Notes under the pieces: generated by a model | Databases searched by the model: none | What the model was told of the DNA's origin: nothing | Seen by the model: the letters and a program-made list of their open reading frames with translations, nothing else | Part shown: positions 1 through 64,000 of the stretch, piece by piece | How the letters are laid out: each line of letters opens with the position of its first letter | Position numbering within the stretch: the stretch's first letter is position 1 | Position numbers and translations under genes: made by a program | DNA from: an uncultured Candidatus Saccharibacteria bacterium | Lineage (GTDB): Bacteria; Patescibacteriota; WWE3; 2-01-FULL-39-13 | Assembly (NCBI GenBank): GCA_965230915.1 | Contig: OZ246395.1 | Location: forward strand, 339,535 to 403,534 | Reading direction: 5' to 3' | DNA length: 64,000 bases

Positions 1-127
1 TAAATAAAATGCTTCCTCCAACTGGATCAACTGATATTAATATAGGCGCTCAACAAGCAGGTACACAAATTGATGGAACCTGTTCCATGGGTATGTATAA
101 CTTTTCTATTAAATTTATTTAAATCAT

Positions 128-406
128 ATGAACAAATCTAAAAAAGATGCAGCGATAGCACTTAAAAAAGCACAAACTAGTATTAAGAATATTCTTCAAA
201 TGATTGATGAAGATAAATATTGTATAGATGTTCTTCAACAAATTCTTGCAGTCAATGGATTATTAAAATCTGCTTCTGACAAAATCCTACAAGACCATTT
301 ACACACATGTTTTAGTGAAGGTATGACTACTAACAATAAAGAACATAGAGAAAAGTTAATTGAAGAAGTCGCTAACGTGATTAATTTAAAAGATAGAGCC
401 AAATGA
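128..406 (+). CDS. csoR: CsoR/RcnR-family metal-sensing transcriptional repressor
   Basis: 92-aa all-helical protein with Cys (YCIDV) and H-x-H-x-C (HLHTC) ligand positions as in copper-sensing CsoR. It is the first gene of the copZ/copA cluster and its stop overlaps the next start (ATGA). Confidence 0.7.
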   Translation: MNKSKKDAAIALKKAQTSIKNILQMIDEDKYCIDVLQQILAVNGLLKSASDKILQDHLHTCFSEGMTTNNKEHREKLIEEVANVINLKDRAK

Positions 407-624
407 AATATCAAATAAATATCGAAGGTATGCACTGCACGGGATGTGTAGGTTTAATAAAAATGACGTTGGAAGATGATTTTACAAATGTTGAGGTCAA
501 TTTAAAGGAAGGTAAAGCAGAGTTTGAGTCTGATTTAGAGCAAAATGAAGTTGAATCAAAATTAGTAAAGGCTTTTAAAGAATTCAATCAGTATAAGTTT
601 GGTAATTTAGTTGAAGCGAATTAA
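403..624 (+). CDS. copZ: Heavy-metal-associated (HMA) domain copper chaperone, CopZ-like
   Basis: 73 aa; GMHCTGCV = the canonical MxCxxC metal-binding loop of HMA domains; sits between csoR and copA. Confidence 0.75.
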   Translation: MKYQINIEGMHCTGCVGLIKMTLEDDFTNVEVNLKEGKAEFESDLEQNEVESKLVKAFKEFNQYKFGNLVEAN

Positions 625-1177
625 TATGCAAAATACTCTAATAATAATTATTCTACTCTTTTTGGTTGGAACAGGAGCCTACTTTATGCTTAATAAAAAT
701 AAAATGTCTAACAGTTCGGATAATGCTGATCTTCAGTTTATAAATTCAATGATAGAACATCATTTGGGTGCTATTGAAATGGCAAATGAGGCAATAGCTA
801 AGTCAAATAGAGCAGAAATTATAGACCTTTCGAATAACATAATTACAGCTCAAACAAATGAAATAGAGATGATGTATGCATGGAAAAAAGATTGGTTTAA
901 CGATGTTTCAAAAGTAGAAATAAATAGCCAAGATCATTCTATGAGTATGACCCAAGATCTGGGAGCAGCTGATGCAAATTTTGATTTAAGATTTATTGAC
1001 GCAATGACTGAACATCACAATGGTGCAGTAGATATGGCTAATGATATAAAACTAAAATCTAAAAGATCCGAAATATTGAATTTAGCTGACACAATCATTA
1101 AAGACCAAACTTCTGAAATAGAACTGATGAGTAATTGGAGAAATCAGTGGTACCCGAATGACACTTTAGGTAATTAA
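611..1177 (+). CDS. DUF305-family protein (copper-resistance associated), N-terminal TM anchor
   Basis: Two internal ~90-aa repeats each containing EHH.GA..MA (IEHHLGAIEMAN / TEHHNGAVDMAN), typical of DUF305 four-helix units; N-terminal hydrophobic helix; embedded in the copper operon. Confidence 0.65.
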   Translation: MKRINMQNTLIIIILLFLVGTGAYFMLNKNKMSNSSDNADLQFINSMIEHHLGAIEMANEAIAKSNRAEIIDLSNNIITAQTNEIEMMYAWKKDWFNDVSKVEINSQDHSMSMTQDLGAADANFDLRFIDAMTEHHNGAVDMANDIKLKSKRSEILNLADTIIKDQTSEIELMSNWRNQWYPNDTLGN

Positions 1178-1182
1178 ATTAA

Positions 1183-3531
1183 ATGGAACACAATCATTCA
1201 ACAACCGTTAAACAAATAGTTCCAGTAAAAGGAATGCATTGTGCTAGTTGTGCTATGACTATCGAAAAAGCATTAAAGAAAGTTGAGGGAGTTGTTGATT
1301 GTCATGTTAACTATGGAAATGAAAAGGCTTCTTTAGAATTTAACTCTGATCAAGTTAATATTAATGATTTAAGTAAAAAGATTGAGCCATATGGATATTC
1401 TCTATCAGTTCCACAAACACATGAGCATATAATGCCTGATGGTACAAAAATGAGTAATTCAGTAATGCCCACAGGAATGGATCATTCCGAACATCTAGGA
1501 CTCAATCAAACAAAAGATGAAAAGCTAAAAGAACTTAATTCCTTAAAATCCGAGATAACCTTAGGTTTTATTTTTACTGCCGTTGCTACATTTGTAATGA
1601 CTTGGGATATTGCAGCTCAATTTAATCTTATACCTGCCCTATCGCATGTAATAGCAGAGTTCTTTCATCACCTATTACCATTGTTCGCTACCTACACAAT
1701 GTTTGTAATTGGCAAAAGATATATCAAAGCAATTATAAGTTTTATAAAACATGGAGTTGCCAATATGGATACCCTTGTTGGTATTGGAACATTAGTAGCC
1801 TTTATCTATAGCTTTATACTTACTGCATTTGAAGAGTCATTGGCTCCTTATATTAACGTAGAACACACCTATTATGATGTGGTAATTATCGTTATTGCTT
1901 TAATTAGCTATGGTAAATATTTAGAAGCTAAGTCAAAGCTTAAAACTGGTGAAGCTATCGAGAAACTTCTTAACCTACAGGCAAAGACAGCACTAGTTGA
2001 AAGAGACGGAAATGTTGTAGAAATTCCTGCCGATCAGGTTGTTATTGGGGATATTATAATTGTAAAACCTGGTGGCAAGGTTCCTGTTGATGGACTAATC
2101 GTTGAAGGATTTTCATCTGTAGATGAGTCTATGGTTACTGGTGAATCAATACCTGTAGATAAAAATATTGATGATGAAGTAATTGGTGGAACTATAAATA
2201 AACAAGGAACCTTTAAATTTAGAGCTACTAAAGTTGGATCAGAAACATTATTAGCCCATATTGTAAAAATGGTTGAAGAAGCACAAGGTAGTCGTGCGCC
2301 AATTCAAAAGATGGCTGATCAGATTTCGGCTGTATTTGTACCAATTGTTCTCGTAATTTCTGTTGTGGCTTTAATTGCATGGATTGTAATTGGATCTCAG
2401 TACATGCCTTTTAACCAGGCATTTTCACTTGGTTTAATTTCATTTATCGGAGTATTAGTGATCGCTTGTCCTTGTGCTTTAGGTCTTGCTACCCCTACAG
2501 CTATTATTGTCGGAACTGGTAAAGGTGCTGAGAATGGTATTTTAATAAAAGATGCAGAAAGTTTAGAACGCCTTAGCAAAATAAATACAATTGTTCTTGA
2601 TAAGACTGGAACAATTACTAACGGTAAACCAATTGTGACAGATATTATTCCTCTATCAAATATTGATGAAGTAAGGATTCTCGAAATATTAGGATCATTA
2701 GAAAAATATTCTGAACACCCTCTGGCAGAAGCTATTGTTAAAAAAGCTAAAGAACAAAATTTAAATTTAACCGAAGTTAAGAACTTTTCTATTACAGAAG
2801 GACAAGGTTTAACAGGAACTATAGATAACATTACCTATCATGCAGGGAATATTAAACTTATAAATAACTTAAATATCAATTTTGATAAATCTAAGATTGA
2901 TAGATTAACCAGCCAAGGTAAAACGCCTGTCATTCTAACTAATGAGTTAGAAGTCTTAGCGATAATAGGTATTGCAGATACTTTAAAAGATAATGCAAAA
3001 GAAACAATAAAAGAACTTCATAAGTTAGGAATAAAAGTAATTCTAATGTCAGGCGATAATAAAAATACTGCTGAATACATTGCCAAACAGGCTGGCATTG
3101 ATGATGTTATAGCCGAAGTGTTGCCACAAGATAAAGCCTTAAATATTAAAGAACTTAAAAAACAAGGAAATCTTGTTGCTATGGTTGGAGATGGTGTTAA
3201 TGATGCTCCTGCACTTGCTGAGTCTGATGTAGGTATAGCAATGGGTACTGGAACAGATGTAGCGATAGAGTCAGCACAGATAACTTTATTAAAAGGAGAT
3301 ATATCAAAGCTCCTAAAGGCAATTAAACTATCCAAGATAACAATGAGGACTATTAGACAAAATCTCTTCTGGGCTTTTATCTATAATTTAGTTGGTATTC
3401 CCTTAGCAGCAGGAGTTTTTTATCCATTCTTTGGAATTTTGCTTAACCCTATCTTCGCTGGGTTTGCTATGGCTTTTAGTAGCGTGTCAGTTGTCTTCAA
3501 TTCCCTTAGATTTAAATTTAAGCCGCTATGA
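1183..3531 (+). CDS. copA: Copper-translocating P1B-type ATPase
   Basis: N-terminal HMA (GMHCASCA), 8 TM helices, CPC motif in TM6 (IACPCALGLATP), DKTGTIT phosphorylation site, GDGVNDAP hinge; 782 aa. Confidence 0.95.
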   Translation: MEHNHSTTVKQIVPVKGMHCASCAMTIEKALKKVEGVVDCHVNYGNEKASLEFNSDQVNINDLSKKIEPYGYSLSVPQTHEHIMPDGTKMSNSVMPTGMDHSEHLGLNQTKDEKLKELNSLKSEITLGFIFTAVATFVMTWDIAAQFNLIPALSHVIAEFFHHLLPLFATYTMFVIGKRYIKAIISFIKHGVANMDTLVGIGTLVAFIYSFILTAFEESLAPYINVEHTYYDVVIIVIALISYGKYLEAKSKLKTGEAIEKLLNLQAKTALVERDGNVVEIPADQVVIGDIIIVKPGGKVPVDGLIVEGFSSVDESMVTGESIPVDKNIDDEVIGGTINKQGTFKFRATKVGSETLLAHIVKMVEEAQGSRAPIQKMADQISAVFVPIVLVISVVALIAWIVIGSQYMPFNQAFSLGLISFIGVLVIACPCALGLATPTAIIVGTGKGAENGILIKDAESLERLSKINTIVLDKTGTITNGKPIVTDIIPLSNIDEVRILEILGSLEKYSEHPLAEAIVKKAKEQNLNLTEVKNFSITEGQGLTGTIDNITYHAGNIKLINNLNINFDKSKIDRLTSQGKTPVILTNELEVLAIIGIADTLKDNAKETIKELHKLGIKVILMSGDNKNTAEYIAKQAGIDDVIAEVLPQDKALNIKELKKQGNLVAMVGDGVNDAPALAESDVGIAMGTGTDVAIESAQITLLKGDISKLLKAIKLSKITMRTIRQNLFWAFIYNLVGIPLAAGVFYPFFGILLNPIFAGFAMAFSSVSVVFNSLRFKFKPL

Positions 3532-4568
3532 CCGAAGTAGAAATATATTCATGTGAATTTTATGTTGATGGGATGCACTGTGCAGCTTGTGAAATTCTTA
3601 TAGAAAAGAAATTATCCAAACATGGAAATGTTAAGAGTGCGAAAGCTAATTTAAATAATCAAACAGTTAGTCTTGAACTTGAAGGATCAGACTTAAATAT
3701 AAATGATCTAAGAATTGTATTAAGCAATTCCATAAAAGAACATGGTTATGCGTTGTTACATACAAAGCCAGTTAATTCCAAAATAAATAAAAAAGAAATC
3801 TTAATTGGATTTTCGATAGCTGCCCTATTCGCTTCGCTTTTTATAATCTTACAGAAGCTAGGCATAGTAAATCTTTTAAGCGCTGACACAATAAGTTTGC
3901 CTTTTGTATTCTTCATTGGAGTTATTGCTTCCTTATCAACTTGCATGGCTGTAGTTGGTGGATTGGTTTTATCCCTTTCTTCAACATATGCTAAAAACAA
4001 TCAAGATAAATCTGCTCCGATAATTGCATTCCATCTATCTAGAATTTTAGGGTTCTTTGTTTTAGGAGGACTAATAGGTTTATTAGGATCAGCCTTTACA
4101 CTTACCCCGATATTTTCTTTTATATTAAACTCAGCTCTATTTTTAGTAATGGTTATTCTAGGTATAAATTTACTGGATATTTTTCCTTTTATGAAAAGGC
4201 TTCAATTAAGAATGCCGAAGATTAAAGGAATTTCTAGTGTCTACGATAATACTTATGCAAATAAATATGCTCCAATACTTTTAGGGCTATCTACATTCTT
4301 TTTACCATGTGGATTTACTCAATCTATGCAGGTCTACTCATTAACTACTGGAAGTTTTCTTAACGGAGCTTTAACAATGCTGGTTTTCGCTTTGGGAACC
4401 TTCCCTATTCTAGCTCTAATTAGCTTTGCTTCTATTAAGCTAGCTGATACTTTAAGATCAGGAATATTTTTTAAAACAGCAGGTTTTATTATCCTTTTCT
4501 TTGCTCTTATAAACTTTATTGGAGCGTTAGCAGCTATTGGTTTGATAAAACCGTTTCTAAATATTTAG
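3528..4568 (+). CDS. HMA domain fused to a CcdA/DsbD_2-like polytopic membrane domain
   Basis: N-terminal GMHCAACE HMA domain followed by ~6-8 TM helices with single conserved Cys residues in two TMs (LSTCMAVVGG ... FFLPCGFTQS), the pattern of CcdA-like electron/thiol transporters. Translationally coupled to copA (4-nt overlap). Confidence 0.65.
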   Translation: MTEVEIYSCEFYVDGMHCAACEILIEKKLSKHGNVKSAKANLNNQTVSLELEGSDLNINDLRIVLSNSIKEHGYALLHTKPVNSKINKKEILIGFSIAALFASLFIILQKLGIVNLLSADTISLPFVFFIGVIASLSTCMAVVGGLVLSLSSTYAKNNQDKSAPIIAFHLSRILGFFVLGGLIGLLGSAFTLTPIFSFILNSALFLVMVILGINLLDIFPFMKRLQLRMPKIKGISSVYDNTYANKYAPILLGLSTFFLPCGFTQSMQVYSLTTGSFLNGALTMLVFALGTFPILALISFASIKLADTLRSGIFFKTAGFIILFFALINFIGALAAIGLIKPFLNI

Positions 4569-4742
4569 TTTTGAAAGGACTTTGGAATTTCTATTCCGAT
4601 TTCTTGGTAGACTAATTCTAAGGTTTCTTGGTTAATATCGAGTTCAACTTCACGGTTCATGAATGTGTCCTTTAAGGGCAGCCATGAAACTATAGGGTAA
4701 ACTTAGTTTTACTTCCATGAGTTTCAGTATATAATTAACAAA

Positions 4743-5363
4743 ATGTTCATCGGATTTTATCCACTGCCAATTGAGTTATTTATAATAATATTCTCAATAT
4801 TTCTGCTCTCATATATCATATTCAAACCTCTAAGAAGATATTTCATGAAGTTTGAGAGAATTGTTCTAATTTTATCCATATTAAATATAGTCCTACTTTA
4901 TATGTTACTTACCGCTACTCAATGGCCAGTAACGGGTGACGGACTTTTTTCTGGTGCAGTAAGATTATTAAGAACCCAGCAATATATCTCCTTTGCTGAA
5001 CGTTATCTTGAATTTATTGCCATTTATATATCTTACTTTTTCGTTTTACTAATATCCTATTGGCATTTTATTAAGAAAAGCTTTTCGGCCAGCAAAAAGA
5101 AAACTAAGATTATTATGTTTTTTGTATTCTTATTACCACTTTATCTTTTCTTTTTATTACCGTTCTCTTTTGGAATTCGTTGGGAATTTCAAATATGGAC
5201 TTATGCACTTTTAGGATTTCCTACGCATGATTTATGGGTATTAAATGATTATTCGCCAATTATGCAATTATTAAATTGGACGCTTCTATTTATTGGTCTT
5301 ACCTTTCCTGAAAGCTTAGTAACTGTAATTCTTCTAAGCAAGATTCGACATGGAAAACTTTAG
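4743..5363 (+). CDS. Hypothetical polytopic membrane protein
   Basis: 206-aa ORF with ~6 hydrophobic helices; no recognisable motif. Confidence 0.4.
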   Translation: MFIGFYPLPIELFIIIFSIFLLSYIIFKPLRRYFMKFERIVLILSILNIVLLYMLLTATQWPVTGDGLFSGAVRLLRTQQYISFAERYLEFIAIYISYFFVLLISYWHFIKKSFSASKKKTKIIMFFVFLLPLYLFFLLPFSFGIRWEFQIWTYALLGFPTHDLWVLNDYSPIMQLLNWTLLFIGLTFPESLVTVILLSKIRHGKL

Positions 5364-5493
5364 GTTAAGATACAAAACAGCTTCGAACACAGTCTAGGGT
5401 CGCAGCCATGAGGATTTTATTGATATTACAGCCATTTAAATACAATCTAATATTTTAAACGTTTGTAAATGATTCTTTATCTCTCATGGTCTA

Positions 5494-7131
5494 CTAATCT
5501 AAATGCCAGCCGTTAGTAAAACTTTGATAGCTTACTGGAAACGACAACTCACCTTCATTACAGTGATTATATGGTCTGATTTGAATTTTTTGTGAGGCAT
5601 CAACATTAGGTAAAAATTCATGTCCATCATTCAAAGTTTTTTCAATTCTCCATGGAAAACTTCCGGTACCATCATCAATTTTGATTGTGATTTTATCTGC
5701 CGAATATTGTGTCCAAGTTAGCTGCATACCTCGAACGTTATTCACTATTTTTGGCGTAAGCTTGATCCAAGTAGTTGTTGGAGGTTTCGACCATTCACAT
5801 TTTTCTTTTTTTGGTTTGTCATCTTTATGTTTTCTAATTATTTCTAAAATGTCTCCACCAGTATCATCTTCAGACTCCCATTCGGGTGGACCATCAAATG
5901 GTTCTTCGTCTCCACTGTCGGCGGGGTCAGTAGAATCTGGGTAAGCTACGATTCTATTATTGCCAGAATCTAGTGCATATAATGCAAATCCGCTAAAAGG
6001 ACTAATCGAGGTCGGACCTTTTAGTGTTCGAGCAGTAGGTGTTAAATAACCTTTATTTGCAAATATATGGGTCATATCCACCTGGCCCAAAACAAAGTCA
6101 GCTGTATCATCGCCAGTAAAATCATCCCAAACAAGAATACGGTTATTATCAGTATCTGCAATAAAGAACTGACTTGTATAAGGATCAAAATATACATCTT
6201 GTGGATGGTTTAGCGTATTAGAATTTGCACTTCCACCCCTATTTACTGAATTACTTATAGCATCAGGCTGCCCCCAAATAAACTCTGGATTTTCAGGGTC
6301 TGTATACCAGAAAACTACACGATTATTGTCGGTATCTGCTACAAAAACTGCGCCAAAAATTGAAAACACACCTTTTGGATTACAAAGTGTATTTGGTCCA
6401 ACTGATCCTCCACGGTTACATTCTCCACTTACAAAATCTGCTTGCCCAAAAATGCCCGTTGGTTCATCGGTACTATCAGTTGGAAACGTATTCCAGGTTA
6501 AAATACGATTGTTACCAGAGTCTGCTACAACTAAAATGTCCCCATCTGAGAATACCGCTGTTGGGCTGTTAAGAGTATCTGGTCCAACTGCACCACCTTT
6601 ATTTGAGCTATTATGAGTAAAATCATCCTGACCTAAAACAATATCTGGATTCGGGCCGCCTCCCCCTAAATTAGACCAAATTAATACACGATTATTCCCT
6701 GTATCGGCTACAACAAGATGAGTTCCATCAAAAATCGCATCCATTGGGTGATTCATTGTATCCGCGTCGACAGATCCTCCGCGATTTGGTTCACCTGAAA
6801 CTAAATCATCTTGTCCAAAAGCTGCATCTGCACCAATATCTGGATCTATGGGATTATAAAGTAAAACACGATTGTTATATGTATCTGCGACCGTCATTAG
6901 GTATGGAGTAACTCGAAGTTTTCCGGCTGGAACGTCACCTTCAATAGTTTTAATTCCATATGGGTTCACAGAGTCTTCTCCCCCATTTGCTGAGTTACTT
7001 ACAACATTTGGTTGCGCAATAACGCCAACTGTTTCTTGATTATTAACATAGGCAAATGAATTTATAACTAATACGAAATTTAAAGTGATACAAACTATTA
7101 AGGATACAAAAAATTTATACCGGACAGGCAT
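5494..7131 (-). CDS. Secreted NHL-repeat (beta-propeller) protein
   Basis: Signal peptide, then six or more repeats of the NHL signature (VADTYNNRVLLY, VADTGNNRVLIW, VADSGNNRILTW, VADTDNNRVVFW, IADTDNNRILVW, ALDSGNNRIVAY), acidic linker, C-terminal beta-rich domain. Confidence 0.7.
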   Translation of the reverse strand: MPVRYKFFVSLIVCITLNFVLVINSFAYVNNQETVGVIAQPNVVSNSANGGEDSVNPYGIKTIEGDVPAGKLRVTPYLMTVADTYNNRVLLYNPIDPDIGADAAFGQDDLVSGEPNRGGSVDADTMNHPMDAIFDGTHLVVADTGNNRVLIWSNLGGGGPNPDIVLGQDDFTHNSSNKGGAVGPDTLNSPTAVFSDGDILVVADSGNNRILTWNTFPTDSTDEPTGIFGQADFVSGECNRGGSVGPNTLCNPKGVFSIFGAVFVADTDNNRVVFWYTDPENPEFIWGQPDAISNSVNRGGSANSNTLNHPQDVYFDPYTSQFFIADTDNNRILVWDDFTGDDTADFVLGQVDMTHIFANKGYLTPTARTLKGPTSISPFSGFALYALDSGNNRIVAYPDSTDPADSGDEEPFDGPPEWESEDDTGGDILEIIRKHKDDKPKKEKCEWSKPPTTTWIKLTPKIVNNVRGMQLTWTQYSADKITIKIDDGTGSFPWRIEKTLNDGHEFLPNVDASQKIQIRPYNHCNEGELSFPVSYQSFTNGWHLD

Positions 7132-7264
7132 TACTAAAATATAATATGTTTTTGAAATCGAAAGTAGCAGAAGCTAAAACTATATTCAGAAAGTCTATTG
7201 TTTTATTTTTGTCGAACACAAACCTAAGTTTACTTCCTCTTTTTATAAAGGTAATCTTAATATT

Positions 7265-7570
7265 ATGTCTAAAACAATTTCAGGCGGAACAGTTCACAAA
7301 ATGCCCGCCGATCTAAAAGCTATCCTAATTTCTGATGCAAAAGCATTGGCTGCTTGGGAAAGTTTAACTCCCCTAGCCCGCAACGAATGGATTTGTTGGA
7401 CCGTATCAGTAAAATTACAGGAAACCCGAAAAGAACATGTTGAAAGGGTCCGCAGTGAACTTAAAGAAGGCAAACGCCGCCCATGTTGCTGGATTGGTTG
7501 CATTCATCGCAAAGATAAAGCTATTAGCCCTTCGGTTCAATATGTGCTTAACAAACGCAAAAAATCCTAA
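7265..7570 (+). CDS. YdeI/OmpD-associated family protein
   Basis: 101 aa; pattern LKAILISDAKALAAWESLTP..RNEWICWTVSVK..TR..HVER matches the YdeI_or_OmpD-associated family. Confidence 0.55.
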   Translation: MSKTISGGTVHKMPADLKAILISDAKALAAWESLTPLARNEWICWTVSVKLQETRKEHVERVRSELKEGKRRPCCWIGCIHRKDKAISPSVQYVLNKRKKS

Positions 7571-7785
7571 TTATTGACCCTAAGCATGCTCGGTCGCCTA
7601 ACATAAAAATTTGCAAATAGCGTTAAAATATGAGTAGAATAAATTTAATGCTAATCACTTTATTTACTAATAACGTGCAACATTCAAACTTCTATAAAAT
7701 TCGAAGCTTCTTCTTAATAATTAAACACGAAATTAAAATTTAACGGTTGTATTTTACAATTAGTTGTAGGTATTGAAGGGGGTGA

Positions 7786-7983
7786 ATGAAAATGAATGTA
7801 CTAGGAAAAGTAGCTATGGTATTACTAGTAATAGGAGGCCTTAATTGGGGGCTGGTAGGTCTATTCGATTTTGATCTTGTTGCTGCAATATTAGGCGATA
7901 TGACAATGTTATCAAGGGTTGTCTACTCGGTAGTCGGAGTCTCGGCAGTATATGTTGCATTTACTGAACTAACAAAGTCATAA
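7786..7983 (+). CDS. DUF378-family small membrane protein
   Basis: 65 aa with two TM helices; GGLNWGLVGLF.FDLVA motif characteristic of DUF378; strong GGGGG RBS upstream. Confidence 0.55.
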   Translation: MKMNVLGKVAMVLLVIGGLNWGLVGLFDFDLVAAILGDMTMLSRVVYSVVGVSAVYVAFTELTKS

Positions 7984-8115
7984 ACGTAGAAATTTAAAGG
8001 TGGAGCGATAGTTAATTTGTTCCACCTAACATAGCTAGGTTTAACGCTGTAATATTGATTTATAGCTAGTTTGTAAGTTTAATCTGTGTGTCTAATAATT
8101 TCAGGTATTGCTAGT

Positions 8116-8508
8116 ATGAATATATATCTAAATAATATAGAAGAAGAAACCTTAAAAAATACTGATTATAGAAGAGTTATTTATACTTCAAGTTATTCTC
8201 AGTTAGTACTAATGAGCCTAAAGCCTGGTGAAGAAATCGGAAATGAAATTCATGGGCTTGATCAATTTATTCGATTTGAACAAGGCGAAGCAAAGATTAT
8301 TTTGAATAATGGAGAACAAGAGTTAAAAGCCGAAAAAGAATGGGCTACGATAATACCTTCCGGAACTTATCATAATATTATAAATACAGGTTCTGTTGAT
8401 TTAAAACTATATACGATTTACTCTCCGCCAAGCCATTTAAGAGATACTATTCAACATACAAAGGCAGACGAACAAGAGGATCATTTTGATGGAAGAATAG
8501 ACAAATGA
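8116..8508 (+). CDS. Cupin-domain protein
   Basis: Small beta-barrel protein with cupin-like G.E...H......E and GTYHNIINTG motifs. Track start is 8086; the internal ATG at 8116 is more plausible. Confidence 0.5.
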   Translation: MNIYLNNIEEETLKNTDYRRVIYTSSYSQLVLMSLKPGEEIGNEIHGLDQFIRFEQGEAKIILNNGEQELKAEKEWATIIPSGTYHNIINTGSVDLKLYTIYSPPSHLRDTIQHTKADEQEDHFDGRIDK

Positions 8509-9014
8509 AACCTCAGATTATTATCGTAAACGATCTCATGCAAAAAAATTATGAGTATGAACTTGTTGAGCCAATAGGTAAAAATTTTCACAAAGACTTT
8601 AAGCCAGATTTAACTCCTAAAGAAATGCTCGAAATCGGAGTTTTTGGAGGTAAGTATATGACCGACTGTACAAATGAATTTCCCAAAGATTGGTTTACAA
8701 ATGCAAAACTTTGTCACGAAAAACATGATGCTTCTCTAAACTTTTTTGGAGTAAACGCAAGTCAGCCCCTTTCGATTTGGAGGAAAAACGGATGGATTTA
8801 TCACGAAGACCCTCGTGGTTGGTTTCAGTGGTATTGCAGATATTATATGGGGCGAAGAATTACTAAAGAAGATGACCGTCAAATAAAAAGATGGAAAGCT
8901 ATGAAAAGACACGTTGCTCAAATAGAAAAGAATTGTGCAATCGGCGATCTAGACTGCCGAAAGGTTCAAAGGCAGGCGCTTTTACATTGGGCATACGATA
9001 GTAGAAGAATTTAA
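8505..9014 (+). CDS. Hypothetical protein (Trp/Cys-rich, soluble)
   Basis: 169-aa ORF translationally coupled to the cupin gene; no recognised motif. Confidence 0.4.
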   Translation: MKPQIIIVNDLMQKNYEYELVEPIGKNFHKDFKPDLTPKEMLEIGVFGGKYMTDCTNEFPKDWFTNAKLCHEKHDASLNFFGVNASQPLSIWRKNGWIYHEDPRGWFQWYCRYYMGRRITKEDDRQIKRWKAMKRHVAQIEKNCAIGDLDCRKVQRQALLHWAYDSRRI

Positions 9015-9029
9015 GCTACAATTAAAATT

Positions 9030-9434
9030 ATGGATACTAATAAAACATACGCTTGGTATCAGAATCTTAAAAAGCCCTTTTTTGCTCCTCCACAGGAAAT
9101 CTTCGGAATTGTTTGGCCAATTTTATACGCAATAATTTTTGTTTCTTATGGATATACAGTTTATTTGGTTTATAAAAAGAAAATTTCGAAAGCTGTACTT
9201 GTTCCGCTCATATTAAATCTAGTTTCCAATGCATCTTTTTCATACATACAATTTGATCTTCAAAATAATTATTTAGCTTTGGCTGATATAATAATTGTTC
9301 TAATTACTATTATCTGGTTTATTAAACTTATTCTTCCCTACTCTAAAATTTTGGCTTTATCACAAATCCCATATTTAGCCTGGGTGTCATTTGCAACAAT
9401 TTTGCAAATATCCATAACATGGTTGAACAGATAA
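9030..9434 (+). CDS. TspO/MBR-family tryptophan-rich sensory membrane protein
   Basis: WYQNLKKPFFAPPQEIFGIVWPILYAII is the hallmark N-terminal TspO motif; five predicted TM helices; 134 aa (short for the family). Confidence 0.6.
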   Translation: MDTNKTYAWYQNLKKPFFAPPQEIFGIVWPILYAIIFVSYGYTVYLVYKKKISKAVLVPLILNLVSNASFSYIQFDLQNNYLALADIIIVLITIIWFIKLILPYSKILALSQIPYLAWVSFATILQISITWLNR

Positions 9435-9877
9435 TTATTTTATTAATTCTATTTGCCGGATACATTATTGGCCTTGGAGCTGTTACTGTAATTGATTTGC
9501 ATGGATTTCTCGGTAGAAAGTCTTCGTATTGGACACACGCAACAATCGTTACGCATAAAGTAACAAAACCATTGATTTGGCTAGGAACCTTTCTAGTTTT
9601 GATCGGAAGTTTTTTATTTTATAACTATGTCGCTGTCGTTAATGAGATTTCATATGTTCACTGGCTAATGATTCTTGTTTTGATATTAAATGGATTATTC
9701 TTAAGTTTTTGGGTTAGTCCAAGATTGTTACAAAGAGAAAAAGAAGGCCGATCTAATGAGATTTTGCCAGATAGCTGGCAGAATGCAATTTTTGTAAGTT
9801 TTGTGTTTTCGTTTACAGGGTGGTGGAGCAGCCTCATTTTATTCTTATACTATCTAGTGTCGATCTATAATATTTAG
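9419..9877 (+). CDS. Hypothetical membrane protein
   Basis: 152 aa, four hydrophobic segments; overlaps the TspO stop; no motif recognised. Confidence 0.4.
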   Translation: MVEQIIILLILFAGYIIGLGAVTVIDLHGFLGRKSSYWTHATIVTHKVTKPLIWLGTFLVLIGSFLFYNYVAVVNEISYVHWLMILVLILNGLFLSFWVSPRLLQREKEGRSNEILPDSWQNAIFVSFVFSFTGWWSSLILFLYYLVSIYNI

Positions 9878-9898
9878 GTGTGTTAAACTCGATTTACT

Positions 9899-10369
9899 AT
9901 GAAAAAATTAACGACATGTATATGGCTAGATAACGAAGCTGAAGAAGCCGCAAATTTCTATGTTTCTGTATTTCCGGATTCAAAGATAATCCAAACTGAT
10001 AAATATTTATCTGAAACACCTTCAAATAAGCCAATTGGCAGTGTTCTGACTGTAACATTAGAAATATTAGGCGAAAATGAATTCATGCTCTTAAATGGTG
10101 GGCCTTATTTTAAGGTTAGCGAAGCCATTTCTTTTGTGATTCCATGCAAAGACCAAGCTGAAATGGATTATTATTATGATAAATTGTCAGCTGACCCAGA
10201 AGCTGAAGTCTGCGGATGGTTAAAAGATAAATTTGGCGTTTCATGGCAGATAATTCCACATAATTATAATGAGTTAATGAATTCTGCAGACGAAGGTAAA
10301 AGAAAACGTATGTGGGATAAAGTCATGCAAATGAAGAAATTTAACTTGGCCGAGCTAGAGAACGCTTAA
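9899..10369 (+). CDS. VOC-superfamily protein, PhnB/3-demethylubiquinone-9 3-methyltransferase-like domain
   Basis: N-terminus KKLTTCIWLDNEAEEAANFYVSVFPDSKI closely matches the conserved start of the PhnB-like (PF06983) family. Confidence 0.6.
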   Translation: MKKLTTCIWLDNEAEEAANFYVSVFPDSKIIQTDKYLSETPSNKPIGSVLTVTLEILGENEFMLLNGGPYFKVSEAISFVIPCKDQAEMDYYYDKLSADPEAEVCGWLKDKFGVSWQIIPHNYNELMNSADEGKRKRMWDKVMQMKKFNLAELENA

Positions 10370-10385
10370 TATAATTTTTTTTTAG

Positions 10386-12095
10386 ATGTTAATTTTAATA
10401 ACTTTTGCATTTTTGGCGGGCATCGTAACAATACTTTCTCCTTGTATATTGCCCGTCCTTCCTATAATTTTGTCATCAACGGTTGATTCGTCGGGCAAAC
10501 AAAGGCCATTTGGAGTTGTTATCGGATTTATTTTAAGTTTTACGTTTTTTACCCTATTTCTTTCATCTCTTGCTCAAGTAAGTGGAATTTCCGGTGATGT
10601 ATTCAGGTATATTTCTATTTTTGTACTTGCCGGGTTTGGGCTCAGTATGCTTATTCCACAAGTTCAGCAAAAAATGGAAATACTTTTTAGCAAGTTAAGC
10701 GGGCTTGCTCCGAATATGACTACCAAACATGGCTTTTTCGGAGGGCTAGTTATTGGTCTGTCGTTAGGTCTTTTATGGACGCCATGTGTGGGCCCGATTT
10801 TAGCTTCGGTTATTAGTTTGGCATTAACAGGAAGCGTAACTACTCAAACATTTTTTATTACTCTCGCCTACTCTATCGGTACTGCGATTCCAATGTTTAT
10901 TATTATGATTGTCGGCTCAACAGCATTACAAAAGGTTCCTTGGTTACTTCGCAACACTTCAAAAATTCAAAAGATTTTTGGGATTTTAATGATATTAACC
11001 GCTATTGCGATTTATTTTAATTTTGACAGACAGTTTCAATCGTATATATTAGAAAAATTTCCAAGTTATGGAACTGGCTTAACTAAGATTGAAGATAACA
11101 GTGCCGTCAAAACTCAATTATATATTGCAGGTCAGCCTACGAATAATAATGCTGTAAGGTATGATTCAAAATTGCCTAAAGGCCCAGAAGCGCCAGAAAT
11201 TATCCCGGGCGGTGAATGGTTTAACTCTGATCCGTTAACGCTTGAAGAATTAAAAGGGAAAGTTGTAATAGTTGATTTTTGGACATACAGCTGCATTAAC
11301 TGTATTCGTACGCTCCCATATATAGAAAAATGGTGGGAAACTTATAAAGATGACGGACTTGTTATTATCGGAGTTCATTCGCCGGAGTTTGAGTTTGAAA
11401 AAAATCCTAAAAATGTAGAAAAGGCCATACAAGATTTTGGCCTAACCTATCCGATAGTTCAGGATAATAATTTTTCTACATGGAGAAATTACAGTAATCA
11501 ATATTGGCCAGCAAAATATATTATCGATAAAGATGGGTTTATTCGTTATTACCATTTTGGCGAAGGAGAATATGATCAAACTGAAGAAGTTATACAAAAA
11601 CTTCTAAAAGAAACGGGTGCCGAAAATGTTGATAAAGAAATTAATAATGCAGATTACGATATAGAATCAAATACCCCTGAAACTTATTTAGGATATGCCA
11701 GATTAAGTGGCTTTGCATCAAATGAAAATATAGTCCGCGATAAGACGGCTACTTATTCAGCTCCGAAAAATTTACCGTCTAATTCAGTAGCTTATGAAGG
11801 CGATTGGAATGTGATGGATGAATATGCAAATCCTCAAAAAGGTGCAAAATTATATTTAAATTTTGATGCTAAGGATGTTTATCTTGTTATGAGAACTAAG
11901 GGAGATCCTTCTAAAGTAAAAGTTTATGTAGATGATAAGCTTCAATATTTTGGTGAAGATAATATTGAAGGAACTGTAACAATAACCAAAGACTCTTTAT
12001 ATAGACTTATTAAACTTCCAACTGCCGGACGACATATTTTAAGGCTCGAATTCGAAGATGAAAATACAGAAGTGTATGCGTTCACCTTTGGTTAG
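10386..12095 (+). CDS. DipZ-like thiol:disulfide oxidoreductase: CcdA/DsbD transmembrane domain + thioredoxin-like domain + C-terminal beta domain
   Basis: N-terminal 6-TM region with Cys in TM1 (LSPCILPVLP) and TM4 (LLWTPCVGPIL) as in CcdA; periplasmic TlpA-like redoxin with WTYSCINC (CxxC); ~150-aa C-terminal domain as in mycobacterial DipZ. Confidence 0.75.
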   Translation: MLILITFAFLAGIVTILSPCILPVLPIILSSTVDSSGKQRPFGVVIGFILSFTFFTLFLSSLAQVSGISGDVFRYISIFVLAGFGLSMLIPQVQQKMEILFSKLSGLAPNMTTKHGFFGGLVIGLSLGLLWTPCVGPILASVISLALTGSVTTQTFFITLAYSIGTAIPMFIIMIVGSTALQKVPWLLRNTSKIQKIFGILMILTAIAIYFNFDRQFQSYILEKFPSYGTGLTKIEDNSAVKTQLYIAGQPTNNNAVRYDSKLPKGPEAPEIIPGGEWFNSDPLTLEELKGKVVIVDFWTYSCINCIRTLPYIEKWWETYKDDGLVIIGVHSPEFEFEKNPKNVEKAIQDFGLTYPIVQDNNFSTWRNYSNQYWPAKYIIDKDGFIRYYHFGEGEYDQTEEVIQKLLKETGAENVDKEINNADYDIESNTPETYLGYARLSGFASNENIVRDKTATYSAPKNLPSNSVAYEGDWNVMDEYANPQKGAKLYLNFDAKDVYLVMRTKGDPSKVKVYVDDKLQYFGEDNIEGTVTITKDSLYRLIKLPTAGRHILRLEFEDENTEVYAFTFG

Positions 12096-12113
12096 TTCTA
12101 TATTTATTAATTT

Positions 12114-12710
12114 ATGAGAAAACTAATTGTATTATCCTTTATAACTCTAGATGGTGTTATGCAGGCTCCTGGAGGACCGGGTGAAGATGATTCTGGTGGT
12201 TTTAAATATGGCGGATGGGTTGCTCCATATTTTGACGAAGACAGTGGAAAAATTATGAGCGAGCAAATGAAACCTGCAGATCTACTACTCGGCAGAAAAA
12301 CATTCGAGATTTTTTCAGGCTATTGGCCTAATCATACTGAGGAGTGGCCACAAATTAACGAAGTTACAAAGTATGTTGTCTCAAATACACTTACCTCTCC
12401 TACTTGGCAAAATTCAGTCGTTATAAGTGGTGACGTAGTTGCCGAAATTAAAAAATTAAAAGAATCAGATGGACTTGATTTGCAGGTTCATGGCAGTGGC
12501 AATCTAATTCAGACTTTATTAAAGAATGATTTGGTAGATGAATTGTGGCTGAAATTCTTTCCCATAACTTTGGGCCAGGGTAAAAAGTTGTTTGCCGAGG
12601 GAACTATACCGGCAGCTTTTACTTTAACAGACCATAAAGTTTCAGCTACAGGGGTAATTTTTGCTAATTACAAGCGCTCTGGAGATGTCAAGACAGGCAA
12701 TGTTGGTTAA
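12114..12710 (+). CDS. Dihydrofolate-reductase-like (RibD C-terminal domain) family protein
   Basis: MRKLIVLSFITLDGVMQAPGGPGED...LLLGRKTFE matches the YwjB/RibD_C reductase family N-terminus. Confidence 0.65.
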   Translation: MRKLIVLSFITLDGVMQAPGGPGEDDSGGFKYGGWVAPYFDEDSGKIMSEQMKPADLLLGRKTFEIFSGYWPNHTEEWPQINEVTKYVVSNTLTSPTWQNSVVISGDVVAEIKKLKESDGLDLQVHGSGNLIQTLLKNDLVDELWLKFFPITLGQGKKLFAEGTIPAAFTLTDHKVSATGVIFANYKRSGDVKTGNVG

Positions 12711-12718
12711 TGAGTCTA

Positions 12719-12746
12719 TTGACCGGCAATAGCCCTATAGTATAAT
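12719..12746 (+). promoter_or_regulatory. Near-consensus sigma70-type promoter (TTGACC-N16-TATAAT)
   Basis: TTGACCggcaatagccctatagTATAAT ~50 nt upstream of the GTG start of ORF 12795..13148, followed by the AAGGAG Shine-Dalgarno. Confidence 0.45.
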
Positions 12747-12794
12747 CTAGTCCGTTCTTGTTAAAGATAATCTATAGCTCACAAGGAGCCAAAA

Positions 12795-13148
12795 GTGTCT
12801 GAAAATCAGCTTTTTTCGAATGCTGGCAGTAATGTTACCGTCGTTTTTCCGGCAACTATCGAGGAGATACTTGTTCTGCCTATGGCAGTTGTCGCGACAC
12901 AGGTTCTTGTGTTAGGCGATGCTCCCATTACCCATAATCAATGGGATGCGATTCTGGCTTTGTTTGACCATGTGTTTTTGCACGGCGAAACTATGCGTAA
13001 TTTGGCCGTATGTCATCGAGGGGTGACCTATATTGAATCGATTCGGAATATTGAGGCCGTTGTAATGCAGTACTGTGTGCAAAAGACGGCGACGGATCTT
13101 GTTCTCTCGGTTCATGAGCCACTAGAAAAACTAATTCTTGGTATGTAG
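12795..13148 (+). CDS. Hypothetical protein (GC-enriched ORF, ~46% GC vs ~34% flanks)
   Basis: 117-aa ORF with GTG start, consensus promoter and SD; composition differs from its neighbours; no motif recognised. Confidence 0.4.
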   Translation: MSENQLFSNAGSNVTVVFPATIEEILVLPMAVVATQVLVLGDAPITHNQWDAILALFDHVFLHGETMRNLAVCHRGVTYIESIRNIEAVVMQYCVQKTATDLVLSVHEPLEKLILGM

Positions 13149-13171
13149 GGATATCTGCTTGAGCACAAAGA

Positions 13172-13218
13172 GAGCTCTAAATCCGCAACGATTTTTGTTG
13201 CAACAGGATTTAGAGCTC
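13172..13218. terminator. Bidirectional intrinsic terminator (nested hairpin) between convergent genes
   Basis: GAGCTCTAAATCC-gcaacgatttttgttgc-aaca-GGATTTAGAGCTC: a perfect 13-bp outer stem enclosing a 5-bp inner stem, followed by T-rich sequence. Lies between the + strand ORF ending 13148 and tsaC (minus, ending 13232). Confidence 0.55.
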
Positions 13219-13231
13219 TCGAGTATTTTAA

Positions 13232-13762
13232 TTATCTTAATTTTCTTACTTCCCCATTCGTAATATCGTAAATGCTTGAAGCGGGATTATTTAATTCTCC
13301 GGCATTTACATAAAAATCAATTTTATCGCCGAAATATTCCATAGCTTGGTGTATGGTTGTCGATGAAGGCATACCGTGCAAATTAGCGCTTGTGGAAATC
13401 AGTGGGCCAGTTGTTTGCATAATACTTTGTATAAAATCATTTTTGGGAAGTCTGAATGCTCGCGTTTTGCTGTTTGGAGTTTTAAATATTAATGTGTTTG
13501 GGCCTGGCCAAAAATTTTTCATTTGTTGTTTTTCGAATTCTCCGATTTCTAGGCCAAAACTTTCGAGATCTTCGATTTTTGAAATTACTGTAATTAATGG
13601 TAAATCGCCTGGTCTATCTTTTATTTCATAAATTCTTTTAATTAATTCGGGATCATGTGCCTTACAATGGATTCCATAAATTGTGTCGGTAGGTAAAATG
13701 CCGATTTTTCCACTTAATAATAAATTTGAGATTTCTTCTGTCTGTGATGGATTTAGAGTCAT
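13232..13762 (-). CDS. tsaC: L-threonylcarbamoyladenylate synthase (YrdC/Sua5 family, single-domain TsaC type)
   Basis: 176 aa; N-terminal GKIGILPTDTIYGIHC and STSANLHG motifs typical of YrdC/TsaC. Confidence 0.8.
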   Translation of the reverse strand: MTLNPSQTEEISNLLLSGKIGILPTDTIYGIHCKAHDPELIKRIYEIKDRPGDLPLITVISKIEDLESFGLEIGEFEKQQMKNFWPGPNTLIFKTPNSKTRAFRLPKNDFIQSIMQTTGPLISTSANLHGMPSSTTIHQAMEYFGDKIDFYVNAGELNNPASSIYDITNGEVRKLR

Positions 13763-13774
13763 ATGAATATAATA

Positions 13775-14944
13775 CTATATATCCTGGTCTTCTAGTTTTA
13801 TAATTCTATAACCTATTGAGCCTGTTCGCTGGATAGGTCTATTTAGCTGTTCTGTCCCTTCTACTTCTTCGAATTCTATTAGTTCTTCTTCTATTTCGAA
13901 TGCATCTTCTTGTAAGGTACCATTTTTAATTTGGTAGGTTGAAGAAGTAACTTGCCTTAGTAATGGGTTTGGCTCATCATTTGGGCTGGATATATTGGTA
14001 TATGTTTTTTGTGTTTTTGCCGAGAGTTCAAATGGTGTTCGATCTTCTGCTCCATATATAGACCAACCGTATTTGGCATTTTGTCCATAAAAATGATATT
14101 GAGTAATTGTATAACCGGTGTTTCTATCTATTACATGAATTGTTCCTATTTGTGTTGGAGAATCCCTTCGATCTGATTCAGATTCAGATATATATAGAAT
14201 ATATTTTTCATCTTCGGCTTCCGGAATTTGTATAGCTGGGAATTTACTTCCTAATAATCGACACCAATTTTTTGCAGAAAAAGGGACATAATTTATTCCG
14301 TTAACTTCTATAAATTCTGCATTCGTAAACGGAATATAATAAGCACATTCCTCAATTTCCTCATTTGTTGCGGGTCTAGCATGCCATGAACGTTCATGAA
14401 TTATCATTGGGACTCCACCTATTGTAGGAATTTCAAATGAATTTGTAATACATTCGAGTGTGGCAAAAGTTTCCGAATAATGAAAGACAGTTTTGAATGG
14501 CCTTTTTAATAAATATTTTTCGAAAGTATTAACAGTTGTGTATACACCATTAGAATCTGGATGAAATGGACGCCCTGTTATCGCGATGCCATATAGAGCA
14601 TCTTTATAAAAAGTTTCACGATAGTCTATTACTTGGTTTTGTAAGTCTTGTTCGTCAGAATATTCATCTTCTGAAAATAATTCCCGTTCTTCATCTTCAA
14701 CGTCCCATTTTAGTTCAGAATAAAAATCTGATGGATATTCATAGAAAATCGGAACGACACTTTGGTCTATAGCTGATTTTACTATGCCGCCTAAAATTTG
14801 AGAGCCAAAATTATAATTAGCTTCTTCAGGCTCTTTGTAATATCGATCAAGGGCTTCCGTATCTAAATGAATATAATTTGTAGATGGCTTAACGGTTGGG
14901 TCTGTTTCTTCTGAAGTAGTTTCTGGATTGTAAAATCTCAACAT
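13775..14944 (-). CDS. Hypothetical protein (389 aa, acidic, Tyr/Trp-rich)
   Basis: Long ORF immediately upstream of tsaC with a 12-nt gap; likely co-transcribed; no recognisable motif. Confidence 0.5.
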   Translation of the reverse strand: MLRFYNPETTSEETDPTVKPSTNYIHLDTEALDRYYKEPEEANYNFGSQILGGIVKSAIDQSVVPIFYEYPSDFYSELKWDVEDEERELFSEDEYSDEQDLQNQVIDYRETFYKDALYGIAITGRPFHPDSNGVYTTVNTFEKYLLKRPFKTVFHYSETFATLECITNSFEIPTIGGVPMIIHERSWHARPATNEEIEECAYYIPFTNAEFIEVNGINYVPFSAKNWCRLLGSKFPAIQIPEAEDEKYILYISESESDRRDSPTQIGTIHVIDRNTGYTITQYHFYGQNAKYGWSIYGAEDRTPFELSAKTQKTYTNISSPNDEPNPLLRQVTSSTYQIKNGTLQEDAFEIEEELIEFEEVEGTEQLNRPIQRTGSIGYRIIKLEDQDI

Positions 14945-15008
14945 ATTAATATGTATGGGCGGAAATTACTTAGGAGTATATTCAATTTTCACTTTGGAAT
15001 CAATGATT

Positions 15009-15614
15009 TTAGATTTTATTGCCCGGCCTTAAAAACTTTAAGCCGAAATATATCACAACAATTAGTATTACTGCCCCTACCCCAATAATATATGGAAAGT
15101 AGTCGCTTGTAGTAATTGCTTCTGCTGGTTTTGGGCTTGTTATGCTTGACGCAATTTTATAAGTTGTGGGCGTTATATCGCTTCTAATCTGTGTTGCGTT
15201 TTCGTCTGTTAATGCAATTTTTCCATTTCCTTTTAGTGCAAAGTTTCCTTCTTTTAACGTTTTGAATTTTAGTGTGACTACATTATTATCACCGATCGCA
15301 AGTTTATCTTTTCCTAACATTGCCGCCGTTATTGTCACTGTATTAACAATCTTTGTAGGACCATTCACTAGTGTCCATCCGTCAGAAAGTTTTCCGTCTA
15401 TAAATTCCAAATTCTCAAATTCTATGTTCAATGTAAAAGCATTATAGGCATTAGAACTATTAATGTTTATTGGAACATTAATCTCGGTCTCTGAGGGATA
15501 ATCTTTTTGCTCTAAATTAATAGTAAATTGTGTAGCTGCTGCAAAAGCTGATTTTGCTAAGAATATTGTAAGTGTTACTGCGAAAATTATTGCGATTAGT
15601 TTTATTTTGTTCAT
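15009..15614 (-). CDS. Cohesin-domain protein with signal peptide and C-terminal TM anchor (putative membrane-bound scaffoldin)
   Basis: Signal peptide (LAKSAFA|A), a ~140-aa beta-sandwich region with cohesin-like alternating pattern (FTLNIEFENLEF..., VVTLKFKTLKEGNFALKG), Thr/Pro linker, then hydrophobic anchor YIIGVGAVILIVVIYFGL + RPGNK. Its start is 2 nt downstream of the dockerin-protein stop. Confidence 0.55.
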   Translation of the reverse strand: MNKIKLIAIIFAVTLTIFLAKSAFAAATQFTINLEQKDYPSETEINVPININSSNAYNAFTLNIEFENLEFIDGKLSDGWTLVNGPTKIVNTVTITAAMLGKDKLAIGDNNVVTLKFKTLKEGNFALKGNGKIALTDENATQIRSDITPTTYKIASSITSPKPAEAITTSDYFPYIIGVGAVILIVVIYFGLKFLRPGNKI

Positions 15615-15615
15615 A

Positions 15616-15786
15616 TTATTCCTCCCAGTTGCGAGCCAAAATACTTAAATCTGATAAGTCGATTATTCCATCTGCGTTAAGATCCCCATCGCTTCTTCCG
15701 GATATATTTTTTAACCAGTTATCCATAATAACTTGTAAATCTTTCATATCAAACTTATTATCACCTGTTATGTCTTTTGTTTTAAT
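15616..15786 (-). other. Dockerin type-I module (two ~22-aa Ca-binding repeat segments) at the C-terminus of the giant protein
   Basis: DxNxDGxxxxxDL pattern twice, each followed by a hydrophobic helix ending in W; position corresponds to residues ~2255-2310. Confidence 0.65.
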
Positions 15787-18700
15787 TTCTGTCATTTCGA
15801 GTACTGGTTCAGACGGTTCGGTTACAGGGGTATTTGTCTCACCAGATCTAGGTATATAAGGCGTAATTCCATCACCTGGAATGTCAGCCTCATTTTTTAC
15901 TTTAATATCATTATCTTTTACATATATTTCGGTATCATTTACGTCGATGTCATCATAACGTCCGTCTTCTGAATCTACTTCATATTTAATTTTAACTTTG
16001 TGGTCACCATCTACCGTGTTGTTATCGATTGCTTTTATCTTTACTTTTTTGGATTTTTCCCAGTCATCTGGCTCGATTTCTAAAGTGCTATCGTCAATGT
16101 CGATATACTTTCCATCATCATCTGCTGACAATTTTATTTTTACCTTTTCGGATGGTTGGTCAGAAAGTTCGACCTCGATTGTATCTGTATCTCCGCCTTC
16201 TTCTACTACTGTATCTCCGCCGGTTTCTGTTACTTGAATTTCGACATTTTCTTCTCTTTCATCATCTGTAATGGTTACAACTACATTTGAAATATCCAGA
16301 TCGTCGAAATCACTATCATCTGATTCACTTGAATGTGTAATGGTTGCTGTACGGTTACCTTGAAAATCATCATCGTCAATTCCTGTTACCGTAATACTTT
16401 GCGGTACGTTCCAATCGGATGCTGTAAATGTGAGTTCTGACTCGGAAATTGTAATTTCATCGCTGGTAGTAGCAATATTAATAGTTACATTCGCAGCTGG
16501 AATTGTATTGAGCGAGATTGTATAAATATCGGTTCCGCCGTGCTCATTTACGCTTGTTGATCCGTCGCTTTGAGAAAGTGTTACCCCAGGAACTTCATTG
16601 TCTTCGACAGATACAGTAATTGAGTTGATTGAAATTCCGTCATAGAAATTATCTGTACTTAGTGCTTCATGGTCTATGTTTTTTGATCGTGTTCCATCGA
16701 TAATTAAGTTGTCTACAGCGCTTACAGTTATTGTTTGCGGCGTATTCCAATTTGAAATCGTGAATGTTAATGATGTGGGATTTACTGTTACTCCGCTATC
16801 CGGATCCGGATTTATTATGACTGTATTAGTTGGCTGAGTATTTAATACAACAGTATATGTATCGGTTGTTCCATCTTCATTTACTGTTGTTGATCCTGAA
16901 CTTTGAGACAAAGTTACTCCAGCTGTGTCGTTGTCGGTAACAGTAAAATCGACGCCGGGAATATCGAAATCATTGTAAGAAAGATCTGAACTTGAAACTG
17001 CAAATGATACTGTTCTGGAATGTGATCCTTCGGCAACATTATCGTCTGTTGCAGTGACAGTGACTGTTTGCGCAACATTCCAATTTGAATTTGTGAATGT
17101 TAATGTGCTCGATGATGTGCCCTGTTTGTATGCAGTCGCCTCTGATGTTGCCATTGAAATCGTTACATCTGATGATGGTTGTGTGTCTAGTACAACAGTA
17201 AATGTGTCAGTTGTTCCTGATTCAGAAATTGCTGTGTCTCCGCCAGTTTCAGTTACAGTTATTCCGGATGTATCGTCATCAGTTACGAGTACCGTTACAT
17301 TTGATGTTTTGCCGCTATAGTTTGTATCAGAACTTGATGATGTATGTGTTAGTACATTCGAATAATTTCCCGTGGCAACTGAGTCGTTGTTTGCAGTTAC
17401 TGTAACTGTTTGGGGTGTGTCCCAATTACCTGTTGTAAATGAGAGAGATGTTTTATCAAGATCAACGCTATCATTGCCTGTTATATTTACAGTTACATCA
17501 GAAGTCGGTTGTGATGTTAATACTACTGTATATGAATCAGATGTTTCACCTGCTTCTGCTACTTCTGTTGAGCCGCTACTTTGCGAAATTGAAATTGCGG
17601 CAGTGTCATTATCACTTATATTTACAATAACCTGTCCGATTGTTAACCCGTTAAATGCTCCATCACTTGAAGTTGATGTGTGAGTAAGAGTAGCTTGGTG
17701 CGCACCTTCTGCAATTGAATCATTAAGGGCCGTTATAGTAACTGTTTGTGGAGTATCCCAGTTTAAATCGGTAAATGTAACCGATGGTGCGGATAAACTT
17801 ACTTGTCCACCAGTTCCAGCAATATTTACTGTTACATCTGCGGATGGTTGATTGTCTAAAACAATTGTGTATGAATCGGTTGCCCCGCCTTCTGTTACAT
17901 TTGTGGAACCACCGCTTTGAGTGATTGTTATACCAGGTGTTTCATCTTCGGTAATACTTACCGAAACAGTCGAGATTGAAATTCCATCATAGTTGTCATC
18001 GCTACTTGTTGCAGTATGTGTAATATCTACTGAACCATTCCCAATATAGTTTGAATCATTTGTTGCAATTACAGTGACAGTCTGAGGAGTATCCCAATTT
18101 GAAGTTGTGAATGTTAACGACGACGCACTTAATTGCAGTCTGCTTGTAGTTGATAAATCTACTGTTACATCTGCTGATGGTTGTGAATCTAAAACTATAG
18201 TATAAGTATCAGTCGCTCCACCTTCTGTTACGGCTGTTGTTCCACCTGACTGAGTAACTGTTATTCCAGCTGTATCGTTATCGGTAATATCTACGATTAT
18301 GTCACTAATATTTAGTACGCTATATTTTGTATCGCTACTTGTGATTTCAAAGCTTATATCTCCGGTATGTGACCCTTCTTGAACTTCATCGTCGATAGCT
18401 GTTACCACAATTGTCTGTGGTGTGTCCCAATTGCTTGCTGTGAAAAGAATGTCTGGTACGATTGGGTTTTCTTCATCGGGCGTTAGCGGATCTTGATTTA
18501 AAGCTGTAACTTGTAATGAGCTTAAATCAACACTGACAGATGATGTTGGTTCGGACGCTAAAACAATTGTGAATGTGTCTGTAGTTCCTCCTTCTGTTAC
18601 GTCAGTTCCACCACCCGATTCTGAAATATTTATGTCGGCCGTGTCATTATCTGTAACAGCTGTTGTAACTGAATCGACAGAAATTGCATTGTAGTTTGAA

Positions 18701-21700
18701 TCAGAGCTCGTAGCGGTATGAGTAATAATTGAGTCTTCCGAGTCTTCATCTATATCATCGTTTACGGCCGTAACTGTTACTGTTTGTGCGCTACTCCAAT
18801 CTGAATTTGTGAAAGTTAAAGTACTTTTATCTAGTGAAACTTCTGAGTCATGATCAATAGCAACAGTCACATCGTTTGTTGGTTGTGATGTAAGCACAAC
18901 TGTATATGAATCAGTAGATCCACCTTCTGTTACGGCTGTTGTACCGCTTGATTGTGTAACTGTTATACCAGCTGTATCGTTATCGGTTACTGTTGCTGTT
19001 ATAGATCCGATTGAAATATTGTTGTAATTTCCGTCAGAGCTCGCCGCCGTATGATTTATTGTTCCACTATGTGTTCCTTCGACTATCGAGTCATTTACAC
19101 CAGTAATAGTAACTGTTTGTGGTGTGCTCCAATTTGATGTTGTAAATGTAAGTGTTGGATTATCTACACTGACTTGTGAATCTGGAGAAACCGTAATCGT
19201 AACATCGGATGTTGGTAATGTTGAAAGAGCAATTGTGTACGAATCGGTTGCTCCACCTTCTGTTACATTTGTTGAGCCAGAACTTTCTGAAACTGAAACG
19301 CCGGCAGAATCATTATCAGTGATTTTTACAGTTTTTGTGGGGAACGAAAGTCCATTATATTTAGCATCGGAGCTTGTTGCCGTATGTGTAATTATTCCGT
19401 TGTGTGCACCTTCGGCTGTTAAATCGTCGATTGCTGTTGCAGTAATCTGTTTATTTGAATTCCAGTCTGAAGATGTAAAAGTCAAACTTGTCGGTGAAAC
19501 TTGTACTTGGGAATCTCCGCTTATGCTGACAGTAACATCAGATGTTGGCTGCGTATTTAATCTAATTGTATAAGTTGCAGTTGCGCCGCCTTCTGTAGCG
19601 TTAATTGATGTCGATGGTGTAATACTTCGTCCGGCTGTGTCGTTGTCTGTAATCGTGTATGTATAAATTACGTTTGATCCTAAAGTACCATTTGTCGGAC
19701 TTGAAAGTGTAACAATTATAGTTTCGTCATCTTCATCGATTTGATCATTAACAATTGTTACTGGAATTGTAGTTGTTGTGTTTCCAGCTGTAACAGTTGC
19801 GGTTCCACTTGCGAGCGTGTAATCTGTTCCGCTTCCAGATGCTGTGCCACCTGTTACGGCGTAGTTAACTGAAACATTTTGTGATGTTGCTGTCGAAATT
19901 GAAATTGGCAAACTAACAGAGGTTGTTGCTTCATCTCCACTTGCTGCAGTTGAAGTAAATTGAATACTTGGAATTGCTGCCGTTGCAAAGTCAGTACTTG
20001 TTTCAGTGTTTCCTCCAAATGGAACCCATGCGGAAGTGTTTCCTAACGAGTCTACAACTCGGGCTTGCCAATGATAATTTAATCCAACTGTTAGACCAGT
20101 CACACTAATTGTAGGATTTGCTTCAGATCCGGAAGTTGCCACAGGTACACTTGAAAAGTTTGCCGTTCCCGTAAATGCAGTTGTTGTCGGCTGAACTTCA
20201 GCCTGAAGAGTTAGGGTATCAGGATTATCTGCGTCATTTACTGTTGAGCCTATACACATCGCTGTTCCGTTTACAAAACCGCCAATATTTAAGGCAGATG
20301 TACAGTTAGTTTGATATTGTGCAGTCAAACTAATTGCAGGTGTCGACATGCTCTTAATAGAAACATCGTCGTAAGTCAAAGTAATTGGAGCTGAACATGT
20401 TGAAGATATAAAAGATCGAATTCCTGATGCGCCGGAATTTTGTAAGTTTGATTCTGAGTCGGTTGTAGTTAAGTCCCAAGATGTAGGTTCGGTTGTTCCA
20501 TCTTGCCATACTTTCATTCTTATTGTTGTAGGACTTGTTCCGTATGTTTGAACTCTTAGTTTATAAAAAGTATCTGCAGTAAAAGTTTCACGAGATACGG
20601 TTGTGTCTGCCGAAATTGTTGTAAGTGAAGTTGAACCGAGCAATTTTCCTGCTAGTAGTTTTAAACTTGTACCTGAAAACTGAAGTCGGTGTCTATATTC
20701 CCAATTAGTAAGTGAAGCTTGCTTTCGACTAACTACATATATAGTTTGTGTTTCATTTGTTATTGGAGCTTTATTCGATTTAACTTTAAATGTCATATCG
20801 CTATTTAATACATCCAGTCCGTCTAGCCTTTCTTGATTAGTTGTATTACAGCTTCCATGAACAGACAAACCTTGTGTTCCATTTATAGAATGCGATCCTC
20901 CTGACCCCGATTGAGCAGTTGTCCATGTTTGGCTTCCGGTTTCTGTTGTTCCCCATCCCGATGCCGCAGTTCTTGTGAATGTATCTGCAACATATGTAGT
21001 TCCGTTAAATGGAACGCTGGACACAACATTTTCGAATGATCCGATATCCATAGTTGTATTTTGTGGTATTGAGGTTCCGTCAGAGTCTTCATTCATGAAC
21101 GAATAAGCGAGCATTTCAGAATCATTAGAACCTATATCAATTGCCGGGCTTCCCGATTGTAATCTGAAGTTTCCATTCGCGGCGTCAACGAAAAGCGGAT
21201 CAACTTTTTGTGAGGTTCCATCGATTGTATAGTTTTGTGTAAATTGAGATGGAAATGGCGATCCGTCACCATCCCAGAAAATGTTATTTGTTTCTATAGG
21301 AGTCTGCCCAGTTCCAACGTATATTGCTTTAGTTCGTGCCCAAATAATATTATTCCGCATTATCAAAACATCTGTGTCGCATCCGCTACAACTTATTCCC
21401 TGTGAATCGTTCGTGCTTGATGAGTAATATGTGTTGTTGTATAAGCGAACTCCGAGAGTCGGTCCGAATGTAATGTTTTTACCATGAATAACAATAAATC
21501 TTGCTTTATCCTGGTCAGTAGATACTACGTTATAAGCGAAAACAATATCTTCGCTATTAAAATCCAGATCGTCAGTTTTTCCACCAATTTCTGAAAAAAC
21601 TCTATTCCCAATCGAAACATTGTGGTGAATAACATTTCTTTTCGCGTCATAAACTTCAATTGCATTACTTTCGATCATTCCGGATTCGGGCGGACAATTT

Positions 21701-22548
21701 GCTTTATTGTCCTTCATGAAATTGTAGGCAACTATATTGTCATTACCTTTTATATCGATTGCTTTAGCTCCATTTAGTGATTGTTGAGGAACAATATCGT
21801 TAGCAGCTGCAGTATTTTCTGAAATATCATTATATATAATAGTAAGATGATGAGGAGTTACACTCGCATCTGCTTCATTCACTTGAACATTTATCCCTCT
21901 AGAAAATTGCGTAATGGTGCTGTTTTGAATAGTAATATGGTGAGATGTTGTACCAACTTTTACTCCGTAAAAATATCCGAATGCCATGTCAGGGCAAAGT
22001 GTAAATCCCCCTTCTGCTTCAGTACCATGCGGCAACGTTGACTGGTCTGCCGTTAGTTTTAGATTCTCGATAGTAATGTAAGTTCCAATAACTTCGATGG
22101 CCGTGCTTGTATCAGGGTAATCTAGCCAGAGAATTGGTTGAGCGCCTGTTCCATATGCCCCAATTGTAATTGGACTTTCACTAGTTCCAGTCCAATCTGC
22201 TTTAATATTGTATCCGGTAAAATTGCACCCTCTATTTAAGTATAAATTCTCACCAGCAGATAAATTTACTTGTGTGCCATCTGCACCTCTACCAGTAAAA
22301 CGCTTTAAAGTTTTATATGGAGTTCCTGAAGTTCCATCGCCATTATCGTTTGCAGCATTACAATCAACATAGTAATCCCTTGCAAATGCCGAAGCCGGTT
22401 TTACTAAAGTGAAAAATACAAAAATAAGTGGAAGAATAAAAAAAAGAATCCGAAGATTCTTTGTCGGTGCATCGCCCGCAGTGTAATTCAAGAAACCATT
22501 AAGATTATTCCGAGCATGTGGACGGAAGGGCATTTTTACAAATAACAA
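15616..22548 (-). CDS. Giant (2310 aa) secreted multidomain protein: right-handed beta-helix (pectin-lyase fold) + lectin-like middle region + ~11 tandem Ig/Calx-beta-like repeats + acidic stretch + C-terminal dockerin
   Basis: Signal/TM peptide at the N-terminus; beta-helix-type repeats with NxxI/NN ladders in residues ~60-520; tandem ~105-aa repeats with consensus DNDTAGITVTQSGGTTAVTEGGATDSYTIVL.SQP..DVTV...LTFT.SNW.TPQTVTVTA.ND; two dockerin type-I Ca-binding segments at the C-terminus (DITGDNKFDMKDLQVIMDNW and DLNADGIIDLSDLSILARNW). Confidence 0.85.
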   Translation of the reverse strand: MLFVKMPFRPHARNNLNGFLNYTAGDAPTKNLRILFFILPLIFVFFTLVKPASAFARDYYVDCNAANDNGDGTSGTPYKTLKRFTGRGADGTQVNLSAGENLYLNRGCNFTGYNIKADWTGTSESPITIGAYGTGAQPILWLDYPDTSTAIEVIGTYITIENLKLTADQSTLPHGTEAEGGFTLCPDMAFGYFYGVKVGTTSHHITIQNSTITQFSRGINVQVNEADASVTPHHLTIIYNDISENTAAANDIVPQQSLNGAKAIDIKGNDNIVAYNFMKDNKANCPPESGMIESNAIEVYDAKRNVIHHNVSIGNRVFSEIGGKTDDLDFNSEDIVFAYNVVSTDQDKARFIVIHGKNITFGPTLGVRLYNNTYYSSSTNDSQGISCSGCDTDVLIMRNNIIWARTKAIYVGTGQTPIETNNIFWDGDGSPFPSQFTQNYTIDGTSQKVDPLFVDAANGNFRLQSGSPAIDIGSNDSEMLAYSFMNEDSDGTSIPQNTTMDIGSFENVVSSVPFNGTTYVADTFTRTAASGWGTTETGSQTWTTAQSGSGGSHSINGTQGLSVHGSCNTTNQERLDGLDVLNSDMTFKVKSNKAPITNETQTIYVVSRKQASLTNWEYRHRLQFSGTSLKLLAGKLLGSTSLTTISADTTVSRETFTADTFYKLRVQTYGTSPTTIRMKVWQDGTTEPTSWDLTTTDSESNLQNSGASGIRSFISSTCSAPITLTYDDVSIKSMSTPAISLTAQYQTNCTSALNIGGFVNGTAMCIGSTVNDADNPDTLTLQAEVQPTTTAFTGTANFSSVPVATSGSEANPTISVTGLTVGLNYHWQARVVDSLGNTSAWVPFGGNTETSTDFATAAIPSIQFTSTAASGDEATTSVSLPISISTATSQNVSVNYAVTGGTASGSGTDYTLASGTATVTAGNTTTTIPVTIVNDQIDEDDETIIVTLSSPTNGTLGSNVIYTYTITDNDTAGRSITPSTSINATEGGATATYTIRLNTQPTSDVTVSISGDSQVQVSPTSLTFTSSDWNSNKQITATAIDDLTAEGAHNGIITHTATSSDAKYNGLSFPTKTVKITDNDSAGVSVSESSGSTNVTEGGATDSYTIALSTLPTSDVTITVSPDSQVSVDNPTLTFTTSNWSTPQTVTITGVNDSIVEGTHSGTINHTAASSDGNYNNISIGSITATVTDNDTAGITVTQSSGTTAVTEGGSTDSYTVVLTSQPTNDVTVAIDHDSEVSLDKSTLTFTNSDWSSAQTVTVTAVNDDIDEDSEDSIITHTATSSDSNYNAISVDSVTTAVTDNDTADINISESGGGTDVTEGGTTDTFTIVLASEPTSSVSVDLSSLQVTALNQDPLTPDEENPIVPDILFTASNWDTPQTIVVTAIDDEVQEGSHTGDISFEITSSDTKYSVLNISDIIVDITDNDTAGITVTQSGGTTAVTEGGATDTYTIVLDSQPSADVTVDLSTTSRLQLSASSLTFTTSNWDTPQTVTVIATNDSNYIGNGSVDITHTATSSDDNYDGISISTVSVSITEDETPGITITQSGGSTNVTEGGATDSYTIVLDNQPSADVTVNIAGTGGQVSLSAPSVTFTDLNWDTPQTVTITALNDSIAEGAHQATLTHTSTSSDGAFNGLTIGQVIVNISDNDTAAISISQSSGSTEVAEAGETSDSYTVVLTSQPTSDVTVNITGNDSVDLDKTSLSFTTGNWDTPQTVTVTANNDSVATGNYSNVLTHTSSSSDTNYSGKTSNVTVLVTDDDTSGITVTETGGDTAISESGTTDTFTVVLDTQPSSDVTISMATSEATAYKQGTSSSTLTFTNSNWNVAQTVTVTATDDNVAEGSHSRTVSFAVSSSDLSYNDFDIPGVDFTVTDNDTAGVTLSQSSGSTTVNEDGTTDTYTVVLNTQPTNTVIINPDPDSGVTVNPTSLTFTISNWNTPQTITVSAVDNLIIDGTRSKNIDHEALSTDNFYDGISINSITVSVEDNEVPGVTLSQSDGSTSVNEHGGTDIYTISLNTIPAANVTINIATTSDEITISESELTFTASDWNVPQSITVTGIDDDDFQGNRTATITHSSESDDSDFDDLDISNVVVTITDDEREENVEIQVTETGGDTVVEEGGDTDTIEVELSDQPSEKVKIKLSADDDGKYIDIDDSTLEIEPDDWEKSKKVKIKAIDNNTVDGDHKVKIKYEVDSEDGRYDDIDVNDTEIYVKDNDIKVKNEADIPGDGITPYIPRSGETNTPVTEPSEPVLEMTEIKTKDITGDNKFDMKDLQVIMDNWLKNISGRSDGDLNADGIIDLSDLSILARNWEE
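16400..19950 (-). repeat. In-frame tandem coding repeats (~315-330 nt units, ~11 copies) encoding Ig-like/Calx-beta-like domains
   Basis: Protein-level periodicity of ~105 aa with conserved VTEGG.TD.YT..L...P..DVTV...LTFT..NW..PQTVTV core; copies are divergent at the nucleotide level. Confidence 0.7.
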
Positions 22549-22695
22549 GAATTTTAATAACTTCCGTTTAGCTTAATCCTCATATCTATATAGCACAACC
22601 CCCAAATAACACCTTGGTTATGGGAATATAGAGCTTCTATATAGATGCTTATCAGTAATTTGATTAGTGTGATACTCAGTTGCTAATATAAGCTT

Positions 22696-23127
22696 ATGGA
22701 TTTAAAGTCTACCTCCCTTTTTATTGTGCTTTCGTTGTTAACAGGAATATTAATAGTTGCAAGCCTAACACTTGGGATATTTCCGCTAGCCTTTATTGTG
22801 GTTGTATACCTTTGTTTCGCCGGTTTTTATATTAATCATAAAAATACTAAAGAAACTTCATTAAGATATTTCGCATACTGCATTTTGCCAATATTGCCTA
22901 TTTATTTAACTCGATTATTCGCTATGACTTCAGAAGATTATGGTTTATATAAGTTAGTAATAGATTTTCTGATTTGCCTACCCTATTCTATTGCCGCATT
23001 TGTAATTGGAATTATCCTTATGGCAAGAAGCGCTTTTATGAAAAATAATTTATTCACAGCTTATAATTTAATTTTTTCTTTTGCGTTGTCCGCGATTATT
23101 TATATTTCATTGGTTCGGAATTGGTAA
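22696..23127 (+). CDS. Hypothetical 4-TM membrane protein
   Basis: 143 aa, hydrophobic; the only + strand gene between the giant-protein gene and the ABC operon. Confidence 0.4.
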   Translation: MDLKSTSLFIVLSLLTGILIVASLTLGIFPLAFIVVVYLCFAGFYINHKNTKETSLRYFAYCILPILPIYLTRLFAMTSEDYGLYKLVIDFLICLPYSIAAFVIGIILMARSAFMKNNLFTAYNLIFSFALSAIIYISLVRNW

Positions 23128-23129
23128 GG

Positions 23130-24350
23130 CTACTCATATCTTAACGCCTCAATCGGCTGCAATTTCGACGCCTTTTGTGCTGGGTACCATCCGAAAATTA
23201 TTCCGATTAAACACGAGACTCCTGCTGATAATAAAATTGCATTTGGCGCGAATACAAATGACAGGTTCATTAACTTGGTGATTCCGTAAGATGCTCCTAC
23301 CCCGATTAAGATTCCGATTATTCCTCCTGTTATAGTTAGCACAACTGCCTCGACTAAAAACTGTGTAACGATTGTTCGGCGTTTTGCTCCGAGGGCTTTT
23401 CTAAGGCCTATTTCCATTGTTCGCTCGGTGACGGTTACTAGCATTATATTCATGATTCCAATTCCTCCTACTATTAAAGAGATTGCGGCGATTCCAGCTA
23501 ACAATGATGTGAAGGTTCCGGTTACTTCGCTGATTGTGTCGAGTAAATCTTCTTGTGAAGAGATTGAAAAATCGGCATCGTCTGGAGTATCTAGATTATG
23601 GCGCTCTAGTAAAAAGAAACCGATTTGGTTTTGTGCAGCTTCCATTACGTTTTCGTCTTTTGCAGTTACATAAATTGTCGAAACGTAATCGACTCCGAAT
23701 AATATATTTTGTGCAGTTGAAAGTGGAATGTAAACGGCTTCGCTTGAACTTCCGAATCCAGAAACTTCTTCGGAGATTCCAACGATGTCATAAGTGCTGC
23801 CTTCGATTTTTATTTGTGCCCCAACGCCTGTGCTGGAATTTCCGAATAATTCGGTTGCAACATCGGGAGTTATAACTGCAACTTTTCTTGTAGATAAAAT
23901 GTCGTCGGTTGTAATTGGGGATCCAATTGTTACTTCTATATTTCGTAAATCAAAATAATTTTCACTGACTCCAATTACAGTTGCGTTCATGTTTGCATCT
24001 TCGTATGCTAGCTGCCCCCTCGAAGAATATTCTGATGCAACTTTATCGATTGTTGTTATTCGATCTTCTGTCGCGATGGCTTCGGCGTCTTGTAAAGTTA
24101 ATGTAGTTCCGCTTCCTGATTGTCCGCCAAGAAAGCCGCCACCGCTACTTGCACCTGGTCTAATAGTTAATAAGTTTGCTCCTAAAGATTGTATTTGAGA
24201 TTTGATGCTTTCCTGGCTTGCTTGTCCAAGAGACATTAATGCAATAACTGATCCGACACCAATAATTATTCCGAGTGCAGAAAGTGCTGTTCGCAGTTTG
24301 TTTGTTGTTAAGACTGATATGGATTCCTCAAAAATTTCTATTAAGTTCAT
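23130..24350 (-). CDS. macB: ABC transporter permease, MacB/FtsX family (large periplasmic domain)
   Basis: N-terminal TM, ~220-aa periplasmic domain, three C-terminal TM helices with the FtsX fold; start overlaps the ATPase stop (4 nt). Confidence 0.85.
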   Translation of the reverse strand: MNLIEIFEESISVLTTNKLRTALSALGIIIGVGSVIALMSLGQASQESIKSQIQSLGANLLTIRPGASSGGGFLGGQSGSGTTLTLQDAEAIATEDRITTIDKVASEYSSRGQLAYEDANMNATVIGVSENYFDLRNIEVTIGSPITTDDILSTRKVAVITPDVATELFGNSSTGVGAQIKIEGSTYDIVGISEEVSGFGSSSEAVYIPLSTAQNILFGVDYVSTIYVTAKDENVMEAAQNQIGFFLLERHNLDTPDDADFSISSQEDLLDTISEVTGTFTSLLAGIAAISLIVGGIGIMNIMLVTVTERTMEIGLRKALGAKRRTIVTQFLVEAVVLTITGGIIGILIGVGASYGITKLMNLSFVFAPNAILLSAGVSCLIGIIFGWYPAQKASKLQPIEALRYE

Positions 24351-25033
24351 TTTTTGCCCTTCCCTTTCGTGTCGCTGACGAGTTTGCCGTCAACAAGTTT
24401 TATAACTCGGTTCGCACGTTGTGCGATTTCATCATTGTGAGTAATTACTATAATAGTATGTCCCTTTTTGTTTAGGTCCTTAAAGATGTCGATTATTTCA
24501 TCGCTTTGATTTGTAGGAAGGTTTCCGGTTGGTTCATCGGCTAATAATATAGATGGTTCCATTGTTAGAGCGCGGGCGATAGCGACTCTTTGTTTTTGAC
24601 CTCCGGAAAGTTCATTAGGTCTATTTGAAAGTTTATTTCCAAGTCCGACAACATTTAAATATTTCTGTGCACGTTCCAATCTTTCAGATTTAGAGAGTCC
24701 ACCATAAGCCATTGGCAACGAAACATTTTTTAATGCGGATGTTCTTGGTAATAAGTTGTATGACTGAAAAATAAATCCAATTTCTTTGTTTCGAATTTCA
24801 GCGAGTTCGTCGTCGCTTAAATTTTCTACGTTTTGATTATTTAAAATATATTGTCCGCTAGATGGAACATCGAGAGCTCCGAGTATATGCATGAGTGTAG
24901 ATTTACCAGAACCAGATGGGCCGATTATCGCGACAAATTCTCCTTTATCAATTTTAAAGTTGATATCAGATAAAGCGTGAGTCGTAACGTCTCCGTTTAC
25001 GTAAGTTTTAGTGATGTGTTTTACTTCGATCAT
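24347..25033 (-). CDS. ABC transporter ATP-binding protein (MacB/LolD-type)
   Basis: Walker A GPSGSGKST, signature LSGGQKQRVAIARAL, Walker B ILLADEPTGNL, H-loop ITHN. Confidence 0.9.
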   Translation of the reverse strand: MIEVKHITKTYVNGDVTTHALSDINFKIDKGEFVAIIGPSGSGKSTLMHILGALDVPSSGQYILNNQNVENLSDDELAEIRNKEIGFIFQSYNLLPRTSALKNVSLPMAYGGLSKSERLERAQKYLNVVGLGNKLSNRPNELSGGQKQRVAIARALTMEPSILLADEPTGNLPTNQSDEIIDIFKDLNKKGHTIIVITHNDEIAQRANRVIKLVDGKLVSDTKGKGKK

Positions 25034-25034
25034 G

Positions 25035-26264
25035 TTATTGTCTAACTCTTACTGCTCCGCCTGTTCCGAATGTGCCGATACGAACATTGTTTTGTGTGTT
25101 TGTATTCGTAAAGCCACTCGTCGAAAACGCCGTTACAATAACTTCATCGCCTTCATTTACCCCACTAATAATTTCTGTGTTATCATCGCCGATTAAGCCA
25201 GTTTGAACTTCGACTTTTCCATTTAAAGTTGTTACATAGGATTTGCCATCTCTATCTTTTGTAACTGCACTTGATGGAACCGAAACCACATCAGCTTTTT
25301 CTTCGACAATTATTTCGGCATCAACGCTCATGTTTGGTAAAACGTTTGGAGAATCGTTTTCGAATTGAATTATTACCGGATAATTCGAAACTCCATTTGA
25401 TGACTCGCCTATTCTGTCGATTCCGACAACAGTTCCTGTGAAAGTTTCATCTTTAATACTGCTCATAGTTAAGTTAACTTTTTGCCCGACTTTTATTTTA
25501 TTTATATCGACTTCGGTTATGTTTACAGTTGCAAGTGGAGTTCCCTCTTGTTTAATTGATGCGACAGTTTGAATTGATTTTTCGGATACAGAGTTTTCAA
25601 CTTTCATACCTGCGACTGCTACGATGTTTGCGACTGTTCCGCTAGCCGGAGCTGTAATTATCGGAGATTGCGATTGGTAATTTATTGATGATGAACTTAA
25701 CGATAATTGTTGTTGCGAAATATTTTTGGCTTGTAAATCGTATGATTGTTTCGCAGAAACATATTCTGCATATGCAGTATCGTATTCTAATTTTTCTGCA
25801 TCGGTTTGATAGCTCGTTCGTTTTTTAACTTCATCAAGTTTCGCTTCTTTTTGCTTTAATGTGTTTTGAAGATTTACGAGTTGATTCTTAGCTTCTTGAA
25901 GTTGAATTTGCGATCCGGTGTAACTTGCGAGTGAACTTGTTTGGCTCGCCTCCCCTTCGTTGTCTAGTGTTACTTCCATTAATTTCTGACCTTCGGTAAC
26001 TGTGTCACCTTCTTTTACAAAAACTTCTTTGATGATTCCATTTACTGAAGTTGTTACCGCTAGATAGTTAGCAGTTGCGATTGTTCCCGATGCTGCGATT
26101 GTGGACTTAACTGTTCCACGTTCAGCAGTTCTGGTAAGAGTTGGAAGTTCTGATGTAGATGAATTACTCATGGAATTTTTATAGTAGAAGTAGCTTACGC
26201 CGCCGACTACTATAAGGATTGCAGGAATGATCCATTTATAGTTAGTTTTTAAATATTTTTTCAT
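25035..26264 (-). CDS. macA: Periplasmic adaptor subunit, HlyD/MacA family
   Basis: N-terminal TM anchor, long coiled-coil (QLQEAKNQLVNLQNTLKQKEAKLDE...), beta-barrel/lipoyl-like segments; translationally coupled to the ABC ATPase. Confidence 0.8.
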   Translation of the reverse strand: MKKYLKTNYKWIIPAILIVVGGVSYFYYKNSMSNSSTSELPTLTRTAERGTVKSTIAASGTIATANYLAVTTSVNGIIKEVFVKEGDTVTEGQKLMEVTLDNEGEASQTSSLASYTGSQIQLQEAKNQLVNLQNTLKQKEAKLDEVKKRTSYQTDAEKLEYDTAYAEYVSAKQSYDLQAKNISQQQLSLSSSSINYQSQSPIITAPASGTVANIVAVAGMKVENSVSEKSIQTVASIKQEGTPLATVNITEVDINKIKVGQKVNLTMSSIKDETFTGTVVGIDRIGESSNGVSNYPVIIQFENDSPNVLPNMSVDAEIIVEEKADVVSVPSSAVTKDRDGKSYVTTLNGKVEVQTGLIGDDNTEIISGVNEGDEVIVTAFSTSGFTNTNTQNNVRIGTFGTGGAVRVRQ

Positions 26265-26309
26265 ACGCGAAGTATACGCCTAGAAAACTGAAAAGGTGCT
26301 GAGAGAGTA

Positions 26310-26819
26310 TTAATTTGTGAATTCTTGTATGAGCTTACTCAATAATTCTATTCTACTTTTCTCAGCCTCCAACAAATGTAATGGAAAGTGTTGTTCATAC
26401 TTATGGTGGATTAATTTGTCTTTTTTGGATAAAAATTGTGTATGGAATACTTTTTTGCACATATCGCTACTGTATCCACTGATATTATGCCCGAGGATTG
26501 TTAATAGAAGCCCTTCTAGACAGGGTGATGAGAAATAAACGCGGAAATCATACTGCTTGATTTTAGCTTGGTATTTTTCTGAAATAGGCATATCAGAGTC
26601 AAGCAGAATAAACTTTTCGTTGAAATCAAACGCCTTTACTTGCCTTATCGCGTGGTCTATTACACTATGTGGTCCTCCACCACCTCCGTTTGTTATTACT
26701 ATTCTAGTTTCATTTTTTTTCGCATATTTGCTATTGATATACCGCATTAAAGCTTCTTCCGTCGGACCTTCTCCATAAGCAAGTTTAGTTTTAAGTATTG
26801 GGCGGATGAATCGTCTCAT
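26310..26819 (-). CDS. RloB/DUF4276-like small protein (TOPRIM-like) - partner of the AAA_21 ATPase
   Basis: 169 aa; N-terminal LAYGEGPTEEALMRYI resembles the (V/C)EG.TE motif of RloB/DUF4276; C-terminal SSPCLEGLLLTILGH resembles the NPcFE.WlLlH motif of RloB; starts 3 nt after the ATPase stop. Confidence 0.5.
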   Translation of the reverse strand: MRRFIRPILKTKLAYGEGPTEEALMRYINSKYAKKNETRIVITNGGGGGPHSVIDHAIRQVKAFDFNEKFILLDSDMPISEKYQAKIKQYDFRVYFSSPCLEGLLLTILGHNISGYSSDMCKKVFHTQFLSKKDKLIHHKYEQHFPLHLLEAEKSRIELLSKLIQEFTN

Positions 26820-26822
26820 ATT

Positions 26823-28034
26823 CTATATATTAGGTAGTCCTCCGTACGCTCCAGAGAAGTACTTAGCATGTAAATTTTCGTCCGGTCTTATTCCCTTAAT
26901 ACTATCAAGTCGCCATACGATGCTGCTTCCTTTTCTATCCTCCTTTTCCACCATTAATATTTGATATTTATCGAGTTTATTGAATATGTGGTACTGATGT
27001 GTTGTGAATATGAACTGGGCATTATTCTCGTTTATATCTTTAGATGTAAATAGATTTATCAGTTCATTTACCATATTAGGGTGCAGAACATTGTCAAATT
27101 CATCTATGATGGCAACGCTACCTTTCTTGATTGCTACTAGCATTATTTTCAGCAAATGTATTAACCGTCTTGTACCGCTAGATTCTAGTTCATACGGTAT
27201 TATAAATTCATTTTTTAGGAATTTATGAAATCCAAATGCGCTATATTTCGCATTGGATTTTTTATTTTTTTGTTTTTCGTCATCTTCAGTAAATGTGAGT
27301 AAGTCGTGCATACCAATATCATATTTTTTCAAGAGGTCAATGATAACCAGCTTTATTGCTTTGTTTTCTTCAAGGAATTCAATTAGGCTATTTTCATTAT
27401 CGTCTGCAGATTTTCTTTCATGAAGGATATCAGTGTAAGCTATGCTGCAATAAATCGAATGCCAATAATCAAATATGTCGCTTATGTATTTGTTGTTAGA
27501 TTTCTCAACAACAGATAAAAATGAAGCATTTGGGGGCACTAGTTCCCTAAATTTAGCGACTGAGGACAATTCTTCTGAAAATTTATATACATAATTATTA
27601 CTTTTAAATTCTCTTTGGAATAAAGATGCATATCGATTCGTTTTATGGTTCCATATTTTTAGTGACTCTGACTCAATTATATTTTTATTTAGAGTAAGAC
27701 TATACTTAAAGACATTCTTTTGTGTCTCAAAGGTTACTGACAAGTCTGTAGGTTTACGATTATCAGGTAGTCCGAAGGTCACGAAAGGCATGTACCTAGA
27801 TTTATTTTGGCTAAATGATTCTGTTAGAACCCATTTTATGAAGGGAATTACTCTTAGGGCATTCGTTTTCCCGGTCGCATTAGCTCCAGTTATGGCGAGA
27901 ACCTTAGTTATTCGTCCATTATTTCTAGACTTTATATATGATTCTGAGAGAGGGGCTTTGTTATTAACCTCTAAATCAACCGTAGCTTCCTTAAGAAAGG
28001 AGTAGAAGTTTTTAAAAGTATAATTATGGATCAT
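26823..28034 (-). CDS. AAA_21-family ATPase (AbiLi / RloA / PD-T4-4 A-type)
   Basis: Walker A ITGANATGKTN near the N-terminus, long insertion, then ABC-signature-like ESSGTRRL, Walker B SVAIIDEFDNVLHP and H-loop FTTHQ near the C-terminus: the split ABC-like NTPase layout of PF13304 proteins. Confidence 0.8.
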   Translation of the reverse strand: MIHNYTFKNFYSFLKEATVDLEVNNKAPLSESYIKSRNNGRITKVLAITGANATGKTNALRVIPFIKWVLTESFSQNKSRYMPFVTFGLPDNRKPTDLSVTFETQKNVFKYSLTLNKNIIESESLKIWNHKTNRYASLFQREFKSNNYVYKFSEELSSVAKFRELVPPNASFLSVVEKSNNKYISDIFDYWHSIYCSIAYTDILHERKSADDNENSLIEFLEENKAIKLVIIDLLKKYDIGMHDLLTFTEDDEKQKNKKSNAKYSAFGFHKFLKNEFIIPYELESSGTRRLIHLLKIMLVAIKKGSVAIIDEFDNVLHPNMVNELINLFTSKDINENNAQFIFTTHQYHIFNKLDKYQILMVEKEDRKGSSIVWRLDSIKGIRPDENLHAKYFSGAYGGLPNI

Positions 28035-28130
28035 GGCTAGATATTACAATATCTGTAGATTTTAGTCAATAATCGCGGTTTTTTCGTCAAATCTCGACTT
28101 AATTACTGGTTTAATGTATAATTTCGGAAT

Positions 28131-29063
28131 ATGTTTACAAAAACTATATTTGCTTCGAAAGTCTCAACAGATGTGAAAAATGCGATAAAAGACTGTCTTT
28201 TATGCTTTATATACCGTAAGCAAGACTTGATTACATTTCTTAAATCTTGTAATTTTACGAGCCAAGATTTGCGCATGGTTACTACAAATCTCACAAAGTC
28301 TCAAATAATCGACATGTCATTTTCAAATATTGAATCTAGGCCGGATAAAGGGGTCGTCCAATATAAGTCTGTGATTGAGACTTTGATCTTTTGGAGTGAT
28401 TTTGATTCCTATTGGTTTAGAAACGGCAACTTAGATAAGGATGTTGCAATTGAAAGTCAAAATAGGTTAAAGAAAATTCTTAGTGTGAAAACGGATCAGG
28501 ATAGACTCAAACAAGAGGAGATTCAAAGAAAAACTCAATTAGAATCGATTAAAAGCAAGCAAAAGACGCTAGAAGACTTGAATGAAAGGTTTACAGTTCT
28601 ATGTAAAATGTCTGAGAATGCGCAGAAAAGAGGGATTGAATTCGAGAAATTCTTAGTGGACTTGTTTAACTTGTCTGATATAAAAATTGACGCCCCGTTT
28701 AAATTAAAAGGAGAACAGATTGATGGAAGTATAAATTTAGGGGGCAATAATTATATTTTAGAAGCTAAATGGCAAGATTTAGCTTCTGCCAACGATCAGC
28801 TATATCAATTTGCTTATAAAATTGAAAGCAACACCCTCTATCCTAGAGGGATATTTATATCTATAAATGGATACTCTAGTGAAGTTATTGATAGAGTTAC
28901 CCATAATAAGAAGCCACAGTTAATATTAGTTGATGCTAGCGATCTGCTTTTCGTATTAGAAGGACGTGTAAATTTATCAGATTTGCTGAACTTGAAAATA
29001 AAACATGCACAAACTCGAGGGGAAATTTATATAAACGCTTTTAAATTATTAGAAGCTAAGTAA
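28131..29063 (+). CDS. Mrr-like PD-(D/E)xK restriction-endonuclease-domain protein with N-terminal unknown domain and coiled coil
   Basis: C-terminal half: GIEFEKFLVDLF ... KGEQIDGSINL ... YILEAKWQD matches the Mrr_cat core (G.FE; D.G.ID; E.K). Transcribed divergently from the ATPase with only 6 nt between a TATAAT box (28113-28118) and the ATG, suggesting a near-leaderless mRNA. Confidence 0.5.
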   Translation: MFTKTIFASKVSTDVKNAIKDCLLCFIYRKQDLITFLKSCNFTSQDLRMVTTNLTKSQIIDMSFSNIESRPDKGVVQYKSVIETLIFWSDFDSYWFRNGNLDKDVAIESQNRLKKILSVKTDQDRLKQEEIQRKTQLESIKSKQKTLEDLNERFTVLCKMSENAQKRGIEFEKFLVDLFNLSDIKIDAPFKLKGEQIDGSINLGGNNYILEAKWQDLASANDQLYQFAYKIESNTLYPRGIFISINGYSSEVIDRVTHNKKPQLILVDASDLLFVLEGRVNLSDLLNLKIKHAQTRGEIYINAFKLLEAK

Positions 29064-29082
29064 TATTTTGTATGCTTTCAAT

Positions 29083-29157
29083 GATTAATCCGTGATTCAA
29101 GTTGTCGACGGAGAGATAAAGATTTTGACTGAAGGAATTGTTAAGAAATACAATTAA
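29083..29157 (+). pseudogene. Degraded duplicate of the 3' end of the peptidase-S51 gene (last ~25 codons, with an in-frame stop)
   Basis: Hand alignment gives ~78% nt identity over ~78 nt to 31191..31268, including an exact 17-mer GTTAAGAAATACAATTA. It translates in the same frame to D*SVIQVVDGEIKILTEGIVKKYN* versus DNSAIQVVNGEMKIIGEGVVKKYN*. Confidence 0.5.
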
Positions 29158-30143
29158 CTTCCAGCTTTTCTCAACTCCTCCAACAACCTCTCTTCCACTT
29201 CAACCTCCCCTGCTTCCATATTCATCTTCAAAGTTTTATTACTCTGTTCTCCGGAAACAAAAATCTCGTCCACTCCATCTAACTTCTTTGCTCCCTTTAT
29301 AGCTCCAACAATTCTTGAATTCTCCTTCTTAAAATCATCTGCACTTGTCAAAATATTTGGATCAATCGCGATAACAAGATTTCCGGAATTATCGCTGTCG
29401 TCATCAAATGAATCGGCTTGAACTAAAGAGCCGGCGAATATTTGAACGATCAATGCGAGGCCAGAGCCTTTGTGTCCGCCGAAAGTTTTTATTGCGCCGT
29501 CCATAATTTCTGCTGGATCAGTGGTTTCGGCACCAGTAGAGTCGTATCCCAAGCCTTCTGGTAATTTGCGACCAGCGGTCTTGGCTTCGATTAATCCGTA
29601 ATATGCGATTGCTGATGTCGACATATCTAAAATTATTGGATCACCTTCGGTTGGAACTCCATATGCAAATGGATTTGTGCAAAACATTGCTTCGATAGAT
29701 CCGAACGGCGCAGTCGTTTTAAATGGAGCTGACGCGAATGCGATTCCAATTAAATTTTGTTCTGCAATTTTTTGAACATAGTAGCCGAGAGCTCCGGTTG
29801 ATTCGCCGGTATTAAAATTTCCGGCAATTCCGATTCCTGATTTTTTAGCTTTCTCGATTGCGATATCGCATAACGAATCCATGACGACCATTCCGTTTGT
29901 GTGATTTCCATTAACTAGTGCTGATACCGGAGTTTCTTTTATGGTTTTTGGTTCAGATGCTTCAGGATTTTTTGGAAGCCCATTGCCGATTAATTTAACA
30001 ACGCCTTGGTTGCTGCCACGAAGTTGAGCGTACATTAAAACTTTTAATATTGTTTCTGCCTCTTTGTCGGTGTAATTAAATTTTTCGATAAGTATTTTGC
30101 GGGCGAGATCTTGTAATTCGGTTATGGCGATTTTTGTTTTCAT
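29154..30143 (-). CDS. Ldh_2-family (malate/L-lactate dehydrogenase-like) oxidoreductase
   Basis: N-terminal ELQDLARKILIEKF...EAETILKVLMYAQLRG and C-terminal HKGSGLALIVQIFAGSL segments match the PF02615 fold. The catalytic His of the usual SHG motif is replaced (SNQG), so activity is uncertain. Confidence 0.55.
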   Translation of the reverse strand: MKTKIAITELQDLARKILIEKFNYTDKEAETILKVLMYAQLRGSNQGVVKLIGNGLPKNPEASEPKTIKETPVSALVNGNHTNGMVVMDSLCDIAIEKAKKSGIGIAGNFNTGESTGALGYYVQKIAEQNLIGIAFASAPFKTTAPFGSIEAMFCTNPFAYGVPTEGDPIILDMSTSAIAYYGLIEAKTAGRKLPEGLGYDSTGAETTDPAEIMDGAIKTFGGHKGSGLALIVQIFAGSLVQADSFDDDSDNSGNLVIAIDPNILTSADDFKKENSRIVGAIKGAKKLDGVDEIFVSGEQSNKTLKMNMEAGEVEVEERLLEELRKAGS

Positions 30144-30192
30144 AAGCGGAGTATAGCAAAATGAACATTATTTTTTGATATAATTTGCAATT

Positions 30193-30630
30193 ATGAACGA
30201 TGAATCAATACAACCTGTAGAAATCGATCTAACATTATTAGCTGAACAAGCTCTTGAAGACCATCAAAATAAAGATACTTACATAGTATTAGATCCTGAA
30301 AATGGAACCGAATCAGTACATCCATATTTCTATTGGGATGCTGCTGCTGCGGTTATCTCAAGAATTATTGAGGAATCAGGTATTGACCCCATTGATCTAT
30401 TTAAACGACTTAAAGATCAAGGTGGATATGAAGACAAGCCTTGGAAATTTAGTTCAATTTCTAGTGGCGCGGTTGAGGAATATGGAACTTTTGGTGAAAT
30501 GTTTTTGAACTTTTCTAGAGATGCACTTTCTTTGAAAATGGTCGAAATGAATCCGAATGTCTATGATTTGGATGAAGAAAAAAGAAGGATTGCTGGAACT
30601 AATAATCCAACTTATTTTGAGGATTCTTAA
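30193..30630 (+). CDS. Hypothetical acidic protein
   Basis: 145-aa ORF; its stop overlaps the pepE-like start (ATGA); no motif. Confidence 0.4.
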   Translation: MNDESIQPVEIDLTLLAEQALEDHQNKDTYIVLDPENGTESVHPYFYWDAAAAVISRIIEESGIDPIDLFKRLKDQGGYEDKPWKFSSISSGAVEEYGTFGEMFLNFSRDALSLKMVEMNPNVYDLDEEKRRIAGTNNPTYFEDS

Positions 30631-31268
30631 TGAAACTCATCCTCTCCTCATTTGGAATCACCAACCAAACAATCGCAAATTCGCTTCAACAATTAGTCGG
30701 TAAATCGCCTTCTGAAACAAAAGTCGGATTCATTCCAACCGCTGCAAATATTGAACCCGGCAACAAAGACTGGTTCTTTTCGCAAATCGATGGGCTTCAC
30801 AAATTCGGATATAACTATGTAGATGTAATCGATATCTCCGCCAGCGATGTAGATTGGCGCGAGCGCTTATCTCAAGTCGATGTAATTTTTATGAGTGGCG
30901 GAAACACATTCTATCTATTAAAATGCATTCGCGATTCTGGATTCGACCTTTGGTTCAAACAAAATCTCGATAAATTTGTGTATGTCGGTTCGAGCGCCGG
31001 AGGAATTGTTTGTACTCCGACGATTGCGATTGCAGGTGTTGAACCTGGTGATATTAATTATTCTAAATTAACAGATTTAACTGCGATGAATTTGGTCGAT
31101 TTCGAGGTTTCTCCACATGTTCCAGAAATGCTGCCTTACGAAAATAATGAAGCTTATGCAAAAACGATCAAGAATACGCTTTATTGTTTAGACGATAATT
31201 CTGCGATTCAGGTTGTGAATGGTGAGATGAAGATTATTGGTGAAGGTGTTGTTAAGAAATACAATTAG
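30630..31268 (+). CDS. Peptidase S51 (dipeptidase E-like) family protein
   Basis: FIPTAA...FMSGGNTFYLL..GSSAG pattern typical of the Ser-His-Glu triad context of PepE/cyanophycinase-like class-I glutamine-amidotransferase-fold peptidases. Confidence 0.7.
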   Translation: MKLILSSFGITNQTIANSLQQLVGKSPSETKVGFIPTAANIEPGNKDWFFSQIDGLHKFGYNYVDVIDISASDVDWRERLSQVDVIFMSGGNTFYLLKCIRDSGFDLWFKQNLDKFVYVGSSAGGIVCTPTIAIAGVEPGDINYSKLTDLTAMNLVDFEVSPHVPEMLPYENNEAYAKTIKNTLYCLDDNSAIQVVNGEMKIIGEGVVKKYN

Positions 31269-31376
31269 GCTTAATTTATACAATTTCCCGACCAATTTAT
31301 AAACTTGAAAAGGGCTCTTATATAGCCCTTTTCAGTTATCGCGCTTAATTTTGCTAAACTAATTTTCGTTGTTTTC

Positions 31377-31835
31377 TCATTTATTAATACCTATGCTATG
31401 TTTCATTCTCATGCCTAAGCCTATTGCCTGTAAGTCGATACCATTTTCTTTTGCCCAATTTTTGAATTCTGTCCTTTCGGTTTCCCTTTTTTCTTTAATT
31501 TGTTCGCGTGTTAAACTTTCAAAATTCGGCCTATTGTTTTGTCTTTCTTCTAGTTTTGCCACTAATTTTGTTTTTTGATCTTCGGAAAGTTTCCCTTCGC
31601 TAACCAAAGAATTTAATTTTGTTTCTAGATTAGCCGATCTGGTCTCGTGCATTTCGTCTCGGTGCTCGTCGAAAACTTGTTGCACATCATCTTTATTAAG
31701 ATTAAATTTTTGTGCAATTCTATCTACAATCGACGTTCCTGCCATTGTCGTCGATTGAGCGTTTATAGTCCCTACTCCTAATGTCGCGAGTGTTACAACT
31801 GCGGCTGCACTTGCTAGTAATATTTTTTTGTTCAT
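31377..31835 (-). CDS. Secreted hypothetical protein (signal peptide, Lys/Glu-rich helical)
   Basis: N-terminal LLASAAAVVTLATLGVGTINAQS signal; remainder charged and helical. Confidence 0.45.
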   Translation of the reverse strand: MNKKILLASAAAVVTLATLGVGTINAQSTTMAGTSIVDRIAQKFNLNKDDVQQVFDEHRDEMHETRSANLETKLNSLVSEGKLSEDQKTKLVAKLEERQNNRPNFESLTREQIKEKRETERTEFKNWAKENGIDLQAIGLGMRMKHSIGINK

Positions 31836-31959
31836 ATAGTTTTCACCCCCTTAGATGATAGTTCGAGTATTGCAACCGTGGCTGAGATTATCCTGTAGTC
31901 TTTTTTGGTATAATAATGGCCGCACAGTAAATCCAATATATAGAGATAGGAGAAAGCAA

Positions 31960-32469
31960 ATGTTTTTTGTGCCAGTAATGTATGATAGCAATCCGGATGC
32001 ACGTTTTGACTTGAGCAAAGAGCAAGTCAAAGGTCTGAAATCGCTCTACGTCTACATCTTTGGTAACGATTGGAAGTACGAGCTAGCGATCTTATTCGCA
32101 TTGCTCGGAGGGCATATGGCTCGGATGTTCTTAAGTTCTAAAGAAGAGGAATTTATTGAGGGCAGCGTTGTTTTCATGTATGGGTTTAAGGAATTGTTTA
32201 TCCCTTGGGCAAACAGGCTTCTTCTGAAACCCGAGGTGAAGGCTAAGGTGACCCATATTATGCTTCTCGTTCTTGAGATCAAGTTTGGTGATTTATGGCC
32301 GACTAAGATCGCCGAATTCACTTCAAACTATTGGGTGCCTACAAAATCTGCCGTACTCGAAGTCAGCGTGCAGGAAACATTTTTGCACGAAGTTGCGGAA
32401 TTAGTGCAACGCTATCCGATCGAGTTTATCGAGTGGATGGCAAATACGCCGGGCAACAAACCCGAATAA
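31960..32469 (+). CDS. Hypothetical protein (GC-enriched ORF)
   Basis: Extended -10 (TGGTATAAT at ~31900) and AGGAGAAAG SD precede the ATG at 31960 (the track ORF starts earlier at 31855); ~45% GC versus ~33% in neighbouring genes. Confidence 0.4.
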   Translation: MFFVPVMYDSNPDARFDLSKEQVKGLKSLYVYIFGNDWKYELAILFALLGGHMARMFLSSKEEEFIEGSVVFMYGFKELFIPWANRLLLKPEVKAKVTHIMLLVLEIKFGDLWPTKIAEFTSNYWVPTKSAVLEVSVQETFLHEVAELVQRYPIEFIEWMANTPGNKPE

Positions 32470-32489
32470 CTGTGCTTTGTGCCCACCTG

Positions 32490-32535
32490 ACCTACTGGCG
32501 GTTATTTTTACCGTCAGTAGGTGTTTATTTTTTAT
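32490..32535 (+). terminator. Rho-independent terminator
   Basis: ACCTACTGGCGG-ttattttta-CCGTCAGTAGGT (12-bp stem, one G-U pair) followed by GTTTATTTTTTATT. Confidence 0.6.
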
Positions 32536-32572
32536 TCAGCCAAACCTCAGAAACAAAACTATAATATTAGTT

Positions 32573-33250
32573 ATGAAGATTCTTATTATCGAAGACGACC
32601 ACAAAATATCATCTGCAATTAAACGCGGATTAGAACAAGAAAATTTTTCAGTAGATACCGCATACGATGGCGATGACGGTTACGATCTTGCCGAAACTGG
32701 CGATTATGCTGCGATTATTTTAGACTTAATGCTTCCTAAATTAGATGGTTACGAGGTATGCAAAAAACTTAGAAAAGAAGATGTGCATACTCCGATTATT
32801 ATGCTTACAGCACGTACGGAACTCGAGGATAAAGTTAATGGCCTAAATATTGGAGCGGATGACTATCTGCCAAAACCATTTGCTTTTGAAGAACTTTTAG
32901 CTCGTGTTCGTGCCTTAATTCGACGCCCAAATAATTTAACTGACAATAAACTTTCATACGAAGATTTGACCCTAGATACAAATACTTTTCAGGTCATGCG
33001 TAATGGCACCGAAATTCAACTTTCACGAAAGGAATACACGGTTTTAGAATTTTTGCTTCGAAATAAAGAAAAGATTGTTACAAAAGATCAATTAATAAGT
33101 CGGTTATGGGATTACGAGTCAGATATTTTACCGAATACAATTGAACAATACATTTCGTATTTAAGAAATAAAATTGACCGCCCTTTTAATCACAAACCAA
33201 CTTTAATTAAAACTGTCAGAGGATTTGGGTATAAAATATCATCTAAATAA
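32573..33250 (+). CDS. OmpR-family response regulator (REC + winged-helix)
   Basis: MKILIIEDD..., phospho-acceptor context AAIILDLMLPKLDG, C-terminal winged helix LSRKEYTVLEFLLRN...RGFGYKI. The track ORF starts upstream at 32477; the ATG at 32573 fits the domain boundaries. Confidence 0.9.
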   Translation: MKILIIEDDHKISSAIKRGLEQENFSVDTAYDGDDGYDLAETGDYAAIILDLMLPKLDGYEVCKKLRKEDVHTPIIMLTARTELEDKVNGLNIGADDYLPKPFAFEELLARVRALIRRPNNLTDNKLSYEDLTLDTNTFQVMRNGTEIQLSRKEYTVLEFLLRNKEKIVTKDQLISRLWDYESDILPNTIEQYISYLRNKIDRPFNHKPTLIKTVRGFGYKISSK

Positions 33251-33268
33251 GTTAAAAATTATGAAAAA

Positions 33269-34297
33269 ATGAAAAATATATTTGACTCTGCAAAAATAAA
33301 ATTAACTGCTTTGTATTTAGCCATCATTATGGCTGTTACTGTTTCTTTTAGCATTTTTATTTTTCACGGAGTCAACGAAGCAACTAAGCACGCACTTGAT
33401 ATTCAACGTGCACGTGTTGAACGTCAATTATCCAGAGTCCCGGCACAGTTTCGCGGAAATGTAGTGTTCGAAGATTATAATACAAACGCTATTTTAGAAA
33501 TTCGCGAGAAAGTTTTGTATAACCTCTTTTTTGTAAATGCTTTCATTTTTATAGTCTCTGGAACTCTTGGTTATTATTTAGCTGGTCGAACATTAGAGCC
33601 TATAGAGCAAATGTTGCTTAAGCAGAAAAGATTTATTTCTGATGCGGCACATGAACTTAAAACTCCACTTACTGCAATAAAGGCAGATTTAGAAGTAACT
33701 TTGAGAAGTAAAAATTTAGAATTATCAGAGGCTAAAGATGCTATGAATCGCACTTTAGAAGAAATAGATTCCCTCTCTGCAATAACTGCAAACTTATTAG
33801 CAACAAGCAAACATGAATTAGTTGACTCTTATAAAAAAGATATAAATATTTTTCAACTAAATAACCTTATAAATAAGGTTGCGAAAAAATATGCGGCAAT
33901 AACAAAAGAAAAAAACATAAGAATTATTGAAAACTTAGCAGATGTAAAAATAAAAGGTGACCAAAAAGACATCGAGCAGGTTTTGAATAATATTATTGAT
34001 AATGCGATCAAATATTCTAAAGACGATTCAAGTATAAATATCGTATTAACTCAAAATAATAAAAAAGCTGAAGTGAAAATCGAAGATGAAGGAGTCGGAA
34101 TTGCCGAAAAAGATTTAGCCCATATATTTGATCCATTTTATAGAGCTGATATATCAAGAACAAAATCTAAAACCGAAGGTTATGGTTTGGGCCTTGCTAT
34201 AAGTAAAGACATTATCGAATCGTATGGTGGAAAAATTGAAGTTACAAGTAAGCCAAATAAAGGATCAACCTTCACTATTACCTTGCCAGCAATATAA
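33269..34297 (+). CDS. Sensor histidine kinase (HisKA + HATPase_c)
   Basis: TM helix, H-box SDAAHELKTPLTAI, N-box NIIDNAIKYS, G-boxes EDEGVGI and GYGLGLAI. Confidence 0.85.
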   Translation: MKNIFDSAKIKLTALYLAIIMAVTVSFSIFIFHGVNEATKHALDIQRARVERQLSRVPAQFRGNVVFEDYNTNAILEIREKVLYNLFFVNAFIFIVSGTLGYYLAGRTLEPIEQMLLKQKRFISDAAHELKTPLTAIKADLEVTLRSKNLELSEAKDAMNRTLEEIDSLSAITANLLATSKHELVDSYKKDINIFQLNNLINKVAKKYAAITKEKNIRIIENLADVKIKGDQKDIEQVLNNIIDNAIKYSKDDSSINIVLTQNNKKAEVKIEDEGVGIAEKDLAHIFDPFYRADISRTKSKTEGYGLGLAISKDIIESYGGKIEVTSKPNKGSTFTITLPAI

Positions 34298-34327
34298 TAA
34301 GACATATTTTGAAATATATTCTGCTAA

Positions 34328-35563
34328 TTATTTAACTAGAATAATCGCATTAGCAAGTGGCCTACCTGGGCCAACAACATATTTCCCGTTTACATACATT
34401 GCGGCTGTTCCTCCTCCATCTAGGTTTAGCGCACTTTTGGCCCCCAGTGCTTTAATTGCATAGGCAGCGTCAACAACGCTTGCTTTTGTAACATAAGCTA
34501 AGTAAATATTATTATCGTCGATTCCTAAAACTCCGCGGGTACCTTTTGTAGATTGGGACGAATCAATGTCGCCTGAATCAACCACTACGTTTCCACCTGA
34601 AACTAGAAATGGATAATTGGAAATTGCAGCACTAACGCTTCCTCCGCCAAAATCAGATGTGCTTTCGTAACCTTTTACACTTGATCCATTAAAAGTAATA
34701 AGGCCTGTATCTCCCCATGAAAGTGCATCTTTATTTAGCCATTTGCCGTCGTTACTATCGTATAAAGCAAAATCAAAAGACCATTTTTTGTCAGCACAAG
34801 CAGCATAATCGGCGGGACATTCATAAGAGCCCGCGATTCCGGCGTATGCATTATTTTCATTTATATATTCTTGCAGAGATTTTGTTGCGCAATCATTTTC
34901 ACAATCGTCTTCGATTGCGGCTAAAGTTTTTACGCGAACTGAAGATTTTGATGCTTTGATTAAGTAAACGCCAAATTTTCCGCGTTCTGTGTCTACGGTA
35001 ACAAAGCTATAACCATTTCCGCCGGCCGTCGCAGGAGGAGGAAGCGTCGCCAAATATTTTTTATAATCATCTTCTAATTTTTTCGATTCGTCGGATATAG
35101 AAGCTGAAAGCTCGTCAAACTTTTTGTCTATTAATAGTTGCCCCCATGTTTTTGTTGCTTCATTAGCTGAATCGGTCTTTAATTTAACGTCGGTGTTTCG
35201 TTTTAGTTTTGTTTGAAAGGCTTGGTAGTCGGTATAAATTTGATTGACTTTTGTGTACGTACTCCCCTTCTCGGTATTTTTTAGTTCTTCTAATTCTAAA
35301 TTAAGTGTAGCGAGTTCGCCTTCGAGTTTTATTTTTTCAGCGAGTTCCAGATGATCTATAAAAAGTTGATCGTCGAGGTTTTCGTTAAGATTGTTATAAG
35401 TCTTTTCAATTTGGGTTACTTTTTCATTTACTTTATTGTCTAACTTTTGAAGGTTTTGGCTCGATTCATAACGCACATAAATTATGAAGCCAAATAAGGC
35501 GATAATTAAAATTAGCCCGAGAATTATTGAGTTTTTAGGCTTATTGATGCGGGACAGTAACAT
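34328..35563 (-). CDS. Phosphodiester glycosidase (NAGPA/DUF2233) family protein with N-terminal TM anchor and coiled coil
   Basis: C-terminal LNLDGGGTAAMYVNGKYVVGPGRPLANAIILVK is the conserved end of the DUF2233 family; N-terminal TM and ~150-aa coiled coil. Confidence 0.65.
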   Translation of the reverse strand: MLLSRINKPKNSIILGLILIIALFGFIIYVRYESSQNLQKLDNKVNEKVTQIEKTYNNLNENLDDQLFIDHLELAEKIKLEGELATLNLELEELKNTEKGSTYTKVNQIYTDYQAFQTKLKRNTDVKLKTDSANEATKTWGQLLIDKKFDELSASISDESKKLEDDYKKYLATLPPPATAGGNGYSFVTVDTERGKFGVYLIKASKSSVRVKTLAAIEDDCENDCATKSLQEYINENNAYAGIAGSYECPADYAACADKKWSFDFALYDSNDGKWLNKDALSWGDTGLITFNGSSVKGYESTSDFGGGSVSAAISNYPFLVSGGNVVVDSGDIDSSQSTKGTRGVLGIDDNNIYLAYVTKASVVDAAYAIKALGAKSALNLDGGGTAAMYVNGKYVVGPGRPLANAIILVK

Positions 35564-35625
35564 CAGTATCTCTATTCTAACCTGTTTTTAAGTTTAAAAG
35601 CCACCTTTTCACTCCGAGGCGGGAG

Positions 35626-35654
35626 TTGACCTATAGTTTACTAAGGTTTATAAT
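35626..35654 (+). promoter_or_regulatory. Consensus sigma70-type promoter TTGACC-N17-TATAAT
   Basis: TTGACCtatagtttactaaggttTATAAT, ~60 nt upstream of the ATG at 35714, with a GAAAGGAAAG SD. Confidence 0.5.
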
Positions 35655-35713
35655 CTTGGACATTCCTAGCCCAAGTACACTACGGTTTTATACAGATCAG
35701 AAAGGAAAGTTCT

Positions 35714-36235
35714 ATGGGTACCCGTCCTTTTCGCAGTCGCAATTCGTCCAAGTCGAACAGTTCTGCTCCGTCGGTATTGCCAGTTGTTTTTTGCCCCTGC
35801 TCGACGAGAACTAACCTAACTAACCCGCTAAGAATCGACGAAGAAGTTCTCACGAACATCTTGGAATGCGATTTTCCATGGCGCGAAGTCTACTACACAC
35901 TTATGAATCACGGACTCAGGTCCCAACAGGCTTGCTACTCGATCGGCGGCGTCAAAGAGCTTTTGTTTTTGTCGGCATTTTCAACAGCGCCCTTGGGTAT
36001 AAACCATGCATTTGTTTGCCAGGCATGGGCAGCGGCCATCGAACGGAAAGAATCTTACTCATACTTAATGGGTGAAATTGCCATTGCATCGTGCCACTTG
36101 GGTTTTAATGTTGAGCGAGTCGATAACTCTGAACTCTTCGTCACCGACGAGATGATAAGAAGATTCAACGAGGCGCATGCGGCGTATTTTCCGCATTCGC
36201 GAGTCTGGCCTCATCGTTATAAGCAGTACGCTTGA
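35714..36235 (+). CDS. Hypothetical protein (GC-enriched, ~48% GC)
   Basis: 173-aa ORF behind a consensus promoter; Cys/His/Trp-containing; no recognisable motif. Confidence 0.45.
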   Translation: MGTRPFRSRNSSKSNSSAPSVLPVVFCPCSTRTNLTNPLRIDEEVLTNILECDFPWREVYYTLMNHGLRSQQACYSIGGVKELLFLSAFSTAPLGINHAFVCQAWAAAIERKESYSYLMGEIAIASCHLGFNVERVDNSELFVTDEMIRRFNEAHAAYFPHSRVWPHRYKQYA

Positions 36236-36360
36236 TTCTGATTTTGACTAAAACCTAGTTATAATCCGAGCGAGGGCTTTAAATCCTAAAAAATTTAAAC
36301 CCTCGTTCGGCCAGCTTTCTTTTTGCATCCACCCTATATATAAGATAAAATTTCGCAAGT

Positions 36361-37263
36361 ATGTCCGAGAAATTTAAAGTCCTCCTATATTACAAATACG
36401 TTCACCTAGATAACCCAGAAAAAATCGTTAAAGCTCAAAAAGCTTTGTGCCAGCAGTTAGATATACATGGCCGAATTTTAATTTCAGAAGAAGGTATTAA
36501 TGGAACATTGGCCGGGCTTCCGGATAAGGTCGATGAATATATTGCAGAAACCACGAAAATTCCTGAATTTGCTGATATTGAATGGAAAATTTCATGGGCC
36601 GATGAACAGGTATTCCCTCGCTTACGCGTTGTAGTTCGTAATGAAATCGTTACCTTAGGAATAAAGAAAGACGGCAAAGATGTTTCTGTTGAAAATAAAG
36701 CTGACTATATTGAGCCAGCCGAATTAGCTGAAAAATACGCGAATAATGATGACTTCATAATTGTCGATGCCAGAAATAATTATGAAGCCGACATCGGTAA
36801 GTTCAAAAACGCTATTGTTCCACCTATTCGCAATTTTAGGGATTTTCCCGAATTTGTTCAGAAAAACCTAAATTATGCCAAAGACAAAGAAATTATCACC
36901 TATTGTACCGGCGGAATTCGATGCGAAAAGGCTTCAGCCTACCTTCGTGAAAGCGGATTTACAAAAGTTCGCCAATTACATGGTGGGATTCATGAGTACG
37001 GCGTAAAGGCAGGCGGACGTGATTTCGAAGGCGAAATGTTTGTTTTTGATAAACGATTAAACGTTCCTGTTAATTCAGTTAACCCTACAGTGATTTCTAA
37101 ATGTATTTATTGTGAAACACCAGTTTCCAGATACGTTGACTGTCAGGGACAAGGTTGCGATTCTCTTTTTATTTGCTGCGAAAACTGCGAACTTAAGCAT
37201 AAAAGTGCGTGTTGTGAGAAATGCGAAGTGACCTCAAAGGTCAGCATAGATACTACCCTATAG
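36361..37263 (+). CDS. trhO: Rhodanese-domain tRNA uridine(34) hydroxylase (UPF0176/YceA family)
   Basis: N-terminal KVLLYYKYVHLDNPEKIV...LDIHGRILISEEGINGTLAG is the conserved TrhO N-domain; rhodanese active-site Cys context (ITYCTGGIRCEKAS); C-terminal Cys-rich tail. Confidence 0.85.
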   Translation: MSEKFKVLLYYKYVHLDNPEKIVKAQKALCQQLDIHGRILISEEGINGTLAGLPDKVDEYIAETTKIPEFADIEWKISWADEQVFPRLRVVVRNEIVTLGIKKDGKDVSVENKADYIEPAELAEKYANNDDFIIVDARNNYEADIGKFKNAIVPPIRNFRDFPEFVQKNLNYAKDKEIITYCTGGIRCEKASAYLRESGFTKVRQLHGGIHEYGVKAGGRDFEGEMFVFDKRLNVPVNSVNPTVISKCIYCETPVSRYVDCQGQGCDSLFICCENCELKHKSACCEKCEVTSKVSIDTTL

Positions 37264-37358
37264 CATTGACTATCCTGAATTAAATGTTAAGATTGTGCCA
37301 CTTTGCGAATGCAAAGGCACAGTGATTTTCGAAGAGTGTTTTTTCAAAGGTGGAGGAA

Positions 37359-38213
37359 ATGGCCAAGATTAGTCCATTCGCCTTAGTTTCAAGCTGTAAA
37401 AGGACCAAAGAATCAGATGACTTTGTAACAAAGCCAGATTTTGATGCGCGACCACATGAAGAAGAGATCACAGATACCACACAGGAGGAATATTTAAATC
37501 GTATGAATACCACGCCGAGTCAGAATGCAGAGAAGGCCAAACGCCCTAAGCTTGTTGTCTCATTCGAAAAGGGCAATGCCGAAAAGATGGTGTTACGCCA
37601 AGAATACGTGCGAGTCCTCAGGGAATATGCTGAACTTTTCGAGGATTGTTTTTTGGCTCAAGGTCACGTATGGGCTTGCCCGTTACCGTCGAATTTCCCC
37701 ACAGAAGCCGATGTTTTATTGGGCAATATCCAGCACACTCCATTACGGACCGTGTTCAAGAACCTGTGGCATGCGTATGATTTTCTATACACTGTCTTTG
37801 TTGCGAACGAGACCCCAAAGGATGTGCAATTTCTCGAGGTGCGATCTACAACTAGACAGGAACAACCTAATCAGGAGCAAAAAGTGGACGAACCTAATCA
37901 ACCACAAAGTCTGCATGATTTGCTGGCCTTGTTTGTGGAAGCCGCCGCGAGCCAGATGTTGAGCGCCAATGAAACGAATATGCTTGTCCTGCGGCATGTT
38001 CTTGCCGTCGCTGAAACGGGTAATGTCGAGATTTCTGTAAAGCGGCCGAAGCTCGCAAACGGTGTCGAAATCAGCATATTGAAGGATGACAAAGGCCAGA
38101 TATATGCAATTAGTATCATAGATGGCGCCGAAGAAATCGAAATTTCGTACCGCCGTGGGCCGAAAAAGACCGCCTCACAAGAAAACACACCAGAAAATCA
38201 AGTAGACGCCTAG
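37359..38213 (+). CDS. Hypothetical protein (GC-enriched, ~47% GC)
   Basis: TTGACT-N16-TAAGAT promoter at ~37266-37293 and a strong AAAGGTGGAGG SD before the ATG at 37359 (the track starts at a GTG at 37350); ~285 aa, Glu/Gln-rich, no motif. Confidence 0.45.
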   Translation: MAKISPFALVSSCKRTKESDDFVTKPDFDARPHEEEITDTTQEEYLNRMNTTPSQNAEKAKRPKLVVSFEKGNAEKMVLRQEYVRVLREYAELFEDCFLAQGHVWACPLPSNFPTEADVLLGNIQHTPLRTVFKNLWHAYDFLYTVFVANETPKDVQFLEVRSTTRQEQPNQEQKVDEPNQPQSLHDLLALFVEAAASQMLSANETNMLVLRHVLAVAETGNVEISVKRPKLANGVEISILKDDKGQIYAISIIDGAEEIEISYRRGPKKTASQENTPENQVDA

Positions 38214-38312
38214 CGTCAAACCGTAACGCGGGATCAAAATATAATTTTTGCAAAAGCAAAATGTTTATGCCATTCGCATAAAACTATAGCTTAGCTAAAT
38301 TATATTCCCGCG

Positions 38313-39023
38313 TTACACCGACTTTTCTCTTACCCAATTTGCAGCATCTAATAACGAATCAAAAGTTCCAGTATCAAACCATTTTCCGTTTAACTTAACA
38401 ACATCAAGTTCTCCAAGTTCCAAATATTTTTTATGCAGGTCGACAATTTCGAGTTCTCCCCTGTCAGAAGGTTTTAACTCTTTTGCAAATTTAACGACAC
38501 GCGAGTCATAAATATAAATTCCAGGTATAGCATATTTGCTTTTTGGATTTTTCGGTTTCTCTTCAATGCTCAAAACTTTTCCATTTTTATCAAATTCAAC
38601 AACCCCAAATCTTTCTGGGTCGCTTACTTCAAGTGCAGCTACCCTTCCGCCTGATTTAAAACTCTGGATCATTTCGGTTAAGTCGTCTTCAAAAATATTG
38701 TCGCCGAGAATTAATGTAACATCATCATCGCCAATAAAAGAATTACCAATAATAAATGCATCAGAAAGTCCGCGCGCTTCTTCTTGAATTTCATATGTGA
38801 ATTTTGCGCCAAATTCTTTTCCGGATCCTAATAGTTGTAAAAAATGTCCCGCGTAGTCAGGAGCAACAATAATTAAAATTTCCTTTATTCCAGCATTTAA
38901 TAGTGTATTAAGTGGATAAAAGATCATCGGTTTATCGTATACGGGAAGAAGTTGTTTGCTTGTGATTTTAGTTAATGGACGAAGCCGTGTGCCTTTTCCG
39001 CCTGCGAGAATGATTCCTTTCAT
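38313..39023 (-). CDS. Sugar-nucleotidyltransferase (glucose-1-phosphate thymidylyl/uridylyltransferase-like, RmlA family)
   Basis: [38 protein letters not shown] is the canonical NTP_transferase N-terminus. The track ORF extends to 39098; the ATG at 39023 is the likely start. Confidence 0.8.
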
Positions 39024-39299
39024 AATAAAAAGATAGGAAGTGCGGGTAGTAAGCAGGGATTTGATCTGGGGGAGATCATTACCCGGCTCACTACCCAAAA
39101 AACCTCTAAGAAAATTAGAAGATTTAAAACAAAAACACCACTATCCGTTTTGCCCAACCGAGGGCACCACAACGTCAGACTCAACTCTGCAACACGGGCA
39201 CACAATTCTTCTGGCCTTAAGCCAGACGCAGAAGTTGATCTATTTCTAATCTTCTTAGACGTAATTTCAATATATGATGTGTGGCGTTAAAATGCAATG

Positions 39300-42200
39300 C
39301 TATTTTAGGAATCCGAACATTTCTTCCAAGTTCTTCACAATCAAATCAACAACACTTTCGCGTGGTTGTGGTGTTAAAAGTGTGTAATTTTGTGATTCTC
39401 CAGTATTGCCGCCGGTATCGGTTGATTGAATTTTGTAACTGTAAACTTTTCCTGATGAAAATACGGATGAAATAACAATATGTTCGCGGCGCAACGCCGT
39501 ATCTTCTGGAACAGATAATCTTAATTCACCATTTGAGCGAACTCCTTCATCATAAATAATTTTTGATGTAGCTGGTTTATTTGTTTTCCATGAAATAATC
39601 GTTTGAACTTGCTCTACTTTTCCAGGAACCAACGATGTGGTTACGCGAACATCAGAAATTATCGGTGGAGAACTATTTAGTACAGTCGCAAAAGTTACAA
39701 TTGATGATTCCGTTTCATTCCCATTTTCATCAATAGATACAACTTGTGCACTGTAATTTGTAGAAGGAGTTAATTCTTCCGTTGTATAAGAGTGGCCAGT
39801 TATAAAACTGTCATTGGTATCAGTTTGGGCCTGGCCAGTTGTCGTGTCCGTAATAATAATTCGGCTTCTTGTTGGAATGGTCGTGTTCCATGCCAAAGTT
39901 GCTCCACTCTCATTTACGCTTCGAATTTCTATCGAGTCAATATCTGCCGTTTGCGAAGTTGTTGTGAAAATATTATCTGCCGAAGCTGACATTGGGCCAA
40001 AACTTCCCTTTGATCTGCTTTGAATATGGTATGTTGTTTCAGGTTGTAAACCTTCAACTACAACTGTATGTTCAGTCACTGATGCGCTGGAATCTCCAAC
40101 TTCAATTACATATGGATTTGCGGAATCCGAATTGTATTCGGATTCTTTTACATAAGCGACCATCGAATTTGAGGGACGATTTGTAACCCATGATACCGTT
40201 GCAGTTGTTGCTCCGGGTTCAATTGTTAAGTTTGACCCTCCAATTGTCGGACCTGAAAATGTGCTTGATGTAATTTCTAAAAGATAATCGCTTAATGTGT
40301 CATCCGATATATCTTCTAAATTCGGATTGTTTGCTAAAGCTTCAAGTATAGCCTCTAAAAGTGACTGGTCAGCATCTTCGATTATTGATGATATTCCATC
40401 TTCAATTTGTTCTTCTAATGTAGGTTCACCTTCACTGGAATCAACGGTTGTTACATCATTCGTTGTGAAATCCGATACAGCATTTTCTGATTCGTTATTC
40501 GAGCGATCTTTTGATTTAACTTTGTAATAATATTTTGTATTTGCAGTTAATCCCGTCAGACTTATTGAATGATATGTTGTGTAAATATCCGCAATTTCTG
40601 TGGTTTGTCCAAGTGAACTCGAAGTGCCCCACTCTACTGTGCTATTTGCATCTTCGTCAGTTGACCATGTAATAGTTGCACCCTTTTCTCCAGTTAGTGC
40701 AACAACTACATTCGAAATGACCGGGTCTTCATTGTCGATTGTCGTCGATAAGAAATAATATTGAACCGATCCGTTTACGATATTTTTGTCTTCGGTTGTG
40801 TTATCGCTTCCATCTTTGGATCTTACGTAAAAATAATAATCTGTACCAACCTCCAGTCCCGTAATTGTTACCGAATGATTTTGTGTTAAGTCATCTGATC
40901 CGGCAGTTGTTGTCGGACTAGATAGATCGGCATTTTCTGAATAAACGACATAGGATGTTGAATCAATATTTGTTTTCCATGTAATAGTTGCTTGAGTATC
41001 AAAAATTTCCGTTACCGAAACATTAGTAATTTGTGGGCCGGCAGCAGTTGTAAATTGATATGTATTATTTGATGAACTTGCAATATTGTCTGATGCATCT
41101 GTTGACTCGGTTAAAAATGAATAAGTTGTACTCGAATTTAATCCGCTCAAAATTACACTGTGACTTGTTGCCATTGAAGGGTTCCCTTGTGATGAATCGT
41201 AGTCTGAACGGTTGCTTCCTGGATAACTGTTTGTCGCTTCAAAGTATACATTTGAATTTGAAAACTTATTTGTTGTCCAGGTAATTGTGGCTGTTGTTGC
41301 AGTGACGTTGCCTATCGAAACGCCGCTAATTGTAGGAGAAGATAAATCTGTGCCACCATCGCCGTTTGGTATATCTGTAATTACTGAAGAGTATGCTGAT
41401 ATATTATCGTTAGCGTCGATCGATCTTATTTTATACCTATATTCGATTGTCTCATCTAAATTAGTATCAACATAATAATTAGTTAGCCTATTAGTTATAG
41501 TTGTTAAAAGAGAATAAGATCCTCCATTTTCACTTCTATATATTTCATATGATTCGAAGGCGATAGAAGTTGAATCAATTACTCCCCATGCTAAAAATTC
41601 TCTCCAATCTTCTAGAGCTGGGTTCGATACATCTTGATAAAAAACATTTGACGGAATTCCAGGAATTATTGCAGTCTGTATGGTTGTTGTATTACTAAGT
41701 GGATCAATACACTGGGCGTAAACTGTCATCCCTGGTGAATAAGTTACACCGGCCGCGGCAAAAGTATATGAGCTTGAATAAGATCTCCAACTAGCACCAG
41801 ATAAATCTGATGCGGTTCCAATTTTTACTTCTACACCTGATTCATCACTACATGGAACATAAATGAGCGGAGTCGCAAGTGAAGCATCTATTCTAAAATT
41901 ACCTGAAAAGTCCGGGTCGTTTACATCGATTGGTACCAGTTCAGTCTCATCGCTTCCGGTCATAGATGAAGATGCTCCATCGTTTGAAAAAACCTTTAAT
42001 AAAATTCCAGCAAGATGATAAAAGCCATCAATATCATCTTTAGCATTCCATACAAGCGATTTGCCAGTTCCATTTGCAATCGATGATCCGACATTGCCCG
42101 TTACCGATTCTGCTACTCGCCATACATCTGTACCTGATAGATGGGAAGTATTTATCGTATTGTTTACCCCGCGTGTTATGCCTGACAACGTGCTACCGAC

Positions 42201-45200
42201 TTTGCTTGTGTATGTAATCATTTCATCGTCAATTACTATAGTTCCTGAATTATCAAATACAGTTGGGTCAGTGACTACAATACCACCTGTACCTGTATTC
42301 AAGTCAGAACTTAAGGTTGCTCCAAGCTGATATAACAGATAAATAGTTGTGCTAGAAGATTCGTTATCGCTTACATCGTATGTAACATTTAGTTCACCTG
42401 TAGAAGCTTGTTCTCCTGTAGCACTTGAAACAGTCGGTGGAGAGTTGCTGAAAACAAATTGTTTAGTGTAGTTAGAAGTTACTCTCGGGTTTGTTGAGTA
42501 AGCTGTAATTGTATACGTATGATCAATTGTCCATATCGCGCTAGAGACATCATATTGCCATGTTACAGCTCCCGCATAAGGCAGTGTTTGGTTCAAATCT
42601 GTTAGATCAAATTTCTGTTCCGTATCTTGATCAAACTGGCCGTTTGATGAGTTGTACCATTTGTTTGTGTTCGTATCTTTAATAGAAATTTGCAGTGCGT
42701 CGATTTCTGTATCAGATTCCGTGGTTGTTCCAGCAAGTGATGTAACAATAAATGCTTCTTCTGGGTCAGCACTGCTGCCGCTGGTTGTGCATGAATTACC
42801 GGATGTATCGCATATATTTGTAAACGCTGTTACAGGGCCTATTAGGTCTACATAAGTTGTTCCGTCTGCACCCGCATTACCGCTGGAAGTACCGCCACTT
42901 ACAGTAATCGATCCGGAATATCCCGAGCTTTCTGCAGCAAAAACTTCTATGCGTCCGCCACCGCCTCCACCGCCATGTCCCGATAATGTGCTTGAGCTTC
43001 CGGTTCCTCCATTTGCAGTAATATTTCCGGTGCCAGTTAAGGAATAAGTTGTAATATAAATGCTACCGCCTGAACCGCCACCGCCGCCTCTTGATGTTGA
43101 TTGGGTTCCAGCGTTTGACCCGTTTGCAGTAATACTTGTTCCTAAAGATAACGTTCCGGTAACAGTTAATCTTATAGCACCACCTCCGGCACCTCCTGTT
43201 GTTGTTGAATTGTTTCCTCCTCCGCTACCCAATAAAATCGGTGTCTCAGATGAGCCATAAGTTGTACCTGCGTTTGACGATCCGATACCACTACCTCCTG
43301 CTCCTCCATATCCGCCCCCACCGGCTCCAGCCGACCCTGCAGTGCCCGCGCCGCCAGCACCGGTTCCGTTTTGTGCGGCAAATCCTTTCCCATTTGCACT
43401 TAAGCTGCCTGCGCCAGTAATTGTGAAATTTCCATTAGCTGTAATATTTGCTTTGTATAAATCGGTTGAAGCATTCGCCGTATGAGTCATTGTTCCCGAC
43501 AGAGTTACATTGCCGAATGTTGTAGTAGTAGTGCTATTTATGTTGTAAGTACCTGATATTGTTGTATCGCCAAATGTTGAATTGGCATTTTGATTATAAG
43601 TACCAGACACCGTTGTTGCACCGAAAGTCGCTGCAGCGTTTGCATTGTAAGTTCCAGCTATTGTTGTTGTTCCATAGGTTGCACCTACACTATCAAAAAT
43701 AGTTCCGCCTGACCCTAAATTTAAGTCGAAAGATCCGGAAAATAATGATGCGGTTCCACCAGTATATAAAATTATCGCTTCGTTAGATAAATCGGCTGCG
43801 GTATGTGTAACACTGGTTCCTGTGTTTACTAGCCAAGCTCCATAGTTTGAAACTGTAATATTATCTAGGGTTATGACTTCTTCAATTTTTGTTGTTCCGA
43901 CCGGAGCTAAATATGTTGAATGAGATTGATTGTTATTATCAATAATTAGTTCACCATTTGTTTGTGCCGAAGATTTTTTATAGATTGTACCGGCGGCTCC
44001 AAATCTAGTGCTTGGTGTTCCTCCATATGCGGAGATTGTAATTGACCCGCTAAGCGATGAACCATAAAAAAGTGCTATACGACCTCCACTTCCTCCTCCG
44101 CTGCTTGTGGTGTTTCCGCCGTTTCCTCCATTTGCTGTGATTGATGAGGAACCTGCAATACTTGCTGCTGTAATCCATATGCTACCCCCGGCACCCCCGC
44201 CCCCACCTGCGTTTGTTGCAGTAGTTCCATTTGATGCATTTGCTGTAATCGGGCCATTAACCGTTAACGTTCCGGTTACTGTAATTTTTGCTGCTCCGCC
44301 TCCAAGTCCACCAACCGCGCCATTGCCCGAACCACCTCCGCTTGAACCTATGGTTGTCGGTGATTTTATCGATCCATATTGTGCACCGGCAGCAAAAACC
44401 GAGGAATTACCGCCAGTTCCTCCATGGCTAGCACCACTTCCGTAGTTTCCCGAAGAATTTCCGCCATTTCCTGCGCCAGGACCATATCCGTCACCTCCGG
44501 TTCTGTTTGTGTATCCTTTTGTATCTAAATTTACGGAGCCAGTTGAGCTTACGGTCATATCTCCAGTCACAGTTAAATCTAGCTTTATAGTTTCAGAGGA
44601 TCCATTGGGATGATGTACAACACTTCCATCAATTGTTAAATCATGAAAGGTTGTTGGAGTATCTAAAAATAGCGTACTTGTTTGTGGAACAGTAAAATCT
44701 TTTGTTCCATCAAATAACGTGAATGTTCCACCTGTATACATAATTACTGCTTTGCTTGATACATCTAGAGTTGTGTATGATACATCTGTTCCAGATTCAA
44801 CAAGTAATGCTCCATAATTTGTAACTGTTAGTGTGTCGAGTACTATGGCTTCTTCAATCTCTGTATTTCCGATTGGGGATTGGTAAGTTGTGTGTGATTG
44901 ATTATTGTTATCAATTACTATGTCCCCATTAGGTTGACCTGAGGATTTTTTAAAAATGCTTCCTGCTCCGCCATATCTTCCGCTAGTTGCTCCGCCATAA
45001 GCTGTCATTGTCACTGTTCCCGCTAACGAAGAAGTATAAAAAACTGCAATGCGTCCACCACCACCAGCACCGGTGTTTGTGTTATTACCGTTACCCCCGT
45101 TAGCATTCATGTTTCCACTTCCCGTTATAGAGTCAGCAGACACCCAAATACTTCCTCCTGATCCGCCTCCGCCTCCTCCGGAGGTTGCTGATCCACCATT

Positions 45201-46640
45201 TCCGCCGTTTGCAGTTATATTCCCACCAACATTTAATGTCCCCGTAACAACAATTTTTACTGCACCGCCGCCAGATCCACCCGTTCCGCTATTATTTGAA
45301 CCACCACCCCCAGATCCGTAATCAGTTGGTGATTTTATTGATCCATAACTTGGACCTCCAGCATTACTTGTTGCTTTACCGCCGGTCCCCCCATATCCCG
45401 CACCTCCGCCATAACAGCCAGAAGAACCACACCCAACTCCTCGACCAGTACCCGAACCGTTGGCTCCAGTACCGCCAGTTGAACCCTTGCTATTTGCATT
45501 AATATTTCCGCCAGTCTGAACATCTAAACTTGCAGCAGTTAATGAAGATAAATTTCCAGTTATATTTCCTCCACTTTCAATTGTTACGCTTCCATCCATT
45601 GCGATGCTAAATGACTGCGCGTTTGAAGTTGTAAGATTTCCTCCATTTTTGATAACCAGGCTTCCTGTTCCTGAAATCGATGATCCATTAGTCATCGCCT
45701 GTGTAGTTGTAACATTACATGTATCGGCTAAAGTTCCTGAATCGCAAGCAAAGTTGTGGGCGATTGTATCGGTTTCACCAAATTTAAAATTTAACGTATG
45801 GATACCTGGAGTTGCAGCTGTATTTTGAATTCGAGATATTTGTCCATCGCAATTGTAATTTTCTAAAAATACTTTGTTATCTTGATATACATTTGGAATT
45901 TCATTATCACCGCAATAAAAATTGATATAGCTGATATCTGTTCCCCATACTGTTCCTTCAGTCGCTTGAATATCAAGGTTCGAAGTTCCATATGTTCTAA
46001 ATCTAACTTCCCAAGTGTCATTTACGGTAAGATCAGATTGAACATTTAAGACTTCTAGATAAGCTCCCGCATATGCTGAAAAGTGGCTTACATCAAAGGC
46101 AATTTCTTCACCGGATATATTAGGAACAATATCTGAAATTTCCCATTTATTACAAGTGCCCTTTTCTTTGTCAAAATCCCAGGTTTCGCACTTCAAAATT
46201 GCATTTATCGGTTGGTCTTTTTGTTTCTTTAACGTTACGTTTGCGGATTCGAATTTAAAATCGGTGTCGTCGACAAATAAAATATCAGTTTTTATATCTT
46301 TATCGCCTTCGGTTTCAGTAGGTTTATCTACAAAAATATAATTTTCTTTTTCCTCGGGGTTTATATTGGCTTTATTGATTTGAATTGTTGCTTGATTATT
46401 TGTAATTCGATACGAATAAGTATTATCTTCAAATTTATTGATTTGTATTTTTGACTGGATAGTTTTTCCATCTCGACTCTTTACTTCGAAGTTTTTTAAT
46501 TTAACGGGATTAGCTTTGTCTAAAAGAATAATCGTAAAAATGGTACAACAGGTTAGAACAAATAAAGACACCAATAACAATCTATATTGCCTCTTTGCAA
46601 GTAATAATTTAATTGACTCTTTATAGTGTTTAATTTGCAT
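39300..46640 (-). CDS. Giant (2446 aa) membrane-anchored surface protein: N-terminal TM, beta-sandwich domain, three Gly-rich ~330-aa beta-helical units, then ~8-10 fibronectin type-III domains
   Basis: N-terminal LLLVSLFVLTCCTIFTIILL anchor; three units each containing GGA(V/A/I)K(I/L)xVTGTL...ITANG.NG...GGSIW(V/I)...ANGGNG...RIA(V/L)F(Y)...SSL(A/S)G..T(M/I).AYGG; C-terminal half with multiple Fn3 signatures (e.g. ATITWTTN...YSF, YEIYRSENGGSYSLL...YRYKIRS). Confidence 0.85.
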   Translation of the reverse strand: MQIKHYKESIKLLLAKRQYRLLLVSLFVLTCCTIFTIILLDKANPVKLKNFEVKSRDGKTIQSKIQINKFEDNTYSYRITNNQATIQINKANINPEEKENYIFVDKPTETEGDKDIKTDILFVDDTDFKFESANVTLKKQKDQPINAILKCETWDFDKEKGTCNKWEISDIVPNISGEEIAFDVSHFSAYAGAYLEVLNVQSDLTVNDTWEVRFRTYGTSNLDIQATEGTVWGTDISYINFYCGDNEIPNVYQDNKVFLENYNCDGQISRIQNTAATPGIHTLNFKFGETDTIAHNFACDSGTLADTCNVTTTQAMTNGSSISGTGSLVIKNGGNLTTSNAQSFSIAMDGSVTIESGGNITGNLSSLTAASLDVQTGGNINANSKGSTGGTGANGSGTGRGVGCGSSGCYGGGAGYGGTGGKATSNAGGPSYGSIKSPTDYGSGGGGSNNSGTGGSGGGAVKIVVTGTLNVGGNITANGGNGGSATSGGGGGGSGGSIWVSADSITGSGNMNANGGNGNNTNTGAGGGGRIAVFYTSSLAGTVTMTAYGGATSGRYGGAGSIFKKSSGQPNGDIVIDNNNQSHTTYQSPIGNTEIEEAIVLDTLTVTNYGALLVESGTDVSYTTLDVSSKAVIMYTGGTFTLFDGTKDFTVPQTSTLFLDTPTTFHDLTIDGSVVHHPNGSSETIKLDLTVTGDMTVSSTGSVNLDTKGYTNRTGGDGYGPGAGNGGNSSGNYGSGASHGGTGGNSSVFAAGAQYGSIKSPTTIGSSGGGSGNGAVGGLGGGAAKITVTGTLTVNGPITANASNGTTATNAGGGGGAGGSIWITAASIAGSSSITANGGNGGNTTSSGGGSGGRIALFYGSSLSGSITISAYGGTPSTRFGAAGTIYKKSSAQTNGELIIDNNNQSHSTYLAPVGTTKIEEVITLDNITVSNYGAWLVNTGTSVTHTAADLSNEAIILYTGGTASLFSGSFDLNLGSGGTIFDSVGATYGTTTIAGTYNANAAATFGATTVSGTYNQNANSTFGDTTISGTYNINSTTTTTFGNVTLSGTMTHTANASTDLYKANITANGNFTITGAGSLSANGKGFAAQNGTGAGGAGTAGSAGAGGGGYGGAGGSGIGSSNAGTTYGSSETPILLGSGGGNNSTTTGGAGGGAIRLTVTGTLSLGTSITANGSNAGTQSTSRGGGGGSGGSIYITTYSLTGTGNITANGGTGSSSTLSGHGGGGGGGRIEVFAAESSGYSGSITVSGGTSSGNAGADGTTYVDLIGPVTAFTNICDTSGNSCTTSGSSADPEEAFIVTSLAGTTTESDTEIDALQISIKDTNTNKWYNSSNGQFDQDTEQKFDLTDLNQTLPYAGAVTWQYDVSSAIWTIDHTYTITAYSTNPRVTSNYTKQFVFSNSPPTVSSATGEQASTGELNVTYDVSDNESSSTTIYLLYQLGATLSSDLNTGTGGIVVTDPTVFDNSGTIVIDDEMITYTSKVGSTLSGITRGVNNTINTSHLSGTDVWRVAESVTGNVGSSIANGTGKSLVWNAKDDIDGFYHLAGILLKVFSNDGASSSMTGSDETELVPIDVNDPDFSGNFRIDASLATPLIYVPCSDESGVEVKIGTASDLSGASWRSYSSSYTFAAAGVTYSPGMTVYAQCIDPLSNTTTIQTAIIPGIPSNVFYQDVSNPALEDWREFLAWGVIDSTSIAFESYEIYRSENGGSYSLLTTITNRLTNYYVDTNLDETIEYRYKIRSIDANDNISAYSSVITDIPNGDGGTDLSSPTISGVSIGNVTATTATITWTTNKFSNSNVYFEATNSYPGSNRSDYDSSQGNPSMATSHSVILSGLNSSTTYSFLTESTDASDNIASSSNNTYQFTTAAGPQITNVSVTEIFDTQATITWKTNIDSTSYVVYSENADLSSPTTTAGSDDLTQNHSVTITGLEVGTDYYFYVRSKDGSDNTTEDKNIVNGSVQYYFLSTTIDNEDPVISNVVVALTGEKGATITWSTDEDANSTVEWGTSSSLGQTTEIADIYTTYHSISLTGLTANTKYYYKVKSKDRSNNESENAVSDFTTNDVTTVDSSEGEPTLEEQIEDGISSIIEDADQSLLEAILEALANNPNLEDISDDTLSDYLLEITSSTFSGPTIGGSNLTIEPGATTATVSWVTNRPSNSMVAYVKESEYNSDSANPYVIEVGDSSASVTEHTVVVEGLQPETTYHIQSRSKGSFGPMSASADNIFTTTSQTADIDSIEIRSVNESGATLAWNTTIPTRSRIIITDTTTGQAQTDTNDSFITGHSYTTEELTPSTNYSAQVVSIDENGNETESSIVTFATVLNSSPPIISDVRVTTSLVPGKVEQVQTIISWKTNKPATSKIIYDEGVRSNGELRLSVPEDTALRREHIVISSVFSSGKVYSYKIQSTDTGGNTGESQNYTLLTPQPRESVVDLIVKNLEEMFGFLK
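42440..45715 (-). repeat. Three tandem in-frame Gly-rich coding units (~1 kb each) within the giant-protein gene
   Basis: Protein-level triplication (units starting near residues ~400, ~720, ~1060) with conserved GGAxKxxVTGTL / GGSIW / RIALFY / AYGG landmarks; boundaries approximate. Confidence 0.6.
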
Positions 46641-46655
46641 TAGTTATCCCATTTT

Positions 46656-47858
46656 TTACTTATACCTTAAGGCTTCTAGCGCATTCAGCTTACCCGCCTT
46701 TTGGGCCGGCAAGATTCCTGATAAAAACCCTACTCCTCCAGAAAATAAAATAACGAAGAAGATAAACCACAACGGTGTGTAAAAAATACTGATTGGTTTT
46801 CCCCCAAGTGCACTGGCTAAAATATTTAGTCCAACGGTAAAGATAAAACCTCCAATATAGCCAAGAATAATTCCTACAAATCCCCCCAAGAAACCAATGA
46901 CGGTTGATTCGATTAAGAAAATTTTCTTAATATCCCATGAAGATGCACCAATTGCGCGCATAATTCCGATCTCATTTATTCTTTCTAGCAACGATATAGT
47001 CATTGTATTAACAAGACCGATTGCTGCGACAAAAAGTGAGAAAATACCAAAAACTCCTAAAATTGACTGGATTACCCAGAAAATTTGATTAGCTTGCTCA
47101 ACAACATCTGATAATGCCGATACAAGATATCCTTTTGCAATTACTTCTTCCCGAACACTCTCTATTTGATTTTGAGCGGCTGCTTGGATTTTTATAAACT
47201 GGTAATCATTAAATTGAAGATTTGCGGCGTCAGAATAACGCATAAATACTTGGTTTGTGCTCTCTAATGAGTCGATTATGCCAATTATTTCAAATTCTTG
47301 ATCTAGGTTTATAACATCAACTGCATTAGCCCCTGTTTCATCAACTTTTGGCATATATAAACTTAGTTTAAGCTTTTTACCGATAATTTCACCGACCGGA
47401 ATTCCAAATAAATCGGCTACTGTTGGGCTTACAACTAAGGCATTCTTCTTCTCATCTTTGAAATTTTCGCCCGTTGTAACTTCAAGTCCTGCAAGTCTAA
47501 AAAAATTGCTATCAACAACATTAACACTGGTTTCAGAAACCAGGTCGTTCATCGTAATTTGGCCCGGAACAACTGCTTGTGGGCTTACAGCCTTAATATT
47601 TTCAATTTCACTTAAGCTTTTCACAGCATTATTATCAAGTTTGATAGTTTCTGTATCTGGTGGATAAACATCGAGTGTCAAAATTGAATCAGCTGTAGTA
47701 ATTCTTTCCAGGATTGTTTTTTGTAATCCATATCCTAATGAAACCAAGAAAATAATAACTCCAATTGCGACTGCGACACCTAAGACTGTCAAAATAACGC
47801 GTGACTTACGGTTTTTAAAGCTTTGGAATGAAAAGCTCAGAAGGTCATCGATTCGCAT
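46656..47858 (-). CDS. ABC transporter permease, MacB/FtsX family
   Basis: TM1 (VILTVLGVAVAIGVIIFLVSLG), ~230-aa periplasmic domain, three C-terminal TMs. The track ORF (to 47906) starts at TTG and overlaps the ATPase by 62 nt; the internal ATG (MRIDDLL, 47858) gives a 14-nt overlap. Confidence 0.8.
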   Translation of the reverse strand: MRIDDLLSFSFQSFKNRKSRVILTVLGVAVAIGVIIFLVSLGYGLQKTILERITTADSILTLDVYPPDTETIKLDNNAVKSLSEIENIKAVSPQAVVPGQITMNDLVSETSVNVVDSNFFRLAGLEVTTGENFKDEKKNALVVSPTVADLFGIPVGEIIGKKLKLSLYMPKVDETGANAVDVINLDQEFEIIGIIDSLESTNQVFMRYSDAANLQFNDYQFIKIQAAAQNQIESVREEVIAKGYLVSALSDVVEQANQIFWVIQSILGVFGIFSLFVAAIGLVNTMTISLLERINEIGIMRAIGASSWDIKKIFLIESTVIGFLGGFVGIILGYIGGFIFTVGLNILASALGGKPISIFYTPLWFIFFVILFSGGVGFLSGILPAQKAGKLNALEALRYK

Positions 47859-49203
47859 TTCGATCCTCCAATAATTTCGCGATAATAACTTCGGTTTTTT
47901 CTGCAAAATGAGCTGCGGTTCTTGAGTTTAACCCTACTCCGCCATCTTTAAGTGATAAATCTAAAACCTGTCTGAATTGTTCGCCAGTAATTTTTTCTTC
48001 GATTCTATAACCGATCACCTCATGTAATTTTTTCTTTTGGGTTGAGGTTAATTTGACTGTAGATTTTTCAAGTACAAAGTCGGCAACTTCTTTTGATTTA
48101 GCTAAAATAGTTATTGTTTTCTCTCCTGATGCAGATGTGACCGATTCTATAACTTTGACTTCTTTTGTGATTTCCATAACAGACTTTATTAGCTTTGTAG
48201 TCGTCGGATGATATAAACTCAGCCCTTTCAGATTGCCCTTTGATGAATCATCTAGCAATTTATACATTTTGTGCTCATCAATTTCTTTGTTTATAAATTT
48301 GCTGATAATAATTTCGGTGTTATCAATAACTTCAATATCATATGGAACAAGCGATTCATGAACTAATAATTTTGCCATTAATCTATTTTCATCGAGCCCA
48401 GGATACATTTTTGCAAGCTTTTTAAGAATTGTGTCACGATCTTCAGGTTTCTTTTGCAACTCATCTTCAGGTTTTTCTTTAAATGTATCGTAACCTTTAT
48501 GTTCCTTTGATTGATCGGCAACTTTTACAATTTTTCCATCTTGAATATAGAAAACGCGATCTGCTTTTGGTAAATACGATGGATCATGTGTAACTAAAAT
48601 CACAGTTTTCTTATCTTTGTGTTTTAGGTCGGCAATTAAGTCTAAAACGATTGCTGCGTTTTTTGAGTCAAGGTTTCCGACTGGCTCATCAGCTAAAACT
48701 AACGATGGGTCATTGACCAATGATCGTGCGATAGCAACTCTTTGTTGTTGTCCTCCGGATAAGTGTGATGGCGTTCTTGATTGAAATTCTGTAATCCCAA
48801 ATCGTGCTAGTAACTTTGCAGCTACTTCTTCCCGCTTGGCCGGCTCGGCGCCGGCAAAAACCATTGGTAATAGAACGTTATCTTTTGCGGTTAAACTTGG
48901 AATCAAATAAAAGGCTTGAAAAATCATTCCCACCGATGATCGGTGAAATTGAATCATATCTTTTTGTGATAAATGTGTGATGTCGTTTTGTCCGTTTACA
49001 GAAACTTTTCCTTTTGATGGAACTTCTAGTCCTGCAATCAAATAAAGCAGCGTGGACTTGCCCGAGCCCGATGGGCCGAAGAATATTACAAATTCTTCTG
49101 AGAATATTTCTAAGTTGATATCTTGAAGTGCTTTAAACTCTGTGGGTTTCCCTTCATTATAGGTTAATGAAACGTTCTCAATTTTTACGACAGGATTGGG
49201 CAT
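47845..49203 (-). CDS. ABC transporter ATP-binding protein with ~220-aa C-terminal extension of unknown function
   Basis: Walker A GPSGSGKST, LSGGQQQRVAIARSL, Walker B VLADEPVGNLD, H-loop VTHD in the first ~230 aa; residues ~231-452 form an extra Lys/Glu-rich domain with no recognised motif. Confidence 0.85.
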   Translation of the reverse strand: MPNPVVKIENVSLTYNEGKPTEFKALQDINLEIFSEEFVIFFGPSGSGKSTLLYLIAGLEVPSKGKVSVNGQNDITHLSQKDMIQFHRSSVGMIFQAFYLIPSLTAKDNVLLPMVFAGAEPAKREEVAAKLLARFGITEFQSRTPSHLSGGQQQRVAIARSLVNDPSLVLADEPVGNLDSKNAAIVLDLIADLKHKDKKTVILVTHDPSYLPKADRVFYIQDGKIVKVADQSKEHKGYDTFKEKPEDELQKKPEDRDTILKKLAKMYPGLDENRLMAKLLVHESLVPYDIEVIDNTEIIISKFINKEIDEHKMYKLLDDSSKGNLKGLSLYHPTTTKLIKSVMEITKEVKVIESVTSASGEKTITILAKSKEVADFVLEKSTVKLTSTQKKKLHEVIGYRIEEKITGEQFRQVLDLSLKDGGVGLNSRTAAHFAEKTEVIIAKLLEDRNANR

Positions 49204-49305
49204 AAAATTTTGCGGCTAAAAATTCAATTTTTATCAGCAGTAACTGACTTTTTCAATTGTAACACCATGAATATATATGGAAAGGATTTGTATATTTTTA
49301 TGGGA

Positions 49306-49360
49306 TAAAAAATTCGGACCGAGAACTTGGGTTTTGGGTATATACCCAAGTTCTCGGTCA
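49306..49360 (-). terminator. Strong rho-independent terminator (16-bp perfect stem) on the minus strand
   Basis: Minus-strand reading: GACCGAGAACTTGGGT-atatacccaaa-ACCCAAGTTCTCGGTC followed by CGAATTTTTTAT. It is ~105 nt upstream of the ABC ATPase start codon. Confidence 0.65.
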
Positions 49361-49868
49361 TTCAAACAGAAGGAGGAGGATGGAGGACCTACATTGTAAT
49401 GCAGTTAGGCAAGGCGTAATCGACAACAGTTGATCCAACTAGTTAGTAGAGGGGTTTCTCAAAATGTACGTCTACATTCCGAGTAGCTATTCCCAAGAGG
49501 ATGCACTTTCCGGGCCACGTGTTTTCGTGGTAGACCAATGCGCCATTTCCCTAGCAGTTAAAACTATGTCTCATAGTGAGTTTATCCTTTCTTATGTTTG
49601 TAGCCCTGTGGCCGTGTGCAAAATTCCGTAAAACAAGCCGAAACGCAATGTTTCGCTTAAACTCAAATATTATTCTTAATTCCATAAAAGACAATAAACT
49701 TTCGGGATAAATTGGGGTAAGTCCTGCAGAAAAATGACCAATGGCAATCTGGATCTCACGCTAATGAGAAAAACACCAGATTACCATCGGTCGGTGCGAC
49801 AGAACACAAGTACAGGCCGTACGGAGTCGCCATGTAATCATAAAAATATTTCTAGTGAAAATCAAGAT
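49361..49868 (-). ncRNA. Candidate structured ncRNA or long structured 3' UTR (GC-rich, no ORF of 60 aa or more on this strand)
   Basis: ~500-nt region of ~45-48% GC in a ~34% GC genome, between the metallophosphoesterase stop (49869) and the strong terminator at 49360-49306 on the same strand; multiple local hairpins (e.g. GUACGGCCUGUAC, CGAAAC-gcaau-GUUUCG). Family not identified. Confidence 0.25.
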
Positions 49869-50537
49869 TTAGTATCTTTCGCTTATAAAGTCGAATTCAC
49901 CTTGGTCATTAATGAGCATGTAATTTGCCCATCCATAGTTGAAAAAGCCAATATCAATAAAGTTCAAATTGGGCTGATATAAAGGTCGGTGCGAATGCCC
50001 GCATACAAGCAAATAATCCAATGGAGCAATTCGCTTTCTCTCCTCTAAAGACATTTTATTAAATTTTTCGGGAAAAACCGTCGGCCCGAATAATTGAAAA
50101 AGCACTCCCTGTATAAATCCAGCTACTAAAATATCTAGTTTAGTTAAAAACTTTAATGCACGTTTTGCAGTTTCATGTGGATCTTTTAATTTCGGAAACA
50201 GGAAATCTTGACCGTGTGTGAAATAGTATTTTAGTGTTTTAGTCTCAAGCTTATAGTCCGCTACAGCCTGGTTACAAAATTCATAAATTCTTTCATCTGA
50301 AACAGCAGGGTCATCATGGTTCCCAAAGACATAAATAGTTTCTTTGGATTTTAAAAGCGGGAAGAGAATTTTCCATTCGCTATTTAAAAAGTCGCTGAAA
50401 GGCACTGATAATCCTTCCCAAAAATCGCCGTTTATAATTATTCTATCGGCTTTTTCAATTAAACTTTTTAGCTTGATATAGCGCTTTTTTTCGAATCTTT
50501 TCGTGAAATGAGTGTCAGAAAATACTAGGGTTGTCAT
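49869..50537 (-). CDS. Metallophosphoesterase (calcineurin-like phosphoesterase) family protein
   Basis: VFSDTHF (motif I), INGDFWEG, VFGNHDD (GNH[DE]), and GHSHRP: the ordered metal-ligand motifs of the MPP superfamily. Confidence 0.75.
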   Translation of the reverse strand: MTTLVFSDTHFTKRFEKKRYIKLKSLIEKADRIIINGDFWEGLSVPFSDFLNSEWKILFPLLKSKETIYVFGNHDDPAVSDERIYEFCNQAVADYKLETKTLKYYFTHGQDFLFPKLKDPHETAKRALKFLTKLDILVAGFIQGVLFQLFGPTVFPEKFNKMSLEERKRIAPLDYLLVCGHSHRPLYQPNLNFIDIGFFNYGWANYMLINDQGEFDFISERY

Positions 50538-51025
50538 TTGTTTATGCTCAATATTCTAACACTATGAGGTTTTTATTCAAACTTTGCAAAATTGGGTTAT
50601 ACTATTATTTAATGCGCCACTTTGTTGAACACAAACAAAAGACATACTCCCCAGTTCGAAACTTTGATACACACTCTAAATTTCTTGTGGGAATTATCAC
50701 ACTTACGCATCCTATAATCACACTTGCATGCCTAAAGATTGCAAGTATTTTAGCTCAAACATCTGCCGAAACTTTTAGACACATTTCGGATGCGTATATT
50801 GATCCAAACTCGCCTGAAAAGGCACAGTTTCTAAGGCTTGCTGAATCAAAATCATTATTTTTGAACTACATAACAGTTCTATTTTTAATAGTTGCTGTTC
50901 ATGCTGGAATTTTTCAGATTTTTAGAATTAAAAATTTTTGGGCAAATTTTATAATTTCTATAATTTTGCTTTTTATTGGCTTAATGATTTTTGCTCCAGA
51001 TTTTCTAATTCTTCAACAATTCTAA
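50531..51025 (+). CDS. Hypothetical membrane protein
   Basis: 164 aa with three or four hydrophobic segments; no motif. Confidence 0.4.
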   Translation: MSFVYAQYSNTMRFLFKLCKIGLYYYLMRHFVEHKQKTYSPVRNFDTHSKFLVGIITLTHPIITLACLKIASILAQTSAETFRHISDAYIDPNSPEKAQFLRLAESKSLFLNYITVLFLIVAVHAGIFQIFRIKNFWANFIISIILLFIGLMIFAPDFLILQQF

Positions 51026-51057
51026 CTATAAATTAAAGGTTCATTTCAGTTTGGGTT

Positions 51058-51534
51058 ATGTATAATAATTCTATGAATTCAAGTACTCAAAAAAATAATT
51101 TTATGCTTATTGCTATATTGGCATTTGTTGTAGTTAGTATATTTGTTTATAAGAGTCTTGCTAAAAATCTTGACACATCTAGTACAAATATAAAGCAGGA
51201 ATCTCCATTTGAAAAATCTGAACAAATTGTTTCAACAGAGTACAAAGATGGAACATATACATCAACCGGAACTTATGTTTCTCCAGGAGGCCCTGAAACA
51301 GTCGAGGTCACATTGATAATCAAAAATGATATTGTAGAAAGCGCAGATTTTGTAGGAAAAGCCGATCTACCAACCTCAAAATTCTTCCAAGACAAATTTG
51401 CTGAAGGTTATAAGGAGCTTGTTATTGGGAAAAAGATAAATGAAATTACGGTTGATAAAGTTGCCGGGTCATCTCTTACTCCACTTGGGTTTAACGAAGC
51501 ACTTGAAAATATAAAATCACAGGCAAAGGCATAA
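51058..51534 (+). CDS. FMN-binding-domain protein with N-terminal TM anchor (extracytoplasmic flavoprotein, NqrC/RnfG-like)
   Basis: TM helix, then YKDGTYTSTGTYVSPGGPETVEVTLIIKNDIVESADF resembling the FMN_bind domain, including a Thr/Ser context for ApbE-mediated flavinylation. Confidence 0.6.
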   Translation: MYNNSMNSSTQKNNFMLIAILAFVVVSIFVYKSLAKNLDTSSTNIKQESPFEKSEQIVSTEYKDGTYTSTGTYVSPGGPETVEVTLIIKNDIVESADFVGKADLPTSKFFQDKFAEGYKELVIGKKINEITVDKVAGSSLTPLGFNEALENIKSQAKA

Positions 51535-51535
51535 T

Positions 51536-52390
51536 ATGAAGCTGGAATTTCAAGCAACTGGAACAAGTTGGGTTATCGAATTTAATTCAGACGACTTGCA
51601 AGTTGCTGAAAAAATCCGCATACGTATTTCTGATTTTGAAAAAACTTATTCGAGGTTTTTAGACACATCTTTTATTTCAAAAATTTCTAATATAACAGGG
51701 GAATTTGAATTGCCTAACGATGCAAAACCAATGTTTGATTTATATTTTGACTTATATAAACAAACAAACGGACTTTTTACTCCGTTAATTGGACAGAATT
51801 TAAACGAAGCTGGATACGATAAAAACTATTCGTTGCAAGTAAAACAATTAAAAACAATTCCAGATTTAATTGAAGTAGTTGAATACAACTTTCCTAAAAT
51901 AAAAATTAAAAGGCCGGTTCAATTTGATATGGGAGGTATTGGCAAAGGTTATTTAATCGATATTATTGGAGATCTTTTAAAAGTAGAAAATATTTTTGAT
52001 TTCACGATTGATGCCGGAGGTGATATCTTGCATAGCTCTCTTGAAAATAAAAAAATAGATATTGCTCTAGAACATCCGCAAGATAAAACTAGTGCGATTG
52101 GTAAAATTTCAATTTTAAATCAAAGTATATGCGCTTCATCTTCAAACCGCCGCAACTGGGGCAAATATCACCATATAATTGATCCTAAAATGCTCGAATC
52201 ACCAACAGAAGTTATGGCTACATGGGTTATTGCAGATAATGCTATTATTGCTGATTCTTTAGCCACTTGCCTATTTTTAATCTCTGCGGATATTCTCAAA
52301 GCGTACTATAATTATGAATATCTGGTATTAAATTCCGATTTTTCAATTTCGAAATCTGAAAATTTTAATGCTGAAATTTATTATGCTTAA
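51536..52390 (+). CDS. apbE: FAD:protein FMN transferase (ApbE family)
   Basis: FDMGGIGKGYLID, DAGGDIL and C-terminal flavin-binding segments typical of ApbE/Ftp; adjacent to its likely FMN-binding substrate. Confidence 0.8.
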   Translation: MKLEFQATGTSWVIEFNSDDLQVAEKIRIRISDFEKTYSRFLDTSFISKISNITGEFELPNDAKPMFDLYFDLYKQTNGLFTPLIGQNLNEAGYDKNYSLQVKQLKTIPDLIEVVEYNFPKIKIKRPVQFDMGGIGKGYLIDIIGDLLKVENIFDFTIDAGGDILHSSLENKKIDIALEHPQDKTSAIGKISILNQSICASSSNRRNWGKYHHIIDPKMLESPTEVMATWVIADNAIIADSLATCLFLISADILKAYYNYEYLVLNSDFSISKSENFNAEIYYA

Positions 52391-53864
52391 TTTCATTAAC
52401 GAGTTTTTAAACAAAACCACAATGTACAAAGTTCTTTTGTACGGACTTTTCGCACTTGCTGTTTATGGGATTATTTTATCCGGAATAAACATATTATCTT
52501 TTAATGTTTGGTTTATGGTTTTGACTCTGATTGTTTTTGTTTTCGCGAGTTATATATTTAATCTTATTATTGGAAAACTTTTGAATGTCCCTCTTAACAG
52601 CGAATCTTCTGTAATTACAGCATTAATTTTATTTCTAATTATTCAACCCGCCTCTAACTGGTTTGAACTTCTCGCAATTATTTTAGTAAGTCTTTTTGCA
52701 ATGTCATCGAAGTTTCTGTTTGCCTTTAATCGCATTCATATATTTAACCCAGCGGCTTTTGCAGCTGTAATAAGCGCAATCTTAATAAATTATTATGCGA
52801 CATGGTGGGTCGGAAGCATTTCGATGTTGCCGCTTGTGTTAATTATTGGATTTTTGATTGTTAAAAAAGTTCGTAGATTTGAAATGGTAGGTTTATTTTT
52901 ACTAATTGCAACAATCTCTGCATGTATTTTTAATTACAGTCAAAATTATAATTTAATTCAATTTATTTATCAGATATTTACTTCTTGGCCAATTATATTT
53001 TTTGCATCCGTAATGTTAACCGAACCTTTAACAATGCCAGGTACAAAAAATTTGCAATTAACATACGCCGCTATAATTGGCTTTTTATTCGGATGGGGAT
53101 TCCATATTGGCCCCTTTTACTTAACACCAGAAATGGCTCTATTACTGGCAAATTTAGGCTTCTTTTTAGTAAGACCGCGTGGGAAATTTTTATTAACACT
53201 AAAAGAAAAAATAAGTTTAGCTCCTGATATTTTTGAATTTATATTTACTTCAGATAAAAAAATAAATTTCCATCCCGGGCAATATGTAGAATGGACATTA
53301 GATCATGAAAAGCCCGACTTACGTGGAAACCGCAGGTTTTTTACAATTGCATCATCTCCTACCGAAAGCGATGTCAAAATTGGAATTCGAGTGAATCATG
53401 ATCATGGAAGCAGTTTTAAAGATTCATTGCAGCATTTAGAGCCTGGTCAGAATATTTATGCCGCACAAGTTGCAGGAGATTTTACATTAGATACATCTAA
53501 GCCAGCTGTTTTAATTGCTGGAGGAATCGGTATTACCCCATTTAGAAGTAATATTAAATATTTCATTGATAAAAATATTAAGCAAGATATCACATTATTT
53601 TTCTTTGCAAAGCAGGAAGCTGATTTCGTTTTTAAAGATGTTTTTGATGAAGCATCACAAAAACTTAATATGAAATCTCATTATATTGTTAGCGATAGTA
53701 AAACAGATTTAGAAAAGTTAATTAAGGAAAATGTTCCCAATTATAAAGATGCAAAATATTATTTATCTGGTCCAAATGCCATGGTAGATAATTACAAAGC
53801 AGCAATAAACGAAATGGGAATTAGATTTTCGCATATTGTTACAGATTACTTTCCTGGATTTTAA
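52368..53864 (+). CDS. Polytopic membrane protein fused to C-terminal ferredoxin-NADP-reductase-like FAD/NAD(P)-binding domain
   Basis: ~280-aa N-terminal region with ~8 TM helices; C-terminus with FAD-binding RxFT(I)AS (GNRRFFTIASSP), HPGQYVEW and NAD-binding GGIGITPF motifs. Confidence 0.7.
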   Translation: MLKFIMLNFINEFLNKTTMYKVLLYGLFALAVYGIILSGINILSFNVWFMVLTLIVFVFASYIFNLIIGKLLNVPLNSESSVITALILFLIIQPASNWFELLAIILVSLFAMSSKFLFAFNRIHIFNPAAFAAVISAILINYYATWWVGSISMLPLVLIIGFLIVKKVRRFEMVGLFLLIATISACIFNYSQNYNLIQFIYQIFTSWPIIFFASVMLTEPLTMPGTKNLQLTYAAIIGFLFGWGFHIGPFYLTPEMALLLANLGFFLVRPRGKFLLTLKEKISLAPDIFEFIFTSDKKINFHPGQYVEWTLDHEKPDLRGNRRFFTIASSPTESDVKIGIRVNHDHGSSFKDSLQHLEPGQNIYAAQVAGDFTLDTSKPAVLIAGGIGITPFRSNIKYFIDKNIKQDITLFFFAKQEADFVFKDVFDEASQKLNMKSHYIVSDSKTDLEKLIKENVPNYKDAKYYLSGPNAMVDNYKAAINEMGIRFSHIVTDYFPGF

Positions 53865-54109
53865 TGGACCATTTTGTATACCTTTTAGAGTGTGCAGACA
53901 GGACTTTTTATTGTGGTTATACAACAAGTATAGAACGCAGAATAAAAGTGCATAATACCTCAAAATACGGCGCCAAATACACACATTCCCGTAGACCAGT
54001 TACCCTAAAGTATTACGAGAAATTCGACTCCAAAAGCGATGCTTTAAAACGTGAGTATCAGATAAAAAAACTTACGAGAGAAGAAAAAGAAAAATTGATA
54101 AATGTTTAG
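53864..54109 (+). CDS. GIY-YIG nuclease-family small protein (UPF0213-like)
   Basis: FVYLLECADRTFYCGYTTSIERRIKVHN: the GIY...YIG core with conserved Arg and a Glu further on; 81 aa. Confidence 0.7.
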   Translation: MDHFVYLLECADRTFYCGYTTSIERRIKVHNTSKYGAKYTHSRRPVTLKYYEKFDSKSDALKREYQIKKLTREEKEKLINV

Positions 54110-54160
54110 CCGAGGCTTTGAAAAATTCAAAGCTCGACCAAACATTAAATCAAAAAAAGC

Positions 54161-54751
54161 TTATTGAACTACTAGAGTTCCGTATTGTCCGTTTTGTCTA
54201 TGTTGACCAACTGAACAATAAAATTCAAACGATCCAGTCTGATCGGCTACGAATTCAACAGTATTTGTTTCGCCAGATTTTGTAATTGGCATACGAACAT
54301 TAAGTTCATCAATAACAAAATCATGTTGCATATCTACAGAATTCATTACGATTCTTACAGTATCACCTTTCTTTACAGTTATTAAATTAGGTTTGAAGTA
54401 AGGAAAGCCTGCTTCTACATTGAAAACTTTAACATCTGTAGCTGTAGAACTTGTATCCATTGTGTCTACTACAGCAGAATTATCGAGTGTAAGTTTTAGG
54501 TCTTGATTTTCCATCATTTTTGAGTCATCAGCCATCATTGTAGAGTCTGTTCCTTCTTGAGTTGGTTCATCGGCTGGTTCTGTTGATTCGGTCGCCATAG
54601 TTTCTGTTGGTTGTTCTGGAGTATTATCACTATTATTTGATGAGAATATTACATAGCCCAGAATTCCAGCTAGCACTAGTGCACCGATAACAAACATTGC
54701 TGTATTGCCTCCTCCTGTTGTTGAAGTTGGTGGAGTTGTATTATCTTCCAT
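54161..54751 (-). CDS. Membrane-anchored cupredoxin-like domain protein
   Basis: N-terminal TM, Thr/Glu-rich linker, C-terminal beta domain ending FEFYCSVGQHRQNGQYGTLVVQ (Cys-x4-His ... Gln where the axial Met usually sits) with an upstream His (MQHDFVIDE). Confidence 0.45.
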   Translation of the reverse strand: MEDNTTPPTSTTGGGNTAMFVIGALVLAGILGYVIFSSNNSDNTPEQPTETMATESTEPADEPTQEGTDSTMMADDSKMMENQDLKLTLDNSAVVDTMDTSSTATDVKVFNVEAGFPYFKPNLITVKKGDTVRIVMNSVDMQHDFVIDELNVRMPITKSGETNTVEFVADQTGSFEFYCSVGQHRQNGQYGTLVVQ

Positions 54752-54942
54752 TAAAAAGTCACCTCCCTGTAATTAATTGATCTCACGTCGCAATTTGCAA
54801 CTTAAGTATCTATTTTTAACATACCATAAATTCCCTATTTGGCTACATATTTACTGTCTGAAATTTAGCTTTGATGATTTTTATTTTAAATACAACTTAC
54901 AAGACTCTTTTTTCGAAGCAAAACGCGAGGAGCGGAGCGATT

Positions 54943-55347
54943 CTATTTCTTTCCGGTATATACGATTTCGAAAAGAATTTTATCCGGGGATTCAAACATT
55001 ACCTGGTAATAAGTTTCTTCAGGTGTTGGTACGAAATCAGGTCTATGTTTTGGGGTATCAAATAATGTTTTTATGTTGTTCTTTACAAGCCAATCGACAC
55101 ATTCATCTACTTCTGAAACGCTACCTACTCCAAGCGAAAGATGGTTCATTCCTTTTTTATCGTAATCAGATTCTTCGTTCTTTTGAGCTGGCATAAACCA
55201 TACACTACCTTTTTCGTTACTGTGGAAACCTGCAAAACTCTCAGTTTCCATTACAGGAGTCCATTTTAAAAAGTCCATCAAGTCTTTATAGAACTTCAAA
55301 TTCTTAGAATCTATATTTATTTGTACATGGTGAAGAAATGATGTCAT
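54943..55347 (-). CDS. VOC/glyoxalase-bleomycin-resistance family protein
   Basis: HHVQINIDSKNLKFYKDL...HLSLGVGS pattern of the paired beta-alpha-beta-beta-beta modules; 134 aa. Confidence 0.55.
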   Translation of the reverse strand: MTSFLHHVQINIDSKNLKFYKDLMDFLKWTPVMETESFAGFHSNEKGSVWFMPAQKNEESDYDKKGMNHLSLGVGSVSEVDECVDWLVKNNIKTLFDTPKHRPDFVPTPEETYYQVMFESPDKILFEIVYTGKK

Positions 55348-55455
55348 ACACCAGTTATATCATTTATGTAGGTATGTGCAATAAAGAGAAAGGAGCCTTT
55401 CTATTTTAAAGAAAGGCTCCTTTTCCCTACCCTGCGAATCCAATTTGAGAATGTG

Positions 55456-55920
55456 CTAAGTGGTTATCATTTCGCCTAGTTTTTTGTCTGTATCTTCTTC
55501 CTCTTTTAATGTCTCGTGCAAAATACTTACAAGATCTATATCATCTTCTTCTAGCATCATAATAACCATGCCATATTTTAAAATTTCATAATGCTCTACT
55601 GTTCTTGCCCCTGCAACTAATAATGAATCTCTTAAATCGCCTTCATCGACATCTTCTATTGCTTCGTTGCCTTCTTTTATTAGACCTTGCATGCCATGGC
55701 ATGTAGTTCCTCCTAAAGATATTTGTAAAGAATCAGCAACTTGTTGCAATCTTGCAACATGAGTGCGTGTTTGTTCTAAATGCATTTTAAATCCATTTTT
55801 TAGATTTGCATTCGTAGCAGCTTCGGACATTTTAGGAAGAGCAACAATGAGCTGTTGCTCTGCGCTATATAAATCTTGAAGCAAGTGTTCAAGTAATTTT
55901 TCTGGAGTATCAATTTTCAT
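55456..55920 (-). CDS. Ferritin-like YciE/YciF (DUF892) family stress protein
   Basis: LLEHLLQDLYSAEQQL...HLEQTRTHVARL...TVEHYEILKYG: the characteristic DUF892 helices and Glu/His ligands. Confidence 0.55.
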   Translation of the reverse strand: MKIDTPEKLLEHLLQDLYSAEQQLIVALPKMSEAATNANLKNGFKMHLEQTRTHVARLQQVADSLQISLGGTTCHGMQGLIKEGNEAIEDVDEGDLRDSLLVAGARTVEHYEILKYGMVIMMLEEDDIDLVSILHETLKEEEDTDKKLGEMITT

Positions 55921-56022
55921 CTTTTATCTCCTTTGAACTAATTCACTAAACACATTTAAGCTTATTAGTATGAAGAAGATATAAATATAAAGTAAGAAAC
56001 GTGTAAGCAAAATCGCGTAAAA

Positions 56023-56826
56023 TTATTTTCTATATCGTGAAGTGATTTCTAGTCGCCGATTAAAAAAGTCATTTTTATCAATGAATCCAATTTTAATAAT
56101 TTCTCCCTTTGATAATAATATTGAAGTTTCTGAATCGATTTCTAGATCTTTCTGAACACCATCTAAAAAAATATTAGAAGGTCGGGATTTTTCTGATAAT
56201 TTAATTTCAAAATTTTGTGCATTTACAATATCTTCTAAAAATCGATTGCATACAATCCCGTTAACTGACCATAAGTTGCTGCTAATAGGTAAAACAGACC
56301 CGCCAAGGCTAAAGTTATAGCCCGTCGAACCTAAGTCCGTGCATATGCAAATTCCGCTGCCTTTTATCTCGAAATTAGCAAAAGATTTATCCTCTGACGA
56401 AAGCAAAAAATGATGGTACCCCATTATATAAGTGCCCAGTATAACTTCATTAACGGCGTAGCCTAAAAATTCCTTTTTGTTTTTCTTTTTAATTTCAACT
56501 TTTATAGAAGTTGTTTCGAGATAATCCAGCTTTATCTTATCTTTTAGCAAAAGGTCAATTGTGCTTTCTAGATTATCAATTTTATTCATTAAGAAATTTA
56601 GCGTTCCATTTGCATATCCAAAAAATGGAATTTGAAGATTATTGTGATTCTGAATCGCGTGAAGAATTGCTCCGTCTCCGCCTGCTATTAATAAAATATC
56701 GGGGCTTTTTTCGCTTAGAACGTATGAAAAATTTTCTTTTATTAAGGTATTTATATTGGTACATCTTGGGTCGTTTGATTGAATGTATTTTATTTTCATA
56801 TCGCATGCTGAGAGTATTCCCAGCAT
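56023..56826 (-). CDS. nadK: NAD kinase family protein
   Basis: LLIAGGDGAILHAI (GGDG motif), AVNEVIL (NE/D motif), CTDLGSTGYNFSLGGSV (substrate-binding loop). Confidence 0.7.
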   Translation of the reverse strand: MLGILSACDMKIKYIQSNDPRCTNINTLIKENFSYVLSEKSPDILLIAGGDGAILHAIQNHNNLQIPFFGYANGTLNFLMNKIDNLESTIDLLLKDKIKLDYLETTSIKVEIKKKNKKEFLGYAVNEVILGTYIMGYHHFLLSSEDKSFANFEIKGSGICICTDLGSTGYNFSLGGSVLPISSNLWSVNGIVCNRFLEDIVNAQNFEIKLSEKSRPSNIFLDGVQKDLEIDSETSILLSKGEIIKIGFIDKNDFFNRRLEITSRYRK

Positions 56827-56835
56827 GCGTAATTT

Positions 56836-57150
56836 TTATTTCGCGCTACGTTTTGCTGGTTTAGTATCTTCTCGGTTGGCTCTATTCTCTTCTATTTTTT
56901 CTTGAGCTTCAACTAGCTTCTCTTCGGCTTTATCTTCTATATCGTCGCGCATCCTCATTGCTTTAGTTTTCACTTTTTCTACTTCTTCTTCTGCCACAGA
57001 TTTTGCGTCTTGAAGTTTTGTTTCAACCTTAGCGCGCATATCCTTGTCTAAAAACATTACTGCAATTGCACCTGCAACAGCTCCCATGACAAAAGTCATG
57101 AATGAATTGCTTGAGTTATTGTATTCATCGTATCTTGGCATTCTAAACAC
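56836..57150 (-). CDS. YtxH-like small stress protein (N-terminal hydrophobic helix + charged coiled coil)
   Basis: 104 aa; FMTFVMGAVAGAIAVMFL anchor followed by Lys/Glu-rich helix. Confidence 0.4.
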   Translation of the reverse strand: MFRMPRYDEYNNSSNSFMTFVMGAVAGAIAVMFLDKDMRAKVETKLQDAKSVAEEEVEKVKTKAMRMRDDIEDKAEEKLVEAQEKIEENRANREDTKPAKRSAK

Positions 57151-57370
57151 CTCCTTTATCTTTATTTGGTCTAATTAACTTAAGAATGAACGACATAAAA
57201 CCGGCCTGAATTGTTCCAGCTGCTAAAAGTGGAAACTTTTGAAGTTGCCAAATTAAAGTTTTAATAAGTGCGAAAAACAGTGTTAATTGATAAATAAGAA
57301 ACACTAACGCAATAGTAAAAACTATTAGAAAGGCAGTAATTGTGTAATACATTAATTCGATTGCTTCCAT
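57143..57370 (-). CDS. Small two-TM membrane protein (hypothetical)
   Basis: 75-aa hydrophobic ORF overlapping the downstream gene start by 8 nt. Confidence 0.3.
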   Translation of the reverse strand: MEAIELMYYTITAFLIVFTIALVFLIYQLTLFFALIKTLIWQLQKFPLLAAGTIQAGFMSFILKLIRPNKDKGGV

Positions 57371-57540
57371 ATAGGCCTAATATAGAGCTTTCGTAAAAGA
57401 ATAAAGATAAAATTTTGTAAGAAATTGTTAAGAGTGTAAGGTATGTTGATTATATTTTAATCAGCCTTCGCAGGATGGCAAACTATAGGGCTTTTTCTGT
57501 GCTTCCCCTAACCTGTTCTCTAATATATAATCTTATACCT

Positions 57541-59352
57541 ATGGAACTCCGAAATATCGCTATTATCGCTCACGTTGACCACGGTAAAACCACACTTGTT
57601 GATGGTTTGCTAAAACAATCTAAGACTTTTCGCGAAAATGAAGCCATGATGGGTCAGGACCTTATTATGGATTCTAACGACCAAGAAAGAGAACGTGGAA
57701 TCACGATTTTGGCAAAAAATACAGCAGTCACATATAAAGATGTAAAAATCAACATTGTTGATACCCCAGGACACGCCGACTTTAGCGGTGAAGTTGAACG
57801 TACCCTAAATATGGCCGATGGGGCTATTTTATTGGTTGATGCTCAAGAAGGTCCAATGCCTCAAACTAAGTTTGTTTTAAGAAAAGCTTTAGAATTGGGT
57901 TTAAAAATAATCGTTTTAGTCAATAAAATCGATAAAAAAGATGCAATTATTGATAAAACCTTAAGTCGTGTTTATGATCTTTTCTTGGAACTTGCTACTA
58001 CAGAAGCTCAATTAGATTTCCCGGTTTTATATGCAATTGGTCGCGACGGTAAAGCTTGGGATAATCTTCCAACAGATATGACAGCTCCAGCTGATTTAAC
58101 GCCGGTTTTTGATGCAATTTTAAAATACTTCCCTTCCCCAGCCGTTGATGAAAATGGACCATTTCAAATGTTAGTCTCTTCTTTAGATTGGGATAGTTAT
58201 AAAGGCAAATACGCGGTCGGCCGTGTTAAACGAGGAAAAGTTTCACCAGGATCAGACATCGTTATCATGAAACCTAATGGTACTTCAGAAAAGACAAAAG
58301 TCGACAAAGTTTTTGTTAATCAGGGTTTAAAACGTGTCGAAGCTGCTGAAGCCTTGTCAGGAGATATCGTTGCTATAACCGGAGTAAAAACCGCCGAAAT
58401 TGGTGATACTTTAGCCGATGCTGCAAATCCTGAAGCCTTGCCTACTATTCAAATTAGCGAGCCAACTCTTAGCATTTCTATCGGGCCAAACACTTCCCCT
58501 TTTATGGGTAAAGAAGGATCACTTTTAACAGGCCGTCAAATTTTAGAAAGAATTGAAAAAGAACTCCAAACTAACGTTGCAATGCGTTTAAATATCGAAA
58601 ATGGGCAATATATATTGTCAGGTCGTGGAGAATTGCACATCTGTGTTTTCTTAGAAACACTTAGTCGTGAAGGTTTTGAAATCGAAATCGGTAAACCACG
58701 CGTTATAACAAAAATGGTAGACAGAGTAGAAATGGAACCTGTCGAAGAATATACAATTGATGTTCCTACTGAATTTGTAGGAGCAATCACAAGCGAAATG
58801 GGAAAAAGAAACGCCATGATGAGCTCTCATACCGAAGACACCCCAGGCCAAACAAGATTAGTATTTGAAGTTCCTACTAGAAATATTTTAGGTTTACGAA
58901 GTGTGATTTTAACCCTTTCGAAAGGAACAGGTGTAGCTAACTCAAACTTCTTAAGGTATCAAAAAGTATCCGGAGATAACAAAAAACTTCGACGCGGAGT
59001 ACTAATTGCCTTCGAAACTGGTAAAGCTACAGCATACGGATTAAACGCCGCTCAAGAACGTGGCCCTCTATTCATAGAGCCGGGCGTAATGGTCTATGGA
59101 GGAATGATTGTTGGGTTAAATTCACGCGATATGGACCTTGAAGTAAACGTATGTAAGGCTAAACACTTAACAAATATGCGTTCAAAAGGTGAAGATGGAA
59201 TCATTCTAAATGCACCGATTAAAATGACTTTAGAGCAATGTTTTGGCTTTTTAGAGGATGACGAACTTCTTGAAATTACACCTGAAAGTTTAAGGCTTCG
59301 AAAGAAAATTCTCGATGCTACACTTAGGGCTAAAGCTGCCAGAAAAGGCTAA
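57541..59352 (+). CDS. typA: Translational GTPase TypA/BipA
   Basis: RNIAIIAHVDHGKTTL (G1), DTPGHADF (G3), NKID (G4), EF-G-like domains II-V and the TypA-specific C-terminus. The track ORF starts at 57475; ATG 57541 (MELRNIAII) is the conserved start. Confidence 0.95.
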   Translation: MELRNIAIIAHVDHGKTTLVDGLLKQSKTFRENEAMMGQDLIMDSNDQERERGITILAKNTAVTYKDVKINIVDTPGHADFSGEVERTLNMADGAILLVDAQEGPMPQTKFVLRKALELGLKIIVLVNKIDKKDAIIDKTLSRVYDLFLELATTEAQLDFPVLYAIGRDGKAWDNLPTDMTAPADLTPVFDAILKYFPSPAVDENGPFQMLVSSLDWDSYKGKYAVGRVKRGKVSPGSDIVIMKPNGTSEKTKVDKVFVNQGLKRVEAAEALSGDIVAITGVKTAEIGDTLADAANPEALPTIQISEPTLSISIGPNTSPFMGKEGSLLTGRQILERIEKELQTNVAMRLNIENGQYILSGRGELHICVFLETLSREGFEIEIGKPRVITKMVDRVEMEPVEEYTIDVPTEFVGAITSEMGKRNAMMSSHTEDTPGQTRLVFEVPTRNILGLRSVILTLSKGTGVANSNFLRYQKVSGDNKKLRRGVLIAFETGKATAYGLNAAQERGPLFIEPGVMVYGGMIVGLNSRDMDLEVNVCKAKHLTNMRSKGEDGIILNAPIKMTLEQCFGFLEDDELLEITPESLRLRKKILDATLRAKAARKG

Positions 59353-59408
59353 TTACGGCCTTATTATAAGTTTTGCCTTTCTAATATATTCCTTTATACT
59401 GCTAGGGT

Positions 59409-59972
59409 ATGCTTAATATTAAAGCCCGTCACCGCACAATCTTTTTTATAATTGCAATTGTACTTATTGCCCTTGTTGTAGGCGCTTTTGCTTATTATTT
59501 CAATGAAGTTACTGAAAACGAAAGTCAGGTCATTTCGTCTTATGATGAATGTGTTACTGCCGGAAATAAAATTCTCGAATCTTATCCTCCTCAGTGCATG
59601 ACTGAAGATGGGCAAACCTTTTCGCAGGAAATTGACCCCCAACATGATTACTCAAAAGAAATTCAGGTGACTAATCCTATCCCAAATCAATTAATTGAAC
59701 AAACTCTCCAGGTTACGGGTCAAATTTCTGGTACTTGGTTGTTTGAGGCCCAATCGTCGATGAAGCTTTATGATACCGACAATAACTTAGTGGCTGAAGG
59801 TGTAATTACAACTACTTCTGATTGGATGACCACCAATTTAGTACCATTTACAGGCACTTTAACCTTTACCCAGCCAGATCCTCAAAAAGGTAAGTTGGTA
59901 ATTGAAAATGCGAATCCAAGTGGAGATGAGGCGAACAAGAAAGAGTTTGAAATCCCTATATATTTCAAATAA
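59409..59972 (+). CDS. Hypothetical membrane-anchored extracytoplasmic protein
   Basis: N-terminal TM (IFFIIAIVLIALVVGAFAYYF), then a 150-aa soluble domain; a T-run hairpin follows at ~59975-60005. Confidence 0.4.
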   Translation: MLNIKARHRTIFFIIAIVLIALVVGAFAYYFNEVTENESQVISSYDECVTAGNKILESYPPQCMTEDGQTFSQEIDPQHDYSKEIQVTNPIPNQLIEQTLQVTGQISGTWLFEAQSSMKLYDTDNNLVAEGVITTTSDWMTTNLVPFTGTLTFTQPDPQKGKLVIENANPSGDEANKKEFEIPIYFK

Positions 59973-60024
59973 AAAACGCCTGCTTGTCTTTCGACAAACA
60001 AGGCGTAATTTATGGGTTTAGAAA

Positions 60025-60309
60025 TTAGTTTCTGAAACCGCCATTACCTCTAGAACCTTCTTCTTTTGGTCTAGCTATGTTAACAACGATTGATCTTCCT
60101 CCTAATTCTGTACCGTTTAAGGTATCGACTGCTTTTTGAGCTTCTTCTTCTGTTTCGAATTCTACGAAACCGAATCCTTTGCTTCTGTTAGTAGCACGAT
60201 CGATTATTATGCTTGCGCTAACGACATTTCCGCATTGTGCGAAGTAGTCTCTAAGTTCAGCTTCAGTAGTAGAATATGGAATTCCTCCTACAAATAATTT
60301 TTTAGACAT
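60025..60309 (-). CDS. RRM-domain RNA-binding protein with Gly/Arg-rich tail
   Basis: RNP2 KLFVGGIPYS and RNP1 KGFGFVEF motifs; C-terminal RGNGGFRN. Confidence 0.85.
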   Translation of the reverse strand: MSKKLFVGGIPYSTTEAELRDYFAQCGNVVSASIIIDRATNRSKGFGFVEFETEEEAQKAVDTLNGTELGGRSIVVNIARPKEEGSRGNGGFRN

Positions 60310-60446
60310 TAAATATCACCGCCCAAATAATAATTTCTGTTAAACCGTGAAAATTTTGCGAGGTTAAACTAGCGTATTTACGTTCGAACAGATCATTATG
60401 CACTGTGTAAATTATATATCAGACTATGAGCTTTGTTAATAGGGGT

Positions 60447-60495
60447 AAAAAAAGCAGGGGGTCCTAGATTTGGTTATATTCTAGGAACACCCCTG
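60447..60495 (-). terminator. Rho-independent terminator on the minus strand
   Basis: Minus-strand reading: CAGGGGTGTTCCTAGA-atataaccaaa-TCTAGGACCCCCTG followed by CTTTTTTTACC. It lies ~150 nt upstream of the RRM gene start. Confidence 0.6.
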
Positions 60496-61085
60496 AAGCG
60501 GCTTGCCATTTGGCTTGCGTAGGGCCCTGCATGGCCAAGTCGCTTTGAACCAACAAACGGAACTACGTAGTGGGATCTCTGATCATGGCGTACCTCTCAA
60601 GTGAAGTTTCAGCGCCTGAATGATTTCCGTGAGACTTCGTTAAGCAGAATCAATCGAGCCTCATTTCTCTACCATACTACCCGTTTGTAGTATGAAAAGA
60701 ATTATACGAGCAACAAAGCCATTTTTGCAATACCCCAATTTGAGCAATTTCTTAATTTTATGTTTTGGTGGATAAAAGCTAGAGGTGCTTATCTTAAAGT
60801 AAAACAGGGAGGAATCTCTCAAGATTGGTCCGAACGAATTCGGTAATCTTAAGAAACCCTCCCTTAAAGTTTTAGCGATAGGCTAAAAATCTACGAGCCT
60901 ACCGCTCTATGGCTTCACCCCAAGGGGTGGCCGCTCGGCGTCGTCAGGCGCTGCTTGTGGCTGAATAATTTACCAAAACCCTACATTTCCTAGCTTTCCT
61001 ACACATGGGAAAAACCTTTCTGCCGATTTGGCATCAGTCGGATGGATAAATAGAGCCCACGGCTCACCTGCTCTTCGCAGTGGCG
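60496..61085 (-). ncRNA. Candidate large structured ncRNA (~600 nt) on the minus strand
   Basis: ~800-nt interval with no ORF of 60 aa or more on either strand, ~45% GC (flanks ~34%), bounded by a putative promoter (TTGCAT-N18-TATACT, minus strand ~61117-61088) and the terminator at 60495-60447; several internal hairpins. Family unassigned. Confidence 0.3.
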
Positions 61086-61087
61086 AT

Positions 61088-61117
61088 AGTATAGTTCCAT
61101 AGCCACTTTATATGCAA
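61088..61117 (-). promoter_or_regulatory. Putative sigma70-type promoter (TTGCAT-N18-TATACT) for the candidate ncRNA
   Basis: Minus-strand reading TTGCATataaagtggctatggaacTATACT; positioned to start transcription at ~61080, reading toward the terminator at 60495. Confidence 0.3.
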
Positions 61118-61203
61118 TAGGCAATTTGAAGGCAAATTGTGTTTGGTATTTTCTGGTTTTGGCTATAATATAGAGGAAGTCGATTTTGGCTTGGTGGGTA
61201 ACT

Positions 61204-61890
61204 ATGGATAAAATAATCGTTTTGCTTCAGAACAATGAAGAGTATGAGGAATTCCTTTACAAGCTTCTCTCTGACCATAACTACATAATAAAAAGAGCAA
61301 AGAGTGATATCGAAGTCTTGAACCATTTAGATGAGCTAAATCCTGACCTAATCATTTCTTCTTATAATCTTCAAAATTTAGATGGAACTTCGTTTTTCAA
61401 TAAAATTACGGAGGACTACCCGGATATCCCGGTCTTATTCGTAAGCTCCCAAAGAGATCCGGAGCTAATAGCTTCACTTTTGAAATATCCTAATTGTGAT
61501 TTTATGCTAAAGCCTGTTGTTACAGAAGAGCTATTGGCACGAGTTAAAGTTTTGACCACCCCAGTAAATTTATCTATCAATAGAAAAAATCCTGATAGCG
61601 TAAAAATTAAAGATTTAATATTAAATACAAAAACAAAAAATGTTACTCGTGGAAGTCGAACAATTGCACTAACTCCTAAAGAATATAATCTACTCGAATA
61701 CTTAATGTTCAATAAGAATACGGTTTTATCCCGTGATAGCATTTTAAGCAAAGTCTGGGGAACTGTTACAGATGTTTCAGATAGAATTGTCGATGTTTAT
61801 ATTGGATACCTACGCGAGAAAATTGATTCCAAAGAAAAGATAAAATTGATCGAGACTGTACCTGGCTTTGGTTACTGCATAAAAGATTGA
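61204..61890 (+). CDS. Orphan OmpR-type response-regulator-like protein (atypical receiver + winged-helix DNA-binding domain)
   Basis: C-terminal LTPKEYNLLEYLMFN...VSDRIVDVYIGYLREKI...PGFGYCI is a clear OmpR/PhoB winged helix; the N-terminal ~120 aa resembles a receiver domain but with a poorly conserved acidic pocket; no cognate kinase adjacent. The track starts at 61186; ATG 61204 is used here. Confidence 0.6.
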   Translation: MDKIIVLLQNNEEYEEFLYKLLSDHNYIIKRAKSDIEVLNHLDELNPDLIISSYNLQNLDGTSFFNKITEDYPDIPVLFVSSQRDPELIASLLKYPNCDFMLKPVVTEELLARVKVLTTPVNLSINRKNPDSVKIKDLILNTKTKNVTRGSRTIALTPKEYNLLEYLMFNKNTVLSRDSILSKVWGTVTDVSDRIVDVYIGYLREKIDSKEKIKLIETVPGFGYCIKD

Positions 61891-61990
61891 TTCTTCTTAC
61901 TTTCTTCTTACATAAATTTAACTGAATTTTAAAGCTCATTCCCTACTCTTATACTAATTAATTAGTTTAGTTTTAGGAGGTGAATTTCAA

Positions 61991-62239
61991 ATGTTAGGAG
62001 TAATACTTTGGATAATACTAGGTGCTTTAGCAGGATGGATCGCTTCAATGATTATGGGAACCGATGCAAGTATGGGACCACTCGCAAATATAGTAGTCGG
62101 AATTATCGGTGCTGTAGTCGGTGGGTTCATAATGACACTTCTAGGTTTTGGAGATGTTTCTGGCTTTAACTTATACAGCTTACTAGTTGCAATACTAGGT
62201 GCAGTAATCGTTATTTGGTTAGTTAAGGTTATCGCGTAA
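61991..62239 (+). CDS. GlsB/YeaQ/YmgE-family (transglycosylase-associated) small membrane stress protein
   Basis: GVILWIILGALAGWIASMIMG...IVVGIIGAVVGGFIM: the diagnostic Gly-zipper helices; strong GGAGGTG SD. Confidence 0.7.
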   Translation: MLGVILWIILGALAGWIASMIMGTDASMGPLANIVVGIIGAVVGGFIMTLLGFGDVSGFNLYSLLVAILGAVIVIWLVKVIA

Positions 62240-62269
62240 TTAGTTTTTTAATTTGGAGGAAAATAAAAA

Positions 62270-62809
62270 ATGGCAGACGTACAAGAAAACACAAACTCTG
62301 TTGTCTCTTGGATTGCACTTTTAATCGGGGCTCTTGCTCTGCCTATCGCAGTTGTAGCATACAACCGTTCCGGTGAAGACATTAGCACAACAGTAGAAAA
62401 GAAAACTGCTGATGTTGTTGATGAAGCGCAAGACACCACCGCTCAAGTTGGAAGTAAAATGGCGGATGTCGGAAATGACATCGCTCAAAATGCGGCCGAA
62501 ATGAGAACTCGAGCAGAACTTGAAGCTAGATTGATTCAAATTCAATCTGAAGTGAACGCCAACAATGTTACAGATAATACTGTGAAAGAAGTTCAGGATT
62601 TAAGGACAGATTTAAGAAATACTTATGCTAATGCTTCTGATGAAGCTAAAGAACAAGTAGATGAAATGGATTCTGATTTAGCAGAACTTGAAATGCAGGT
62701 TCGTCAGGATACAGCAGCTGCTTTAGCTAATATAAGTAGCTTATTAGAAAGGTTAAGACAAGATGTGATGTCGACAGACGATGACGGTATGAATGATCAG
62801 GGTAATTAA
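62270..62809 (+). CDS. Hypothetical protein with N-terminal TM and long coiled coil
   Basis: 179 aa; TM (VVSWIALLIGALALPIAVVAY), then an Ala/Glu/Gln-rich helix. Confidence 0.45.
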   Translation: MADVQENTNSVVSWIALLIGALALPIAVVAYNRSGEDISTTVEKKTADVVDEAQDTTAQVGSKMADVGNDIAQNAAEMRTRAELEARLIQIQSEVNANNVTDNTVKEVQDLRTDLRNTYANASDEAKEQVDEMDSDLAELEMQVRQDTAAALANISSLLERLRQDVMSTDDDGMNDQGN

Positions 62810-62821
62810 CAAGTGAACTGA

Positions 62822-62848
62822 AGCCCGCTTTCAAATTGAAAGCGGGCT
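62822..62848. terminator. Perfect palindromic hairpin between convergent genes (putative bidirectional terminator)
   Basis: AGCCCGCTTTCAA-a-TTGAAAGCGGGCT (13-bp arms) between the + strand ORF ending 62809 and thpR (minus, ending 62855); flanking U-tracts are weak. Confidence 0.45.
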
Positions 62849-62854
62849 CAACCT

Positions 62855-63439
62855 TTATATCAAAGGAATCTTATACAAAACATCCTGAAATTTCGGACTC
62901 TCCAGATTCTCTTTTCCGTATATATAGACTTCTTTTAATTTAGTTTTCCATTCAATAGTTGTTAATAGGTTCTCAATCATTTTTCTATGCTCAGCAAATT
63001 GGATTTCAGATTCTGTAGTTTTTAGTCTTCCTAAAGTTAAATGTGGAATGAATCCGCGTTCTTCATCCCTATTATATGAATCTAAATGGGATGCTAAGTG
63101 TTCTCGCAATGTAATAAGTTTATCTGAGTGTTCGACTTTCATGTATAAAACATACGGAGTTTTTTCTACTTTCGACTCGCGATTAAATATGCCGAGTCCA
63201 TTTAGCTTAATTTCATCACCAACAATTATTTCTTTTTCTTCATGTAGAATTTCTGCAATTTCATTTAAACTTTTTGTATTCTGCTTGCCTAAATAATATA
63301 GAGTAATATGAGCTTCGCCAGCGGCTACAGCCGACATATTAGGCATGTATGCTTGTAGCTTCTTTTGTACAATTTGCAATTCGTGTTTGAACTCAGGATT
63401 TATTGGAAATCCGATAAAGCAATTATAAAATTCTTTCAT
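62855..63439 (-). CDS. thpR: RNA 2',3'-cyclic phosphodiesterase (2H phosphoesterase, LigT/ThpR family)
   Basis: Two H-x-T/S-x motifs at the expected spacing (EAHITLYYLG and IPHLTLGRL); 194 aa. Confidence 0.8.
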   Translation of the reverse strand: MKEFYNCFIGFPINPEFKHELQIVQKKLQAYMPNMSAVAAGEAHITLYYLGKQNTKSLNEIAEILHEEKEIIVGDEIKLNGLGIFNRESKVEKTPYVLYMKVEHSDKLITLREHLASHLDSYNRDEERGFIPHLTLGRLKTTESEIQFAEHRKMIENLLTTIEWKTKLKEVYIYGKENLESPKFQDVLYKIPLI

Positions 63440-63696
63440 TCGTCTATTATAACTAAATATTTAAATCAAGAAATTATTTTCTGGTGCGATTGTCATCAAA
63501 ATATTTTCTTAGTTATGATTATTTAGGATAAATTGTTTTAAAACTACAAAAAGTTCTTGACATATTCTTCATCATGCTACAACATAATAGTATTACGAAT
63601 GATTTCTTACTGCCTGCCCGAAGTTAATATTTTTTTAAATAGAACACCACGCGTTTAACGTAAGGTGTTTTTTTATTTTATTGGAGGTGAATATAA

Positions 63697-63825
63697 ATGC
63701 CAGCAAAAAGAAAAACAGCTGCTAAAAGAAAACCAGCAGCAAAGAAAACTGTTAAGAGAAAAACTGTTAAAAGAAAAACAACAGCAAAGAAGACAACAAA
63801 GAGAAAAACAGCAAAAAGAAAATAA
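63697..63825 (+). CDS. 42-aa lysine/arginine-rich repeat protein (histone-H1-tail-like small basic protein)
   Basis: A perfect SD GGAGGTG lies 7 nt upstream of the ATG; the ORF reads MPAKRKTAAKRKPAAKKTVKRKTVKRKTTAKKTTKRKTAKRK* (KRKT/AKRK periodicity) and is followed by a terminator. It is in a different frame from the track ORF 63665..63961. Confidence 0.45.
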   Translation: MPAKRKTAAKRKPAAKKTVKRKTVKRKTTAKKTTKRKTAKRK

Positions 63826-63854
63826 TCTTTTAGTTGATTCTTATTATCATCCTA

Positions 63855-63897
63855 AAAAGCGGTATCCTGCCTCAAACGTTGGAGCCGCTTTTTTAAT
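63855..63897 (+). terminator. Rho-independent terminator
   Basis: AAAAAGCGG...CCGCTTTTTT with an internal AACGTT-centred stem, followed by a T6 run. Confidence 0.55.
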
Positions 63898-64000
63898 TAC
63901 TTTAGCAATAAAAACACAAGCATCTCGAGTGCTTTTTTTAATTCTTTACCCTTCCTCATAACCACGCTATATAATTAATGTATGCGCCGTTTTCCAACTA

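Follow-up and report, generated by a model that had tools for sequence, protein, structure and literature searches.

Single cohesin domains that are held at the cell surface and capture a secreted dockerin protein directly are known from C. thermocellum OlpA and OlpC (3ul4, 4dh2) and R. flavefaciens ScaE (2zf9); these are anchored by SLH domains or sortase and are part of multi-enzyme cellulosome systems. Non-cellulosomal pairs include the toxin and glycosidase complexes of C. perfringens (cohesins 2vo8, 2jh2, 2w1n and 2o4e; FIVAR-dockerin 2jnk/2ozn), in which cohesins occur as modules within large secreted glycosidases and not as membrane anchors, and a cohesin is also known from Archaeoglobus fulgidus (2xdh). 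Fibrillar adhesins with Ig-like or Calx-beta stalks have a functional head that is joined to an anchoring end by long arrays of ~110-aa beta-sandwich repeats, and are typically anchored covalently by sortase or held by a secretion-system retention module. Dockerin-like and cellulosome-anchoring-like genes are mentioned in the CPR genomes SR1 RAAC1 and OD1 RAAC4 (Kantor et al. 2013, PMC3812714), and SEML1_0315 of the saccharibacterium Southlakia epibionticum is reported as an essential dockerin-domain envelope protein (PMC10633639). The passages of these reports that deal with such proteins read them as glycan-targeting or adhesive; they concern the same super-phylum as the locus described here and are annotation-level mentions in which no cohesin is described as a partner, nor any pairing of genes or analysis of a family.

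The locus described here lies within a 64-kb stretch of DNA (hereafter the window) from a Patescibacteria (WWE3-like) genome of ~945 kb, and contains a gene for a giant surface protein with a C-terminal dockerin followed by a gene for a membrane-anchored protein with a cohesin fold. The two genes likely constitute a probably co-translated, non-cellulosomal cohesin-dockerin anchoring module. The taxonomic placement is based on BipA, which has 85% similarity to a Saccharibacteria-labelled MAG and 67–70% to candidate division WWE3 genomes.

The arrangement resembles those of OlpA, OlpC and ScaE but differs in its anchor, which is a plain C-terminal transmembrane helix, and in its cargo, a single giant stalked protein encoded immediately upstream; however, a 206-aa relative of the window cohesin (P0013) does use a sortase signal (LPNTG). 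Sequence identity to the C. perfringens and A. fulgidus structures is only 9–19%. The giant has the repeat array and head of a fibrillar adhesin, whereas its predicted anchor is a non-covalent C-terminal dockerin-cohesin plug. The pair is not a cellulosome, and the 'cellulosome-style' label of the first-pass annotation holds only as an analogy. There is no multi-cohesin scaffoldin, the 64 kb, like each related locus, containing a single cohesin domain and a single dockerin, and Pfam and NCBIfam scans reveal no CBM or cellulase family in the pair; the cargo head is a beta-helix and the cargo of the sister clade is an S8 protease.

Organization of the gene pair and its products

Both predicted ORFs are present on the minus strand (Table 1), and the giant has its claimed 2310 residues when counted from the TTG, although an ATG at 22533, five codons 3' of the TTG, is an equally plausible start. 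The junction carries a translational coupling signal, in which the TAA stop codon and the ATG of the cohesin gene (15612–15614) are separated by a single spacer base (15615) and not by the 2 nt first noted, with a Shine-Dalgarno sequence located within the end of the giant gene. Family HMMs applied to six-frame ORFs of the whole window identify a single cohesin-like module and a single dockerin module, which are adjacent, and this adjacency is more than chance. A second giant ORF (39300–46640) was considered as a further dockerin protein and contains no dockerin. The ORF downstream of the pair (13775–14944; 389 aa), a candidate third component, encodes an acidic product with no signal peptide and no family match, and is not conserved beside the pair in locus L003. 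The window contains no tRNA or Rfam family, and promoter and terminator sites around the pair are no more numerous than in shuffled sequence, so that the scan does not inform on the transcription unit.

Table 1. Features of the gene pair, with residue numbers of the encoded proteins
Feature	Position	Strand	Residues	Details
Giant surface-protein gene	15616–22548	(-)		ORF; 2310 aa from TTG 22548; stop TAA 15616–15618
Giant N-terminal region and signal peptide	22381–22548	(-)	1–56	Hydrophobic core LRILFFILPLIFVFFTLV; read from sequence
Right-handed parallel beta-helix head	21016–22389	(-)	54–511	AF2 and Foldseek
Two domains between head and stalk	19972–21015	(-)	512–859	
Canonical Calx-beta domain	19642–19971	(-)	860–969	Pfam PF03160
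Stalk, eleven more ~111-aa Calx-beta-like repeats	15910–19641	(-)	970–2213	Periodicity
C-terminal dockerin module of giant	15622–15780	(-)	2257–2309	Pfam Dockerin_1, family HMM, solved dockerins
Dockerin Ca loop 1	15739–15774	(-)		DITGDNKFDMKD; D at 1, 5, 9, 12; T at 3; N at 6
Dockerin Ca loop 2	15649–15684	(-)		DLNADGIIDLSD; canonical D1 N3 D5 G6 D9 D12
Shine-Dalgarno of cohesin gene	15621–15626	(-)		GGGAGG; 6 nt before ATG, inside giant's last codons (W-E-E)
Cohesin-anchor gene	15009–15614	(-)		ORF, 201 aa
Signal peptide of cohesin protein	15540–15614	(-)	1–25	Cleavage between AFA and AA; sequence and AF2 helix (residues 3–19)
Cohesin-fold beta-sandwich domain	15147–15536	(-)	27–156	
C-terminal transmembrane helix of cohesin protein	15033–15095	(-)	174–194	Followed by basic tail KFLRPGNKI

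The giant is organized as a signal peptide, a beta-helix head, two middle domains, 12 Calx-beta-type repeats and the C-terminal dockerin. Its N-terminus contains a signal-peptide-like hydrophobic stretch, evident from the sequence, that closes in ASA/FA (residues 52–56). The model of the head (AF2; pLDDT 89.3, pTM 0.92) is a right-handed parallel beta-helix, for which the best Foldseek matches are GH136 lacto-N-biosidases (E=1.5e-13 for 7v6i), the PL9 enzyme Pel9A (E=4.5e-9 for 1ru4), PL6 lyases and phage tailspikes; with identities of just 11–17% and TM-scores of 0.4–0.66, the likeness is at the level of fold and does not assign a family or activity. The first description of a 'pectate-lyase fold' is thus accurate at the fold level but not beyond it, the nearest structures being GH136, PL9 Pel9A and PL6. 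An NCBIfam choice_anch_Q match spans residues 456–506, and homologues carry PF13229, PF05048 or PF17161. The modelled fold suggests a glycan-active head, predicted to bind or cleave glycan on a host cell or polymer. A Pfam scan has no match to either of the two middle domains. Calx-beta (PF03160) scores 61.7 bits on the whole giant (E=8.9e-17; threshold 27 bits) in three stretches, of which the canonical domain is the best, and periodicity identifies the remaining repeats as divergent copies, their borders marked by T[DE][ND][DE] motifs spaced by 110–123 residues. The repeat region is 41–48% identical to a partial orthologue in locus L084.

The giant ends in the sequence DITGDNKFDMKDLQVIMDNW ... 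DLNADGIIDLSDLSILARNW, which contains two tandem ~22-residue segments with Ca loops starting at residues 2259 and 2289, an offset of 30 residues. A stretch with NW at its end follows each segment, in agreement with the W-ending helices first noted. Of the two 'canonical DxNxDGxxxxxDL segments' described there, the second is exact whereas the first has T for N at position 3 and N for G at position 6; the calcium-binding D/N residues at positions 1, 3, 5, 9 and 12 are thus complete in loop 2 and present at 1, 5, 9 and 12 in loop 1. A T at position 3 of loop 1 also occurs in the relatives at L086 and L087, the L003 orthologue has D3 and G6, and an alignment of eight family dockerins shows no variation at D1 or D12 of either loop. 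The proposed match to Pfam Dockerin_1 (PF00404) depends on how the protein is scanned, in that the whole giant scores 13.9 bits (E=0.063), under the 22.9-bit threshold, but the isolated last 67 aa score 26.2 bits (E=9e-6) in two stretches. Dockerins of relatives, in whole or partial proteins, also pass (L084, 26.5 bits; L094, 27.6 bits; L095, 28.4 bits). A profile of the eight family dockerins matches solved dockerins over its full length (E=2.4e-10 to 2.7e-7), with profile positions 3–51 aligned end to end.

The 201-aa protein has the architecture first ascribed to it from sequence and now also seen in its AF2 model, with a signal peptide, a cohesin-like beta-sandwich and a C-terminal transmembrane anchor; its C-terminus has no LPXTG motif. 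The predicted match to the cohesin HMM falls short, since Pfam Cohesin (PF00963) has no match on the whole protein and scores 19.7 bits on the isolated domain (E=0.001; profile positions 4–136 of 139 covered), below the 24.1-bit threshold. Whole-protein Pfam and NCBIfam scans give no threshold match for cohesin or dockerin, and only the isolated-domain scans are informative. Fold comparison was needed because searches of PDB sequences, by phmmer with the 201-aa protein and by hmmsearch with the family profile, found no solved cohesin. The AF2 model (pLDDT 89.1) has the flattened nine-stranded beta-sandwich (jelly-roll) of solved cohesins, and the Foldseek matches with the best E-values are mostly cohesins (e.g. 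2jh2, 2xdh and 6kgf). The highest TMt (0.81) is to cohesin 2vo8 at rank 13, and 3ul4, 4dh2 and 2zf9 are also matched; a few other beta-sandwich proteins are among the top matches (e.g. 9ifr at rank 4).

Relatives of the cohesin protein and conserved pairing

An exhaustive phmmer search of representatives identifies 25 relatives of the 201-aa protein. One of these, P0003 (36% identity), scores 26.2 bits with Pfam Cohesin and is above threshold, and phmmer directly matches three proteins with several cohesins, P0018, P0020 and P0021 (E=1.9e-7 to 3.7e-6), of which P0018 has five Pfam cohesin stretches (E=1.7e-56). A further relative, P0025, contains two cohesin-like domains together with a dockerin of its own. 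Nearly all of the relatives examined lack a Pfam Cohesin assignment at threshold, the precomputed Pfam field being empty or weak. Other searches are less productive: a word-indexed homology search with the 201-aa protein returns only itself, and with the family profile only two proteins. A scan of a genome collection with a three-sequence alignment gives 75 pattern matches, and because none of these is a relative the species of the window seems to be absent from the GTDB representatives. The three-sequence alignment finds nothing in a metagenome scan, and an alignment of long forms finds seven loci.

Twelve loci are informative for gene pairing, namely the window and 11 metagenomic contigs that encode a relative of the small protein. 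A dockerin is missing from only two further loci, where the contig breaks off 93 or 230 nt upstream of the cohesin gene, and these are outside this set. In all 12, a dockerin-bearing gene lies within 3 kb of the small-protein gene and on its strand, with one cohesin-like and one dockerin module (family HMMs) in each, and seven of the loci were not used in building the dockerin model. The form of the cohesin protein corresponds to the nature of the cargo. Short cohesin-transmembrane proteins of 190–205 aa (the window, L003 and L084) sit behind Calx-beta giants, which are 41–50% identical to the window giant. In the other nine loci, eight with a ~400-aa long form and one with P0013, the dockerin-bearing neighbour is invariably an S8 subtilase, which is upstream of the cohesin gene in eight and two genes downstream in the P0013 locus (L085).

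A docking model and its alternatives

These independent lines of evidence (the dockerin sequence, homology to cohesins established transitively through the relatives, and synteny in 12/12 loci) support the adjacent docking pair that the first-pass annotation proposed, with binding as a prediction. Both proteins would be exported by the Sec pathway, as their signal peptides suggest, and after cleavage of its signal peptide the 201-aa protein would be retained in the cytoplasmic membrane by its C-terminal helix. Its single cohesin domain would then face outwards, separated from the bilayer by a linker of about 17 residues. The dockerin of the giant, with its two EF-hand-like Ca2+ loops and a putative helix after each, is predicted to plug into this cohesin in a Ca2+-dependent manner, and would attach the giant non-covalently by its C-terminus. 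Such a short linker puts the cohesin at the membrane surface, and the model therefore needs a stalk that crosses the wall or S-layer. The 12 Calx-beta/Ig-like repeats could form this stalk, some tens of nanometres long, and would carry the two middle domains and the beta-helix head across the envelope and past it, where the head may bind or cleave a glycan of a host cell or polymer.

Both modules could be genuine without being partners, their adjacency reflecting only co-regulation of surface components. The giant's dockerin would then bind a cohesin from another part of the genome or one on a different cell, and the small cohesin would display other dockerin proteins. Cohesin-dockerin specificity is unreadable from sequence, the window covers only 64 kb of the genome, and the domain composition of P0025 implies that networks beyond 1:1 exist. 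Nonetheless, one cohesin and one dockerin gene stay together at every informative locus, the cohesin clade co-varies with the type of cargo, the pair has a signal for translational coupling, and the window contains no further module of either kind; we thus regard independent partners as unlikely. It is also quite improbable that the 201-aa protein resembles cohesins in fold only and is a generic membrane protein of the Ig/jelly-roll type (pilin-, CLIPPER- or YcnI-like), with a role in export, folding or maturation of the neighbouring exported protein or as a receptor for some other ligand. Its subthreshold Pfam Cohesin score, the lack of a sequence match to solved cohesins, and the presence of CLIPPER (9ifr), YcnI, pilins and TRAP subunits among the fold-search matches are in keeping with such a protein; P0003 and the multi-cohesin relatives point to a cohesin.

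The double EF-hand of the giant could alternatively be a Ca2+-dependent stabilising or ligand-binding tail, perhaps for a wall polymer or S-layer, and not a ligand of cohesin. Troponin C is among the EF-hand proteins that single EF-hand loops match with weak E-values, and loop 1 is non-canonical. However, the duplicated 22-residue architecture with its 30-residue offset aligns over its whole length with Dockerin_1 and with solved dockerins, and the double EF-hand is always beside a cohesin-fold gene, making this explanation very improbable. The docking pair is thus the preferred reading.

Surface attachment in Patescibacteria

The principle is not new, as cohesin-dockerin pairs outside of cellulosomes are known, and the window pair is a sound, unsurprising further example. 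Routine annotation labels its socket, a divergent cohesin, as 'hypothetical', and plug and socket, side by side and kept across divergent relatives with two classes of cargo, make a clean, small and testable pair. The attachment of large surface proteins and contact with the host are poorly understood in Patescibacteria and WWE3-like organisms. If the predicted binding is true, the pair accounts for the retention of a stalked, glycan-active protein of 2300 aa at the cell, and the family profile provides a means to search for the receptors of further dockerin proteins from these lineages. More tentatively, the clade may represent a general operon-encoded, single-cohesin display socket (membrane- or sortase-anchored) of Patescibacteria and similar small-genome bacteria, holding factors for host interaction (giant stalked glycan-active adhesins and S8 proteases) and largely missed by standard annotation. 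If so, it would be the missing receptor for dockerin envelope proteins of epibiotic CPR bacteria, including the reportedly essential SEML1_0315.

The gene pair and its surroundings

The two genes are adjacent on the minus strand, with that of the 2310-aa giant protein followed by that of the 201-aa cohesin-like protein (see table). The first-pass annotation had reported a dockerin-bearing giant beside a cohesin-like membrane anchor, and this observation is real; both ORFs, their modules and the pairing were recovered. The junction reads ...TGG GAG GAA TAA T ATG, in which the giant stop codon (15616–15618) is followed by one spacer base and the ATG of the small gene (15612–15614), giving a gap of 1 nt rather than the 2 nt originally described. 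A Shine-Dalgarno sequence (GGGAGG; 15621–15626) sits within the final codons of the giant gene and precedes this ATG by 6 nt, the classic arrangement for genes predicted to be translationally coupled. Scanning around the pair for promoter and terminator consensus sites yielded no excess over shuffled sequence and is thus uninformative on the pair. The acidic ORF directly downstream of the cohesin-like gene lacks a signal peptide and matches nothing in Pfam or NCBIfam; a counterpart occupies the same position in locus L001 (same organism) but not in L003, the locus of the closest orthologue.

Both giant genes in the window are located just downstream of MacB-type ABC exporter genes on the same strand (23130–26264 and 46656–49203), and this recurrent neighbourhood may be meaningful, for example in export or processing. 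The second giant combines a TM segment at its N-terminus with long Gly/Ser/Thr-rich repeats of beta-helix- or beta-solenoid-like appearance, and C-terminal FN3 and purple-acid-phosphatase-N-like domains. Elsewhere, the two-gene layout of an AAA_21 ATPase and an RloB-like protein recalls OLD/AbiL-type anti-phage pairs.

The window has a GC content of 32–44% and contains no rRNA or tRNA genes. Its BipA/TypA is 85% identical to that of one MAG labelled Saccharibacteria and 67–70% identical to those of candidate division WWE3 genomes, one of them the complete RAAC2_WWE3_1 (878 kb), from which we infer a Patescibacteria/CPR host of the WWE3 neighbourhood.

Coordinates of the gene pair and other features in the window
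Feature	Coordinates	Strand	Remarks
Acidic ORF	13775–14944	-	389 aa
Small cohesin-like gene	15009–15614	-	201 aa; follows giant gene
Giant gene	15616–22548	-	2310 aa from TTG; alternative ATG five codons downstream at 22533
Membrane ORF	22696–23127	opposite to giant	143 aa; between MacB/FtsX permease and dockerin giant
MacB/FtsX permease	23130–24350	-	exporter before dockerin giant
ABC ATPase	24347–25033	-	exporter before dockerin giant
HlyD-like protein	25035–26264	-	exporter before dockerin giant
RloB-like protein	26310–26819	-	follows AAA_21 ATPase
AAA_21 ATPase	26823–28034	-	
Second giant	39300–46640	-	2446 aa
FtsX permease	46656–47906	-	exporter directly before second giant
ABC ATPase	47845–49203	-	exporter directly before second giant

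Domains of the giant protein

Residues 1–56 of the giant, where a long n-region precedes a hydrophobic core terminating in ASA/FA, are read as a putative Sec signal peptide. Modelling of residues 54–511 with an alignment of 32 homologues gave a right-handed parallel beta-helix at high confidence (pLDDT 89.3, pTM 0.92). The solved structures that match it best are GH136 lacto-N-biosidases (E = 1.5e-13), the pectate lyase Pel9A, lyases acting on rhamnogalacturonan, alginate or chondroitin, and phage tailspikes. The proposed pectate-lyase fold therefore stands at the level of fold but not beyond it, as identities of only 11–17% allow neither an enzyme family nor an activity to be assigned. Family searches gave no match for residues 512–859. 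A canonical Calx-beta domain follows (residues 860–969; Pfam 61.7 bits in the whole protein), and then eleven divergent copies of ~111 aa extending to residue 2213. After a linker of ~40 residues the protein ends in TKDITGDNKFDMKDLQVIMDNWLKNISGRSDGDLNADGIIDLSDLSILARNWEE.

Pfam Dockerin_1 scores 13.9 bits against the whole giant, below the threshold of 22.9, and 26.2 bits against the isolated C-terminal module, above threshold and in two stretches. In a phmmer search of the module against PDB sequences dockerins rank first (2y3n_B, 4fl4_A, 2jnk), followed by troponin-C EF-hands with only weak E-values. When the module was aligned with seven dockerins encoded next to relatives of the small protein, D proved invariant at positions 1 and 12 of the loop in both segments, and the eight-dockerin profile matches solved dockerins end to end (E = 2.4e-10 to 2.7e-7). 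Of the two DxNxDG segments claimed initially, the second is canonical (DLNADGIIDLSD) but the first (DITGDNKFDMKD) departs from the motif with T at position 3 and N at 6; T at position 3 is also seen in relatives' dockerins, and that of L003 carries a canonical DLDSDG. The residues after the two loops differ (segment 1 versus segment 2: MK versus LS at positions 10–11, MD versus AR at 17–18), a difference which, going by dockerins in general, would point to one binding mode and not two.

The cohesin-like protein and its relatives

Pfam Cohesin does not match the whole 201-aa protein, and the domain alone scores below threshold (19.7 versus 24.1 bits; E = 0.001; profile positions 4–136 of 139). 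Read strictly, this sub-threshold match comes close to one half of the outcome that the annotation gave as speaking against the pair, but the relatives and the structural model decide in favour of a cohesin. Searching 1.84 billion representatives exhaustively with phmmer found 25 relatives. One of them, P0003 (36% identical, same 200-aa architecture), exceeds the Pfam Cohesin threshold; P0018, P0020 and P0021 contain several cohesins each, with as many as five stretches matched by Pfam (E = 1.7e-56). The AF2 model, with 20 relatives in the alignment, is confident (mean pLDDT 89.1; block means 94–98 across residues 31–150) and has a signal-peptide helix, a beta-sandwich (strands 28–155) as first described, a low-confidence linker and a C-terminal helix (174–194). 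Solved cohesins were found by sequence with neither the protein nor the family profile; the clade is divergent. The helix is followed by KFLRPGNKI with no LPXTG ahead of it, and is read as a plain TM anchor, in agreement with the annotation.

The anchor type varies within the family: P0013 (206 aa; L085 10001–10621) carries a sortase sorting signal at its C-terminus (LPNTG, then a hydrophobic stretch, then KKYK), and a sortase gene (L085 8112–8909) lies 1 kb upstream. The long-form relatives (~400 aa) have an additional domain ahead of the TM helix; this second extracellular domain is conserved (L086–L089, L092–L095; SSTHPDQNKWY ... YFHIKAKN..GWG) and has no Pfam assignment. In P0025 (430 aa), a TM segment at the N-terminus is followed by two cohesin-like domains, a Pro/Thr linker and, at the C-terminus, a dockerin of its own; this layout resembles an adaptor scaffoldin and hints at assemblies beyond 1:1 in some organisms.

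Conserved pairing and proposed surface display

DNA around the relatives was retrieved by encoding-contig look-up and one metagenome scan, and all six-frame ORFs were searched with HMMs for the cohesin-like family and for dockerins, the latter built without seven of the surveyed loci. Exactly one cohesin-like and one dockerin module are present on the same strand within 3 kb in the window and 11 other loci. In nine of these 12 the dockerin is the C-terminus of the immediately upstream gene; in L087 and L093 the genes are ~600–700 nt apart, the gap in L087 holding a small gene on the opposite strand, and L085 has its dockerin gene two genes downstream. No dockerin was found in L090 and L091; both are short contigs whose sequence stops 93 and 230 nt upstream of the cohesin gene, and they are thus uninformative on pairing. 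Within the 64-kb window there are no further modules of either type, including in the second giant.

Cargo type and cohesin clade vary together. Short-form proteins (190–205 aa; window, L003 and L084) follow Calx-beta giants, those of the other loci being 41–50% identical to the window's. Where a long-form gene has a neighbour that bears a dockerin, which is the case in eight loci, this neighbour is always an S8 subtilase that also contains Big_13 domains, and several of these dockerins exceed the Pfam threshold; P0013 is also paired with an S8–dockerin protein. A constant dockerin with variable cargo beside a cohesin-fold anchor matches the prediction for a plug and socket, and this strong comparative context supports the giant and small protein as putative partners.

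The docking-pair interpretation is supported after these corrections, and we consider an anchoring pair displaying the giant to be the probable arrangement. Both proteins would be exported by Sec, with the small protein retained in the membrane by its C-terminal helix and its cohesin outside, where it would bind the giant's dockerin, presumably in a Ca2+-dependent manner. By analogy with fibrillar adhesins, the 12 Calx-beta/Ig-like domains could form a stalk tens of nanometres long, holding the beta-helix head and two unassigned domains off the cell for glycan binding or cutting. Translational coupling would help match the amounts of plug and socket.

The small protein is functionally like the single-cohesin anchoring proteins OlpA/OlpC of C. 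thermocellum and ScaE of R. flavefaciens, although its anchor is a TM helix. In structure its nearest counterparts are non-cellulosomal cohesins, those of the C. perfringens glycosidases and of A. fulgidus. The A. fulgidus cohesin and dockerin are a functional pair used for surface display (PMC9705933; PMC12484212). The term cellulosome-style holds only by analogy and the pair is not a cellulosome, as there is no multi-cohesin scaffoldin, CBM or cellulase; it is a probable cohesin–dockerin anchoring pair of the non-cellulosomal kind already known. Among CPR bacteria, dockerin-like and 'cellulosome anchoring' genes are mentioned in SR1 and OD1 genomes (PMC3812714), and the saccharibacterium Southlakia has an essential envelope protein with a dockerin domain (PMC10633639); the relevant passages of these two sources describe no cohesin partner. 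What is added here is a divergent cohesin clade invisible to annotation, a gene pairing that is strictly conserved across two classes of cargo, and a probable CPR host. More broadly, these pairs could possibly represent a general Patescibacteria system for surface display of host-interaction proteins.

Follow-up and report, generated by a model that had tools for sequence, protein, structure and literature searches.

A divergent AbiL/RloAB-type gene pair and a putative stand-alone nuclease gene lying back to back in an apparently small-genome bacterium

Described ATPase–TOPRIM systems and the layout of the locus

AbiL is classed among the systems that combine an ABC ATPase with a TOPRIM protein (PMC11464382; PMC13064643), and the lactococcal AbiL confers experimentally established phage resistance according to Deng et al. 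1999, as cited in PMC13064643. AbiL of Lactococcus lactis consists of two co-directional genes with the ATPase gene first, a design shared by the locus described here, both products of which match the AbiLi and AbiLii HMMs of PADLOC. This locus differs in being very divergent (32% identity to the nearest ATPase and 40% to the nearest small protein), and in its apparently small-genome host. A similar pair of an ATPase and an RloB domain protein is RloA/RloB of Campylobacter jejuni, RloB being a Toprim domain with E and DxD residues (PMC12065111). In that organism the genes belong to type I restriction-modification (R-M) loci, whereas no Hsd genes are found in the window (the whole 64-kb stretch of DNA analysed), and a minority of the relatives of this pair adjoin type I R genes. 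PARIS (AriA + AriB) is the best-understood mechanistic analogue (PMC11464382) and has the same design of a split ABC ATPase plus a TOPRIM protein, its AriA models in PADLOC also matching the ATPase of this locus (E 2e-30). AriB is a DUF4435-type TOPRIM protein of 35 kDa (PMC11464382), whereas the small protein found here, of 169 aa, has no match to AriB or DUF4435 in Pfam or PADLOC. In the OLD-family nucleases (P2 Old, class 2 OLD and GajA of Gabija), in contrast, both domains are fused in one polypeptide, and Gabija also needs the GajB helicase.

The locus comprises a minus-strand pair, whose genes are separated by 3 nt, and a divergent gene for a 310-aa nuclease (Table 1). The three ORFs lie where the original prediction had placed them, all the motifs that it quoted are present in the translations, and the efflux operon and the other genes that it had described on the left and right flanks are borne out. 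Judged by their strong profile matches and by the many full-length relatives of each, the three ORFs are genuine genes and not chance reading frames. With a contig of 945 kb, the host seems to be a bacterium of small genome size.

Table 1. Features of the locus and its flanks, in window positions
Feature	Position	Strand	Remarks
MacB-type permease, ABC ATPase and membrane-fusion protein (efflux operon)	23130-26264	-	Left flank
AbiLii/RloB-type TOPRIM protein, 169 aa	26310..26819	-	Second operon gene, presumed nuclease effector
AbiLi/RloA-like ATPase, 403 aa	26823..28034	-	First gene of AbiL operon, presumed sensor/regulator
Divergent intergenic region, 96 nt	28035-28130	.	Between AbiLi ATPase gene and 310-aa gene
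Stand-alone nuclease, 310 aa	28131..29063	+	Judged a separate module, outside AbiL
Peptidase_S51 paralogue remnant, last 31 codons	29062-29157	+	Internal stop; right junction of inserted or rearranged DNA
Ldh_2-family gene	29154-30143	-	Right flank
Peptidase_S51 gene	30630-31268		C-terminus copied in the remnant

The ATPase–TOPRIM pair

The 403-aa protein carries a Walker A motif (GANATGKT, 50-57), ESSGT (284-288), a Walker B motif (IIDE, 309-312) and FTTH (343-346). It is an ABC-type ATPase (AAA_15/AAA_21), with matches to Pfam AAA_21 (E 1.2e-29; 104.8 bits, the gathering score being 27) and to the PADLOC AbiLi model PDLC02335 (E 1.8e-69). All the positions conserved across 71 ATPases paired with AbiLii relatives are retained (G50, N52, G55, K56, T57, E284, S285, G287, T288, D311, E312, H318 and H346). 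A word-index homologue search returned six relatives, all distant, the best of them 32% identical; together with a tblastn search against plasmids, in which 177 plasmid records were found to encode such an ATPase, it places the nearest relatives at about 28-32% identity.

The 169-aa protein harbors the motifs YGEGPTEE (E17..E21), LLDSD (D74, D76) and SPCLEGLLLTILGH (99-111). The TOPRIM acidic residues are kept, with E17 after strand 1 and D74-x-D76 after strand 3, and the predicted fold (pLDDT 96.7) resembles the TOPRIM regions of OLD and GajA. The PADLOC AbiLii model PDLC02338 matches residues 45-168 (E 5.2e-15). The word-index search found zero relatives of this protein, so that an exhaustive HMMER search was required; this gave 539 cluster representatives as full-length relatives, the nearest 40% identical. 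The protein had been described as RloB/DUF4276-like, and the RloB half of this description holds at E 2.3e-5, with a score of 25.1 bits that lies under the Pfam gathering score of 31.5 for PF13707; RloB is matched by 44 of 50 relatives of the protein at E <= 1e-3. The DUF4276 half is not borne out, as neither DUF4276 (PF14103) nor a PD-T4-4 model was matched at E <= 1, RloB being the only Pfam family and two AbiLii models the only PADLOC entries to do so. For the same reason, the assignment of the pair to an AbiL / PD-T4-4 type survives in its AbiL part, through the AbiLi and AbiLii matches, and loses its PD-T4-4 part. A literature search on AbiL in Patescibacteria and on the domain make-up of PD-T4-4 yielded nothing usable.

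Relatives of the small protein were collected by searching DNA for a degenerate pattern that covers the motifs E-G..E, DxD and PCxEG; this gave 91 metagenome loci with 93 profile hits. An AbiLi-like ATPase gene lies directly upstream on the same strand in 83 of the 93 hits, and in two more the ORFs overlap; six others are too close to a contig end to be judged and the last two are weak secondary hits. The ATPase-first, co-directional order is therefore found in all 85 solid AbiLii-family hits with sufficient upstream sequence, and it is also the order of the pair described here. On plasmids, likewise, the ATPase gene is followed by one annotated "RloB domain-containing protein", and one such plasmid, of just 5.2 kb, carries the pair alone. 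Given this near-universal pairing with an upstream ATPase, the 403-aa and 169-aa proteins form, by sequence, a divergent but typical two-gene AbiL/RloAB-type module with a putative anti-phage role.

The 310-aa nuclease and its family

An Mrr-type PD-(D/E)xK core had been claimed for the 310-aa protein, and profile, alignment and structure agree on it. The motifs RGIEFE (167-172), GEQIDG (194-199) and ILEAK (209-213) are accompanied by a match to Pfam Mrr_cat (PF04471) of 24.7 bits, above the gathering score of 21, and D198, E211 and K213 are invariant in the family alignment of 30 sequences. The structural model consists of an N-terminal helical domain (~13-97), a long helix of 57 residues (103-159) and a C-terminal Mrr/FokI-like PD-(D/E)xK domain (~164-310), whose fold is like that of the catalytic domains of FokI and R.BspD6I; MspJI and AspBHI are also among the Foldseek matches. 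Searched by sequence against solved structures, the profiles of both this family and that of the 169-aa protein gave spurious weak matches only. The family is large, with 2993 full-length relatives of about 305 aa each in many phyla, the closest of which belong to bacteria of the candidate phyla radiation, and it has no match to any PADLOC, NCBIfam or PHROG model.

The D...ExK catalytic domain is what this protein shares with E. coli Mrr and with the cleavage domains of FokI and R.BspD6I. E. coli Mrr carries an N-terminal DNA-reader domain, whereas residues 1-160 of the 310-aa protein, all-helical in the model, have no Pfam or PHROG match and contain no recognised DNA-reader domain, the N-terminal part being an unmatched helical domain followed by the 57-residue helix. 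The protein may represent a widespread, undescribed family of single-gene defence nucleases in which a long helix joins the helical N-terminal domain to the Mrr/FokI-like catalytic domain, a reading that is less likely than not. It is also somewhat doubtful that the protein is an Mrr-like type IV restriction enzyme of the classical, modification-dependent sort, although the Mrr_cat score above the Pfam threshold, the invariant catalytic residues and the presence of the modification-dependent MspJI and AspBHI among the Foldseek matches all speak for it, and some sources label relatives "restriction endonuclease Mrr".

The genomic company of the nuclease family was surveyed in 79 loci, many of which belong to related proteobacteria that have synteny in common. 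Among the 147 ORFs that are immediate neighbours, QatA was found 9 times, GajA 7 times, and HsdS, HamA and AbiEii 3 times each, so that the family repeatedly adjoins Gabija, Qat, Hachiman and type I R-M genes. The four relatives that were closest among those retrieved in the genome scan each have HsdS at a distance of one or two genes, and the family could act as a restriction-linked back-up nuclease; no type I R-M genes were found in the window described here. The neighbours common to this window and the 79 loci are generic ABC, membrane-fusion and two-component matches only.

Two modules and their proposed roles

The explanation that best accounts for the locus, and that is probably correct, is that the locus combines two independent defence modules in back-to-back orientation: a two-gene AbiL/RloAB operon and a stand-alone nuclease of ~305 aa. 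The AbiL pair would amount to an OLD-family nuclease whose two parts are separate proteins. In a model that takes PARIS, P2 Old and Gabija as analogues, the AbiLi ATPase would hold the nuclease inactive and sense a phage cue, and the TOPRIM nuclease would then be released or activated to cut nucleic acid (tRNA or DNA), so that phage production would stop and the infected cell would pay the cost. For both sensing and cleavage the model relies on these analogues because the mechanism of AbiL is not settled in the literature (PMC13064643). The 310-aa nuclease would act alone, probably as a dimer through its long helix, with target choice falling to its N-terminal domain in the manner of a restriction-type DNA nuclease.

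It could be argued that the AbiL pair is here mainly a selfish toxin–antitoxin-like or restriction-linked (RloAB-type) addiction module and not an anti-phage one. In that sense, RloB owes its name to a linkage of such genes with type I R-M loci (PMC12065111; PMC13064643), toxin–antitoxin behaviour is described for PARIS (PMC13064643), four type I HsdR genes and four integrases occur among the neighbours of 69 AbiL loci, and the ATPase is encoded in the plasmid records counted above. This is nonetheless improbable, as no R-M genes are present within the 64 kb of the window and the phage resistance of lactococcal AbiL is experimental in the cited account; moreover, addiction and anti-phage roles are not mutually exclusive.

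The right junction of the three-gene segment is marked by the degraded gene fragment claimed there, which was identified as a copy of a Peptidase_S51 C-terminus. A 95-nt direct repeat (29062-29156 and 31173-31267, 74% identity) underlies it, and the remnant translation, NILYAFND-stop-SVIQVVDGEIKILTEGIVKKYN-stop, aligns with NTLYCLDDNSAIQVVNGEMKIIGEGVVKKYN-stop, the C-terminus of the nearby Peptidase_S51 gene. The segment occupies the site at which a Peptidase_S51 paralogue formerly had its 5' part. The view of the locus as a mobile defence islet is weak: there is no integrase, transposase or tRNA near the three genes, and a search through identical copies of the Ldh_2 and membrane-fusion proteins on the two flanks led to the same arrangement only and to no islet-free relative. 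Composition was rejected as evidence of recent transfer, the three genes (GC 0.327-0.357, GC3 0.31-0.33) falling within the spread of the window genes (GC 0.362 +/- 0.04, GC3 0.289 +/- 0.07).

A consensus scan of the intergenic region found one promoter-like site per direction (TCGACT-17-TATAAT at 28094-28122 on the plus strand and TTGACT-17-TAATAT at 28069-28041 on the minus strand), such sites being no commoner across 28035-28130 than in shuffled sequences. A 7+7 palindrome, AGATATT-AC-AATATCT (28039-28054), lies just upstream of the AbiLi start; the fold of the region is unremarkable (z -1.2), and neither it nor the window has an Rfam match.

The proposal of a combined three-gene ATPase/RloB/Mrr-like system is not supported by co-occurrence, the check that the original prediction had itself set for refuting it: a nuclease gene of the 310-aa type is present in none of the 91 AbiL loci (median flank surveyed around the pairs, 3.2 kb), and an AbiL pair in one of the 79 nuclease loci, on a Roseateles contig, 4.8 kb off and beyond four or five ORFs of the opposite strand. 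It is therefore very improbable that the nuclease serves an integrated AbiL variant as its third component or as a second effector, a reading suggested by the adjacency and common intergenic region of the genes, by the single segment that they jointly fill, with the efflux operon on one side and the peptidase remnant on the other, by the recurrence of the arrangement in two assemblies and by the Roseateles contig with both modules within 5 kb, but opposed also by the 5.2-kb plasmid with the pair alone, by the many different systems beside which the nuclease family occurs, and by the identity of the proteins encoded in the two assemblies, which represent one lineage and not independent conservation. 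In these surveyed sequences the AbiL–nuclease adjacency is local and not conserved. As the three genes together make up a single bounded segment with a common intergenic region, the nuclease may still be functionally tied to the AbiL pair in this lineage, a less likely variant than the stand-alone family.

Under the preferred reading of two independent modules, the contribution of the locus is a highly divergent AbiL/RloAB pair in a genome with a 945-kb contig. It indicates that reduced genomes still keep costly modules of the abortive-infection type, as assigned by sequence, and brings no new principle. Moreover, a co-occurrence test is needed before adjacent genes of a defence islet are taken for a multi-gene system. 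Of more use is a by-product, the Mrr/FokI-like nuclease family: it is large, its members are conserved from end to end and reside in defence islands, and the library of defence models tested has no entry for it. It would be a reasonable candidate for experimental screening.

An AbiL pair and its surroundings

The three ORFs of the locus lie where the original prediction had placed them, and every motif quoted there is found in their translations. The minus-strand pair is separated by a 3-nt gap, and the divergent intergenic region measures 96 nt.

Features of the locus and its flanks, and parts of the 310-aa nuclease
Feature	Position	Strand	Source or place
Membrane-fusion protein, ABC ATPase and MacB-type permease (efflux operon)	23130-26264	-	upstream flank
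169-aa ORF (AbiLii)	26310..26819	-	ORF list
403-aa ORF (AbiLi)	26823..28034	-	ORF list
310-aa ORF (nuclease)	28131..29063	+	ORF list
Ldh_2-family gene	29154-30143	-	downstream flank
Five-helix N-terminal domain	residues 13-97 of the 310-aa protein		predicted model
Single 57-residue helix	residues 103-159 of the 310-aa protein		predicted model
Alpha/beta nuclease core	third part of the 310-aa protein		predicted model

The 403-aa ATPase is recognised by Pfam AAA_21 (E 1.2e-29) and by PADLOC's AbiLi model (E 1.8e-69), and the 169-aa TOPRIM protein by PADLOC AbiLii (E 5.2e-15), which bears out the assignment of both to AbiL. The small protein scores 25.1 bits against Pfam RloB, below the threshold of 31.5, and the DUF4276 and PD-T4-4 labels also proposed for it find no support, as Pfam gave only RloB and PADLOC only AbiLii models. 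A word-index search returned almost no relatives for either protein; an exhaustive HMMER search recovered, for the small protein, 539 cluster representatives, of which nearly all measure 165-185 aa. In an alignment of 50 such relatives, 44 of which match Pfam RloB, residues E17, G18, E21, G47, D74, D76, P99, C100 and E102 are invariant or nearly so. All positions conserved among 71 paired ATPases (median 395 aa) are kept in the 403-aa protein, namely Walker A G50/N52/G55/K56/T57, the ESxGT signature at 284-288, Walker B D311-E312, H318 and H346. The closest identities found are 32% for the ATPase and 40% for the small protein, so that at the sequence level the pair is very divergent. The ATPase also matches positions 5-404 of the 1071-position profile phrog_5836 (E 1.8e-72), indicating that AbiLi-like ATPases occur in phage genomes too, possibly within longer proteins.

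A degenerate DNA pattern built from three small-protein motifs retrieved 91 metagenome loci, in which the profile of the small-protein family gave 93 hits. An AbiLi-like ATPase lies directly upstream on the same strand in 83 of the hits, and in 2 more with overlapping ORFs; the rest are 6 hits too close to a contig end to be judged and 2 weak secondary ones. Such an ATPase is present in 177 plasmid records, and in all three examined the gene after it is annotated as 'RloB domain-containing protein'; one of these, a 5.2-kb Photobacterium plasmid, has only two hypothetical proteins annotated besides the pair. This pairing, the kept ATPase positions and the plasmid carriage mark the pair as an intact, autonomous AbiL/RloAB module. 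Genes adjoining 69 AbiL pairs encode integrases, type I HsdR, AbiEi, HTH proteins, resolvases and PIN proteins.

The AbiLii stop is followed after only 45 nt (26265-26309) by the start codon of the first efflux gene, and therefore the promoter of the efflux operon would be located inside AbiLii, or transcription from the AbiL promoter would continue into the operon. Ahead of the AbiLi start codon, at a distance of 5-20 nt, a perfect 7+7 palindrome, AGATATT-AC-AATATCT (28039-28054), overlaps the promoter-like -10 site; this could be an operator, chance being equally possible in such AT-rich DNA. The window also holds two giant ORFs, one of 2310 aa at 15616-22548(-) and one of 2446 aa at 39300-46640(-). 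Tandem repeats of ~100 aa (motif ...TDNDTAG...) are numerous in the first, whose N-terminus is signal-peptide-like, and it thus resembles a surface protein.

The nuclease family and its neighbours

The Mrr-type assignment of the 310-aa protein holds: it matches Pfam Mrr_cat over residues 168-273 with 24.7 bits (threshold 21), and in the alignment of its relatives D198, E211 and K213 are invariant and E172 nearly so. Its predicted structure (pLDDT 89.9) has three parts. The 2993 relatives are conserved over the full length of ~300-315 aa, and their hosts include Roizmanbacteria, Woesebacteria, Falkowbacteria, Peribacteria, Bacillota, Bacteroidota and Proteobacteria, among others.

The 147 ORFs directly adjoining nuclease relatives are varied, with KAP NTPase / QatA (9), GajA / OLD-TOPRIM (7), and HsdS, HamA, AbiEii and Fic (3 each), and the family thus resides in defence islands beside changing partners. 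Each of the four closest relatives from the genome scan has a type I specificity gene (hsdS) at a distance of one or two genes; these are loci L004-L007, three of them from Patescibacteria-group MAGs and L005 bearing the label uncultured Pseudomonadales. The L004 nuclease gene stands between hsdS and a 932-aa ORF. This proximity recalls the 'restriction-linked ORFs' from which RloB takes its name.

In L029, L030, L034, L035, L047, L054-L056, L059, L062, L063, L068, L070, L072, L080 and other loci, two proteins without a Pfam hit recur upstream of the nuclease gene: one of ~370 aa, two genes upstream (three in one locus), in 17 mostly beta- or gammaproteobacterial loci, and one of ~300 aa, directly upstream, in 9. 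Downstream in these loci, Gabija-like and Qat-like systems alternate. The arrangement reflects partner genes that have gone unrecognised, or else a hotspot for defence systems.

Association and mobility of the three genes

The original prediction suggested that the ATPase, the RloB-like protein and the Mrr-like nuclease could form a new three-gene variant, which the surveys do not support, as elsewhere the three genes essentially never co-occur, an outcome that the prediction itself had named as refuting. Among 79 genome loci with a nuclease relative, covered up to 8 kb on each side, the AbiLi/AbiLii pair is found in only one, L066 from a Roseateles MAG, 4.8 kb from the nuclease and with four or five opposite-strand ORFs between. 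Conversely, the nuclease family is present in none of the 91 AbiL loci, where the surveyed flanks had a median of 3.2 kb and reached at least 3 kb in 49. The arrangement does recur on two Logan contigs; they encode identical proteins and thus belong to the same lineage. The locus is a divergent AbiL module beside a nuclease gene from a large, uncharacterised family.

It had also been regarded as a mobile islet, and a gene remnant does mark its right edge. The junction is sharp: one base before the nuclease ORF ends, a 95-nt repeat (29062-29156) of the Peptidase_S51 3' end (31173-31267) begins, at 74% identity. Translated, 29062-29157 gives 31 codons with one internal stop, and 20 of the 31 residues are identical to the S51 C-terminus (31173-31268). 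The remnant implies that a second S51 paralogue once stood here and was lost, its 5' part being replaced by the DNA that carries these genes, and it sets the right-hand boundary of that inserted segment. Recent mobility, however, is not supported: the GC of the three genes (0.327-0.357) and their GC3 stay inside the spread shown by all 46 genes of the window (GC 0.362 +/- 0.04), several other window genes being far stronger compositional outliers; the window's ORF list and tRNA search revealed no integrase, transposase or tRNA; and a search by exact copies of the Ldh_2 and membrane-fusion proteins on either side found no empty-site variant. The Rfam search of the window gave no match. The GC3 of ORFs 31855-32469(+), 35714-36235(+) and 37350-38213(+) is 0.48-0.53, the window mean being 0.29; these ORFs, which deviate in composition much more than the defence genes, could be foreign genes or, in the case of 31855-32469, a spurious ORF.

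Proposed roles

AbiL has been grouped among the ABC ATPase and TOPRIM systems with PARIS, Old and Gabija (PMC11464382), and its mechanism, still to be determined, may resemble that of PARIS (PMC13064643). In PARIS, the ATPase sequesters a TOPRIM nuclease, which is released when a phage protein is sensed and then cleaves tRNA. Domain content, intact catalytic residues and gene pairing are observed for the AbiL pair, the mechanism being drawn from the literature. By its grouping with PARIS, AbiLi would be the sensor and brake of an abortive-infection response, and AbiLii its nuclease effector, acting on tRNA or DNA.

The 310-aa protein is proposed to be a stand-alone DNA nuclease. Cutting both strands takes two copies of a FokI-type domain, and therefore this protein probably dimerises via its long helix, while its N-terminal domain would supply target choice. 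The family is repeatedly found in or beside restriction-modification operons and those of other defence systems, so this nuclease may have a back-up role in restriction, or a complementary one.

Follow-up and report, generated by a model that had tools for sequence, protein, structure and literature searches.

We found that the short spacer between the Mrr-like gene and the ldh gene of the window (the whole 64-kb stretch of DNA that was analysed) is, judged by its sequence, the non-functional remainder of a second copy of the neighbouring Peptidase_S51 (pepE-like) gene, of which the last 31-33 codons survive. This relic, which we call copy A, and the intact resident gene, copy B or pepE_B, lie in the following arrangement, in which L043 is an 8.4-kb JGI contig that represents the nearest syntenic relative.

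23130-24350, minus strand: FtsX (Pfam)
24347-25033, minus strand: ABC (Pfam)
25035-26264, minus strand: HlyD (Pfam)
23130-26264, minus strand: left flank, conserved; FtsX-ABC-HlyD, an exporter operon of the MacB type (Pfam; blastn to L043)
26310-26819, minus strand: AbiLii / RloB-like (PADLOC AbiLii, E = 5e-15)
26823-28034, minus strand: AbiLi-like AAA_21 ATPase (PADLOC AbiLi, E = 1.8e-69; Pfam)
28131-29063, plus strand: Mrr_cat restriction-endonuclease-like, rightmost gene of the variable slot (Pfam PF04471)
29062-29157, plus strand: pepE relic (copy A), last 31-33 codons, reading ILYAFND, a stop, SVIQVVDGEIKILTEGIVKKYN and a stop; 74-77% identical to the resident tail
29154-30143, minus strand: Ldh_2-family oxidoreductase (ldh), convergent with the relic (Pfam PF02615, E = 9e-78)
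30193-30630, plus strand: hyp145, ORFan with an acidic product, in divergent orientation to ldh and coupled in translation to pepE_B
30630-31268, plus strand: pepE_B, intact Peptidase_S51, 212 aa (Pfam PF03575, E = 1e-28)
31173-31268, plus strand: 3' end of pepE_B (copy B, intact) that is homologous to the relic (ungapped comparison, repeat search)
31377-31835, minus strand: orf152, conserved right flank, homologous to orf170 of L043
right of orf152, plus strand: extra ORF, then a response regulator and a histidine kinase (gene map)

The homology between the relic and the resident gene was evident in every comparison. When 29083-29157 was set against 31194-31268 without gaps, 58 of the 75 bases were identical (77.3%), which agrees with the identity of about 78% given by an earlier, sequence-only reading of this stretch. 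That reading had proposed a comparison with shuffled controls, and the relic came through it clearly: its local alignment score was 71, while 200 dinucleotide-preserving shuffles of the relic query, searched against both strands of the whole 64-kb window, scored 29.2 +/- 2.6 with a maximum of 41, placing the real score 16 standard deviations above them, and blastn of the relic against the pepE tail gave E = 9e-11. A repeat search returned 29062-29156 and 31173-31267 as the longest direct repeat (95 nt, 74%). In tblastn, the resident pepE protein matched the window with its residues 180-212 at 29056-29154 (E = 7e-8), and the L043 pepE orthologue matched the relic with E = 4e-9. To the left of about 29057, identity with pepE fell to about 24%, the random level, and the relic thus begins at the Mrr stop codon, or immediately beside it, and extends over about 95-100 nt or 31-33 codons; the alignment with the pepE-like gene end that had been made by hand was correct in kind and too short in its extent of 75-80 nt and 25 codons.

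Translated in the pepE frame, the relic reads D, a stop, SVIQVVDGEIKILTEGIVKKYN and a stop, while the intact gene ends in DNSAIQVVNGEMKIIGEGVVKKYN and a stop; the two translations had been exchanged in the sequence-only reading, and it is the relic that carries the internal stop, an in-frame TAA at 29089-29091. The only start codon that the relic could offer is a GTG lacking any context. The identical block at the two gene ends measures 19 nt (29138-29156, TTGTTAAGAAATACAATTA) rather than the 17 nt counted before, and the final TAA of the relic (29155-29157) does overlap the stop of the minus-strand ldh gene (29154-29156), by 2 nt. The match is in frame, colinear and significant and ends at the stop codon, as expected of a remnant of a Peptidase_S51 gene. 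A functional member of this family (PF03575) has a full-length domain of about 200 aa, with the catalytic region in its N-terminal and central parts, as the resident gene at 30630-31268 does, whereas the relic comprises only residues 180-212, is interrupted by an in-frame stop and has no start. We searched the 64-kb window by tblastn with pepE for other pieces of the gene, including its 5' part, and found none. A third blastn match, at 57405-57433 (E = 0.005), was considered as a further copy and rejected as a chance match, which lies in no reading frame.

Homologues of Mrr of 300-313 aa align with it from end to end, showing that it is full length, and the relic junction thus follows immediately after an intact gene. 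The junction is no assembly artefact, since L001 and L002, Logan assemblies made independently from different runs, were 100% identical across it. To the left of Mrr, the adjacent same-strand genes for AbiLi (AAA ATPase) and AbiLii (RloB-like) have the composition of an AbiL system, for which an anti-phage role is predicted. Homologues of Ldh carry annotations from Candidatus Dojkabacteria and from further CPR lineages, and the organism itself is a CPR bacterium of Dojkabacteria-like type. On the other side of ldh, the ATG of pepE_B overlaps the stop of hyp145 (TAATG). A few kb to the left of the exporter operon, a very large ORF (2310 aa, starting with TTG) occupies 15616-22548 on the minus strand. 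The extra ORF to the right of orf152 (31870-32557; 31855/31960-32469, plus strand; 169-204 aa) had no family match, and L043 has only about 70 nt (7148-7217) at its position, which constitutes a second indel between the window and L043.

Comparison with L043 placed the relic at the edge of a variable slot. The gene order in L043 is VTT, FtsX-ABC-HlyD (minus), KTSC (plus), an Old-family nuclease (plus), pepE (plus), orf170 (minus), a response regulator (plus) and a histidine kinase, while in the window it is FtsX-ABC-HlyD, AbiLii-AbiLi-Mrr, the pepE relic, ldh (minus), hyp145 (plus), pepE, orf152 and the response regulator-histidine kinase pair. Blastn of the window against L043 gave five colinear blocks: 23131-26305 matched L043 774-3992 (73%), the relic at 29057-29157 matched the L043 pepE tail at 6443-6542 (76%, the identity of the relic to this tail being 74-76% overall), pepE_B at 30630-31175 matched 5904-6449 (80.6%), and orf152 and the response regulator/histidine kinase matched the right side of L043 as the fourth and fifth blocks. 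At the protein level, pepE_B and the L043 pepE were 80% identical. The sole pepE of L043 begins exactly where the slot ends, and the window relic adjoins the slot at the same place; ldh and hyp145 are absent from the corresponding position in L043. In the window, the left edge of the slot lies at about 26305, where homology to L043 ends, and the right edge at about 29057-29062, inside pepE-derived sequence. Thus, the earlier view of the fragment as a scar bordering the ATPase/RloB/Mrr islet gains support from L043, while the simple insertion splitting a gene that it invoked does not fit, the 5' half of such a gene being nowhere in the window.

The slot itself holds AbiLi/AbiLii and Mrr_cat in the window and KTSC and Old (PADLOC) in L043. 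In L042, a 144-kb contig whose pepE is 77% identical, this gene is directly preceded by a KAP-family NTPase of 906 aa and an ORF of 95 aa (6956-9997); the pepE side is common to L042 and the window, and the left flank is different. The locus thus resembles a defence hotspot in having the same conserved genes on both sides in the window and L043, with different defence systems between them and the KAP_NTPase upstream of pepE in L042. For the recurrence of this pattern across the taxon, only three genomes were informative. The relatives that bear on the history of the relic were L043, L071 and L042, none of them a close sister of the window genome. The more distant loci (L045-L047 and L027) had no defence genes upstream of pepE. 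No integrase, transposase or recombinase domain was found by Pfam in the slot genes, and the G+C content of the slot is slightly below that of its flanks. Apart from the pepE tails, a search for repeats bounding the islet or the ldh-hyp145 pair gave only short matches at chance level. The pepE genes of the window and L043 differ by a dS of 0.88 (80.6% nucleotide identity), while the better-conserved ABC gene shows a dS of about 2.7 and the operon 73% nucleotide identity. The lower dS of pepE than of the ABC flank may reflect recombination between lineages at the right border of the slot.

To reveal how the relic has evolved, its substitution rates were compared with those of other pepE tails by the Nei-Gojobori method over 30 codons. 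The relic differed from the resident copy by a dS of 0.74 and a dN of 0.25 and from L043 by a dS of 1.46 and a dN of 0.16; with some 18 synonymous sites behind them, these values are no more than indicative. Most of the substitutions relative to the resident tail are synonymous or conservative. In addition, the relic has kept the ancestral clade residues VVDG and KILTEG, and the derived IQ and VKKYN are common to it and the resident copy. The ratio of dS to dN, the synonymous pattern and the retained residues together indicate that the relic was coding and under purifying selection for most of its divergence. The duplicate, described earlier as degraded, is barely so: it has one nonsense codon, and its substitutions are those of a sequence that was coding until fairly recently. 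At silent sites, the closest relative of the relic is, by these estimates, the resident copy. We also considered that the relic might be the original tail of the resident gene, with the tail of that gene having been swapped, as the complementary blastn coverage of the L043 pepE by the two window segments could be taken to indicate. This was rejected, because the tail evolves fast in all pairs; between L043 and L042, pepE identity is 67% in the tail vs. 90% upstream, and the fast evolution of this region explains why the blastn match of pepE_B to L043 ended at the tail.

A counterpart of the relic was found in L071, the 1.2-kb contig k141_2659345 (ENA ERZ27256991), which comes from a closer relative than L043 and whose ldh product is 91.5% identical to that of the window. 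Its order is ldh (minus), hyp145 (plus) and then a pepE tail, a full pepE being absent after hyp145. The tail, about 40 nt at L071:1090-1135 (IKDLGEGIVKKYN), lies in the pepE frame directly after the hyp145 stop, and its own stop codon is changed to CAA. It sits where the window has the intact pepE (position B). Its alignment score was 41 against pepE_B (shuffles 18.9 +/- 2.4, maximum 30) and 45 against the window relic (shuffles 16.1 +/- 2.6). The gene before it, hyp145 (145 aa), had a single homologue among 5.8 billion proteins, 66% identical and located on L071 next to ldh; it had no match in Pfam, NCBIfam or PADLOC, and its AlphaFold model reached a mean pLDDT of 62.6, which is of low confidence. 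With 66% vs. 91.5% amino acid identity between the window and L071, hyp145 evolves much faster than the adjacent ldh. The dS of ldh between the window and L071 is 0.33, below the value of about 0.74 between the two pepE copies of the window, which implies that the copies predate the window-L071 split.

These findings lead us to favour, with moderate confidence, a history in which the arrangement pepE_A-ldh-hyp145-pepE_B was once present and one copy was lost in each lineage, the window losing the 5' 540 nt of A and L071 most of B. Under this scenario, pepE forms the right border of a variable slot after FtsX-ABC-HlyD in a small Dojkabacteria-like CPR clade, and the ancestor of the window genome and L071 would have carried pepE_A, a convergent ldh, hyp145 and pepE_B in this inferred order. 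With two pepE copies present, one would have been dispensable. About the first 540 nt of copy A would have been removed in the window lineage when AbiLii-AbiLi-Mrr was installed or remodelled, while its last 95 nt or so would have stayed, enclosed by the stop codons of Mrr and ldh, so that the right breakpoint of the slot would now lie at about codon 180 of copy A. In the L071 lineage, copy B would have been cut to about 40 nt. Because there is no other pepE piece in the 64 kb and Mrr is full length, the junction is the end-point of a deletion or replacement and not of an insertion that split a gene. That a complete copy A existed in the window lineage, and that its truncation and the turnover of the slot were one event, we infer from the arrangement. 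Both tight junctions, where the relic and ldh overlap in their stops and where hyp145 and pepE_B overlap in TAATG, fit long-standing gene boundaries. The evidence from L071 comes from a 1.2-kb contig that holds only ldh, hyp145 and the tail. The sequence-only reading had offered, besides a scar, a duplication of the ldh-hyp-pepE segment as a whole. This has no support, since the window has one copy each of ldh and hyp145, and only pepE sequence is repeated.

Additional searches were performed for further relatives. The resident pepE belongs to a small clade of homologues with 77-82% identity, while the best Ldh homologue in the relatives search was 68% identical. In a GTDB scan anchored on ldh (38 loci), no pepE was convergent on ldh, and pepE lay within 5 kb only in L027; the ldh neighbourhoods were unrelated among 27 CPR loci. 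None of the 27 loci of a metagenome scan anchored on the pepE clade had an adjacent ldh, the close clade being represented there by one 1-kb contig, and the gene list of the contig with the closest pepE (P0122, 82%) is without ldh. A genome with two intact pepE copies was found neither among the 38 GTDB loci nor among the 27 metagenome loci. Look-ups of the exact Ldh, pepE, ABC and orf152 proteins for strain variants free of the islet returned only the same arrangement, from two sequencing runs. In L027:10001-15445 (Dojkabacteria UBA2022), ldh, an orf152-like gene, the response regulator, the histidine kinase and pepE lie within 5.5 kb in another order and orientation. This neighbourhood is loosely conserved, and the proximity of ldh to pepE may be older than the L043 comparison suggests.

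Another possibility, which we regard as rather unlikely though deserving of consideration, is that a donor segment starting about 100 nt before the end of a donor pepE and running through ldh and hyp145, perhaps including pepE_B, was recombined beside the slot, in which case the window lineage would never have had a complete gene to which the tail belonged. This would require one event fewer for the window, and it agrees with the absence of ldh and hyp145 at this position in L043, with the otherwise unrelated ldh neighbourhoods across 27 relatives and with the contrast between the pepE and ABC dS values to L043, a hint of exchange between lineages around pepE. However, this reading still calls for a donor in which pepE converges on ldh, and none of the scanned loci showed one. 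The tight junctions, stop against stop on the left and TAATG on the right, also look like long-standing gene boundaries, and the L071 relic at position B places pepE sequence on both sides of the module before the window-L071 split. The direct repeats of 95 nt with their 19-nt identical end block, together with the tail copy flanking the other side of ldh-hyp145 in L071, could also be taken as attL and attR, left by a site-specific element that integrated into the pepE 3' end and supplied a substitute gene end. We consider this quite improbable. Between or beside the repeats there is no integrase or recombinase, only Ldh_2, hyp145 and pepE; the displaced fragment sits upstream of pepE_B and on its strand, which is the wrong side for integration at a 3' end; and the repeats are merely 74-77% identical, with a 19-nt run in 95 nt at 74% identity being compatible with chance (p about 0.07, a rough estimate).

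Still less probable, in our judgement, is that the tail was kept for a function. It might serve Mrr and ldh, which converge on it, as a terminator or 3' UTR, it might be a mini-ORF, or read-through of ldh might produce from it an antisense RNA to the pepE_B mRNA. In its favour, it is tails and not other parts of the gene that have been kept in two lineages, and an antisense transcript of the identical 19 nt, if made, could pair with the mRNA of pepE_B. However, no terminator-like site was found in the relic, its folding was no better than that of shuffled sequences (z of -0.8 and -0.3), there was no Rfam match, no start codon is present other than the GTG already mentioned, and the relics of the window and L071 are unlike in length and in their flanks. 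Lacking a start codon, containing an internal stop, and having neither RNA structure nor membership in a known RNA family, the relic appears to do nothing. A sigma-70-like pair, TTGACT-18-TACAAT (10/12), is present within the relic at 29125-29154 on the plus strand, pointing into ldh in antisense; it is probably due to chance, and the region has fewer such matches than its shuffles. Finally, a short segment in an AT-rich genome might owe its similarity to chance, to a low-complexity gene end or to an assembly artefact, an explanation that is excluded by the excess of 16 standard deviations over shuffles, the blastn E = 9e-11, the in-register and in-frame match to the pepE tail of an independent genome and the two identical independent assemblies. 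The concern raised beforehand, that such a tail might be a low-complexity end common to unrelated genes, is answered by the same specific, in-register match to pepE tails and by there being no other copy in the window.

Returning to the loss of one pepE copy in each lineage, we note that the relic resembles gene remnants known from island borders in being a short, promoterless and functionless 3' piece at the junction of conserved and variable sequence. Here, however, the intact partner in the window is a diverged second copy 1.5 kb away rather than the other part of one split gene, and a related lineage has a reciprocal relic of the other copy. The pattern also recalls the reciprocal loss of duplicated genes, with the window keeping B and a stump of A, and L071, on its 1.2-kb contig, a stump of B; the origin of the two copies here is either duplication or import. 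With attL/attR duplications it has in common the direct repeats of a gene 3' end around inserted genes, from which it differs by the lack of an integrase, the position of the fragment upstream of the intact gene and the low identity of the repeats.

In Pseudomonas aeruginosa, the core defence hotspots cDHS1/2 consist of conserved flanks around varying defence systems, and their possible transfer by homologous recombination via these flanks has been discussed (PMC10250203). In E. coli, integration hotspots of defence islands likewise have conserved flanking genes and varying defence systems (PMC10121019). The present locus is similar in its HlyD-side and pepE-side flanks, in the different systems of each genome and in a slot without mobile-element genes. 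It differs in that the known hotspots were derived from hundreds of isolates, while 2-3 uncultivated CPR genomes are compared here, in having no tRNA or tmRNA at its border, and in that turnover cut into a flanking gene. We therefore put forward only tentatively that the 5' flank of pepE is a recombination-driven defence hotspot without mobile-element machinery, in which cassettes are swapped through homology in the exporter operon and pepE. The cassettes swapped in this way may include AbiL+Mrr, Old+KTSC and the KAP NTPase. The similarity of pepE at synonymous sites may be a hint of such exchange, as may the collateral damage taken by a spare pepE copy, with reciprocal stumps in two lineages.

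The relic is in itself an ordinary scar of a known kind, and the modest novelty lies in a pepE-flanked defence slot without mobile-element genes in a CPR lineage. As a by-product, its analysis provides evidence that CPR bacteria have a defence slot bordered by pepE and that the duplicated gene at this border has decayed reciprocally. For annotators, the 90-nt spacer between Mrr and ldh would best be recorded as pepE-derived pseudogene sequence and not as a regulatory element. As a marker, the relic fixes the right breakpoint of the AbiL/Mrr islet to a few bases, and it shows that a deletion or replacement, and no clean insertion, remodelled the slot. Taken with the L043 and L042 loci, the relic points to a pepE-bordered defence hotspot in ultra-small CPR genomes, in which the dynamics of defence islands are little documented.

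Follow-up and report, generated by a model that had tools for sequence, protein, structure and literature searches.

A conserved three-gene CPR module joining a long ABC ATPase and a MacB/FtsX-type permease to a giant surface protein with a C-terminal tag

Bacteria of the CPR/Patescibacteria make up a large share of bacterial diversity, are ultra-small and live attached to host cells. In the CPR sequence analysed here, a stretch of 64,000 nt that we call the window, genes for a MacB-type ABC ATPase and an FtsX-like permease lie beside a gene for a giant surface protein at two places, locus 1 and locus 2. The initial annotation read this recurrence as a sign that the transporters are dedicated to the export, processing or activation of the giants rather than to drug efflux. 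The question is therefore whether either pairing is more than chance, and what an ABC pair might do for a protein of this size.

At locus 1, the minus strand encodes an HlyD/YknX-type adaptor (26264..25035; Pfam, NCBIfam), an ATPase of 228 aa (25033..24347; Pfam, NCBIfam) and a MacB permease (24350..23130; Pfam, NCBIfam and matches to MacB structures at 198-225 bits). About 590 nt, within which lies a 143-aa membrane ORF on the plus strand (22696..23127), separate this trio from a minus-strand giant of 2305/2310 aa (22548..15616), which combines a beta-helix with Calx-beta-like repeats and, at its C-terminus, a marginal dockerin, and is followed on the same strand by an ORF of 201 aa (15614..15009) that had been called its cohesin partner. 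The open reading frames agree with the gene layout first described, including the small opposite-strand gene as an interruption. The giant reaches 24.4 bits for Dockerin_1, against a cut-off of 22.9, only when its last 94 aa are scanned alone, and its 201-aa neighbour matches no family in Pfam or NCBIfam, with no support for a cohesin. In the relatives of locus 1 (L022, L023/L024 and L025), the trio is kept at permease identities of 75%, 65% and 63%, and in none of these three does a giant lie beside it. The ATPase domains of the two loci are 41% identical and the permeases 27%, and comparison of the two giants found no relationship; we thus rejected the idea that the loci are duplicates of each other, and their sequences mark the two ABC systems as distinct paralogues. 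Locus 1 is probably an ordinary YknXYZ/MacAB-like efflux or detoxification pump, with a giant nearby by coincidence. Although the window does literally contain two instances, these are not a pattern that recurs in biology, and the argument from repeated pairing fails, because the relatives of locus 1 have no giant, the giants are unrelated and an opposite-strand gene stands between pump and giant; nor is a dedicated pairing supported at locus 1.

Locus 2 comprises three genes on the minus strand, namely, a long ABC ATPase of 452 aa (49203..47845; Pfam ABC_tran, AlphaFold2 model), a MacB/FtsX-type permease of 400 aa (47858..46656; Pfam, junction sequence, PDB sequence matches) and a giant surface protein of 2446 aa (46640..39300; translation, Pfam, hydrophobicity windows). 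The permease starts at the ATG at 47858, with GGAGG ahead of it, and overlaps the ATPase stop by 14 nt, while 15 nt lie between its own stop and the start of the giant; the open reading frames and the junction sequence confirmed the coordinates, overlap and gap given in the initial annotation. Promoters or terminators clearly separating transporter from giant would have refuted that annotation, and neither junction holds a terminator-like site. Judged from spacing alone, the three genes form a putative operon. A weakly supported candidate for its promoter is the minus-strand site TTTCCA-16-TG-TACAAT (49256..49283), found by the consensus scan alone about 50 nt 5' of the ATPase start; promoter-like matches across the locus 2 region occur at chance level (40 versus 38.9 expected), as do terminator-like matches (8 versus 9.7 expected). 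On the same strand, a 16-bp hairpin followed by a T-run (49300..49362; sequence, and fold of 49290-49870) resembles an intrinsic terminator and, immediately ahead of the module, seems to close the preceding transcription unit. The whole window gave no matches in Rfam and tRNA scans.

The giant of locus 2 begins with a basic N-terminus; a single hydrophobic anchor comes next (aa 21-40, nt 46580..46521), the protein's only hydrophobic window, and the translation shows no evident N-terminal lipobox. Its body is made up of three blocks of Gly-rich, beta-helix-like repeats and a series of fn3/Pur_ac_phosph_N domains (Pfam matches to fn3 and four to Pur_ac_phosph_N); no RTX repeats were detected with Pfam. 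The last 235 aa (40007..39303, minus strand; alignments, AlphaFold2 model) form a module of two fn3 sandwiches and a terminal amphipathic helix, ESVVDLIVKNLEEMFGFLK (39359..39303, minus strand; alignments), with the motif LTPxPxESVxDLIxKNFExxFGF. We refer to this fn3-fn3-helix module, a previously undescribed domain, as the tag. Its AlphaFold2 model has a mean pLDDT of 88.8 and matches tandem FN3 structures; the helix (residues 219-234) lies at 65-79, below the fn3 domains at more than 90, which fits a docking element rather than a part of the fold. The hydrophobic moment of the helix, 0.46, was reached in 22 of 2000 shuffles. As the tail is amphipathic and charged, with a mean hydrophobicity of 0.22, and is not a transmembrane helix followed by a basic cluster, a sortase/exosortase-type sorting signal was rejected.

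A word-indexed protein search with the 235-aa region returned no relatives, whereas an exhaustive HMMER search found 494 cluster representatives of the module at E<=1e-30. Among the best 150 of these 494, the proteins have a median length of 1979 aa and a maximum of 6321 aa, and the tail is present in 117, in every one of them at most 25 aa from the C-terminus and never internal. A 31-aa tail match in L021 (Limisphaerales) falls in no real ORF and was discarded as spurious. Within the window, the HMM of the module matched the locus 2 giant only, so the giant of locus 1 has no tag. Across loci the tag is the only conserved part of the giants, whose payloads range from the Gly-rich beta-helix of the window to RCC1 (L009), FG-GAP (L043) and DUF2341 (P0037 contig). 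Of the 18 giants examined, 13 have a single hydrophobic segment at the N-terminus and lack any further TM-like window; the other five are ambiguous, with an uncertain start or inner TM-like windows (L006, L010, L011 and L026) or no clear hydrophobic segment (L019).

The initial annotation had named loss of the adjacency in relatives as grounds for abandoning it. Of 26 independent loci related to locus 2, which span several CPR lineages, 24 keep the adjacency. When reached from the ATPase, at identities of 43% to 60%, the giant directly adjoins the ABC pair in seven of seven contexts, each time as a tail-bearing fn3/Pur_ac_phosph_N protein of 1600-2400+ aa, and the flanking genes are all different. 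Of 19 distinct strong loci reached from the tag in genome and metagenome scans, 17 have the long ATPase and the permease immediately adjoining. In the window, L002, L004, L036 and the P0037 contig the genes are arranged as ATPase-permease-giant, and in all other module loci as giant-ATPase-permease; gaps between neighbouring genes lie between -4 nt and 78 nt in every locus but one, most being below 20 nt. A gene for a membrane-fusion adaptor is absent from locus 2 and from all related loci. Adjacency that is kept through rearrangement of gene order is a classical sign of functional coupling. We conclude that locus 2 is a conserved three-gene CPR module and not a chance neighbourhood, its genes having been co-inherited across several CPR lineages in two orders; for this locus, the conserved adjacency supports the core of the original proposal, a transporter dedicated to the giant. 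No description of the module came up in our search of the literature on CPR together with MacB, FtsX or a giant plus ABC. Two possible counterparts in the cultivated Southlakia epibionticum were set aside: SEML1_0890, an fn3 protein essential by Tn-seq, has just 195 aa and an unrelated context, and the MacB_PCD pair SEML1_0053/0054, of the growth-deficit class by Tn-seq, has a 311-aa ATPase and no giant neighbour.

Co-inheritance might also arise if the ABC pair had a housekeeping role in the envelope, whether in division or wall remodelling like FtsEX and YtrEF or in peptide detoxification, and the giant just shared its operon. YtrF, the closest solved relative of the permease, has no known function, no ABC pair accompanies the strong tag-bearing giants of L012 and L019 in the available DNA, and L016 has a fused form of the ABC that lacks the ATPase extension described below, all of which suits a giant that the pair does not act upon. 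However, the adjacency has outlasted a full turnover of the flanks as well as the change of order in those 24 loci, it is the tag that is conserved and not the payload, and the control family of locus 1 shows no association with giants. We thus consider it improbable that the two have no direct link.

In the ATPase, a MacB/LolD/FtsE-like nucleotide-binding domain spans aa 1-235 (nt 49203..48499) and is joined by a disordered linker (aa 236-257) to a C-terminal extension that is helical throughout (aa ~258-452, nt 48432..47848); in Pfam terms, ABC_tran at residues 26-175 is followed by about 220 residues that match nothing. The extension, which has no Pfam match and no PDB sequence match, consists of two repeats of about 80 aa in which the motif LDxPxxxGGVGLNxRTA is conserved, and represents a previously undescribed domain; its internal duplication has an hhalign probability of 98.6% (E 5.7e-16). 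CPR metagenomes contain many full-length homologues, of 420-450 aa. The AlphaFold2 model of the ATPase has a mean pLDDT of 85.6, with values above 90 over residues 1-230. In Foldseek it best matches the MacB ABC domain, Spr0694, MJ0796, BceA, FtsE, YbbA and LolD, with YtrE also among the matches; matches of the full model are dominated by the nucleotide-binding domain and not by the extension, and the ATPase domain superposes at an RMSD of 1.5-2.2 A and a TM-score of 0.86-0.94 normalised to the target. Among NCBIfam models the domain scores highest against LolD (207.4 bits, cut-off 307.75), with 184.7 bits against FtsE (cut-off 264.85). On the predicted structure, it belongs to the MacB/LolD/FtsE structural class of the type VII superfamily.

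The permease matches MacB_PCD (7.5e-24, residues 38-256) and FtsX (1.9e-20, residues 285-408) in Pfam, in the numbering of the 416-aa ORF, and has four transmembrane helices, the first two of which (TM1 and TM2) flank a large extracytoplasmic domain. A four-TM FtsX domain of this architecture is characteristic of the type VII superfamily, to which the permease belongs. B. subtilis YtrF is the solved protein most closely related to the permease (123.5 bits, 1.1e-34), followed by Spr0695, MacB and LolC/F; the best-scoring stretch with YtrF covers just residues 223-398, the similarity being strongest over the C-terminal TM region. The ectodomain matched MacB_PCD, and no FtsX ectodomain family was among its Pfam and NCBIfam matches. 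NCBIfam scores were 75.4 bits for lolCE (cut-off 362.45) and 51.9 bits for FtsX_Gpos (cut-off 225). Against the MacB model NF007826, whose cut-off of 966 is set for the fused protein, the ATPase and permease of locus 2 score 201 and 87 bits, and those of locus 1 score 257 and 241 bits. By analogy, drawn from fold membership alone, the locus 2 pair may act by mechanotransmission, in which ATP drives the ectodomain and no substrate passes through the membrane (PMC11466899, PMC5985334).

MacB-fold permeases are described as mechanotransducers, for which passage of a substrate through the membrane is not a requirement (PMC11466899, PMC5985334), and members of the type VII superfamily activate extracellular enzymes, extract lipoproteins or pair with a periplasmic enzyme (PMC11466899, PMC7668044, PMC12646458). 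The reading we favour, with a probability of roughly 0.55, is a module in which a Sec-exported, N-terminally anchored giant works with a type VII mechanotransducer that docks its tag. The giant would be exported by Sec and stay tethered through its N-terminal hydrophobic segment, and the ABC pair would act on it as a mechanotransducer, without translocating it, as FtsEX acts on EnvC/PcsB or YbbAP works with TesA. The exposed C-terminal tag would dock onto the extracytoplasmic domain of the permease, ATP hydrolysis in the cytoplasm would drive a change in conformation of the giant adhesin, its release or its hand-off, and the ATPase extension might be a regulatory or dimerisation handle. Against this reading, the tag-bearing giants of L012 and L019 lack an ABC pair in their available DNA, the conserved C-terminal helix also has the look of a type I secretion signal, and a protein of 2400 aa with its N-terminus anchored and its C-terminus docked at the membrane would have to loop back.

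Since the giants have an N-terminal Sec-type anchor and MacB-fold permeases need not move their substrate, processing, activation or extraction of the giant is more likely than its translocation; export is thus the weaker half of the role first proposed. True secretion would make the ABC pair a one-membrane type-I-like exporter and the C-terminal helix its secretion signal. CPR cells are single-membraned, and very large repeat proteins that end in a conserved, uncleaved-looking helix and are encoded next to an ABC system do recall the giant T1SS adhesins SiiE and LapA (PMC6272769). Against this, the permease has the four-TM MacB/FtsX fold and not that of an HlyB-type exporter, and this fold is described as acting without the substrate crossing the membrane (PMC11466899, PMC5985334); moreover, T1SS substrates have no N-terminal Sec-type segments such as the giants carry, and neither an adaptor protein nor RTX repeats were detected. 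We regard secretion by this route as very improbable.

The same synteny would be explained equally well by a Lol-like extractor, which would pull the N-terminal anchor of the giant, as in LolCDE, or its C-terminal helix from the membrane and release the protein or hand it to the wall or S-layer, with the tag as the attachment to wall or lattice instead of the docking site. The type VII systems LolCDE and YbbAP-TesA take hydrophobic molecules out of the membrane (PMC12646458, PMC11466899), the ATPase domain has LolD as its top NCBIfam family, the permease matches LolCE/LolF, and the N-terminal anchor of the giants looks uncleaved. Yet every Lol family score lies far under its cut-off, the N-terminus has no evident lipobox, and the N-terminal segments are unconserved in sequence, whereas the tag is conserved and tracks the ABC pair. 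Extraction of this kind seems to us possible but rather unlikely. A further reading, which is speculative and to be held with doubt, builds on the docking of the tag: the ABC motor would grip the invariant tag of interchangeable giant "limbs" and extend, retract or switch them for host capture or movement, the extension coupling the motor to a cellular signal. The heads of such limbs, an equally doubtful point, could be the beta-helix, RCC1, FG-GAP and lectin-like parts.

The tag provides a sequence signature that defines a family of giant proteins numbering about 500 clusters or more, and the module gives this family a dedicated ATP-driven partner, a testable hypothesis of cytoplasmic control and, in the tag and the ATPase extension, two undescribed domains. 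If the mechanotransducer reading is true, the principle of a type VII mechanotransducer with an extracytoplasmic partner (FtsEX-EnvC, LolCDE-LolA, YbbAP-TesA) would extend to adhesin-like giants.

By its gene content and family scores, locus 2 does not belong to the MacAB tripartite pumps, FtsEX, LolCDE or the T1SS of giant adhesins, though it shares features with several known systems. MacAB-TolC, Spr0693-0695 and YknXYZ have the same ATPase-domain and permease folds, and locus 1 is a member-like example of them; in these pumps the adaptor is encoded with the pump, and locus 2 and all its relatives have no such gene. The T1SS of giant adhesins (SiiE, LapA-LapBCE) likewise set a giant repeat-rich surface protein with a conserved extreme C-terminal element beside an ABC gene, but consist of an HlyB-type exporter, an adaptor and an outer-membrane factor and take substrates without an N-terminal signal, whereas the module has the MacB/FtsX fold, no adaptor and giants with an N-terminal hydrophobic segment. 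YbbAP-TesA of E. coli and YtrEF of B. subtilis are, like locus 2, MacB-fold pairs without a membrane-fusion adaptor, and YbbAP forms a complex with the extracytoplasmic protein TesA (PMC12646458); however, TesA is a small lipid hydrolase, and neither system has a giant neighbour, a C-terminal tag or an ATPase extension. FtsEX, with its partners EnvC, PcsB, RipC and CwlO, resembles the module in combining a type VII ATPase with a four-TM FtsX-fold permease that bears an extracytoplasmic domain, and FtsE has a Foldseek TM-score of about 0.91, normalised to the target, with the locus 2 ATPase. The FtsEX partner is encoded nearby or bound to the ectodomain via a helical element, and ATP hydrolysis regulates it without transport (PMC7668044, PMC10694151). 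The differences are that the locus 2 ectodomain is of the MacB_PCD and not the FtsX_ECD type, with FtsE and FtsX scores far under cut-off, that the partner in the module is a polymorphic adhesin-like protein of 1.2-6 k aa without a hydrolase or activator domain, that the candidate docking element is a C-terminal fn3-fn3-helix instead of a coiled coil, and that the ATPase bears a duplicated helical extension of 200 aa.

The initial annotation had placed a MacB-type ATPase and an FtsX-like permease next to a giant surface protein at two loci of the window. At locus 2, the coordinates bear out this layout: on the minus strand, a long ABC ATPase of 452 aa (49203..47845) is followed by a MacB_PCD + FtsX permease of 400 aa (47858..46656), whose ATG start at 47858, with a GGAGG ahead of it, overlaps the ATPase stop by 14 nt, and, 15 nt past the permease end, by a giant ORF of 2446 aa (46640..39300). 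Neither junction contains a terminator-like element, and promoter-like and terminator-like matches across the region are as frequent as expected by chance. A 665-nt gap lies 5' of the long ATPase, with a strong 16-bp hairpin and T-run at its end (~49362-49300, minus strand) and, past this hairpin, a promoter-like site (49283-49256, minus strand), of a kind whose matches in this region are at chance level. Since these elements stand upstream of it, the long ATPase is plausibly the first gene of a transcription unit. The segment 49290-49870 (minus strand) of the same gap folds far more stably than its shuffled versions (minimum free energy -168.4 kcal/mol, z = -5.7, equalled by 0 of 100 shuffles) and matched no Rfam family; a structured RNA missing from the annotation, or a long structured 3' UTR belonging to the Metallophos gene, may lie here.

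Metagenomes of the CPR (Patescibacteria) contain many full-length homologues of the long ATPase (420-450 aa, 97-100% coverage). We examined seven of their contexts at 43-60% identity, picked solely on the size of the contig. A large fn3/Pur_ac_phosph_N protein directly adjoins the ATPase and a MacB_PCD/FtsX permease in all seven, and the flanking genes are different in each. These giants have 2431 aa (L002), 2171 aa (L004), 1648 aa (L006), at least 728 aa (L007/L008), 1645 aa (L043) and 1738 aa (P0037 contig); the seventh context, L009, holds two.

The N-terminal and central parts of the giants vary, with Gly-rich beta-helix repeats in the window, RCC1 in L009, FG-GAP in L043 and DUF2341 in the P0037 contig. 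Common to all giants compared are the terminal ~235 residues, which consist of two fn3-like domains and the extreme C-terminal motif ...YT(I/L)LTP(R/K)P(R/K)E(S/N)V(I/L)DLI(I/V)KNFExxFGFLK, hereafter the tag. AlphaFold2 models the tag as two beta-sandwiches (pLDDT >90), which match tandem FN3 structures, and a terminal helix (residues 219-234, pLDDT 65-79). This helix is amphipathic, with a hydrophobic moment of 0.46 that 22 of 2000 shuffles reached, and its polarity is too high for a transmembrane anchor. An exhaustive HMMER search with the window's 235 residues against 1.84 billion cluster representatives returned 494 proteins at E<=1e-30. Among the best 150 matches, 117 have the tail, in every case at most 25 residues from the C-terminus and never internally, with a median length of 1979 aa and a maximum of 6321 aa; no Pfam or NCBIfam model covers the tail. 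Most giants examined have a basic N-terminus and one hydrophobic segment, with no further TM-like window, a layout that indicates export by Sec and an anchor or signal at the N-terminus. In the window giant (39303-46640, minus strand), residues ~380-1300 form three ~330-aa Gly-rich repeat blocks, for which the only named similarity of the payload is to the N-terminal part of AgmC, a gliding protein of Myxococcus; at 38.9 bits against an NCBIfam cut-off of 275, the score is far too weak for membership of that family.

Scanning the tag alignment against GTDB genomes, one for each species, and JGI metagenomes gave 19 distinct strong loci, those from genomes being labelled Saccharibacteria, Shapirobacteria, Falkowbacteria, Parcubacteria and Moranbacteria, with some bins labelled Gammaproteobacteria. 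The tag-bearing gene is immediately adjoined by the long ATPase and permease in 17 of them. No ABC gene was found in the available flanking DNA of the other two, namely, L012 (giant of 2347 aa, 3680-10723) and L019 (1806 aa, 993-6413); the tail of L019 has diverged and now reads ...NFQEIFGWVGGVK. Any other tag matches lacking the ABC pair were weak or short. The order is ATPase-permease-giant in the window, its close relatives and the P0037 contig, with permease-to-giant gaps of 15 nt (window), 70 nt (L002), 3 nt (L004), 784 nt (L036) and, from called-gene coordinates, about 170 nt (P0037 contig). The other contexts have giant-ATPase-permease, with giant-to-ATPase gaps of -4 to 78 nt, mostly below 20 nt and including several 4-nt overlaps. 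A purely incidental operon association of the ABC pair with the giant is unlikely, because the adjacency outlasts such rearrangement of gene order. These comparisons show a conserved and tightly packed three-gene module, in which the conserved element of the giant is its C-terminal tag. At locus 2 the adjacency is kept in relatives, neither junction of the window's copy holds a terminator-like signal, and the proposal of a machine dedicated to the giant is well supported by comparative genomics. The module was not seen in recognisable form in Southlakia epibionticum, a cultivated Saccharibacterium with Tn-seq data. In L009 (1-9924), tandem tag-bearing giants of >2321 and 2293 aa, with RCC1 repeats, stand ahead of one ATPase-permease pair, so a single ABC system may serve several giants.

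The proposed recurrence of the transporter-giant pairing holds for locus 2 but not for locus 1. The layout of the latter is as claimed: a trio (26264..23130, minus strand) comprises an adaptor of the HlyD/YknX type, an ATPase of 228 aa and a MacB permease; next come ~590 nt holding an opposite-strand 143-aa membrane ORF, and beyond it a giant of 2305/2310 aa, which contains Calx-beta-like repeats as well as a marginal dockerin (15616-15900, minus strand) that barely exceeds the Pfam threshold. Its proposed 201-aa cohesin partner (15009-15614, minus strand) matched no family. Orthologues of this permease are very common (59-75% identity), some being labelled candidate division WWE3. In the three contexts examined (L022, L023/L024 and L025), the trio is kept in all and preceded by a two-component system in one. 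As none of them has a giant neighbour, the trio-giant adjacency at locus 1 is coincidental. The two loci share 41% identity in their ATPase domains and 27% in their permeases, and no significant similarity was found between their giants. Against solved structures, the permease of locus 1 scores 198-225 bits with MacB, whereas that of locus 2 has YtrF of B. subtilis as its closest match (123.5 bits) and resembles MacB and LolC only distantly. The best interpretation of the locus 1 system is an efflux or detoxification pump similar to YknXYZ/MacAB. Directly upstream of its trio lie the genes of a 403-aa AAA_21 ATPase and a 169-aa RloB-like protein (26310-28034, minus strand), reminiscent in their layout of an abortive-infection or defence gene pair.

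The locus 2 ATPase carries ~220 additional C-terminal residues that the locus 1 ATPase lacks. In its model (mean pLDDT 85.6), a canonical nucleotide-binding domain is joined to an all-helical extension by a disordered linker (residues 236-257). The modelled nucleotide-binding domain superposes on MacB, Spr0694, MJ0796, BceA, FtsE, YbbA, LolD, YtrE and HrtA, members of the type VII ABC class, to which it belongs. The extension is an internally duplicated ~80-residue unit (hhalign 98.6%, E 5.7e-16), each copy bearing the motif LDxPxxxGG(V/x)GL(N/Y)x(R/Q)TA, which by eye resembles a helix-hairpin-helix; no relatives were found in Pfam, or by sequence in the PDB. In L016, a related locus, one 661-aa fusion protein (3666-5651) combines ATPase and permease and lacks the extension, so the latter is either dispensable or replaced by the covalent linkage.

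As to the mode of action, we infer that the giant would be exported by Sec and then acted on from the membrane by the ABC pair, most likely by binding of its exposed C-terminal fn3-fn3-helix to the permease ectodomain, with ATP-driven movement passed on to the bound tag. The main rival is a Lol-like extraction or release of the giant by the ABC pair. True type-I-like secretion through the pair is unlikely, considering how the permease is folded and that the giants have N-terminal anchors. Full-text literature searches found no description of the module, the tag or the ATPase extension. Among known type VII ABC systems, FtsEX activates extracellular enzymes, LolCDE extracts lipoproteins, YbbAP-TesA has a periplasmic hydrolase as partner, and MacAB pushes small molecules through an adaptor (PMC11466899, PMC7668044, PMC12646458, PMC5985334). 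We rate the locus 2 module, with its previously undescribed tag and extension, as a type VII ABC system with an extracytoplasmic partner, a kind that is already known.
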